DNA of 46,421 nt, filler included, from Jimgerdemannia flammicorona (Eukaryota), in NCBI GenBank assembly GCA_003990765.1. It is 2 parts of 2 records of this genome, joined end to end, with 100 filler letters (N's around TTAATTAATTAA, not from the genome) between each part and the next. Parts side by side here need not be neighbours in the genome. Positions count along the whole stretch, not along the records: positions 1 to 23,161 come from RBNJ01001144.1; 1 more part is not named here. One strand, given 5' to 3'. Under the pieces are notes generated by a model. The model was given only the letters and a program-made list of their open reading frames with translations. It was not told the DNA's origin and did no database searches. Below, in pieces: positions 1-46,421 of the stretch. Both the position numbers and the translations under genes were made by a program. How positions within the stretch are numbered: the stretch's first letter is position 1; every line of letters begins with the position of its first letter.

Positions 1-79
<79 letters not shown>
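1..79 (+). repeat. Poly(A) tract, probably the tail of a LINE lying left of the window, or a homopolymer artefact
   Basis: 79 consecutive A. The run sits exactly where the homologous Gypsy A copy has a T5 run (44768-44772, opposite strand). Confidence 0.6.
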
Positions 80-82
<3 letters not shown>

Positions 83-1164
83 GTATTTATAGGCTAATAT
101 CTTCCTTATATATTTTGGCATAATAGTGAAAGATCACTCCCTTATATAGAACAAGAGCCTAATTCTGATCTTGATCAATGAGTTGATGGTTTGAACTCCT
201 CTGGCTTTGAAAGTCTTATAGATGAGTAGTAACTGGTACTATATCTCTTAGAGAATAGTCTAGACAGATTGCTTGCTAGTTATGGAATATGCTATTATGA
301 TTCACAGACTAGAATCTCACAGGTAGTCATTATGTTTTACTTCTCTTATATAGGTTTATGGTACTTCTTGAGTCTGTTACTGTGTACTGTAGTAGACAGT
401 ATAGTCGCTGAGAGTTTTCTAAGTCAGAAGGTAGTTCTTTTGATATCTTATATATAGAAGAGTCCTTTCCATTTGGGCTCCAGTTTTCATGACTATGAGA
501 CTTCTACTATTTTTGATACAGTAAGACCTTTTCTCTAATTTGGATGGGTTCTAGAGTCTTGTGATTCTTTTCTACATTCTTCTTTATCAGTGCTTGTAAC
601 TTGATGATGTAATCTTCAGCCTTCTTTCTGATTTGGTATCATCTCCAGATTTCTGAGTCAATCTATCTCTAAGTTAGGTCTAGATTTGTGGCTGAGATTC
701 CATCAGAATTATCTTCTCTGAAGAGCAGTTCTCTTGGGGTAAAGTATATACTCTGTGACCATATATATATCTTATAGGACAGAGAGGGCAGTTGGGAGAT
801 AGTTATCCCAATTGTCATATATATTTGAGATCTTTGCCAGGATGTTCTTGAGGGTCTTTTTGGTTCTTTCTATCTATCCATTTCCTTGAGGGTAGTATAT
901 AGTGGTCTTGATATGTTAAATCTTGTATTTCTGATACATTATCTTATAGAATCTATAGACAAATTCTGTGCTATAGTCTGTGGTAATTTGTCTTGATATC
1001 TTATAGCAGCAGATGATTTCTTGATACAGAAAGTTGACTATAGAGAGAGCATTGACTTCTTGTAATACTCTTGCTTCTATCTATTTGGTAAAGAGATCTA
1101 TAATAACTATAATATAGTGGTTTCCTGATAGTGTTACTGGTAGTAGTCTAATGATATTCATTGT

Positions 1165-1470
1165 TAGTGCTCTGAACGAGTCAATTCAAATCAAATCCAG
1201 ATTCGATTTGTTATATGACAGTTTGATCTGAATCTCAAATCTGAAGCCATCCAAATCAACTTGGATTAATCTGAATCACCCCATCTGAATCACTCCATCC
1301 AAATTACCCATCCAAACTACCCCAATCTGAATCACTCAATTCAAATTACTCAATCCAAATCACTCAATCCAAATCACTCAATCCAAATCCTACAATTTGA
1401 ATCCTCTAATTTGAATTCTCCAATCTGAATTCTCATCCAAATTCTTCAATCAAATCCTCCAATCCAAATC
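1165..1470 (+). repeat. Left TIR and subterminal short repeats (ATCC(G)AATCAC-like)
   Basis: Tandem ~13-14 nt units such as atccaaatcactca and atctgaatcacccc. The same array occurs at about 9004-9340. Confidence 0.8.
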
Positions 1471-1569
1471 CTCCACATAACTCATATGCCAGATACATCC
1501 ACAACACAATATATATATATGCATATACAATGTATATATACATATATATACACAAACATATAAATATAT

Positions 1570-4158
1570 ATGTTGACAGATCAATCTTCAACAGTTCACA
1601 GTACTGATGATGCTTCAAGTCAAACATCCCTGATAGTTCCACACCTTCTATGTAATCCTTGCTCCAAAATCTAGCAATATTGTACTAAGATAGGAGATGA
1701 TGTTATTTGTAATTATTGTAGGTAAAAAATTAAGATGCACCTATTGACACTTTTTGTTTTGACATACATATGATATTGTTTCATCCACCCCCATAAACTG
1801 CACCAGCCAGATGTTCAAAATGCTTAGTGGTATGACTTCAAACATGAATCAACACATAAAAGACAAGCATTCTGACAAAATCAAAAAGAATATGGAGATA
1901 AATAAAATTGACATTCAAGCTGTAGTGGGTATATTTATCTGATTGTCTGACCATTTCTATACCAACAATGCCATTTAATCAAAAATATTTAGCCATACTC
2001 TTTGGCAGAATTTTGAAATTGGCTCATTCGCTGGATTGTGTGCACAGACCAGTCATTCACAACCATCAAGAGTGATCAATTGCATAGTATCTTTGGCCTC
2101 CTCAAGTATGATTTATATTTGCCAAGTACTGATACTATTCACAAAGATGTCCTGGAGGCCTATAGAAAGGAGCATAACAATCTCCACCAGATACATCAGA
2201 TAAAATAAGGGCAGTACCATGACCTTTGCAAGCTGAATTATACAAAAGAGCTCACCAATTTAACCTCACATACAATAAGCAGAATTCAGCAGGCAAAATT
2301 TCATTTATGATTGACACATAGACATCTTCCAATGCAATTTCATTTCTGGACATTACTGGTTATTGGATTGATCTCAATTGGTAGCTTAAATCTCTTACCC
2401 TTGACTTCATCAAACTTGCTAGCTCTCATTCTGGAGACAACATCATAGATGCTTTTATTAATTATATCCAGGAGCTTGAGATCACAACCAAGGTAAAAAA
2501 GGGGAACTTGCCATCAGATCAGCATTTTGAGAGAGGTCCTAAAACAAACCAGATTTTATTGGTTATTTATTTTCACATAAATTTGCTGATTGAATATTTT
2601 AAGTATAGATTTTGGCTATTATGATGGACAATACTACAAACAACTCAATATTTTTCAAATTTTTAGTGGCCAGCCTCAAACAGGAAAATATGGCCTTTGG
2701 TATAGAAAGCTACCATATATGATGCCAGGCCCACATACTGAACCTTGCTGTTCAGGACTATCTTACACATGTAAACAAAACATCTGAGAGAGGAGGGGCT
2801 CTGAGTATAATTTCCAAGCTGCACAAACTGGTTGTATCAGTCTGATCATCCTCACAATAATGAGACAAATTTACTACACAGTGTAGAGTAATCAGTTTAG
2901 CTCCAAAAGAGCTTATATTGAATGTCTGTATGTATTGGAACTCAATATTTACAATGATCCAGCACACACTGGAGTTTGCTGTGGTATGTATCCTTTTTTT
3001 CTTCAGTTGGCTGAAGCAACTTGTTTCGGATGATTGAAGATTTATTTTTAAAAAAAAAAACAAAAAACAAAAAAAGCCAATAGATTCAACAGTGGCTGCC
3101 GACAAGGAAATATGGGCTGAGGCTCTAGGTGAAAGTGAGTGGGATGTACTTAGGAATATTGTTAGAGTTTTGGAAGTAAGTGGTGATTGCTCTGGCTCTA
3201 CACTCATTTTGTCAGCCTCTACACTCATTTTGTCTGCCTCTACACAATGCAATACCTCACCACATATAACTACCAGTGTTTCAATAATTGTATGAAGGAT
3301 ATAGTCAAACAAACGACTCTGACAATAAGCTCAGCAATACCAGTATACAACCTTCTAATTGACTGGCTAGAGGACAAGCTCAAGGATAGACTAGAGAGTT
3401 GCAGTGATTTATAGTTGAGCTCAGATCACAGAGATGCCATGGAGGTTGCTCTTAGCATGCTTAGAAAGTACTACTCCCAAACAGATACCACCATATACTC
3501 AATCAGTACAGATATGTCAATGTTGGCATGTGGCTATTGAAGCTTCCAAAACAGAGAAACCCTCACAAAAACTCACTCTCTCCTTTTCTTTGAACAGTGC
3601 TGGACCCATGCTTAAAGCTACAATACTATAAAGATCAGGGCTGGGAGCAGTACTTCATTGAGAGAACTAAGCAGGCCATAATCGAAATATACTGGAAAAA
3701 CTATATGCTGCCACAAGGTTCCAGTCGAAGTCTGGACAAATATGCCAAGAGATCCCTCCTGTCCCACATTTACTTCAGCAGAAAGAGAAAGAGGGAGCTG
3801 TCAGTGGAAGAGCTGCCATCAATAGATGAACTTACTATTTATCTCACCAGTGATCACATAATCCTGCTGGAGGGTGCAGAGGTGCTCAACTGGTAGAAAG
3901 TGGATTGTCAGGTCAATTTAACCCACCAATCTAACCACTGCTCTACCCACCAGAGCATGTAGCTGCATCAAACAGACTTCTCCAGCCTATGTGGTAGGAC
4001 TCAGGACTACCTGGTGATTCCTGCCTCCAGTGCTCCCATCGAGCAGATGTTCTCAGGTAGGGTGGACCTTGGTGCCCCAAAGAGGTGTGTGCTGAACACT
4101 GAGAAAATCTGGGTATATATATATGTGTCTGAAGTCTTGGTGGGGCTCAGGCTGCTAA
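1570..4158 (+). pseudogene. Decayed intron-containing hAT (Ac-like) transposase
   Basis: Reconstructed with the help of copy 2. BED finger (SKIWQH...CNYC split by an intron from TSNMNQHIKDKH), LIRWIVCTDQ.FTTI, ISF.IDTW, DNATNN, CQAH.LNLAVQ, WNS, LDP.LKLQYY and C-terminal RDYLV.PASSAPIE..FS...KR..L...CLKSW. Multiple premature stops and several GT-AG introns. Confidence 0.93.
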
Positions 4159-4293
4159 AATTTGGTAGGTCCTGGGGGTTTGTGGATAAGTTGGTTGGCC
4201 TTGTGGAATATTTAATACCTTTCAAAAATAATAAAAAGGTAAAAAACTCTAAGGACTCAGCCTGGAGTTTGCAGGGTTGGCAGCAGTAGCAAA

Positions 4294-4955
4294 GGGAGTG
4301 CACAATGTTTGTAGCCCTCCACCAGCAGTAAGGGGCAGCCCCAAGCTGTCAGTACCTAGGTCAGTGGGCAGGTTGGTGGGTGGGCACAGTATTGGTAGAG
4401 AGAGCACACAAAATTTGCAGCCCTCCACTAGTAGTAAGGGGCAGCCTCAAGCCATAAGTGTCCCAGTCAGGGGGGTTGGCGGAGGGGGGGTTGGCAGAGG
4501 GAGTGTGCAAAACTTGCAGCTCTCCACCAGTAGCGAGGGGCAGCCCCAAGCTGTCAGCACTCAGGTCAGTGGACAGGGTCAGTCAGTAGGGTTGGTGGGC
4601 ACAGAGTTGACAGAGGGAGCACACAAAATTTGTGGCCCTCTACCAGCAACAAGGGGCAGCTCCAAGCCGCAAGTGTTTGGGACAGACAGGGCAGGCAGAG
4701 AGAGCATGCAAAATTTGTGGCCCTTTGCCAGCAGTAAGGAGCAGCCCTAAGCTATCAGCACCCAGATCAGTGGGTGGGGTCAGTTGGTGGGGTTGGTGGG
4801 CATAGAGTTGGCAAGGAAGTGCACAAAATTTGTTGCCCTCTACCAGTAGCAAGGGGCAGCCCCAAGCCACAAGTGTCCAGGATGGGTGGGGCAGATGGAG
4901 AGAGTATACAAAATTTGCAGCCCTCTGCCAGTGGCATAGGGGCAGCCCCAAGCCA
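4294..4955. repeat. GC-rich internal repeat array of 7 copies of a ~55-nt core with G-rich spacers
   Basis: Core GGGAGYRYRCAAAATTTGYRGCCCTCYRCCAGYRGYRAGGGGCAGCCCCAAGC at about 4294, 4400, 4499, 4615, 4700, 4815 and 4900. Confidence 0.9.
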
Positions 4956-5282
4956 CCAAGGAGTCTGGGGCAGAGAGTGCTTCTGGCAGTCAGAGGGTGC
5001 TTCCAATAGTTGAAGTCTACCACAGATTTGGACCCCATCACCAGTTCAGGTCTCATGGGCACCCTGGCCCTACACTGCAGTACCATACTGGTGGCACTGC
5101 AGAGCAGAACCAAGGAGCCAGTAGGGCTCTGCATAATGGCTAAGCTAGTGCTACAGAAGAGGCACCCAGCCCAACCCCCCTACATAAGACTGCCCAACTC
5201 ACACAAAATGACTACCTAACCCTCACAAAAGACTGCCTATCCCTCATGAAATATTGTCTAACCCTCACAAAAACTGCTCTAC

Positions 5283-7354
5283 CTACCAGTTCCAGGCCTT
5301 GAGGAGCCTATCATCTGTTGTGAGTGTGATGACTATTGTGTCCAAGCTCTCCTTGAAGGTGACGGTACTGTAGTGGTTGTGTAGTTGGAAGAGGATGGCC
5401 ATATTGGCTGCAAACAGGACACCAAAACTGTAGATAAGGTCATACCAGACTCTCTGCTATCATCCCAGATTGGGCCCTTCCTTTCTGAGATGTAAAAAAT
5501 TACTGGGGTGACATTGCTGTCTGTGTGTGTGAGCAGAGAAATATTACATCCAATGTATCCTGATGTGATATGAGTGTATAGTTGGGTGAACTCTTGGCCC
5601 AGGACCTTATACTGCCAGACTGTACTGGTGGATGTCTACTCTTGGTCTAGCCCTGGGAGCCCCAGCTTAAATACTTGCCAAAACAGACAGCAACTGGTCA
5701 GTTCTTTTTGCATATGGGGGAGCAGAAACCCCCTGGGCTACAGAAATCCCCCAGGCCACAGAAATCTCCTGGGCTGCAGCACCCCAAAAAAGTGGAGCTC
5801 CTTACCTCATATGGCATGCTAAATTGTACCAATAATGTACATACAGCTGCACTGAGATCACCACTAAGCTGGCCTGCCATACACCCTATCAATCTGCTCA
5901 AAGAACCCCAGACCATAGCCACCATCACTGTACAGGTCATGTCATACTCACATGCAGTTTGCTCTTCAACAGCACTTCTAAAGTTCTGGTAGGGGTACAG
6001 AATCTTATGCATTCCTGGAATTGTATCAAAAAGAGTATGTTGGCAAAGAGTGTGATTTATCTAGGGAGGAGAAAAAAAAAAAAGGGAGATAAGTGTGGGG
6101 GATTTCAGAACTCCAGAACCCACCCTTTGCCAGTATTGAAATATACCCAATTCTCATCCAAACCCCCCCTCCTTGCTTTTTTCGCCCCCTCTTTCCTACC
6201 ATCTGGTATTTGATACAATCCTCACAAATCTCATTGATGTGGCAGTGAAGCTTATTGCCATAGAGGTTCCTTACCACCATCGCAACCACCTCTCTGCATT
6301 CGTTAATAAAGATATGGTTCTCTTCATCATTGGTTACTCCTGCTGACCAATGGACCCCTTAGTCAAGATCAATTGGCTCTGATTCGAATGTAGACCCCCA
6401 AGCCTTGATGACAATACTGGTACTGCTCATACTGAACATCTTGCCCTCAAATTTCTCTATTTGATCAGACACCAGATATGGTTGAACTCAGGTAACTTTG
6501 AACTCTCCTTTCCAATGGAACTGAGCCCTGATCTGAGGGACCAAGATAAGTATGTGGATGGGTTGCATGCAGATGGGTTGCATGTGGATGGGTTGCATGT
6601 GAGCAAGTTGTATGTGGGTGGGTTGTGTGTAGGTGTGGGTGTTTTTTAGGAGGAGACTATGTAAAAAATAAAATTAAATAAAACATAGAGATGGGTATTT
6701 TAGAAAAAGAGCATGAGTGAGTGAGTGAGTGAGCTGTATACCAATGAGTTGCACACCAACAAGTTGCACAAGTTGCACAAGATTACACATGAAGGCCTGC
6801 TTCTGTTCCTTTTGAGACCTCTGCCATGCGATGCATTGACTCAATAGCTCAGCCACCAAAGGCATGCCCTGCAATATCCTCCAACCTTTCTTCATCTTGA
6901 CCAGATGTTGTGAATAAAGTCAGCAGATCTCACCATAGAGCTGTGGACCCTAAGAAGAGCACAAGGTGAATCAGGTCATGCTGGGGAAATTTAAACAAGT
7001 AAAAAGTAGTGGCAGAAAAGAGCAACCTATATCTACTACTGACTGCTCCAAAAAGGCTGCTGCATATATAGCTGTGAGGTTTGTGAATTCTGAGGTCTAA
7101 AGGGCTGCTGTGAGTTGTTGCTGAAATTCACCCTCATCTCTACCATCACTGTTGCCATTGTCATCACCACTGTCATCACTCCTTTGGCTCTCAATGAGCG
7201 GCTTGTGTACTGCCTATATGAGAAAGAATCTAACATTGTCAGCAGAGAGTGTATTTCCACCTTGAATACTCCTTCTTTTGATAATCATTATAGGGTAAAA
7301 AATGAGTAGACTGGACCAATGTATGAATTAAGGGCTGCTGTTTTGTTTGCTCAT
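5283..7354 (-). pseudogene. Decayed spliced cargo gene, putative TET/JBP-like 2OG-Fe(II) dioxygenase (copy 1)
   Basis: Minus-strand frames are conserved with copy 2. Upstream exon: NHIFINE.REVVAMVVRNLYG.....INEICEDCIKY..VGKRGRKKQGGGVWM.IGY. Last exon: N ISLLT H-T-D (5527-5519) ... SGGVWYD..YGFGVLF..N.AILFQ..(D/N)-H (5375-5373)-Y-S-T-V-T. Exon limits and start codon are approximate. Confidence 0.62.
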
Positions 7355-7496
7355 AATGTAGCAGAAAAGAACAAAGAAAAAGAACAAAGAAAAGAGAGAG
7401 AACAAAAGAAAGGGTGATGTTACTAAAGTATAGCAGGAAAAAAAAAAACAAGAGTGAAATGAACAAAAGAAAGGGTGATGTCACCAAAGATTTCAA

Positions 7497-7677
7497 TTTG
7501 GATAGATTAATCTGGATGGATTAATCCAGATGGATCAATCTGGATCAATCTGGATGGATCATCCAGATGGATCAATCTGGATCAGATCACAAGACCAACC
7601 CAAGTTGATATGAATCTATCACATAATGAACCTGAATCAAATCTCATCTGGATCAACTCCATTCATTTGAAGTACTA
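7497..7677 (+). repeat. Right subterminal repeats (TGGATCAATCCAGA-like) and right TIR
   Basis: Tandem GGATCAATCT/CCAGATGGAT units. The same array occurs at about 15830-16056. Confidence 0.8.
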
Positions 7678-7874
7678 TTCATTGTAATGTGGTGGAAGGG
7701 GTCTGAATACCTGGTCTTACTGATCTTGTTTCTGTTTTTAGCACTTGTCACACTCTTTGACAAATTGGTACAGATCTTCTTCTATCTTAGACCAATATGG
7801 TTCTTCTTACTTTGTTATATATATTAGTTCCTCCTAAGTATCCTTGTTCATATACTTCTTTCATTACTTGATAC

Positions 7875-8298
7875 TAGTGCTCTCAAATGAGTTGAATCAA
7901 TTCGAATTGAATTGAATTGAGGGTTAAATGAGTCAAATTGAATTGGGGATTTTTCAATTCAAATCAATTCGAATCAAATCAAAAGTTGAATCAAATTGAG
8001 GGTCTGATTTGAACCCTAATTTTCAAAATGCAATAACTCAGCATAAACACATCCAAAACTAACATACTTTAGCATGTTAGAATCACATTAATATGGTGAA
8101 TCTAACAAGCTAAAATATGTTAAATTTGGATGAGTTTTCGTCGAGTTATTATATTTTGAAAATTAAGGTTTGAATTGAACTTCGAATTGAATTGGACCTT
8201 TGATTTGATTTGAATTGAATTGAATTGGACCCTTGATTCGATCGAATTGAATCGAGTTTGGGTCAAATTCGATTCGATTTGATTTGTTGGGAGCACTA
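7875..8298. mobile_element. Non-autonomous hAT MITE, copy 1 (424 bp)
   Basis: TIRs TAGTGCTC/GAGCACTA. Perfect 8-bp TSD CTTGATAC at 7867-7874 and 8299-8306. Decayed TCGAA pentamer repeats and an internal palindrome. Confidence 0.96.
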
Positions 8299-9430
8299 CT
8301 TGATACTTCTTATATTTAGATATTATGAGCTTTCCTCCTCTTCTGAGTGTAGTATTGTCTAGTTCAAATTTTTTCCAAGTCTGGTTGATGATGGTAATAG
8401 TTTAGGGTTCAAGATGGTTGAGCATCTTCTGCTGCTCAAGGTAGCTAATTAATCTATAGTATAGCTCCTTATTCATGTTAAATAGTCTTGATGGGGTGTT
8501 TTAGAGTATTCTTAAGAGTACATCAGCATTGACATTGGTTCTTCCTGAGCAGTGCTTGATAGTATAGTCATACTCTTGCAGCCTGTAGATCTATCTGATA
8601 TATATTTCTTTAGAGTTCAGAGTATAAAATAGCTAGGCAAAAGCAGAATGGTCTGTTTGAATTATGAAGTATTTTCTAGCTAGATAGTAGTGGAACTTGT
8701 CTACTGTCCAGACTACTGCTAAGCATTCTAGCTTATATGACTTATAGTTCTGTTCTGCTCCACAGGTACCTTGGCTTGCATAGGAGATGACATATTTATG
8801 TCCATCTTTCTTCTGAGCTAAAAATGCTCTATAGTACTTATATTTATCTATAGGATGAACTCTAGGTTCCAATCTGGTCTTCTGAGGATAGATACTTGGG
8901 TCAATCTGATCTTGAGTTTATTGAAGGTTTCTTGATATTTCTTGATCCATTTGAGTTTGGTCTCCTTTTTTAGTAGCTTGTAGATAGGTACTATAATGTT
9001 GGATAGTGCTCTGAGCAAGTCAATTCAAATCAAATCCAGACTCAATTCATCACATGACAGTTTGATCTGAATTTCAAATCTGAAGCCATCTGAATCAACT
9101 TGGATTAATCTGAATCACCCTATCTGAATCACCCCATCCAAATCACCCATCTGAATCACCCCAATCCGAATCACTTAATCTGAATCACTCAATCTGAATC
9201 ACTCAATCTAAATCACTCAATCCAAATCACTCAATCTGAATCCTCCAATTTAAATCCTCCAATTTGAATCTTCCAATTCAAATCCTTTAATTCAAATCCT
9301 CATCCAAATCCTTCAACTGAATTCTCCAATCCAAATCCTCTACATGACTCATATGCTGGATATATCTATACACATATATATATAATATATATCCACATAT
9401 ACACATGTATACACAAACATGCAAACATAC

Positions 9431-12018
9431 ATGTCAACAGATCAGTCTTCAACAGTTCACAGTACTGATGATGCTTCAAGTCAAATATCCCTGATAGTTC
9501 CACACCTTCCATGCAATCCTTGCTCCAAAATCTGGCAACATTGTGCTAAGATAGGAGATAATGTTGTTTGTAATTATTGTAGGTAAAAAATTAAGACACA
9601 CCTATTGACACTTTTTGTTTTGACATACACATGATATTGTTTCATCCACCCCCATAAACTGTACCAGCCAGAAGTTCAAAATGCTTGGTGGTATGATTTC
9701 AAACATAAATTAATACATAAAAGACAAGCACTCTGACAAAATCAAAAAGAATATGGAGACAAATAAAATTGACATCCAAGCTGTGGTAGGTATGTTTATC
9801 CGATGGCCCAACCATTTCTGTACCAATAATGCCATTTAATCAAAAATATTTAGCCATACTCTTTAGCAGAATTTCGAAATCGGCTCATTTGCTGGATTGT
9901 GTGCACAGATCAGCCATTCACAACCATCAAGAGTGATCAATTATATAGCATCTTTGGCCTTCTCAAGCATGATTTATATTTGCCAAGTATTAATACTATG
10001 TATTTGCAAAGATGTCCTGGAGGCCTATAGGAAGAAGCACAACAATCTCTGCCAGATACTTCAGGTAAAATAAGGGCAGCATCATGACCTTTGCAAGCTA
10101 AATTATATAAAAGAGCTCACCAATTTAACCTCACATTCAATAAGTAGAATTCAGCAGACAAAATTTTATATACAATTGACACATGGATATCCCCCAATGT
10201 AATTTTATTTCTGGGCATTACCAGCCATTAGATTGATCTCAATTAGCAGCTTAAATCTCTCACCCTTGATTTCATCAAACTTGCTGACCCTTATTCTGGA
10301 GACAACATTGCAGGTACTTTAATTAATTATATCTGGGAGCTTGGGATCACAACCAAGGTAAAAAAGGGGGGCTTGTCATCAGGTTGGCATTTTGAGGGAG
10401 ATCCTAAAACAAATTAGATTTTATTGGTTATTTATTTTCACATAAATTTACTGACCAAATATTTCAAGTACAGATTTTGGCCATTATGATAGATAATGCC
10501 ACAAACAACTCAACATTTTTCAAAGTTTTAGTAGTCAGCCTCAAACAGGAAAACATGGCCTTTGGTGCAGAAAGCTATCATGTGTGATACCAGGCCCATG
10601 TACTGAACCTTGCTGTTCAGAACAATCTTATACATGTAGACAAAATATCTGAGAGAGGAGGGGCCCTGAGTATAATTTCCAAACTGCACAAACTGGTTGT
10701 GTCAGTCTGATTGTCTCCACAATGATGAGACAAATTCACTGTACAGTATAGGGCAATCAGTTTAGCCTCAAAAGAGCTTATATTGGACATCTGTACACAT
10801 TGGAACTCAATATTTGCAATGATCCAGTATGTGCTGGAGTTTGCTATAGTATGTGTCCTTTTTTTCTTCAGTTGGCTGAAGCAACTTATTTTGGATAATC
10901 AAAGATTTATTTAAAAAAAACAAAAAAAGCCAATAGATTCAACAGTGGCTACCAATAAGAAAATATGGGCCAAGACTCTAGATGAAAGTGAGTGGGATAT
11001 ACTTAGGAATGTTGTCAGAGTTTTGGAAGTAAGTGGTGATTGCTCTGGCTCTACACTCATTTTGTCAGCCTCCACACTTATTTTGTCTACCTCTGCATAA
11101 TGCAACACCTCACCACATATAACTGCCAGTGTTTTGACAATTATATGAAGGATATAGTTAAACAAATGACCCTGACAATAAGCTTGATAATACCAGTATA
11201 CAACCTTCTGATTGACTGACTAGAGGACAAGCTCGAGAACAGGCTGAAGAGTTGTGGTGATTTATGGTTGAGCTCAGATCAGAGCAACACTATGGAGGTT
11301 GCTCTTAGTAAGCTCAGAAAGTACTACTCCCAAACAGATACTGCTGTATACTCAATCAGTACAGATATGTCAATGTCGGCATATAGCTATTGCCCCTTCC
11401 AAAACAGAGAAACCCCTGCAAAAACTCACTCTCTTCTTTTCTTTGAATAGTGCTGGACCCACGCTTAAAGCTACAATATCATAAAGATCAGGACTGGGAG
11501 CAGTACTTCATTAAGAGAACTAAGTAGACTGTAATTGAAGTATACTGGAAAAACTACATACTGCTGCAAGGTTCTGGCCAAAGTCTAGATAAATATGCCG
11601 AGGGATCCCTCCTGTCTCACATTTACTTCAGCAGAAAGAGGAAGAGGGAGCCATCAGTAGAAGAGCTGCCATTAATAGATGAACTTACCATTTATCTTGC
11701 CAGTGACCATATGATCCTGCTGGAGGGTGTAGAGGTACTCAACTGGTAGAAGGTGAGTTATCAGGTGGGCATTGGGCCAATTTAACCCACCAATCTAACC
11801 ACTACTCTACCCACTGGAGTATGCAGCTGCATCAAACAGACTTCTCCAGCCTGTGTGGTATGGCTCGAGACTACCTGGTGTTTCCTGCCTCCAGTGCTCC
11901 CATTGAGTGGGTGTTCTCAGGTGGGGTGGACCTCATTGCCCCAAAGAGGTGTATGCTGAACACTGAGATAATCTGAGTATATATGTATCTGAAGTCTTGG
12001 TGGGGCTCAGGCCACTAA
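9431..12018 (+). pseudogene. Decayed intron-containing hAT transposase, copy 2
   Basis: ATG TCA ACA GAT start, SKIWQHCAK...CNYC, IDTW, DNATNN, CDxRPM/C..H.LNLAV region, LDPRLKLQY and GMARDYLVFPASSAPIEWVFSGG...KRCML...LKSW, with premature stops. Confidence 0.93.
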
Positions 12019-12177
12019 AATTCGGTGAATTCTGGGGGTTCACAGATAAGTTGATTGGTCTTGTGGAATATTTAATATTCTTTCAAAAATAATAAAAAGG
12101 TAAAAAACCCTGAGGACTTGGCCTGGAGTTTGCGACCCAAGTGGGCAGCAGTCAGCAGGGTTGGCAGTGGCAGCAGA

Positions 12178-12990
12178 GGGAGCATGCAATGTTTGTGGCC
12201 CTCTGCCAGCAGTAAGGGGCAGCCCCAAGCTGTCAGTGCCAGGATCAGTGGGCAGATTGATGGGTGGGTGTAGGGTTGGTAGAGGGAGTGTGCAAAATTT
12301 GCAGCCCTCCACCAGTAGCAAGGGGCAGTCCCAAGCTGCAAGTGTCCTGGTTGGGGGGGTTGGCGGAGGGGGGGTTGGTGGAAGAGGGGTTGGCAGAGAG
12401 AGCATGCAAAACTTACAGCCCTCCACCAGCAGTGAGAGGTAGCCCCAAGCTGTCAGTGCCTGGGTCAGTGGGTGGGGTTGGTCAGCAGAATTGGTAGGCG
12501 CAGGGTCAGCAGAGGGAGCATGCAAAATTTGTGGCCCTCCACCAGCAGCAAGGGACAGCCTCAAGCTGTAAGTGTCTGGGATAGGTGGGGCAGGCAGAGG
12601 GAGCATGCAAAATTTGCAGCCCTCTGCCAGCAGTGAGGGGCAGCCCCAAGTTGTCAGCACCTGGGTCAGTGGGCAGGGTCAATTGGCGGAGTTAGTGGAT
12701 ATGAAGTTGGTGAGGGAGCATACAAAATTTGTGACTCTCTGCCAGCAACAAGAGGCAGCCCCAAGCTGCAAGTGTCCAGGATGAGTGGGGCAGGTGGAAG
12801 GAGTATGCAAAATTAGCAGCCCTCTGCCAGCAGTATAGGGGCAGCCCCAAGCCACCAAGGAGTCTAGGGCAGAGGGTGCTTCTAGCAGTTGGAGGGTGCT
12901 TCTGGCAGTCGGAGAGTGCTTCTGGTGGTCAGAGAGTGCTTCTGGCAGTTGGAGGGCATTTCTAGCAGTCGAAGGGTATTTCTGGCAATT
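12178..12990. repeat. GC-rich 7-core array followed by six copies of a 20-nt tandem repeat (12871-12990)
   Basis: Same core as 4294-4955. The 20-mer (GGAGGGTGCTTCTGGCAGTC-like) occurs six times here and twice in copy 1 (4972-5011). Confidence 0.9.
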
Positions 12991-13260
12991 GAAGTCCACC
13001 ATAGATTTGGGCCCTGTTGCTGGTTTGGATCCCATGGGCACCCTGGCCCTGCACCACAGTGCCACACCAGTGGCACTATAGAGCAGGGTCAAGGGGCCAA
13101 TAGGGCTCTGCATAACAGCTAAGCTAGTACTACAGAAGAGGTGCCCAGTCTAACCCCCTATATAAGACTGCCTAACCCATACAAAATGACTGCTTAACCC
13201 TCATAAAAGACTGCCTATCTCTTGTGAAAGATTGCCTAACCCTCACAAAAACTGCTCCAC

Positions 13261-15686
13261 CTACCAGTCCCAGGCCTTGATGAGACTATCATCTGTTGTA
13301 AGTGCAACAACTGTTGTGTCTGAGCTCTCCTCGAAGGTAATGATGCTGTAGTGGTCATGTGGTTGGAAGAGAATGGCCATGTTGGCCACAAATAGGACCC
13401 CAAAACCATAGGTGAGGTCATACCAGACTCCTCCACTATCCTCTGAGGTTGGGCCCTTCCTTTCCAGGATATAAAACATTACTAAGGTAACATTGTTGTC
13501 TATGTGTGTGAGCAGAGAAATGTTGTGCCTGATGTATCCTGATGTGACATAAGCATATGGTTGGGTGAACCCTTAGACTAGGACCTCATACTGCCAGGCT
13601 GTGCTAGTGGATGCCTGCCCTTGGTCCAGCCCCAGGAGCCCTAGCTTGGAAATCTGCCAAAACAGATAGCAATCAGTCAGTCCTTTTGCATACAGGGGGA
13701 CAGAAAACCCCCAGGCCACAGAAACCCCCCAGGCTGCAGCACCCCAAAAAAGTAGAGCTCCTCATCTCATACAGTATGCTAAATTGCACCAAGAATGTAT
13801 GTACAGCTGTGCCAAGATCACTACTAAGCTGGCCTGCCATATGCTCTACCAATCTGCTCAAAGAACCCCAGATTATAGCTGCTATTGCCATATAGGTCAT
13901 GTCATACTTATGTGCAGTTTGCTCTTCAATGGCACTTCTAAAGTTCTAGTAGGGGTACAGAATCTTGTGCATTCCTGGAATTGTATCAAAAAGAGTATGT
14001 CGGTGAAGAGTGTGATTTATCTGGAGAGGAGAAAAAAAAAAAAGAGAGATGAGTGCAGGGGATTTTGGAACTCCGGAACCCACTCTTCACCAGTGTTGAA
14101 GTATATCCAATTCCCATCCAAACTCTCCCTTCTTGCTTTTTTCGCCTCCTCTTTCCTACCACTCAGTATTTGACATAATCCTCACAAATCTCATTGATAT
14201 AGCAGTAAGTGCTCCCAAACAAGTCAAATCAATTTGAATCGAATTGAATTGAGGGTGAAATAAGTCAAATCAAATTGGGGATTTTTCAATTCAAATCAAT
14301 TTGAATCGAATCAAAAGTTGAATCAAATTGAGGGTCTGATTCAAATCCTAATTTTCAAAATGTAATAACTCAGTATAAACTCATCCAAATCTAATGTACT
14401 TTAGCTTGTTAGAATTGCATTAATATGGTGAATCTAACAAGCTAAAATATGTTAAATTTGGATGAATCTTCGTTGAGTTATTACATTTTGAAAATTAAGG
14501 TTTGAATCAAACTTCGAATCAAATTGAGTTTGGGCCAAATTCAATTTGATTCAATTCATTGGGAGCACTAGTAGCAGTGAAGCTCATCACTGTAGAGGTT
14601 CCTTACCACCATCACAACCACCTCTCTATGTTCATTAATAAAGATATGGTTCTTTTCATCATTGGTTACTCCTACTGACCAATGGACCCCTTGGTTGAGA
14701 ATGATTGGCTCTGATTTAAATGTAGACCCCCAAGCCTTGATGATGATGCTGATACTACTCATGCTGAACTTCTTGCCCTTTAATTTCTCTATTTGATCAA
14801 ATGCCAGATATGGTTGAACTCAGGTAACTTTGAACTCTTCTTTCCAATGGAACTGAGCCCTGATCTGAGAGACCGAGATAAGTGTGTAGATGGGGTATAT
14901 GCAGACAGATTGCATGCAGATGGGTTACATGTGGGTGAGTTGTGTGCAGGCAGATTGCATGCAGGTGTGGGTGTTTTTTAGAGAGAGACTACATAAAAAA
15001 TGAAATTAAATAAAACACAGAGATGGGTATTTCAGAAAAAGAGTGTGAGTGAGTGAGTGAGTGAGCTGTATGCCAACAAGTTGCATGTCAACAAGTTGCA
15101 TGAGTTGCACAAAATTGCTTATGAAGACTTGCTTCTGTTCCTTTTGAGACCTCTGCCATGCAATATATTGACTCAATAGCTCAGCTACCAAAGGCATGCC
15201 CCACAACATTCTTCCACCATTCTTGATCTTGACCAGATGTTGCAAATAAAGTCAGCAGATCTTACCATAGAGCTGTGGATCCTAAGAAGAGTATGAGGTG
15301 AATTGGATCATGCTGGGGGAATTTAAATAAGTAAAAAGTAGTGGTAGAAAAGAGCAACCTACATCTACTATTGGCTGCTTCAAAAAGGCTGCCACATACT
15401 TAGCTGTGAGGTCTGTGAATTCCAAGATCTGAAGGGCTGCCATGAGTTGTTGCCAGAATTCACCCTCATCCCCACCATTGCCATTGCTATTGCTATTACC
15501 ACTGCTATTGCCCCTTTGGCTCTCGATGAGCAGCTTGTGTGCTGCCCATATGAGAAATAATCTAATATTGTCAGCAGAGAGTGTGTTTCCACCTTGAACA
15601 CTCCCTCTTTTGATGATCATTGCAGGGTGAAAAATGAGTAGACTAGACCAACATATGAATTAAGGGCTGCTGATTTGTTTGCTCAT
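13261..15686 (-). pseudogene. Putative TET/JBP-like 2OG-Fe(II) dioxygenase cargo gene, copy 2, disrupted by a MITE
   Basis: Last exon reads GYIRHNISLLT-HID(13506-13498)-NNVTLVMFYILERKGPTSEDSGGVWYDLTYGFGVLFVANMAILFQPHD-H(13353-13351)-YSIITFEESSDTTVVALTTDDSLIKAWDW. ORFs 13673..13900, 14568..14762 and 15282..15620 are upstream exon pieces. Confidence 0.62.
14207..14570. mobile_element. hAT MITE, copy 2 (364 bp)
   Basis: Homologous to 7875-8298. TSD ATAGCAGT (14199-14206) and GTAGCAGT (14571-14578). The empty site GTGGCAGT is present once at 6239-6246 in hAT copy 1. Confidence 0.94.
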
Positions 15687-16193
15687 GATGTGGCAGGAAA
15701 GAACAAAGAAAAAGAACAAAGAAAAGAGAGGGAACAAAGAAAAGGGTGATGTCACCAAAGTGTGGCAGAAAAAAAAAAACAAGAGCAAAATGAACAAAAG
15801 AAAGGGTGATGGCACCAAAGATTTTTATCTGAATGGATCAATCTGAATGGATCAATTCAGATGGATCAATCCAGTTGGATCAATCTGGATCAATCTGGAT
15901 GGATCATCCAGATAGATCAATCCAGATGGATCAATCTGGATCAATCTGGATTAATCCAGATCAGATCACAAGATCAATCTGAGTTAATTCAAATCCATCA
16001 TATGACAAATCTGAATTGAATCTCATCTAGATCAACTCCATTCATTTGGAGCACTAAGTGATTCTTTCAATATTCTGAGAAGTTAATCTGTTAAAAAAGA
16101 AAGAGATATTATAAAGATAAATACTAGAGAGAGCTATCTTGATAGTAATCTTTTCTTAAGTTAATAATTAAGATATCTGATAAGATACTAAGC

Positions 16194-18413
16194 TTTTTTT
16201 TTTTTTTTTTTTTATAGTCACTTGGACTTCTATTTATTACCACTCAGTCTATAAACAATAATATATAAGTACCCACAATCCTTCAGCCAATGCTCCTTGG
16301 ATCTCTCTCTTCACTCTTCCTCTTAATCTGCTAAAGAACAACTCAGTCACCTATCATCCAAACTCTTCCTCCACTCTTTCTGTAAATACAATTCATAAAA
16401 TTTCAACAGTCCCCCCCATCTGGTCCTCACCCTCTCCACAAACTATTCCCAATGTACTATCCTAGCCCCAACCTCAACCTGCTGGCCCTCCTCAAAGACA
16501 TAAAGTCAATAACTGACCATTCCTACTCAAATTGCCAGAACCCATCCCAAAGTCAGTCATTCATTCCTCATCCTGTCTACTAGCCTATATCAGAGGTCCC
16601 CCCATCTCCCTCCTTCTCCCCCCACCAGGGGCTGCAATCTCAGCCTACTTGAAATACTATATCAAAACTCTCCCAAAACCTCACACTCCCTTAGCCAATG
16701 TTTAGGCATTTGTATCACTCCCCCCTCCTGACCAACATCTATATATTTCTTATATGCAAATACACCATCTACTGCCAAATGCCCTGACCAATAGTTCAGC
16801 ATTACATTTCACCTTAGAAATCTCCACTACACCACCCAGTACTTAAAGAGAAGCCACCATATTGTCTGCTTGCTCTAAGGTCAAACACTATTCCAATTTT
16901 ACTCCTCCCTGATCTCCACCCTTTACTATGCTTCAGGCCACACATCTCCCCTGAGCCCCCACATACATTCTATTCCATTGCTAAGCTGAAAATTCTCCAC
17001 CAATATACCTCCCAGTAGTAGCCAGTTCCATCTCCACATCTGCGGTCCCCAACCCTCCTCTCCCTCATCACTCCTCCACTGGAGTCCAATTCTTCTTGCA
17101 CTATCTACCACCCCCTACCAAAAGTCTTTGTAATATATCCTCTTGCTCCTATCTATAGTCACCATTGCAAGTAGGTCACCCATCACTCCATGAGGAGAAT
17201 ACCAGACTTTCCACAACCTCTGCATAAATGGTACCCACTCCTGGCCCCTCAACTTGCTCACTCTCTTCAGCCACTATGCTTGCAGACAATAGAGGTACTT
17301 GGCAAAGTCCACCAAGCCCAGTCCACCTCTGTCAACAGGCAGAGTGAGAATGTCCCAGCCTATCTGACTTTGCCACTCAGTCCAAATCTAAGATCTTGCT
17401 ATCTTCAGAAGTTGTCTGACCAATGGCAGAAAGTCTAGATGATACCTCACATACCATAACTTTGGCAGCCAATATACATTCAACACCATCACCCTCTCTG
17501 CCAAGAATATATGCTGACCACTCCATCTTAATAGAATATTCCCTCATACAAGTAGCTACCTTTTTCACCATATATGGGGTAGGAGGGAACCATATACTGA
17601 GAAGTATATCTCTAAGTACTGGACAGGTTCTCCTACTGGGACCACTGTTCCAATCACATTACTGCCAACTATTCCATCACTTAGCACCAGAGTCTTATAC
17701 TTGTACCAGTTGAGTTAAGCACCTGAGCCCCTCTCATACCATTCCATCATCCTTCTTAATTCCTCCACATCTCTTAATAAACCCAGTCCAACCACTATGC
17801 CATCTGCAAAAGCCCCAACCTTCCAAAATATCCAAACCCCCAACTTGAAACTGAATCCTATCCAACAGAGGCTTCAAAGAAAGAGTATAAAGAATGGGTG
17901 ATAAAGGATCCCCTTGTGGTACCCCACAATCTAGTGGAAATGTCACACCTCTGTACCCATTCACCACTAGTGCTGCTTGACTATTCTTCAATAAACTGAT
18001 TAATGTCCTTCTGAACTCTGGGGAAATTCTTACATATTTCAATACTTCCTCCAGCCAGACCCTCCTCACTCTATTATATGCCTTCTCCTGATCTAGAAAC
18101 CAACCCCAGCTGCCCATGCTCCTTCAATCACCATATGGATCCAGACAGTTCCATTGCAGATTAACTAACTACCAATAAATCCCCTCTGCTCCTCTCCTAA
18201 TATCTGCTGAGTGATCCTCTATAGCCTAGTCATCAAGATCTTTGTCACCAGCTTATGGTCTATATCAAGAAGTATGATTGGTCACCAGTTCTTCCAATCT
18301 TCTCTTCTCCTCTTATCCTTATAAAGTAAGGAAACTAGCTCTAGTTGCTGACCTCCAATCCAAGTTCCAGATCAAAGTACCTCATTATACATCACTATCA
18401 ATTCTTTCAGAAC
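16194..18413 (-). mobile_element. 3' portion of an L1/Tx1-like LINE (RT, C-terminus, poly(A) tail)
   Basis: T20 at 16194-16213, with AATAAA about 20 nt upstream on the minus strand. ORF 17734..18117 gives FLDQEKAYNRV...GVPQGDPLSPILY. Homology to the other LINEs stops at about 18413. Confidence 0.92.
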
Positions 18414-19061
18414 CAATATTTGGGTGACATAAGACTCAGACAACACTTTTTACTATGTTTTTGGTGTCTGATGACTATTGACATAGATGGCAATGATCGA
18501 ACTGGTGAGCATACTGGCCAGGGGGGTGATGGCGCCTTTGGCTGGCAGTAGGTGGAGAGGAGAGAAGATGGTTTGGAGATGCTGGGGGCCTTGATGACTA
18601 GCCAAGGTCCTGGTGATGGAGAGAGGGGTGGTCTGAGGCAGAGAGGAGGGGAGAGATTGACCTTTGCTGACAAGGTCAGAATGGAGAAGATGGCCTCAGG
18701 TCTAGATGGTTAGCTGGACAAGGGGAAGGCATCAACAGCTGCTGCTGGGGGATATAGAGGTGTACCCAGGGGAGTTTTCAATAGTAGGAGAGGAGTGGGA
18801 GTAGGGGCTGGAGATGTGACTGTTAATGGGGCCATGACTGGAGATCTGGCAAAAAATCCAGATATGATGGCAGTTGATAATTCAGGATAGAGAGTAGGCA
18901 TGAGGCCCAGAGACCTAGCAGATGGAGTAATAGGCATGGTGTTGGCCCCATTACTCAAGAAGTCAAGGTCAGAATTTGCAGTCACAATGTGTTTCTGGGG
19001 CTTGGCAGTGATAGCAAGGATGATTTTGGGGCTAGTAGTGTAGGAGGCAAAGGGAGCAGCA

Positions 19062-20366
19062 TTGGTGAAGTTTTTGAAGGGGAAGAAAGGGGTCAAGATG
19101 GGGTTCGAGGAGGAAGATGCCTTGCTGGCAGCCTTGGAGAAGGGGGTGACAGTTGGTAGGATTGTAGTCCCTATAGCCAGGTACATGTGCTGGGACCCCC
19201 GAGTGGTGCAGTTGACAGTATTGGATCTCCCTATGATGTTGAAGAAGAGGACCAGGGAGTTGGTTGTAGAGGCGATCAGGGAGTATGGAGAGATTGTGGA
19301 TATTGGGTTCAAGGTCTGGGAGGGTACAGAGCTTCAGACTAGTGACATCGATATCAGGGTGAGACTGGCTGGGAGGGAGAGTACAGGAATGTCAAGGGAC
19401 TGGCCAGTGATGCTGAGGTGGGGACCAGTAGAGTATAAGGTCACAAGGGTGAAGGGGACCCAGGAGGAGGAGGAAGATCTGTTAGAGGCTCTGGAGAATC
19501 TGGAAGGGGTAGTTGTGAGGAGGAGATTGGCAAGGAAGGATGGGAAGAGGGTCCAGATGGAGAAGGGGGCCTGGGAGAAGATGCAGGGGAGGAAAATCCA
19601 GAAGGAGTTGCTGGCGAAGTTGGGTGGGGGTAGGGCTAGTGGAAGCTCAGGGGAGGGGGTTGTGGGATTGCAGGAGAGCACCTGGGCTGAGGGGAGTGTA
19701 AGGGTCTGGGGTGGGGCTCAGATTGGAGTGGAGGAGGAGAGAGAAGGCAATATGGAGGCAGATGTGGATATGAGCGAAGGTGTGCACCCCCAGTATAGTG
19801 TCCCAGGTGAAGCTGAGGGAGAGGAGGAGCTGCTGGATATGCCAGATGAGGAGTGGGATGAGTCAGTGAGGAGGAGTGCACTGGTGGACCCTGAGGTCGA
19901 TGGGGGACAAATCACTCAGGGTGTGGCAGAGGTGGTGGATGAGGAGAAGTGGATATGGAAGACCCTGAAAGGGGTAGCGGCTGAAGAGCTGGGGGATGAG
20001 GATTTCAGAGTGATGGAAGAGAGGCACTGGGAGGAGATCCTACAGGGAGAGGAGGTGCTGAGGAAGATGAGGAACAAGATCCTGGCTGTTCTTCTAGAGT
20101 CAGTTGAATATCAAGTTGATGATCAGAGAGAGGAGAAACTTAGGAGGATTGCAAGTGATAGGGCACTATACTTGTGGAACTTGAGGAAGGGACTGGAGAA
20201 GTGGCACACAGTCTGCTTAGACTACCAGTTGGAGATAGAGATAGTGGATGGGGTGGAATGTCAGGAAATCTTAGAGGCACTGGATGCTCAGGCTAATACA
20301 GAGAGTGACTTGGAAGCTGAATGGCACTTGGATCTGGCTGGGGATGAGATGAGCATGGAATACTAG
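19062..20366 (+). CDS. LINE ORF1 protein (longest open part; the true start is probably further upstream behind stops)
   Basis: 434-aa ORF ending 31 nt before ORF2. A homologous decayed frame lies at about 33250-31265 on the minus strand. Confidence 0.75.
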   Translation: MVKFLKGKKGVKMGFEEEDALLAALEKGVTVGRIVVPIARYMCWDPRVVQLTVLDLPMMLKKRTRELVVEAIREYGEIVDIGFKVWEGTELQTSDIDIRVRLAGRESTGMSRDWPVMLRWGPVEYKVTRVKGTQEEEEDLLEALENLEGVVVRRRLARKDGKRVQMEKGAWEKMQGRKIQKELLAKLGGGRASGSSGEGVVGLQESTWAEGSVRVWGGAQIGVEEEREGNMEADVDMSEGVHPQYSVPGEAEGEEELLDMPDEEWDESVRRSALVDPEVDGGQITQGVAEVVDEEKWIWKTLKGVAAEELGDEDFRVMEERHWEEILQGEEVLRKMRNKILAVLLESVEYQVDDQREEKLRRIASDRALYLWNLRKGLEKWHTVCLDYQLEIEIVDGVECQEILEALDAQANTESDLEAEWHLDLAGDEMSMEY

Positions 20367-20397
20367 GCTGGGGTCTCTATTGCAACATTCTTTCAAT

Positions 20398-23161
20398 ATG
20401 AACAATACAACTAGGATATTCTCTTTGAATATTAATGGATTATGGGGGGTGGCTAGGAGGAAGTATATATTTGGATGGCTTAAGGGACTGGATGCAGACC
20501 TCTTCTTATTACAGAATGTTCATTAAGAGGCAGATGTGGATTTACAGGATTGGACTAAGGAATGGGGGGGGGCAGTGGTATGGAGGGGAAAAGTGGGTAT
20601 TCTCATTCGGAAAGGGATGGGGGACATTGAGAACATTGGACATTGGGGGTCTTGGGTGGTGTGGGGAATGTGGAAGAGGCCTGGCTAGGGCTTGTTGACA
20701 GTTGGGTCTTGTTACTGCCCAGCTGAGAGAGGGGAGAGGGTGGATTGGATTCACAGGTTGAAAGAGGCTGGTGTCTTGGGAGAGGTTGGGCTGGACTGTA
20801 TGGGGGGTGATTTCAATATAGTACAGGATAAGGAGATAGATAGAACAGATGGTGGGAGAGGCATGTGGGGTGAAAGTGGTAGGTTGGGTGACTGGTTGGA
20901 GACAGAGAGGTTGAGTTCTTTAGTGGACTCAGGAAGATATTTTTGGACTGATCAGTGGGTGTACACCCACTGGGCAGCAGGGCTGGGCTCCAGGATTAAC
21001 TGGGTTTTGACAGTGGAGTGTTGGGGAGCAGATGTCTGGTTGGTGCTAGAAGTAGTTTAGTGTCTATGGTCTGATCACTGGGGGCTGCTTGGAGGGGGGA
21101 GGTTTGGGGGAAGTGAGGATGGGCCTGGACATTGGTGGCTAAATTCTTCCTTGTTGGAGGATAGGGCTTTGTGGGAGGGTTGGGAAACAGAGGTTGTCAG
21201 GAATATCAGAAGATGGCAGGAACAGGGCCTGGGGATTGGGGACTACTGGAGGAGACTGAAGGTGAATGCTCAGAGGTATTGGAGGGAAGCAGGGAAAGGA
21301 AGGTGTGCCCAGTGAAGGTGGAGGGTGCTGTGGGCCTTGTGGTGTCTGGTGGCACTCATGGGGAGATGGGCAGGTGTGCTGGAAGATGGGAAGGTGACTG
21401 ATTGGTGTATTGTGTGAATCTGAAAGGAGGTGGAGGAGCTTAAAGGAGTGTTACAAAGAGAGGAAAAGGTGAGGCTGCAGAAAATGGTGGCCCAACTGTG
21501 GTGGCAGGAGCTTGAGGAGAGGGAGAGGCCTACTAGGTTTTTGATGTGATTGTTACAAGTATGACGAATGAAGCAGTAGTGGGAGGGAGTTCTGGATGTG
21601 AATGGTGAGCTGGTGGTGGGGACTCTGGTGATTCTGGGCTTACTGAGAACCAGTTGGGAGAATCTATAGAGTGAGGAGGAAGGAGGAGTGGATGCTTTGG
21701 ACATTGAAAGACAGCTGGGAGATTGGCACCTGAACTCTGTAATGGGCCTAGGGGCTTTGGGGGACCCAGTGAGTGGAGAGGAAATTTGCAAGGTTGTGGC
21801 CTTGACAAGTAAGGGGACAGCTCTGGGAGAGAATGGACTTCCTGCAGAAGATGGCTGGGGTAAGCGAGGTGCTAGAGGAAATGACTGCTATGTGTGATGG
21901 AGTTCTTCAGTCTGGTGCTTGGATTGGGGGACAGTGCCTAGGGCTAGTCTCCTTGCTCTACAAGAATAAGAGGAGACAAGAAGACTGGAAGAACTGGTGG
22001 CCAATCATGCTACTCAATATAGACCACAAACTGGTGACTAAGATCTTAGTGATGAGGCTGCAAGGAATTGCTCAGCAGGTACTTGGTGTGGAGCAGTGGG
22101 GTTTGTCAGTGGCCGGTTGATTCATGATAGGACAGCTTGGGTACATGGAGTGATTGAAGGTACCTGGGCGATAGAGGTGGATGGCCAATTGGTGTTTCTG
22201 GATCAAGAGAAGGCTTATGATAGAGTGCAGAGGATCTGGCTGGAGGGAGTACTGAAACAGATTGGTATCCCCCCAGGGTTCTGAGGGTCATTGATCGGCC
22301 TCTTGGAGGACAGTCAGGCAGCATTGATCATTAATGGCCACAGGGGAGTGACCTTTCCCCTGGGGCATGGGGTGCCACAAGGGGACCCCTTGTCATCCAT
22401 ATTGTATGCCCTCTCCTTGGAGCCTCTACTGGACAGAATTCGGTGTCAGATTGGGAGTTTGGACATTTTAGGGATTAATTGGAAGGTGGGGGCCTTTGCT
22501 GATGATATGGTGGTCAGGCTGAGCTCCTTGATGGATGTGGGGGAGTTACAGAGATCTGTGGAATGGTATGAGAGGGGTTCTGGTGCTAAACTAAACTAGC
22601 ACAAATACAAGACTCTGGTGCTGGGTGCTGGAATTGTTGGTGGTGATATAATTGGGACAGTGGTGCTGGCTGGCAAACCAGTGCATTATTTGGAGATCTA
22701 CTTCTCAGTGTTCAGATCTCTTCTTCCCTGTATATGGTGGGACCAACAACTTCTGGAGTGGGGAAATGTTCTGCTGCAATAGGGAGGTCAACATATGTCC
22801 CTAGCCAGAAGGGTGATGATACTGAATGTGTATTGGATGCCAAAGCTGTGGTATGTGGGATATTATTTGGATTTCCCAACCTGGGTGGTCAGAGGGCTGT
22901 TGAAGATGGTGAGGTTATGGATCTGGGGAGGGCGGCGAAGCCAGGTGGGTTGGGAGGTGCTCACACTGCCCTTGAAAAGAGGTGGGCTGGACTTAGTTGA
23001 CTTTACTAAGTGGCTTCACTGTTTGAGAGCTTGGTGATGGTGGGTGGGTTGGGGTCCTCAAGGAGGACAACGTCGAGGTTTAGTGATGGAGATCTGTAAG
23101 CAGAGTAGTGGGAGGGTGGGGATAGTGTTCGACAAAGTGGTCTTTCACAGAGAAGGGGTAG
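20398..23161 (+). pseudogene. LINE ORF2: APE endonuclease and reverse transcriptase, with stops and frameshifts
   Basis: MNNTTRIFSLNINGL...DLFLLQ, GGDFN, SRI.W, SDH, W.PIMLLNIDHK, LDQEKAYDRV, QGDPLS and AFADD motifs. Confidence 0.94.
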
Positions 23162-23261
23162 NNNNNNNNNNNNNNNNNNNNNNNNNNNNNNNNNNNNNNN
23201 NNNNNTTAATTAATTAANNNNNNNNNNNNNNNNNNNNNNNNNNNNNNNNNNNNNNNNNNNN
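23162..23261. other. Assembly gap with artificial linker (N44-TTAATTAATTAA-N44)
   Basis: Symmetric 100-nt N run with a central 12-mer that has stops in all six frames. Confidence 0.95.
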
Positions 23262-23425
23262 GCAAAGAGATAGCAAAGGAACTAGTAAGCCTGCGGGCAG
23301 ATACACTTCGAACTCACCCACCCTCCCCTGCAACTTCAAGAAGACTCTGCGAGAGTCAGAACAGTCAAGTTTTCAAGATACAGAAATCCGACGTACTTTC
23401 AAGAGTAAGCGTCCGCTACGTTACA
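23262..23425. mobile_element. Terminus of a young LTR element inserted into Gypsy C
   Basis: Ends ...CGTTACA (TGTAACG on the minus strand), a canonical LTR terminus. It has 8 CpGs in 164 nt and abuts the truncated dUTPase frame. Confidence 0.6.
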
Positions 23426-25779
23426 CTACATAAAGTCTCTCTTCCTTAGTCAGATTACTTCTCTCTATAAGGCAGATATAGGTTTTATTTAGAGACTTCT
23501 ATTTCAATACCTGTGCTAATAGTCACTTACTTGTCTAGTTCAATAGTTACTTCTATACTAGAGTAGAGATTATAGCTAGTATCAGATTCATGTACTTTAT
23601 CTGAGATTTTTACAGCAATGTGGAATCTCTTGATCTTAATTTTTTTAGAGATTTCTTTGAGATTATCTTCTATTATAGTAATAGTATACATATAAGGAGG
23701 ATAGTTCTTTATTCATATTGGTCTTCTTGTTAGAATATTTGTGAGACATATGTTCACTCTTTTTGTAATAGAAATATACTTCTTTTTTTATGAGTTCTTT
23801 TATTTCTTTATTAAATAGTTTCTTGAATCTATCTTATAGTCTTGAGGACTCATTCATAGGTTCATACTTCTTTTTGAATTGATGTCATTTGTCTCTTTTA
23901 TTGTTATTTCTATTGTCTCTTAGTCTTTGGGCTATAAGAATGATATATACTCTAATAATAGCTTATCTTAGATACTATTACTCATATAGACAATAGTAGA
24001 GTTATTCTTATTTATGAATTTTTTCTAATAACTATCTGAAGATAGTATTGAAAAAGTAGATAGTTTGGATTCTATTTACTGTCTGTTCTCATTGACTATA
24101 TTTTACTCTTATAATATTCAGAAGAGTTTCCAGTTTTATAGCAAATACTTTAAGATCTTCTTTTTTATTATTATAGAATTAAAATTCTTGAGCTTGGTTC
24201 TGGCTTTAGTAATATAGATAGAGCTATAGAACTATTAGATGATTAGTTCCTTTAGATCCATAGTAGCTGAGTAGACTTAATAGTTAGAACTTCTTACTTG
24301 TATTGATTTTGTCATAAGTTTCTCAGATGAGAGAATATATTGATAGATTATATATATTACTACTGGACAGCTATATCTATAAAATAGATAGTAACTTTCT
24401 CTACTTATGAGTCTGTAGTTATATTGAGATCTTTAATCTCATAGTACTTATTATTATTGAGTATACTATCTAAGTTCTGATTATCATTCTATCTATTGAT
24501 AATTGATGTCAACTTATCTTATAAATATTATTACTTGGTCTACTTTACCTTTAAATAGTATAAGATAGAGACCTTTTATAAGTTTGTTATTTCAATACTA
24601 AAGTAAAGGACTTGAGTAAGTATGACTACTTAGTCAATCAGTACTACTATCTTGTCATCTACTAATATTATTCTGCTATCTCTATTATCTATTTTGTGAG
24701 ATAATTGAAGTCCTTCTTTTGTTATTATGATATATTGATCATGATTTAGGGTTGACTCTTTTTTAATATTATTAAGGTAAGTGAGCTTATAAGCTAGTAG
24801 TCTTGATGAGATGACCATCAGATCTACTATAATTTTTAATAAGCTTAATATTCTTGATAGTAGTTCTGTAATAGTACTGAAACTACTAATATTAGGTTTC
24901 AAATATCTCTTCAATTATCCTCCTAGGTCTGGATGATGTGGTAAGAGTCTTATTAGATTCAGTAGCTTATAGTTCTTATACTAGATTATTCAGAATTTCT
25001 TTTAATAGATATAATATTTCTTATAGTTCAAGAAGATCTTGACTTTATAGTAGCAATTATTAGAGAAAAGGTTCAGAAAATATTTACTTATAGTCTTAAT
25101 AGATTTTTATATATATTTCTCACAAAAATATCTACCAACTAGCTTGTTAAATTTCTTCTTAAGTTTAGTAGTATAGAGGACTTCTTTGTTAAGTATAAAA
25201 AAGATATTGAATACTTCTTAGATAGTTTATTGTTGAGTTTGTCAAACTCCTCTTAACTGATATAGGTTTTGATCTACTTAGTGATAATTTTGTTAAATTC
25301 TTTAGCTTAAGTCTAAGGAGTATCTAGGATGAAGGTACTTCTTGACTATTACTAATAATATTAGCAATAATGACTAATTCTGATTATCTGTAGTAGATTC
25401 TTAAAAAAAGGTTGCTCATAAGTAGAGAGTAACTATCTATTGCTACCAAATTATAATAAAACTATATACTAATAGAATTAATATATTGCAGATAGTTAAT
25501 GATAACTATTAGCCCTAAGTTTCAAGTTCTTAAGAAAGTGCTGAGTTTTAATTATCTATTGTAATAGAATCTAGATATCACTTTCAGATTCTTATATTGA
25601 TAGAAGTATCATACTTATATTTCAAGTTAATCAGACTTAGAATTATTAATAAGTTAGATCTGAGAGTTCTATAATAAGAATACTGCTTTATTCTTATATT
25701 TAAAAAAAGTAGAGCTAAGGTTACAACATATTCAATATAGAGAGTATTTATATATATTTAAGACTATAACTAAATATAA
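23426..25779 (-). mobile_element. Old, heavily decayed Gypsy-like element C (LTR part, PBS, gag, dUTPase)
   Basis: On the minus strand: PBS-like TGGTAGCA at 25448-25441; gag-like KVTIYFIDIAVQ** (WW decayed) and KARTKLKN; decayed zinc knuckle YFYYKKSEHMSHKY (~23776-23735); dUTPase-like KISDKVHESDTSYNLYSSIEVTIE...ISTGIEIEV...ERSNLTK (~23640-23426). Confidence 0.72.
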
Positions 25780-27277
25780 TGTAATAGTGACCTCAGAATG
25801 ATGACATCAGTATAAGAGACAGTAATTCCTTACAAGCCACCAGATCAAAGTATAAGAAGATTATATGATATGAGCAATGATGACTAACTGTGAGTCATTG
25901 AGACTACAATACAGACATCTCAAGAAATATAAAAGAAGGATCCAGAAACCATAGTAGCAGCAACCCAACAAGACCCACTAATTCCAAAATAGCTCAAAAG
26001 ACTTATTACAAACAAAATGTCTGCTGCTCACCAAACCTCAAGATCAAGGAACTACTAAGGTCCTTCAGTCTAGGAAAGAATGTTCTAAGATATCTGAAGA
26101 GCCATAAGGACCTGCACTATAAGGACTCCTAGTATCAATCTGGGTACTGATGACTCTTATCATTATATTCTCTACCACTATGAGATAGAAACAAGAATTA
26201 CTATTATTACCAAATATCTCTAGATGTAGTAGGAATATGAAATAGGAAATCTCCTCTGCCAGAAATTCCCTCAAACCAGTTCTCAAGAGCTATAAGATAC
26301 CATTCTTATGGATATATGTAAAATAAGAACAGTCAAGAAGATTCATCAGATCTTCAGACATGCATTATAATTGATCCCCAACTTAGAGTATATCAGAGTC
26401 TCAGACTTCAGAGATCTGTTAGCCCATCATATCAATGCACTAGAAGTCATAGTAGCTACAGAGGTCCAGTCTACTATCACCCTTAATAGTGACAAGATAG
26501 AAAAATTCCAGTATTCCATTCTTCAGAACAACTCAGATCAGTTTCTACAAGAATTGATCTTAGTATTTCAAGGTCCCAGCATCCAGATTAGACCTCTCCA
26601 AAACTCTACATTTGTTCCTTATTTTGTAAAAGAGAATATCATAGATTGAAGAGCACCTGTTGAATGTGATGATATCATCAGTGATGATATCATCCTATGC
26701 AACATATGCAAAATGGACAAAATATTCACAGACCTCATCTTCTTTGAGGACAGTAATGAAGATGAAGCCCCTATGGTCCTGAACTTCCTGCTCTAAGATC
26801 TTGGTTATATTGAGTTCTTCTAGCATCATTTTTCCATATAACAGTTAATCTCTCTACTGGTATTCTGATCTTATGTAATTCAGAATTATACTAGCACCCT
26901 TTTTCTGTATCACCAAAATTATACCAGCATCCTGAACCTGTACAACCATCTGTGCTGATACTGGAACTTGGTAGTTTTCTATATTTTAGTATTTTATTTG
27001 ATTATTGGAATTTATATTTAGTAACTATTGAATTATATTTTGTATAAATACCCCTCTTATTTCCTTTAAAATAAAGTCAGTCAAGTTCACTTATACACAA
27101 TTCCTTACGAGTAATCTAATAAGATAACAAGATAGTTTAAAGATAAGTTTGAGAACTATAAGACCTTGGGAAGGTACTCCAATAAGAACTTGCTTATAAT
27201 AAACTTAAGTTAGTCTAAGAGATATACCTTGAAGAGAATCTGATATATTTGAAGGACTCAGTAACTACTATGTGACA
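25780..27277 (+). repeat. Gypsy A 5' LTR (1498 bp)
   Basis: TGTAATAGTG...TGTGACA, a direct repeat of 44865-46363. Confidence 0.95.
26017..26796 (+). pseudogene. Decayed ~260-codon ORF of unknown function inside the LTR
   Basis: ATG at 26017 is in frame with ORF 26371..26649. Several in-frame stops correspond to CAA/CAG/TGG codons in the 3' LTR copy (45102-45879). Confidence 0.62.
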
Positions 27278-27280
27278 ACT

Positions 27281-27295
27281 TGGTGCCCATTAGCT
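27281..27295 (+). promoter_or_regulatory. Primer-binding site of Gypsy A (tRNA identity not determined)
   Basis: TGGTGCCCATTAGCT starts 3 nt after the LTR end. Confidence 0.7.
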
Positions 27296-27397
27296 AATGA
27301 TTTAAGATGAATTCCTCACTTTCAAGCTGAAAAATGAACAACCACCACAACAACTACTCTGACTACAAAAGTCACTCTTGTAAGAATTTAAGACAAG

Positions 27398-30300
27398 ATG
27401 GAAATGTGTCTCCCCACATTCTATAAATATACTACTGAAGAGTCAATTCTGATCTTCATTGACTTTGAACAATTTTCTGCTATATAAGCCCTCAATATAG
27501 ATTTTTTTTTTTTTTTTTATAGTTATTTAGACTCTGCCATTTATTACCAGTCTATTAATAAGTTTACAGTATCACCTCCCACTACCCAATCCTCATAGGG
27601 GAGCCTCTCTCCATATCATCATGAATAAAGATTACCTTCTCACCCACTACTCCAACCCTCCCCCCACTCTGCCCACAGATTTTTTCCACCAAGCAATATC
27701 TATAACTACTCTATAACCCCCAACCAAGCCACCAGCCTGTCAAAGTGTCTTCCATAAGGCTATGCCAATACAACAGCTGGTCTCCTAAGCCCAGTCTCCT
27801 CTCATTCTCAAAAACAAATAGCCAGTAACTGGTCAGCCCTATCCAAATCGCCAACACCCAGCCTAAGGTAAGCCACTCCTTCCCCACCTCTCCCACCAGT
27901 CTATCCCTCAAATCCTCCCACTGACCCTGTGTGCCATCACCCCTACATACTACCCCCAAACAATCCTCAACAGTCCACCAAAAGTTACTAAGTACCTCAT
28001 ACTCTCCTAGCCAATGTTTAGGCATCTGTACATATCTCCCTTCCTGCTCTATATTGTGGTACTTCTTATAGTTAAAGCAACTCCCCTCGATAAGGTGATC
28101 TAAGCAGAAGTTGAGCATTATATTCCTCCTCAGTATGTACCACCAGACCACTCAGTACTTCAGCAGCATCCATCTTCTCACCTCAGCACTCTAGGCCCAA
28201 ATGCCATACTAGTTCTACTCTTCTCTAATACCCACTTCCTGTCATCTGCTAGGCCACATATTCTGACCTGGTCTCTTTTAGCATTCTATCCCATCACTAA
28301 TATCAAACTCAATTAAGAGAATGTCTTCCAGCAACACTTGGTCTTATCTCTACATTACTAAGTTCCAAGCCACCTTCTCTTCATTTCCCTGTCAATAAAT
28401 TCCAATATAGTACACCCCCTCTGCTACCCCCTACCAGAAGCCTTTGTATCACAATTATTCAGTATTCTGAAGCCTAACCAATGATAGGTGATTACCTGTT
28501 GAGCCTCTTGGAGAGAATCTCATCTCTCAGACCTTCTGCAATAGGGATACTCAACTGCCTCCTCTCAACTCCACTGCTCTCTTTAACCACCATACTCTCA
28601 AGCAGTATAGCCTCTTCAGAAAATCAACCAGCCCAAGTCCTCCTCTTGCCACTAGTAAGAATAAGACCTCTCAACTGATCTGACTCCTTCTTCTAGCCCA
28701 GATTCACCTCTTGGCCAGCTTCATCAATCTCTTTACTACTCAGGTTGGGAAGTCCAGATGATATACCAGATATCACAACTTCAGCAGCCAATAGATGTTT
28801 AAAATCAAGATACACTCTGCTAGAGATAAGTGACAATCTCCACAACTCTGCAGAGCCTCCCCCCAGATTTCAACCCTCTGCTTCCACCAAAGTCTGGGTA
28901 GTACTAATCTATATACTAATAAATAAATACCCAAGTACTACACTACCTCACCAGTAGGGATAATTGTTTCAATAATATCCCCTCCCATCAGGCCATTGCC
29001 TAATACCATTGTTTCACACTTATGCCAATTGAGTTTAGCCCCAGAGTTCTCCTCATACTACTCCACTATCTCTTTGAGCTCCTCAATATCAGCAATTGAT
29101 CCTAGGCCAACTACCATATCATCTGCAAAGATCCCAACTTTCCACCCAATTCCAAAGACAGAGAGCTCCACTATCTTCTGTCTGATTCTGTCCATTAGAG
29201 GTTCCAGGAAAAGAGCATACAGAATGGGGAATAGTGGGTCCCCCTGGGACACACCCCTACCCAGGGGAAATGATACCCCTCTATGTCTATTACACATGAG
29301 TGCAGCCCTACTCCCTTCCAGTAGACTAATCAGAACTGGTACAGTACCCTAGTCTTATCCAATACTTTCACCAGCCAGCCTCACCATACCTGGTCATAAG
29401 CCTTCTCCTGGTCTAAGAAGATCAGTCACCCATCTAGTACACAAGCTCATGTCCCTTCAATAACTCTATATATCCAGACTGTGCTATCCCTAATGAGCTG
29501 GCCTCCTACAAAGCCCCTCTGCTCAATACCTAAGACTTGCTAGGCCACCTTCTGTAGCCTTGTGACCATCACCTTAGTTACTAACTTTCTGTCCATATTT
29601 AGCAGTATAATCAGCTGCCAGTTCTTTCAGTCCTCTTGCCTTCCTTTGTTCTTATAAAGCAATATCACCAGCCCCAGATCCTGCTCTCCCACCCATCTCC
29701 CTGTCTGTAGTATAAAATTACACAATGCCATCATCTCACCCAGTACTCCTGGGACTCTCACTATCTTCTTCCAGAAGTTCCAGGGCAGACCATCCTCCCC
29801 AGATACCATATCCAGTATTGTCACAGCAAGAACCTGGTAGATCTCTTTCTCTTGTACTGGTAACACTAAGTCACCCAGCCTATCCACTTATAGAGGGTGC
29901 CAATCCTCCAATATCTGGTCAATGGTAGCAGCATCAGCCCCACCCTCCTCCTCACTCTATAATCCACTCTATCACTCCTTTAACAATCCAAGAATATCTT
30001 ATATACCATGTACCAGTATATGTACCATTAGAGTCAAGTACCCCCTCCCACCTTTGCTGTACCCTTCTTATCTGAAGGGCTCTTGTGAAATACTTCAAGG
30101 GCCTCTTCTCTTCCTCCAAATCCTGTCAACAAAGCCATGCTGCCAAGCTCTGTACCCTTGCCTCTTCTTCATCCCACAACATCTATTGTAGTTCTCTAAC
30201 CTCCATTTTTGCCCTCATTAATCTCCAATCCTCTCCTCTCTCCAATGTCACTAGTCCTGTCCAATCCTCCAAGAGTCTAGTCAGTCTAACAGAAGCCCAT

Positions 30301-33300
30301 CTCACCCATTGCCTCTTCTGCTTCCCAGCCTCCTTGCCAGCCTCACTCTAGTAGACTCTGGCTATCTCTTTCATCCTCATTCACTGAATACCAACTGGGG
30401 CACCTTCCTGCCTCCAGCTCTCTACCCTCAGTTGAATGTCTTCAGTCCACTCATCCCACTAGATCCTATCATCTAATAAAGAGGAATTGAGACACTAATG
30501 TCCAGGCCCATCCCCACTTCCCCCAAAATGCCCCTGTCCTAACAGCCCCCAATAATCTGACCATGGACACCATTCCATCTTCAGCAACTTCCAAACATCC
30601 AAGCCCCAGTAGCTAGCTATCAAAATCCAGTCAATTCTTATTTCCAGGCCCCCTGCCCAATATATATATATCCTACTATCCCTCCAATACTCCCTACCAG
30701 CATCTACCAGAGCACTTAGCCTTTCTACTTCCTCTCATACTGCCAGCCCTCCACTCTTACTCTCAGCTCTCCATTCTCTATCTGTTCTATCCATCAGTAC
30801 ATCCTGGACCATATTGAAGTCTCCACCAAGTATATCCATCCTAGTCTCTGTAAGGACCCCACTCTTTTGGAGACCCTTCACCCAATCCACACACTCACTC
30901 CATATAGTGGAGCAGTAACAGGAGCCCACTGTGACCAGCTCTCAACCTGTATGTATCTACTCTCCCCAGACCAATCTATCTTCCCAGCTTCTCATATCCC
31001 ATATCTCTCCTCTATCTTTCTAGATCAGAATCCCAATCTTGTTCTTCCAAACTGCCTCACCTCTCTATTCTTTTGTCCATTCTAGCCTATCTAAATCATC
31101 CTTACACCTGATATCCTGCAAGAGAAAGAGATCAGCCTCCAATCCCTTCAGCCAAGTAAAAATATTCCTACATCAAGAAGTATCCCATAACCCATTCATG
31201 TTCAAAGAAAAAAAAGTTGGTTGTACTATTCATAATGAAATACAGTATGTTATCAAGTCTATCCCTACTGCTCTATATTCATCTCTTCTTGTGCCATGTC
31301 CAGATTATGTTCTGCAGTCACCTCCTCCTCTTCAGCCCTCTGAGCCTCTAATCTAGCCAACAGCTCATTCATCTCCCCATCTGCCTTCTCCTCAAACTCC
31401 TTCTGGTACTCCAGACAGGCCTCCTGTCAGAGCTGTAATCTATGATACTTGGTCCAGTAGTATTTAGCCCTCTCACCAGTGATACCTGCCAGCTCTATCT
31501 TCTACTCCTTATTTACCTCATACCCTTCTTTCTCCAGATACACTGTAAGAATTTTTGCCTTCAATGTCATCACCACTCCATCTCTCTATAAGATCCATAC
31601 CCAATGCTCATCACTCATTACTCTCAGATCCACCTCCCCCAACTCTTCAGCTACCAGGTTATTTATTATCTTACATATCCAAAGTAGGTTCCCTATCTTC
31701 TTTTCTCCAGAAGTTGCTGGCCTCCCTCTATCCAGCATCGTGGTGTCAGCCCCAGCACTTACAGACTCATCCCACACCTCTGAGATATCCACCAATTCCT
31801 CCTCTCCAACTGCCACTACTTGTCTCCCATTCACTACCTCTGGAACTCCAAATTGCACTTGCTGGGCCCTCTGTATTAGTACATCCTCTACCACCCTACT
31901 TTGGGAAGCCAAACCTTACCTGATAAGAGGAGTAGGGGTAGGTGAGTCCTCTCAGGCCTCCTCTCAGACCTCAAATATACCATCAGCATACAGGTTATTA
32001 CCAGTTGCCTCCCTGTCCTCTCCTGTCCCCTTCTCTGCACTCCTGCCACCCTCACTGACCCAGACACTTGCTTTGGTATCCCCTGCCTCTACCATTCCAC
32101 CTGCATCCTTTTGTGGTCTATCTTCTAGCTTAGTCAGCAACTCCTTCTATCTCTTACATCTCTGAGCTCTTTTCCACTACCCTTTGTCTACTTGAATCTG
32201 CTTCCCACCTACCACCTCCAAGTATATTGACTCTACAAAAGCCTTCTAAGTGTTCACTCACTACTCTACAGTACCACTCAGCTCTTTCAGCACTTTCAAT
32301 AAGTCCTCTTCCTCCTCCTCACTCCCCTTCACTCTTGTCACCTTACATAAGATCACCCTCCAGACTAATACTGAAGACCAGTCTCTTGTCTTCCTGATAG
32401 CTTCCTTCTCTGCCAGCTGAATCCTCACATCAATATTCTCAGTCCTGAGTGAGGTTTCTTTCTAGACTCTGAATCTGATATCTACCACCTCTCCATACTC
32501 TGCTATGACCTCCTTGACTCTCCTTCTCATCTCCACTGCCATCACTATGGACACTCTTTTTACTAGCAGTTATACTACTCTGGGTTCTTATCTCAGGCAA
32601 TATGTCATTAGAACACACACCTCTCCAATAGTCAACCCAACCTTCAGTACCTCCTCCAAAGGTCCAGCTTCCTCAAAGCCCACCTTTACTCCCTTCAATC
32701 TCTTCAGAAACTTTACCAATACTACTCTAGCCACCTGCTTAGTGATAAGTCCCAGCACCATTTTCACCATCACCACTAAACCCCAGAAGTACAGTATAAC
32801 TGTGAATACTGAGATCGATTTTTTGAGTAATGAGACTACTACCAGGCCCATCACACCATCTGTCAAATCCCCCTACCTTCCAAGCCCCAGCTACTCAGCC
32901 ATATCATCAGCAGTCACATCTGGATTTTTTTTTCAGATTGGCAGTCCTGTCACTATCAGCTATCATATTCACTCCAGCCATAACACCAGCTCTACTGCTC
33001 CCACCACTAAGAGCTACTCCCCCATGTACTGCCATCTTCCCCATCTCCTTGCCTTTTCTCAGCCATCTCTCTAGCCTAGATACCTGCTATCTCTCCTTCA
33101 CTATCTCTGTAAAGCTTGCTCTCCCAGACCCCTATCCTCTACTACTATCTTCTCTCCTTCTGTGTCCTCCTGCCAGCAGCCCCCTCATACCCCCCCCCCA
33201 GGCCAGGGCCTCTCTCCACATACTGTCAGTCAAATGTGCTTGGACCACTCTGCCCAATATATATCTCAGATTATCTATCAGTCACTATATTGCTAGTCTC

Positions 33301-34150
33301 TTTTCTCTAAAAATGATGTTGTAAGTACTTTTTAAAGATTGTGTAATCTGAATAGTACTGGAGAAAGATAGATGATGCCAAGCTCTCAACATAGATACAC
33401 AATTGGCCCTTCTACTAGTCAGCCTCAGAGGACCTGCCAAAGATAAGTTCAATATAGCTACTATTGCTAATACTGGTACAGCCAGACTTATCAATATGAA
33501 GACCTTCTTTAGAACTATATACTATACTGAAGAGATCAAGCAAGCTCTCAAGGATCAACTCAATACTATCTGCTAGGGACTCTGTGAAGATTCCAATTTA
33601 TTCTATATCTGAATCTGCCACTAGATTATCTTGGCTGGCTATGATGACTATCTTAAGGAACAAATAGCAGATTCAACCTTCCTCAAAGGAGTTTACTATC
33701 TATTCTAGCTGCACTGACCCTTGATCAGAAAGTAGTCTTTATACAGAGATATTGGACTGCTAGACACTCTACCAAACACTCAATGGAGAAAATAACTAGC
33801 ATCAAGATAGAGTCATCAAAGCTAACTAGTATCATACCCACCACAGTTGTAAACAGACAACTATCCCCATCTACCCCCAAGGCAGTCAAAGCTGACCCAG
33901 TGGAGAAACTCACCAAGCAGTTTACAAAAATGACTGCATATCTTAGTGATGTTGTTAGAGAAGTCCAAAGTACTAATAAGAGATCAGTATAGAGATTTGC
34001 AGCTACTACAGAAGAATGTAATATCATATGCTTTAGATATAGAGAAGAAGGCCACTATGTAAAGAGTTGCATGACCAAAACAAGACATAAAGCCCAATCA
34101 AGTAATACTACTAGAACCAGAGAACAAACCAATACAGTAGTCATTGAGGA
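27398..34150 (+). pseudogene. Gypsy A gag, split by a LINE (27398-27502 plus 33397-34150) and continuing after Gypsy B
   Basis: Removing the LINE and one TSD copy restores the frame MEMCLPTF...DFEQF...ALNID|TQLALLLVSLRGPAKDKF. A decayed CCHC knuckle CFRYREEGHYVKSC lies at about 34028-34070. Confidence 0.85.
27503..33379 (-). mobile_element. Full-length L1/Tx1-like LINE (~5.9 kb) inserted in Gypsy A gag
   Basis: Poly(T) at 27502-27518. ~17-bp TSD AAGCCCTCAATATAGAT (27486-27502) and AAGCTCTCAACATAGAT (33380-33396). ORF2 starts at 31233 (MNSTTNFFSLNMNGL) and contains GGDFN, QGDPL, IFADD and a decayed C-terminal CCHC. Confidence 0.95.
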
Positions 34151-34554
34151 TGTAATATTTTAGCATAGTTTATTTCTTTTCTTTGTCTTTCTTCAATATT
34201 CTATGATCTTCCAGTACTTTCTGAATGCTTAGAAATCCTTTCTTGGTACCGAGCATCCTCTAGTACTTATTTAGCTAGTCACTGATTGTCCTGGAAACTT
34301 GTAGAACTTTATTTGTCATCATTTGTCATCCTTGCTGAGAACTTTCCTCTTGGTATTTTCCTTTGATTTCTCAGATCCTTCCAGATCCTTCTTTCAGATC
34401 TTATATAAATATCCCCTTTGTTCTCATGAATAAAGTCTCAGAATATTTTTTTCCAGAAATCCTTTGAGAATACTTGAATCCTTAAGTATCTCTTCAAGCT
34501 ACTTAGAACCACCAGAACTAGTTGCTTCCTTATTTAGAAACTAGAACCATTATA
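34151..34554 (+). repeat. Gypsy B 5' LTR
   Basis: TGTAAT...ATTATA. I count 20 substitutions and no indels versus the 3' LTR. Confidence 0.97.
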
Positions 34555-34556
34555 CT

Positions 34557-34568
34557 TGGTAGCAGCAG
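34557..34568 (+). promoter_or_regulatory. Primer-binding site, consistent with initiator tRNA-Met
   Basis: TGGTAGCAGCAG starts 2 nt after the LTR. TGGTAGC is the complement of typical tRNAiMet 3' ends. Confidence 0.75.
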
Positions 34569-34622
34569 TTAAGTTACACCTAGCCTTATCAAGACACCTC
34601 TCAAGATATCAGTCACAACACT

Positions 34623-37600
34623 ATGGAGGACAATGGGTGGAATCCTTCATATAGTACCTACAGTCCAGGCAATGCCTCATACAATCAGCAAGAAGAAGAG
34701 GAACAGCAAAATCCTACTCAGTCAATTGGGGCCATCGAGAGTCTTTTGTAGACCACATTAGCTCAAATTTCTCAACTTCAAAAATGAATAGAAAGAAAGA
34801 AAAGCAAGGCCTCCACTCATACCTCCACACCTCTACCAATATTAATACATTCAACAGCAGTCACTATCAAGCCTCAGAATCCCAATACCTTTGATGGTCA
34901 AAGAGGAGGACTGTCTACCGATGCCTGGCTTTTCCAATTAGAGCAATATGGAGAACTGATCAATTTGGAAGAAGCAACACTAGTCCAATTTGCTGCCACA
35001 CTCCTCTAAGGAAATGCTGCAATCTGGTGGTAAAATCATATCCAGAATACTAGATTCTCTGGCTGAATCAAGACCTGGGGTGAATTTTCTGATACTATTC
35101 AAGGCCAATTCAAACCAGTCAATAGCACCAAGGCTGCACGAGACCATCTGGCAAATGTCAAACAACTTAAGTCTGTGCAAGCATATAATGTACAATTTCT
35201 ATCAATCCTGCTTGAATTACTACATATCACCAAAGACAAGAAGGTCAACAAGTACATCCAAGACCTGAAAGATCAAACCCAAGTTTGTGTTGAACTAGAA
35301 GAACCCAAGGACCTAGATACAGCAATGAAAATTGCTAATAGGTTTGATGTCATCATCTATGGTCACTACTTTGAACAGAAGAGACTGCCTTTCAACAACA
35401 ACAACAACCACCACAGAAGGGAGAAACCCAAAGTCAGAACTGTTGGACCTGCCCCCATAGACCTAGACACTATTGATAAGAACAAGAAAGGCAAGCTTAT
35501 ATCTGAGGAAAAGGAGTACCTCAAGAAGGCTGGAGCCTGCTTCTTTTGCCATCAGCCTGGTCACATTGCAACCAAATGTCTCAAGAAAACTGCTGAACTA
35601 AAGAGGATTCTGGTCCTATCTAAAGACACTCAAGGTCAACCAGTTGAACAAGAAGTTGTACTCAATTTTATGCAAGTCAACCCCAAGGCCCAGATCCCTC
35701 AAGTACAGTCAGGAGGAGCCATTGATTTGGACCTTCAAGCAGTACAACAAGTCACTATTCTAGCACATGAGAGAAGGCTCATTCCAACTGGCCTTTCAGT
35801 TGAAATCCCCAAGGAACATTATACAAGAATTGCACCAAGATCTGGCCTCACTCATTGGATATTGGTGCTGGAGTCATTGACCCTGACTTTTGAGGTGAAA
35901 TATAAGTCCTACTAGTCAACCACAAGAACCAACCATATACTGTCAATAAAGGTGACAGAATTGCACAGCTCATTCTGGAGTGAGTCACCCTACCAGTTAT
36001 CAAAGAAGTCACCAAGCTGTCTTCAACTAAGCAAGATCAGAAAGGCTTTAGCAGTACTGACAAAGTTGCAAGCATAGCCAAAAACCAAGCCAATCCAATG
36101 CTCATTTTTAAAGATCTAGTTAAGGGACAAGAACTAGATGTTCTTATAGACAGTGGAGCTATTGGGAACTTCATCAACAAGAACCTCATTGACAAGCTCA
36201 AGATTCTTATCAAACTAGCTAGCAAGAATGGTGGAGTTGTCACCGCAGATAGCACCACCTTACCAATTGACTCAATTGCCACTAAACTTCCCCTCAAGAT
36301 CCAGAAGTACTGGGAATGTTTAGATTTCGAGGTAGCACTACTAGGAGACCATGACCTGATCCTAGACAAACTCTGGCTTACATAGTACAACCCTCAGATT
36401 GATTGGATCAAGAATGAAGTCACCTTGATTCAGGATAGAGCCAATATTACCATCAAGCCAGACAAGACTTAGATGAGAACTCCAATTGCAACCCTTTCAG
36501 CAATTCAGTTCAAGAAGGCCTTCAAGAAAGCTACCTGTACTTTTGTGGCACTGATCTGATCAAAGAAAGAAGACAAGAAGCTATCGATTAGTGAAAGCAT
36601 CAAGTTACTGCTGAACAAGTATAAGGATGTCTTCCTGGACAAACTACCAGGTCTATCACCTTTAAGAGACCATGACCATGAAATCAAGTTGGTACCTGAT
36701 GCAGCTATACCTAAGAAGAAAATGTACCACATATCTCCACTCAAAATTGAAGTAGTCAAGAAGGAACTCAATGAACTCATTGAGCAAGGAGCCATTCAAC
36801 CAAGCAAGTCACCCTTCAGCTCTCCAGTCCTATTTGTCAAGAAAAAGGATGATACTCTGCGAATGTGTATAGACTACTGAGCACTTAACAAGATCACAGT
36901 CAAGAACCATTATCTGCTACTACTCATAGATCAAATCTTTGATACTCTCAAGAATGCAAAGTACTTCACCAAGATTGATCTCACCTCTGGGTATCACCAA
37001 ATTCGAATCAAGCCAGAAGACATACCCAAGACTGCCTTCATAACACTCTTTGGACTCTACAAATTTCTAGTTATGGCCTTTGGTCTCACTAATATGCTAG
37101 AAATCTTTCAAGATCTCATACAAACTGTCTTCAAGAACCAGCTCTATATCTTCATACTTGTATACATTGATGACATCCTGATCTTCAGTAGCACTGAAGA
37201 AGAACATCTCAAGTATATTGAACAAGTCCTCAAGATCCTCTGTGAGAACAAGCTCTATACAAAGCTCAAGAAATGTGAATTTTTCAAGGATCAAGTCAAA
37301 TACCTTGGACACATTGTATCAGCCAAAGGAATTCAAGTAGACCTGAGGAAAATACAAGCCATTAAACAGTGGCCTGTGCCAGCAAACCTCACTGAACTCA
37401 GGTCCTTCCTTGGTCTGGCTGGATACTACCATCAATTTGTCAAGAACTTCTCCAGCATCACAGAATCTTTAACAAATCTCCTGTGAAAGGAACCCAACTC
37501 TGATCTCTATATCCCCTATATCTGGGATGCTTTCTATCAACAAGCTTTTCAAGAACTCAAGAACCATCTAACCCATGCACCTGTCCTTAGAAATATGGAC

Positions 37601-39447
37601 CCAAACTTGAAGTTCATGGTTACCACAGATGTATCTAACTTTGCCATTGGTGCAGTCATTTCTCAAGATAATGGTCAAGGATACTGACCTATTGCCTTTG
37701 AATCAAGAAAATTGTCCCCAGTAGAACAAAAGCTAGCTACTTATGAAAAGGAACTTCTGGCAATCATGTATGCTCTCAAGACCTGGCGACACTATCTAGA
37801 AAGAGTTGAGTTTGACATGATCACCAATCACAGATCTCTTCAGTACATCAACACTCAACCAACCCTTTCTCGCCAACAAGCCAAGTAGAGTCAACTACTT
37901 CAGACCTTTACCCCAAACATCATCTACAAGCCTGGCAAAACTCTAGTTGTACCAGATATACTTTTAAGAAGACCTAACCTTGCCACAATTTTACAAGTCA
38001 CTGTGGCATCTGAATTCCTCAACCAGATCAAGAGGGCATATGAACAAGACTCTCTGGTTCTACAAAAGAACACCAAGGAATTCAAGAAAAAGTATACCAT
38101 TAAGGACAACCTTATATACTATCAAGACAAAGTATATATTCCTGCCAACCCTAAACTACAGTATAAGATTCTTCATGAACATCATGACTTCCCACTAGCT
38201 GGCCACCTTGGAACTGAGAAGACCATCAAGAATATCCAGCGAGACTACTACTGGCCAAATATGCTCAAGGAAATCAAGAAGTATGTCCAAAGTTGTGATC
38301 TTTACCAAAGAAACAAGTCAAGTAATCAAGCACCTGCTGGTCTCCTACAACTCTTGTCAATTCTGACCAAGAAGTTCGAACAAGTCACAATGGACTTCAT
38401 TGTGCAACTCCCATAAACCAAAACAGGCTATGATGCTATTGTTGTATTTGTGGACCATCTCACCAAGATTATAATCACTAAGCCAACTACAACCAATGCC
38501 ACTGCCCCAGAAATTGCAAGAATCTTCTTCAAGACTGTCTTCTGCCATTATGGACTTCCCCAAGTAATTATCAGTGACTGCAACTCTAAGTTCACAAGCC
38601 ACTTCTGGCAAGTACTCTTTAAGACTCTTGGAACCTAAATCGCAATGTTCACTGTCTTCCACCCTCAAACTGATGGACAGACAGAGCGAATGAACAGAAC
38701 ACTTGAACAAATGCTCAGAAACTATGTATCTTATGAGCAAGATGATTGGGACCACTATCTGACCTATGCCAAGTTTACCTATAACAATGCCACCCAATCA
38801 TCAACTGGTCTTTCCCTATTCACAGTCAAAACCCCAAGACCCCTGCAAGCCTAGTCCAATTCCAGCAACCCAGTCACACACAAGTCCCCACAGCCCAGAA
38901 CCTTATCGACAAAATGGATTCCCTTCTCAAGATTGCCACTACGAATCTGCAAAAGGCTCAGTAACATTAAGCTAAGTATGCAGATAAGAAGCAGTGAGAT
39001 GTCATATACAATATTGATGATATGGTTCTACTCAAAGCCAATAACATCAAGGCTCAATCTCAAGTCAACTGCCAGTTAGCTAAATTCCAGCCTAAGTACC
39101 TTGGACTCTTTGAGATCACTGAGCAAGTCTCTACCTGGTCTTACTATCTCAACTTGCTAACAACTATATATATATACCCAGTATTCCATGTGTCACAACT
39201 CAAGGCCTAGAACCAGTCACCCCCATACCCTGGCCGAATTCTGACACTATCAGCACCAGTCATAGTTGAAGACCACATTGAGTATGAAGTTGAGAAAATC
39301 TTAGACAAGCAAGTCTGATACTGTTACACAGAATACCTAGTCAAGTAGATGGGTTACCCTAAATATAATACCACCTGAGAACCTGCCACCAATCTCAAGA
39401 ACTCCCAAGACCTCATCTAAGAGTTCAAGCAAAAAGGAACTCATTGA
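34623..39447 (+). pseudogene. Gypsy B gag-pol: capsid, CCHC, dUTPase, protease, RT, RNase H, integrase, chromodomain
   Basis: CFFCHQPGHIATKC (35538-35579); dUTPase IAPRSGL/GVIDPDF/GDRIAQL/GFSST (~35660-36060); LIDSGA (D at 36149); YIDD (37163); TTD.S.FAIG; HH..GHLG..C; FHPQTDGQTER; chromodomain EYEVEKILD...YLVK*.GY....T*EP..NL (~39280-39430). Scattered stops. Confidence 0.95.
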
Positions 39448-39747
39448 CTGCCTGTGAGGTTCTCTCCTTGGATAGTAGACAACCTACTGTACTGATCAGA
39501 CACATTACACATTGAGGCTCTCTAAGGGATATAGCATCAGAAACAAGAGATATAGGAAAACCCTATAAATCCTGCAACCAATGAGGTTCAAACCAGTTCT
39601 CATCTAATCAAGATGATACTTTGGCCCTCGCCTTATACAAGAACAGCCAATCCTTGCCAATGAGTCAGTATATTTAATTTGAAGTTTCTTTTAGTCTTAT
39701 TGTTTATTATGTATAACTTTGAGAATTCAACAAGGACATTGATTCTT

Positions 39748-39760
39748 AAGGAGGGAGAGA
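39748..39760 (+). promoter_or_regulatory. Polypurine tract of Gypsy B
   Basis: AAGGAGGGAGAGA immediately before the 3' LTR. Confidence 0.88.
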
Positions 39761-40164
39761 TGTAACATTTTAGTGTAGTTTATTTCTTTTCTTTGTCTTT
39801 CTTTAATATTCTATGATCTTCCAGTACTTTCTGAATGCTTAGAAATTTTTTCTTGGCACCAAGCATCCTCTAGTACTTATTTAGCTAGTCACTGATTGTC
39901 CTGGAAACTTGTAGAACTTTATTTGTCATCATTTGTCATCCTTACTGAGAACTTTCCTCTTGGCATTTTCCTTTGATTTCTCAGATCCTTCTGGATCCTT
40001 CTTTCAGATCTTGTATAAATATCCCCTTTGTTCTCATAAATAAAGTCTCAGAATATTTTTTCCCAGAAATCCTTTGAGAATACTTGAATCCTTAAGTATC
40101 TCTTCGAGCTACTTAGAACCACCAGAACTAGTCACTTCCTCATTTAGAAACTAGAACCATTACA
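39761..40164 (+). repeat. Gypsy B 3' LTR
   Basis: TGTAAC...ATTACA, a direct repeat of 34151-34554. Confidence 0.97.
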
Positions 40165-40169
40165 GAGGA

Positions 40170-43100
40170 GATTGGTGATACTAATGATAAAGAATACTAT
40201 AAAGAGCTCAAATTCTACTCTGTTACTAAAGATACCAGAACTCAGTCCAAGCCCTATGATAAGAAGAGCAATAGCAAGCTAGTTGAAAGACTGAAGAAGA
40301 CCCCAGCTGTTACTATCCAAAGCAAGACCCAATTCAAGAAGATTGATTAAGATATAGAGTTAGATGAAGCTGTCTGCCAAATCATTGAAGGCACTACTCT
40401 AGTCTCAGGAGAAAGCAAAAGCAAGAAAAAATAGAAGCTATATAAAACCAAGATCCATCAGTATAATATCTACAAGGATCTTAAGGAATAGAAGATCAAT
40501 GCTACTTTTGGACAACTAGCCAAAGTCTCTGCCTTCAGACAGCAGTTGAGAGTAGGACTTGCAACTACTGTCAAGAACTAAGAATATAAGATCATAGAAG
40601 CTCACAATGTATAAGAAGATGATTAAGAAGACTCAGACAAAGAATCTGAAGACTAGTACAAAACATCAGCCTATACTCCATGTCAGATTAAAGATTGTAT
40701 CTTTGATGCCATCATTGATACTAGTGCTGGAGGATACCTTATAAGTAAGAAGACAATTGACTGTCTAGGCTAGGACATTGAAGAGTCCACCAAAATGGTC
40801 TATATTACAGCAGATGATATATATATGAGCTACCCTCCTTGACAAAATCTGAGAAGTTTCCATCAAGATAGGAGAAGCTACCATCCTAGTAGATATGATT
40901 GTTACAAGTACCACTAACTATGATATCCTTATTGATAACCAATGACTTCACAAGGCCAAGGCTATCATTGATCTCAATATCCAGAAGATGCAGATCAACT
41001 ATAGAGGAAGAAAGGTATAAGTCTCTATCAATGTCTACAGAGAAGTTCTACTAGACATAGAGGAAGGAGATGAAGAGGACACAGAAGTCTTCATATACTC
41101 AGTAAACAAGAACAAGAACAAGACACCCAAGCTCACAGATGAGCAGTGGTACAACAAGATTATTGATAGCTATACTCCTTAAGGAAGATGCCTCTATGGT
41201 ACTAAAATGTACTGCTCTGAACACCTGAATGACTGCTGGTTCTGTATCAGTGAAGTCAGGAAAATCTGCCAACAGAAGTATGAGCAAGAAGCTACTAAAG
41301 CAAAAAGAAAAGTCAAAGAAAATGACCAGCCCCCAGAGCTTCAAGCTGATAGCAATGATGAGAAGAAACAAGAACCAGACATCACTCTCAAGGTCAAAAA
41401 GTTTTATCCCAAAGCCAAGATCCCAGAATATAAGACTGAAGGAGCCATAGGAATGGATTTTGCCAGTATTCAAGATACTACTCTCGAACCATAGACCACC
41501 ACTCTACTTGACACCAGAATTGAAGTCAAGTTGCCAGAAAACTATGCCAGAATTATCAAGACCAGGAGCAGTCTGGCCAAAAGTGAAATCTCAGTTAAAG
41601 GAGGAGTAATTGACCCTGATTATACTGGTAAGATCTTCCTCATAGTTAGGAATTACAATCCCACCACCCCATTTGAAGTCAAGAAGCATGACAGGATTGG
41701 CCAGATACTGATCCACAAAATCAAGAAGCCCAAGATCACCAAAGCCATCAAACTCATCAAGATTAAGAGAAGAGAACAAGGCTTTGAATCTACTAGAAGA
41801 GGAGTCTATACTATTATCAAGATTACTGAACTTGAGTACAAGAAAGACAAGAATCAGAATAAGCACACATATACTATTGGAGAAAACTTTTCTCTAGAAA
41901 AACAACTTCTCAAGATCCTGTACCAGAATGAAGGAGTACTTACTACAGACTTCAGAGATATCCATAATCAAGAACCCAAGTACTATCATAAAGTTGATAC
42001 CAGTAATACCAAGCCCATCTACCAGAAAGCCAGACCTATATCACCTGCCTACAGAGAATAGCTGCAAGCAGAACTCAAGAAAATGAAAGAAGCCAGAATC
42101 ATCAAGTAAGCTATTAGTCTCTGGGCTTCACCTATTGTCCTTACTTCAAAGAAAGAAAGCAAGCCTGAAGAGTTTGCCCCAAGACTCTGCATTGACTATA
42201 GGAAGCTCAATGCAATCATCAAGAAGAATAGGCAGCCCTTGCCAAATATTTAAAAAATCCTTACCACCCTTAGAAGTAAAGCCAAATACTACACTACCTT
42301 AGATCTGTTCTCAGGCTTTCATCAGATTGGTCTCACTCAAGATATCAGTAAGAAATCAGCCTTCATCATACCTAATACCACCTATATCTACCTGTGAATG
42401 CTATTTGGAATGTACAATGCTCCAGTAAGTTTTCAGCAAATAATGAACAGAGTCTTCAGCAATGAGATTGGAAAATAGCTCTTTGTCTATATTGATGATA
42501 TGATCATCTTCAGCAATACTATATAGAAATATGTCAACCATATACAGCTAGCCCTCAAGAAGCTCAAGGAGTATGGCCTCTATATCAAGCCCAAGAAGTA
42601 CAGATTTGTAGCTCAGGAAATCACCTACCTAGGACACCTCATCAACCAGACTAGAATCCATACAGACTCTATAAAGATTGAGGCTATTGCAGCCTACCCA
42701 AGACCCAGAACAACTACAGAAGTCCATGTCTTTCTTGGACTGGCCTCCTACTATAGAAGATTCCTCCAATATTACAGCACCTATCTATGAGCTACTGAAG
42801 AAAGAGATCAAATTCAAATGAATCAAGAAATACCAAGAAACCTTCAATAAACTCAAGACCAGATTGACCCAAGCACCCATCTTCAGAAGACCAGATTGGA
42901 ACCTAGAGTTTATCCTGCAGACAGATGCAAGTGCTATAGGACTTGGAGCAGTCCTAGCGCAGAAGAAAGATGGATATGAATATGTCATCTCCTATGTAAG
43001 CTAAGATATCTATAGAGTAGAACAGAACTACAAGTCATACAAGCTTGAATACTTAGCAGTAGTTTGGACAGTAGACAAGTTCCACTACTATCTAGCTGGA

Positions 43101-44500
43101 AAATACTTCACTATTCAAACAGACTATTTCACTCTTGCCTAGCTATTTCACACTCTAAATCCCAGAGAAATATATACTAGATAGATCTATAGGCTGTAAG
43201 AGTATGATTGTACTGTTAAGCATCACTCAGAGAGAACCAACACCAATACTGATATACTCTCAAGGATACTCTGAAACACTCCCATCAAGACTATTTAATA
43301 TAAATAAGAAGTTATACTATAGATTAATCAGCTATCTTGGGCAGTAGAAGATGTCCAACCACCTTGAACCCTGGATAATTACCATCATCAACCAGACTTG
43401 GAAACAGTTTGAACTAGACAATACTATACTCAGAAAAGGAGGAAAGCTTGCAATACCTGAATACAAGAAGTATTAAGTAATGAAAGAAGTACATGAACAA
43501 GGACACCTAGGAGAAACCAACACATATGACAAGGTAAGAAGAACTATATAGTGGCCCAAGATAGAAGAAGACCTGCACCAATTTGTCAAAGAGTATAATA
43601 AGTACTAAAAACAGAAACAATATCAATAAGACCAGATACTCAGATTATCAAGAATTGAGCCTATTCTCTTTCACCACATCATAATGGATATCATTGGGCC
43701 ACTACTAGTAATACTATCAGAAACTACTACATTATAGTTATTATAAACCACTTTACCAAATAGATAGAAGCAGAAGTATTACAAGAAGTCAATGTCCTCT
43801 CTATAGCCAACTTCCTATATTGAGAAATCATCTACTACTACAAGACACCAAAGCAAATTACTACAGACTGTGATACAGAATTTTGTCAATAGATTCTATG
43901 AGATAATATATCAGAAATATAAGATTCAGTACATCAAGACTACTATGTACCACTTTCAAGGAAATAAACAGATAGAGAGAACTAATAAGACCCTTAAGAA
44001 CATCCTGGCAAAGATCTCAGACACATATGAGAATTGGGATAACTACCTCCCAACTGCCCTCTCTGTTCTATAAGACATATAGTTACAAAGTATACACTTT
44101 ATCCCAAGAGAATTGCTCTTTAGAGAAGAAGATTCTGATGGAACCTCAGCCACAAAACTAGACCTAACCTGGAGACAGATTGACTCAGAAATCTGGAGAC
44201 TATACCAAATCAGAAAGAAGGCTGAAGATTATATTATTAAGTCACAAGTACTAATGAGAAAGAATGTAGAAAAGAATCACAAGACTTTAAAACTCATCCA
44301 AATCAGAGAAAAGGTCCTACTATATTGAAATATAGTAGAAGCCTCATAGTCATGAAAACTGGAGCCTAAATGGGAAGGACTCTTCTATGTGTAAGATATC
44401 AAAGGAACTACCTTCTGGCTTAGAAAACTTACAGAGACCATACTGCCTATTATGATATATAGAAACAGACTCAAGAAGTACTATGAACCTATACATATAA
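40170..44500 (+). pseudogene. Gypsy A pol: protease, Cys-rich segment, dUTPase, RT, RNase H, integrase (no chromodomain)
   Basis: AIIDTSAG (D at 40717); dUTPase GAIGMDF/KTRSSLA/GGVIDPDYTG/HDRIGQI/QGFEST (~41380-41800); WASPIV, RLCIDYRKLN, YIDD (42488); LQTDAS; HEQGHLG; YHFQGNKQIER; KLEPKWEGLF. Confidence 0.94.
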
Positions 44501-44854
44501 GAGAAGTAAAATATGATGGTCACCTATAAGGTTCTAGTCCATAAATTATAACAGCATGTCCCATAATCAGCAGGCAATCTGTCTGGACTATTCTCTAAGA
44601 GATATAGTACTAGCAACTACTCATCTGTGAGATTTTTGAAGCCAGAGAAGTTTGAACCATCAACTGATTAGTCAAGATCAGAATCAGGCCCTTACTCTAT
44701 ATAAAGAGAGCAACTCTTCACTATCATGCCAAAATATATAGAGAAGATATCAGCCCATAAACACCACTTTTTGACCCCCTGCCAGAGGTTATAGGATCAG
44801 CAAAATTTTCAGGACTAGACTAATGAATAAGGACATTTAAGAAGATCCTTATTC

Positions 44855-44864
44855 AGGAGAAAGA
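44855..44864 (+). promoter_or_regulatory. Polypurine tract of Gypsy A
   Basis: AGGAGAAAGA directly before the 3' LTR. Confidence 0.8.
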
Positions 44865-46363
44865 TGTAATAGTGACCTCAGAATGATGACATCAGTACAA
44901 GAGATAGTAATTTCTTACAAGCCATCAAATCAGAGCACAAGAAGATCATACAGCATAAGCAATGATGATCAACTATAAGTCATTAGGACCACAATACAGA
45001 CATCTCAAAGAATATAAAAGAAGGATCAAGGAACTATAGTAGCAGCAACCCAACAAGACCCACTAATCTCAAAATAGCTCAAAAGACTTATCACAAACAA
45101 AATATCTACTGCTTGTCAAACCTCAAGATTAAGAAACCACTAAGGCCCCCCAGTCTAGAAAAGAATGTTCCAAGACATTCAAAGAGCTACAAGAATCTGC
45201 ACCACAAGGACTCCTAGTATCAATCTGGATATTGGTGACTCTTATTATTATATTCTCTACTACTATAAAATGGAAACAAGAATCACCATTACTACCAAAT
45301 ACCTCCAGATATGGTAGGAATATAAAATAGGAAACCTCCTCTATCAATAATTCTCTCAAGCCAGCCCTCAAGAGCTACAAGATACTACTCCCATAGATAT
45401 ATGAAATAAGGACAACCAAGAAGATTCATCAGATCTCCAGGCATGCACCATGATCAATCCCCAACTTGAAGTATATCAGAGTCTCAGACTTCAGGAATCT
45501 GTCAGCCCATTGTATCAATATATTAAAAGCCATGGTAGCTATAGAGGTCCAGTCTACTATCACCCTCAATAGTAATAAGGTAGAAGAATTCTAGTATTCC
45601 ATCCTCCAGAACAACCCAGATCAGTTCCTATAAAGATTGATCTCAGTATTCCAAGGCCCCAGCATCCAGGTTAGACCTCTCTAAGATCTCACATTTGTTC
45701 CTTATTTTGTGGAAGAGAATGTCATAGATTAGAGAGTCTCTGCTAAATATAATGATATTATCAGTAATGATATTATTCTATATGACATATGTGAAATAGA
45801 TGAAATATTCATGGACCTTATCTTCTTTAAGAACAGTAATGAAGATAAAGCCCCCATAGTCCTGAACTTCCTGCTCTAATATCTTAGTTATACTGAGTTC
45901 TTTTAGCATCATTTTTCCATATAATAGTTAATCCCTCTACTGGTATTCTGACCTTATGTAACTTAGAATTATACTAGTACTCTTTTTCTATATTACTGAA
46001 ATTATACTAGTATCCTGAACCTATATAATCATCTATACCAACACTGGAACTTGGTAGTTTTCTATATTCTAGTATTTTATTTGGTTATTAGAATTTATAT
46101 TTAGCAATCATTGAATTATATTTTGTATAAATATCTCTTTTATTTTCTTTGAAATAAAGTCAGTCAAGTTTACTTATATACAATTCCTTATGAGCAATCT
46201 AAAAAGATAACAAGATAGTTTAAAGATAAGAAGTTTGAGGACTATAAGATCTTGGAAAGGTACTCCAATAAGAACTTGCTTATAACAAACTTGAGTTAGT
46301 CTAAGAGATATATCTTGAAGAGAATCTAATATATTTGAAGGACTCAGCAACTACTATATGATA
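44865..46363 (+). repeat. Gypsy A 3' LTR (1499 bp)
   Basis: TGTAATAGTG...TATGATA (terminal CA mutated to TA), followed by ATATAA. Confidence 0.95.
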
Positions 46364-46421
46364 ATATAAAGAGAAAATATCTTAAGATAGTAATAAAATT
46401 ATCAAAATTACTACTATTAAG

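Follow-up and report, generated by a model that had tools for sequence, protein, structure and literature searches.

A conserved accessory gene, probably TET/JBP-like, in two dead hAT transposon copies of Jimgerdemannia flammicorona

Two dead hAT copies and the gene they carry

The window, meaning the whole stretch of Jimgerdemannia flammicorona DNA analysed here (46,421 nucleotides, filler included), contains two dead copies of one autonomous hAT transposon family with canonical 8-bp target duplications, together with two short non-autonomous relatives (MITEs). Each of the two copies carries a minus-strand gene of four exons and about 358 codons, which lies on the downstream side of the transposase and runs towards it. 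The transposon features are listed first.

1165-7677, plus strand: hAT element copy 1, decayed autonomous element, with termini TAGTGCTC... and ...AAGTACTA
1600-4130, plus strand: transposase remnants of copy 1, ORF fragments with many stops, in several exons
4250-5000, no strand: G-rich repeats of about 200-230 bp between the two genes of copy 1 (repeat family D1)
7875-8298, plus strand: MITE of the same hAT family, non-autonomous, with termini TAGTGCTC...GAGCACTA
9004-16056, plus strand: hAT element copy 2, with termini TAGTGCTC...GAGCACTA, forming direct repeats with copy 1
11815-11961, plus strand: hAT C-terminal dimerisation domain (PF05699) of copy 2
14207-14570, minus strand: second MITE of the same family, inside exon 2 of the copy 2 gene and absent from copy 1

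Copy 1 is flanked on both sides by the 8-bp duplication TTCATTGT (1157-1164 and 7678-7685), and its unfilled site is represented in the same window by a paralogous repeat at about 43600-43760, on the other strand, which holds the target sequence once. The description of copy 1 in the initial annotation as an hAT element bounded by terminal repeats and a target duplication is thus confirmed. Copy 2, which shares 86% identity with copy 1 in the half that holds the gene, is likewise an hAT element by its termini and its PF05699 domain, but its flanks show no recognisable target duplication (ATGTTGGA versus AGTGATTC). Among the MITEs, that at 7875-8298 has a perfect 8-bp duplication (CTTGATAC), while the duplication of that at 14207-14570 reads ATAGCAGT and GTAGCAGT, with the unfilled counterpart seen in copy 1. 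Duplications of 8 bp therefore accompany three insertions; taken by itself, the one at copy 1 would also allow a reading of 7 bp, but those of the two MITEs allow only 8. The terminal repeat begins TAGTGCTC at or near all eight aligned termini, with about 17 bp shared when CpG decay is allowed for.

Evidence for the transposase comes from copy 2, where PF05699 is matched with E 3.2e-6 and 27.3 bits (cut-off 21.4) by residues 37-85 of the ORF at 11707-11976. The corresponding region of copy 1 is homologous to this PF05699-bearing region through direct repeats D3, D5, D7 and D18; eleven plus-strand fragments of copy 1 gave no Pfam match at E<=0.1. Neither a DDE/RNase-H-like core nor a BED zinc finger was matched by Pfam in the decayed transposase fragments. 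A C-x2-C...H-x5-H pattern and a D-N-A-T-N-N motif can be seen there by eye. The repeat-rich stretch at 4250-5000 has a GC content of 0.54 and a positive GC skew.

The convergent gene has the following exons in the two copies.

6789-6865, minus strand: copy 1 exon 1, ATG at 6865, end at 6791 or 6789
6124-6532, minus strand: copy 1 exon 2, start at 6532 or 6527
5806-6014, minus strand: copy 1 exon 3, acceptor TTCCAG, donor GTAAGG
5283-5665, minus strand: copy 1 exon 4, with H-x-D and Tyr at the distal-His position, stop codon 5283-5285
15121-15197, minus strand: copy 2 exon 1, mapped from copy 1 via alignment A1
14084-14859, minus strand: copy 2 exon 2, with the MITE 14207-14570 inside and stops at 14820-14822 (common to copy 1) and 14163-14165
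13766-13974, minus strand: copy 2 exon 3, stop at 13946-13948
13261-13644, minus strand: copy 2 exon 4, one frame, stop at 13573-13575, Tyr at 13348-13350

A spliced minus-strand gene converging on the transposase had been proposed for both copies, and its four exons and their database relatives bear this out. One of these relatives is P0005, a full-length, uninterrupted protein of 374 residues that is collinear with three window exons by tblastn; a second is the gene at metagenomic locus L001. Exon 2 of copy 1 matches P0005 residues 92-182 (E 1.5e-7) and the L001 exon (E 9.7e-10), exon 3 matches P0005 residues 167-227 (E 1e-3) and the L001 exon (E 0.01), and exon 4 matches P0001 (E 2.6e-42) and P0005 (E 1.6e-5). 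In copy 2, P0005 is matched with E 8.6e-12, and exon 4 matches P0001 with E 9.8e-65. For exon 1 the tblastn support is weak (E 0.34 in copy 2); in copy 1 this exon begins by eye with M-P and contains a W-Q-x8-F motif, as at the N-terminus of P0005. Exons upstream of 6865 have no homology support by tblastn.

All motifs listed for this gene at the outset are present. The last exon holds N-x5-H-x-D (in copy 1, H at 5525-5527 and D at 5519-5521), GG-aromatic, AILF, VVALT (copy 2) and YGFGV (copy 2; YSFGV in copy 1), and the whole HIFINE..VVxMVV...GGGVWMxIGY motif lies within a single upstream exon. The initial annotation described the frames as conserved in both copies, but this carries no selection signal: the exons diverge by 15.1%, the introns by 16.3% and the sequence beyond the gene by 15.4%.

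Both copies of the gene are pseudogenes in neutral decay, as had been supposed. Each contains three or four stops or frameshifts. In exon 2, the TGA at 6488-6490 recurs in copy 2, and the TAA at 6359-6361 occurs in copy 1 only; exon 4 of copy 1 is further damaged by a TAG at 5636-5638 and by the loss of one nucleotide near 5453. The copies differ by 390 substitutions. Transitions account for 357 of them, and CA/TG doublets, which mark an ancestral CpG, occupy 67 sites; the CpG observed/expected ratio of the window is 0.00-0.11. In addition, the family's distal His is replaced by Tyr in both copies (codons 5370-5372 and 13348-13350). Because of these stops and frameshifts, the lost metal-binding His and, in copy 2, the MITE in exon 2, neither copy can work. 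As the change from His to Tyr is not of the CpG type, the common source of the two copies may itself have been catalytically inactive. The window copies died long ago and carry many C-to-T mutations; they are a record of the family rather than an active system.

Relatives of the gene and their conserved residues

Stops run throughout both copies and short ORFs occur in every frame, as would be expected if nothing functional were present and the apparent exons were chance open frames in transposon DNA. This account is refuted by the relatives of the gene and retains practically no probability. Among 1.84 billion representative proteins, the last exon of copy 2 has five true relatives (E 7.3e-48, 5.3e-20, 4.6e-7, 5.8e-5 and 1.9e-4). 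A sixth match in the same search, to a repeat protein, was judged spurious. The collinearity of the uninterrupted P0005 and the conservation of intron positions in L001 argue equally against chance. Within the family, P0022 matches P0005 with E 8.8e-59, and a C-terminal profile matches nine proteins; no longer protein emerged when exon 2 served as the query of a word-index search. Judged from these alignments, the gene is real and conserved, and belongs to a small family that lacks a Pfam model.

Metagenomic contigs yielded two loci, L001 and L002, among 23 pattern matches, while none of the 15 pattern matches in prokaryotic genome contigs or the 36 in viral contigs was a relative. L001 encodes an intact homologue. 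Its intron between exons 2 and 3 falls in the Gly codon that also holds the corresponding intron of the window gene, and its remaining introns lie no more than a few codons away from theirs. The locus also ends in a terminus with subterminal repeats that can be aligned with the window's terminal repeat, 1.7 kb from the homologue, on a contig whose base composition is very unlike that of the window. No transposase was found on its 3.7 kb. Its layout is unlike the window's, in that the gene points to the terminus with another gene in between, and this second gene has no homologue in the window.

A soil-metagenome DNA run, X1, contained 0.11 of the sampled words, and two more runs of the same study contained almost none. 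In X1, 531 contig pieces fall on the gene, indicating a multi-copy family. The majority letters of these pieces reverse the private TAA, TAG and 1-nt deletion of copy 1: position 6361 is G in 18 of 18 among the X1 contigs listed, and most other X1 copies are free of the TAG and the deletion. No exon joints were seen in X1 DNA contigs along the gene, and no RNA run matched among the runs searched.

hAT elements do capture host sequence. A host gene taken up by one hAT lineage through transduplication, riding along without serving the element, would fit this general behaviour, and it would fit the equally fast divergence of exons and introns, the loss of the distal His in both window copies and the different layout of L001. 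Such an origin is silent on counter-silencing. We nevertheless consider it very unlikely. The elements carry a whole four-exon gene with its introns rather than a fragment, the L001 homologue again lies close to a related hAT-type terminus on a contig of very different composition, and hundreds of X1 contig pieces cover the gene. Two dead copies would diverge neutrally whichever view is right. A repeated and maintained association of Tet-like genes with transposons, in 11 lineages, has moreover been described (Kojima 2025, PMC12730594).

The residues retained by the family were examined in an alignment of 15 rows, A7, in which counts refer to the rows covering each column. The first His is present in 14/15 rows and the Asp in 13/15; the motif reads H-[VTI]-D in 13 of the 15 and H-V-N in two. 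The distal His is kept in 11 of 13 rows, and both exceptions are the window copies. The family spacing from His to His is 50-52 residues, and in the window frame the family's distal His falls at +52. The initial annotation had placed this residue at +51. That assignment does not hold, since the His at +51 of the window copies aligns with Leu, Val or Pro in relatives and the conserved position at +52 is Tyr in both copies. The family thus has the H-x-D...H facial triad, which the window copies themselves have lost, and intact relatives keep this predicted triad with Tet-like spacing.

Two further positions concern the co-substrate of a putative 2-oxoglutarate (2OG) enzyme. An Arg eight residues before the first His occurs in 9/15 rows of A7; the window copies have Cys and His here, the two products expected of a CGC codon by CpG decay. 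At the last-strand position where the 2OG-binding Arg would lie, all 13 rows covering the column have Asn, His or Thr. The absence of this Arg, already pointed out for the two window copies, therefore holds across the family.

Probable affinity to TET/JBP-like dioxygenases

A comparison by eye with known Tet-like proteins, embedding neighbours and weak fold matches provide leads towards a TET/JBP-like dioxygenase with a double-stranded beta-helix (DSBH) fold. Of the comparisons that the initial annotation had named as possible refutations, the search against Tet_JBP and Tet-like 2OG-Fe(II) oxygenase profiles found nothing. No Pfam match at E<=10 was obtained for eight minus-strand fragments of copy 1 and six of copy 2, or for P0005, P0001, P0002, P0004, P0022, P0023 and the L001 exons; this null includes PF12851 and PF20515, with HMMER's filters dropping most matches above about 0.1. 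The relatives and L001 exons had no match in PHROGs. In the PDB, single-sequence searches returned only two designed repeat proteins ("Tako8"), with no passing stretch, and the family profile had no match.

Two AlphaFold models were of low confidence (pLDDT 39.7 and 45.4). In both, the last 125 residues contain eight to ten strands; in the second, that of L001, the H-x-D occupies a loop that follows a strand, and the distal His stands at the beginning of another. In Foldseek, the first low-confidence model matched a cupin first (E 3.6e-3), followed by bacterial P4H, PHD2 and NMAD-1, with P4H and PHD2 at about 1e-2; the second, also of low confidence, gave E >= 0.13, with cupins mixed among unrelated folds. 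No Tet structure (CMD1, NgTET1, CcTET or TET2) was among the best 50 matches listed for either model.

Neighbours in the ESM Atlas point to Tet-like proteins, with scores below 0.9 taken as leads only. At full length, the first match (0.96) is a cluster of Basidiomycota, 15% of whose members have PF20515. The C-terminal part has four named clusters at 0.89, with PF20515 in 72% and 100% and PF12851 in 31% of members. All named neighbours of this part are Tet-like or Tet_JBP clusters. In one neighbour cluster the commonest phylum is Mucoromycota.

A comparison by eye with the PE-type proteins in Table S1 of Kojima 2025, which come from transposons of Agaricales and Pezizomycetes, suggests five collinear blocks, the best of which has 13 identities over 38 ungapped residues and holds GG-x-F-Y...Y-G...N-T...H-G-[TS]. 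The relationship of PE-type proteins to CMD1, NgTET and CcTET was itself drawn from AlphaFold DB comparison (e-values <1e-5) and weak HHpred matches (1.4 and 19) (PMC12730594). Among the shared features are a V-V-[IV]-R-[ND] strand, an R-x-G/K...G...S-A-G block, a helix of hydrophobic residues that includes W or F, and [RI]-[LMI]-D-G-x-G before the core. These are followed by GG-x-F-[FY]...Y/H-G...N-[ST]...H-G-[TS]-[ST] and then G-[LM]-[SA]-x-[VT]-T-x-x-R-L. Neither group is close enough to the Pfam Tet models to be picked up easily. The two differ in their hallmark, which is H-x-E in the PE-type sequences of Table S1 and H-x-D in the window family, and at the start of the last strand, where the former have Arg or Gln and the latter Asn, His or Thr.

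The window family shares with the characterised enzymes CMD1, NgTET1, CcTET and human TET2 an H-x-D...H triad with 50-52 residues between the His residues; in CMD1 these are H345, D347 and H397, a spacing of 52 (PMC7854593). The same source describes R224 of NgTET1 and R1261 of TET2 as binding C1 of 2OG, and the Arg shortly before H-x-D in the window family may be their counterpart. By contrast, R289 of NgTET1 and R1896 of TET2, which bind the C5 carboxylate of 2OG (PMC7854593), have no counterpart in the family. Nor does it have HMMER-detectable similarity to these four enzymes. A similar duality applies to PF20515 (2OG-FeII_Oxy_6, Tet-like) and PF12851 (Tet_JBP), which are carried by the nearest named ESM Atlas clusters but were matched in hmmscan by no family member tested at E<=10.

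A conserved transposon passenger that is not of the Tet type must be weighed against these leads. It could be a beta-rich protein with another function, such as a partner of the transposase in DNA binding or regulation, and its H-x-D...H would then serve the structure or hold a metal without any part in base oxidation. The lack of matches in Pfam, PHROGs and PDB, the low confidence of both AlphaFold models, the absence of Tet structures among the Foldseek matches listed and the family-wide absence of the canonical 2OG-binding Arg all accord with such a protein. On the other side, no polar residues of the family are kept better than those of the triad, which are spaced as in CMD1, the PE-type sequences share the collinear blocks, every named C-terminal neighbour in the ESM Atlas is Tet-like or Tet_JBP, and the weak fold matches of the first model belong to cupins and 2OG hydroxylases and not to beta folds of other kinds. 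We consequently regard a non-Tet passenger as having a minor share of the probability. The TET/JBP-like assignment of the initial annotation is thus retained in qualified form, favoured by the triad and its spacing in relatives, the PE-type resemblance, the ESM neighbours and the weak fold leads, but without a Pfam or PDB match.

Known transposon-borne Tet genes and the proposed role

The probable explanation, in our judgement, is that the window holds dead hAT copies whose accessory gene represents a distant branch of TET/JBP-like Fe(II) dioxygenases that would have acted against silencing by oxidising 5-methylcytosine (5mC). In an active element, the encoded enzyme would most likely oxidise 5mC on transposon DNA. 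There, such oxidation would lift silencing by methylation, or curb the C-to-T hypermutation that comes after it. Counter-defence of this kind has been proposed for transposon-borne Tet-like enzymes, and the anti-methylation role of TET-bearing transposons is an inference in Kojima 2025 as well (PMC12730594).

The initial annotation knew of no described hAT partner for TET/JBP genes. Such a partner was already on record, as hAT transposons with TET/JBP genes, the hAT7 group of Puccinia, were published in December 2025 (Kojima 2025, Biology 14:1741, PMC12730594), and the window family adds another case. In the same work, Tet-like genes are repeatedly and stably associated with transposons of 11 lineages, whose hosts are rusts, mushrooms and truffles (PMC12730594). 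The TET-bearing hAT7 elements share with the window family a TET/JBP-like protein encoded beside an hAT transposase (PMC12730594), a genome with methylation-linked C-to-T decay of repeats, and the same proposed escape from silencing.

The two groups nonetheless differ in several respects. hAT7 elements produce 7-bp duplications, in contrast to the 8 bp at three insertions of the window family. The one terminus of hAT7-1_PGr given in the part of Table S1 compared begins CAACGG..., unlike the TAGTGCTC of the window family. The hAT7 enzyme is of the PU type, and the two PU-type sequences compared lack the H-G-[TS] and Y-G-F-G-V blocks of the window family. In the hAT7 families with a described layout, the Tet gene precedes the transposase and is read in the same direction, whereas in the window it lies downstream and is convergent. 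What the window adds is a canonical hAT family with 8-bp duplications. Its putative enzyme family is invisible to Pfam models, which suggests that domain-based screens under-count such elements.

The uniform lack of the 2OG-anchoring Arg makes the co-substrate a testable question. A more speculative extension, which we consider unlikely, is that the family constitutes a fourth type of transposon-borne Tet-like enzyme, with H-x-D and no C5-carboxylate Arg, spread by an 8-bp hAT in soil fungi beyond the three known Tet-transposon lineages and perhaps using another co-substrate or yielding a non-5hmC product like the algal CMD1. Titles and abstract openings in the literature on Tet/JBP, Mucoromycota, transposable elements and 5mC mention no Tet-bearing transposon outside Dikarya. 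The AT-rich contigs of L001 and L002 and the ESM Atlas cluster with Mucoromycota as its commonest phylum would, on this reading, point towards early-diverging fungi.

The hAT elements and their passenger gene

The window is transposon-rich eukaryotic DNA, with a CpG observed/expected ratio of 0.00-0.11 in 10/10 5-kb bins and TG+CA above expectation in most of them. It holds two copies of a ~6.5-7 kb element, arranged as direct repeats with a mean alignment identity of 86%, along with two smaller elements that have the same termini.

hAT elements and MITEs in the window
1165-7677: hAT copy 1, running from TAGTGCTC to AAGTACTA, with TTCATTGT at both flanks
9004-16056: hAT copy 2, in which the copy 1 termini recur and the flanks differ (ATGTTGGA vs AGTGATTC)
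7875-8298: MITE, 424 bp, hAT family termini (TAGTGCTC), 8-bp duplication CTTGATAC
14207-14570: MITE, 364 bp, hAT family termini (TAGTGCTC), 8-bp duplication ATAGCAGT/GTAGCAGT

The target DNA of copy 1 is itself a repeat, whose other copy near 43600-43760, on the opposite strand, carries the target sequence once and lacks the element. This repeat (1-1124, 7702-9003) is at least 2.3 kb long, and its inverted second copy at 42765-44772, 81-87% identical in pieces, served as an unfilled-site control for the copy 1 insertion. The flanks of copy 1 and of both MITEs set the duplication length of this hAT family at 8 bp. Subterminal AATTGAATC-type repeats are present in both MITEs. The 14207-14570 MITE landed inside copy 2, in exon 2 of the Tet-like gene, and is missing from copy 1; the family was therefore still mobile after copy 2 had inserted.

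The plus strand carries a hAT transposase gene: the Pfam hAT dimerisation domain is recognised in a copy 2 fragment (11707-11976; E 3.2e-6, 27.3 bits with the cut-off at 21.4), and the homologous copy 1 fragments are too decayed to score against Pfam. In both copies, the transposase and Tet-like genes are separated by a region with about three G-rich repeats of ~200-230 bp (4250-5000, 12130-12900), with a GC content of 0.54-0.55 and strong positive GC skew.

The Tet-like gene lies on the minus strand, convergent with the transposase, and is modelled as four exons of ~358 codons in total.

Exons and lesions of the Tet-like gene (minus strand)
Exon 1: copy 1, 6865-6791 (or 6789); copy 2, 15197-15121
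Exon 2: copy 1, 6532 (or 6527)-6124; copy 2, 14859-14084, MITE-interrupted
Exon 3: copy 1, 6014-5806; copy 2, 13974-13766
Exon 4: copy 1, 5665-5283; copy 2, 13644-13261
Lesions, copy 1: TGA 6488-6490 (also in copy 2), TAA 6359-6361, TAG 5636-5638, 1-nt deletion near 5453
Lesions, copy 2: the common TGA, the MITE, stops at 14163-14165, 13946-13948 and 13573-13575

Introns 2 and 3 both begin with GT and end with AG. Intron 1 has two candidate donors, a GT two bases farther along and a former GT that CpG decay has turned into AT, and the decayed one fits the relatives better. The initial annotation had placed the gene at 5283..7354; its stop-codon coordinate is exact, but 6866-7354 lacks homology support as coding sequence. 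The in-frame exon 2 TGA common to both copies (6488-6490 and 14820-14822) stands where CGA would encode Arg, and CGA to TGA is a classic CpG nonsense change. It may have been inherited or struck twice; contig pieces of soil run X1 span the site.

Divergence between the copies is 15.1% in exons (162/1073), 16.3% in introns (80/491) and 15.4% elsewhere (148/958), and the differing codons comprise 38 synonymous and 94 non-synonymous cases. Transitions account for 357 of the 390 substitutions, with 134 at CpG doublets, 109 of the CpA-to-TpA type and 60 of the CpC type. This divergence is neutral decay after insertion. The frames are indeed common to both copies, as annotated, but because exons and introns have diverged alike they are no evidence of selection.

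Relatives of the Tet-like gene

The 103-residue, single-frame product of copy 2's exon 4 was searched against 1.84 billion representative proteins, and six fell below E 1e-3. These were P0001 (79% identical, E 7.3e-48), P0002 (46%, E 5.3e-20), P0004 (E 4.6e-7), P0005 (E 5.8e-5), P0006 (E 1.9e-4) and P0003, a repeat protein of 1768 residues that aligned in ten separate stretches and was set aside as spurious. P0005 is an uninterrupted protein of 374 residues that matches copy 1 exons 2, 3 and 4 in order by tblastn (E 1.5e-7, 1e-3 and 1.6e-5) and copy 2 exon 4 at E 8.6e-12; by eye, its N-terminus resembles exon 1. A further protein, P0022, matches P0005 at E 8.8e-59. A C-terminal profile search returned nine proteins: five new fragments (P0023-P0025, P0027, P0028), the already known P0002, P0004 and P0006, and P0026, which the window itself probably encodes. 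At 90% identity, P0004 belongs to a cluster of 28 members, spread over many short contigs. The relatives were all assembled from metagenomes or sequencing runs, and their sole label is 'hypothetical protein'.

Scanning of metagenomes gave two loci, L001 and L002, out of 23 pattern matches. The AT-rich L001 carries an uninterrupted homologue, whose exon 2 matches the window at E 9.7e-10. The exon 2/3 intron of this homologue interrupts the Gly codon that is split in the window gene, and its remaining introns are no more than a few codons off. L002 is a near-copy of L001 with one stop and one frameshift. In the soil-metagenome run X1, 531 short contig pieces align to 5200-7400 at a likeness of at least 80% (64 at >=99%, 140 at 95-99%, 202 at 90-95% and 125 below 90%). 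At the positions listed, their majority letters encode Gln in place of copy 1's TAA (6361) and TAG (5638) and supply the base missing at 5453. On sequence comparison, the Tet-like gene is real.

The 136-aa P0001 is encoded on an 823-nt contig and opens with M-P-E-L-P-G-L-D, which looks like a junction between the last residues of exon 3 and the first of exon 4 in the window gene. If it is one, the contig may derive from a spliced transcript, and the closest relative of the window's gene may be expressed somewhere.

Fold and catalytic-type residues

The family is a candidate group of Tet-like dioxygenases: the motif layout and His spacing, the PE-type blocks and the ESM Atlas neighbours speak for this reading, while the empty profile searches and the missing C5-binding Arg speak against it. 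No family member matched Pfam, PHROGs or the PDB by sequence or profile. In the ESM Atlas, full-length P0005 has Basidiomycota clusters as neighbours (first hit 0.96, PF20515 in 15% of members). Its residues 245-374 retrieve four named clusters at 0.89. PF20515 is carried by 72% of the members of one cluster and 100% of another, and PF12851 by 31% of a third; the remaining cluster bears a Tet-like name but no common Pfam family. AlphaFold models of P0005 (pLDDT 39.7, 12 sequences) and the L001 last exon (45.4, 18 sequences) are of low confidence, and both show eight to ten strands in the C-terminal region. Among the best Foldseek matches of the P0005 model were a cupin (E 3.6e-3), a bacterial prolyl 4-hydroxylase, PHD2 and NMAD-1, with nothing below 1e-3; all matches for L001 were at E >= 0.13, and a Tet chain was absent among the matches listed for both models.

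Kojima's 2025 catalogue of Tet-bearing transposons (PMC12730594) describes PE-type Tet-like proteins from transposons of Agaricus, Laccaria, Gymnopus and Pezizomycetes. These show weak HHpred links to CMD1 (1.4) and NgTET (19), and clear links to CMD1, NgTET and CcTET below 1e-5 with AlphaFold DB models. By eye, the PE-type sequences compared from its Table S1 and our family have five blocks in common in the same order, including 13 identities in 38 ungapped residues of the core block, and both have the last strand plus -R-L tail.

The C-terminal 125 residues of the family contain, in order, G-R-C-A-[ST]-S-P-x-H-x-D, a hydrophobic strand, GG-x-[FW]-Y-[ND]-[LM]-x-Y-G-[FV]-G-V, N-[TM]-x-[IV]-x-F and H-G-[TS]. 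Among the family-alignment rows that span the column concerned, 14/15 retain the first His, 13/15 the Asp and 11/13 the distal His; the His-to-His distance is 50-52 residues. The CMD1 triad is H345, D347 and H397, and the C1 of 2OG is held by R224 in NgTET1 and R1261 in TET2 (extracts of PMC7854593); an Arg located eight positions ahead of the family's first His may be their counterpart.

The C5 of 2OG is bound by Arg in TET2 (R1896) and NgTET1 (R289), according to the same extracts. Every family member has Asn, His or Thr at this position, bearing out the annotated caveat of an absent 2OG-binding Arg; the absence is thus a family trait rather than decay. The residue first annotated as the distal His, at a distance of 51 residues from the first His, corresponds to Leu, Val or Pro in the relatives, and the family's own distal His position reads Tyr in both copies (5370-5372, 13348-13350). 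Since both carry this His-to-Tyr change, which is CpA-to-TpA and not CpG, their common source may already have lacked the distal His; parallel hits are possible, given the 109 CpA-to-TpA changes between the copies.

Comparison with published Tet-bearing transposons

The initial annotation was aware of no hAT partner for such enzymes, but TET+ 'hAT7' appeared in print on 4 December 2025: twenty families in six Puccinia species, with a PU-type enzyme and 7-bp duplications (extracts of PMC12730594). The element described here differs from hAT7, as far as those extracts show, in its 8-bp duplication and also in terminus, enzyme type and gene layout. The nearest relative of the encoded protein by eye, the PE-type enzyme, is placed by the extracts in five other transposon lineages, not hAT, and has H-x-E where our family has H-x-D.

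Outside the window, L001 offers a suggestive hAT link for the gene family. Its end, 1.7 kb downstream of the gene, carries GATTCGATTTG-type subterminal repeats and a terminus; the latter can be aligned to the window terminal repeat and matches the consensus at about 26/31 positions by our own count in the terminus alignment. The link is only suggestive because no transposase was seen on the 3.7-kb contig, another spliced gene (2320-3370) intervenes and the Tet-like gene points outward. This second gene has no Pfam match in three fragments and no window counterpart; by analogy, it could be a third passenger, like the extra genes reported for Harbinger and IS3EU elements (PMC12730594, extracts).

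The putative enzyme might oxidise 5mC on the element and so allow escape from silencing or hypermutation, a role also put forward as a hypothesis in the PMC12730594 extracts. If the missing Arg alters the chemistry, the family could count as a distinct variant of Tet-bearing transposons. Both window copies are dead.

The window also holds other repeats. A probable LTR retrotransposon occupies 34149-40058, where two 300-bp direct repeats, 95% identical and separated by 5.6 kb, enclose ORFs that by eye resemble gag, protease, reverse transcriptase and integrase; a dUTPase-like motif occurs among additional ORFs at 41495-42061. The 16000-23000 block, with very strong GC skew and sign flips, contains ~400-bp inverted repeats (17431-17833, 22472-22874), a reverse-transcriptase-like ORF (17734-18123, minus) and an acidic 440-residue ORF (19044-20366), and looks like another nested retroelement.
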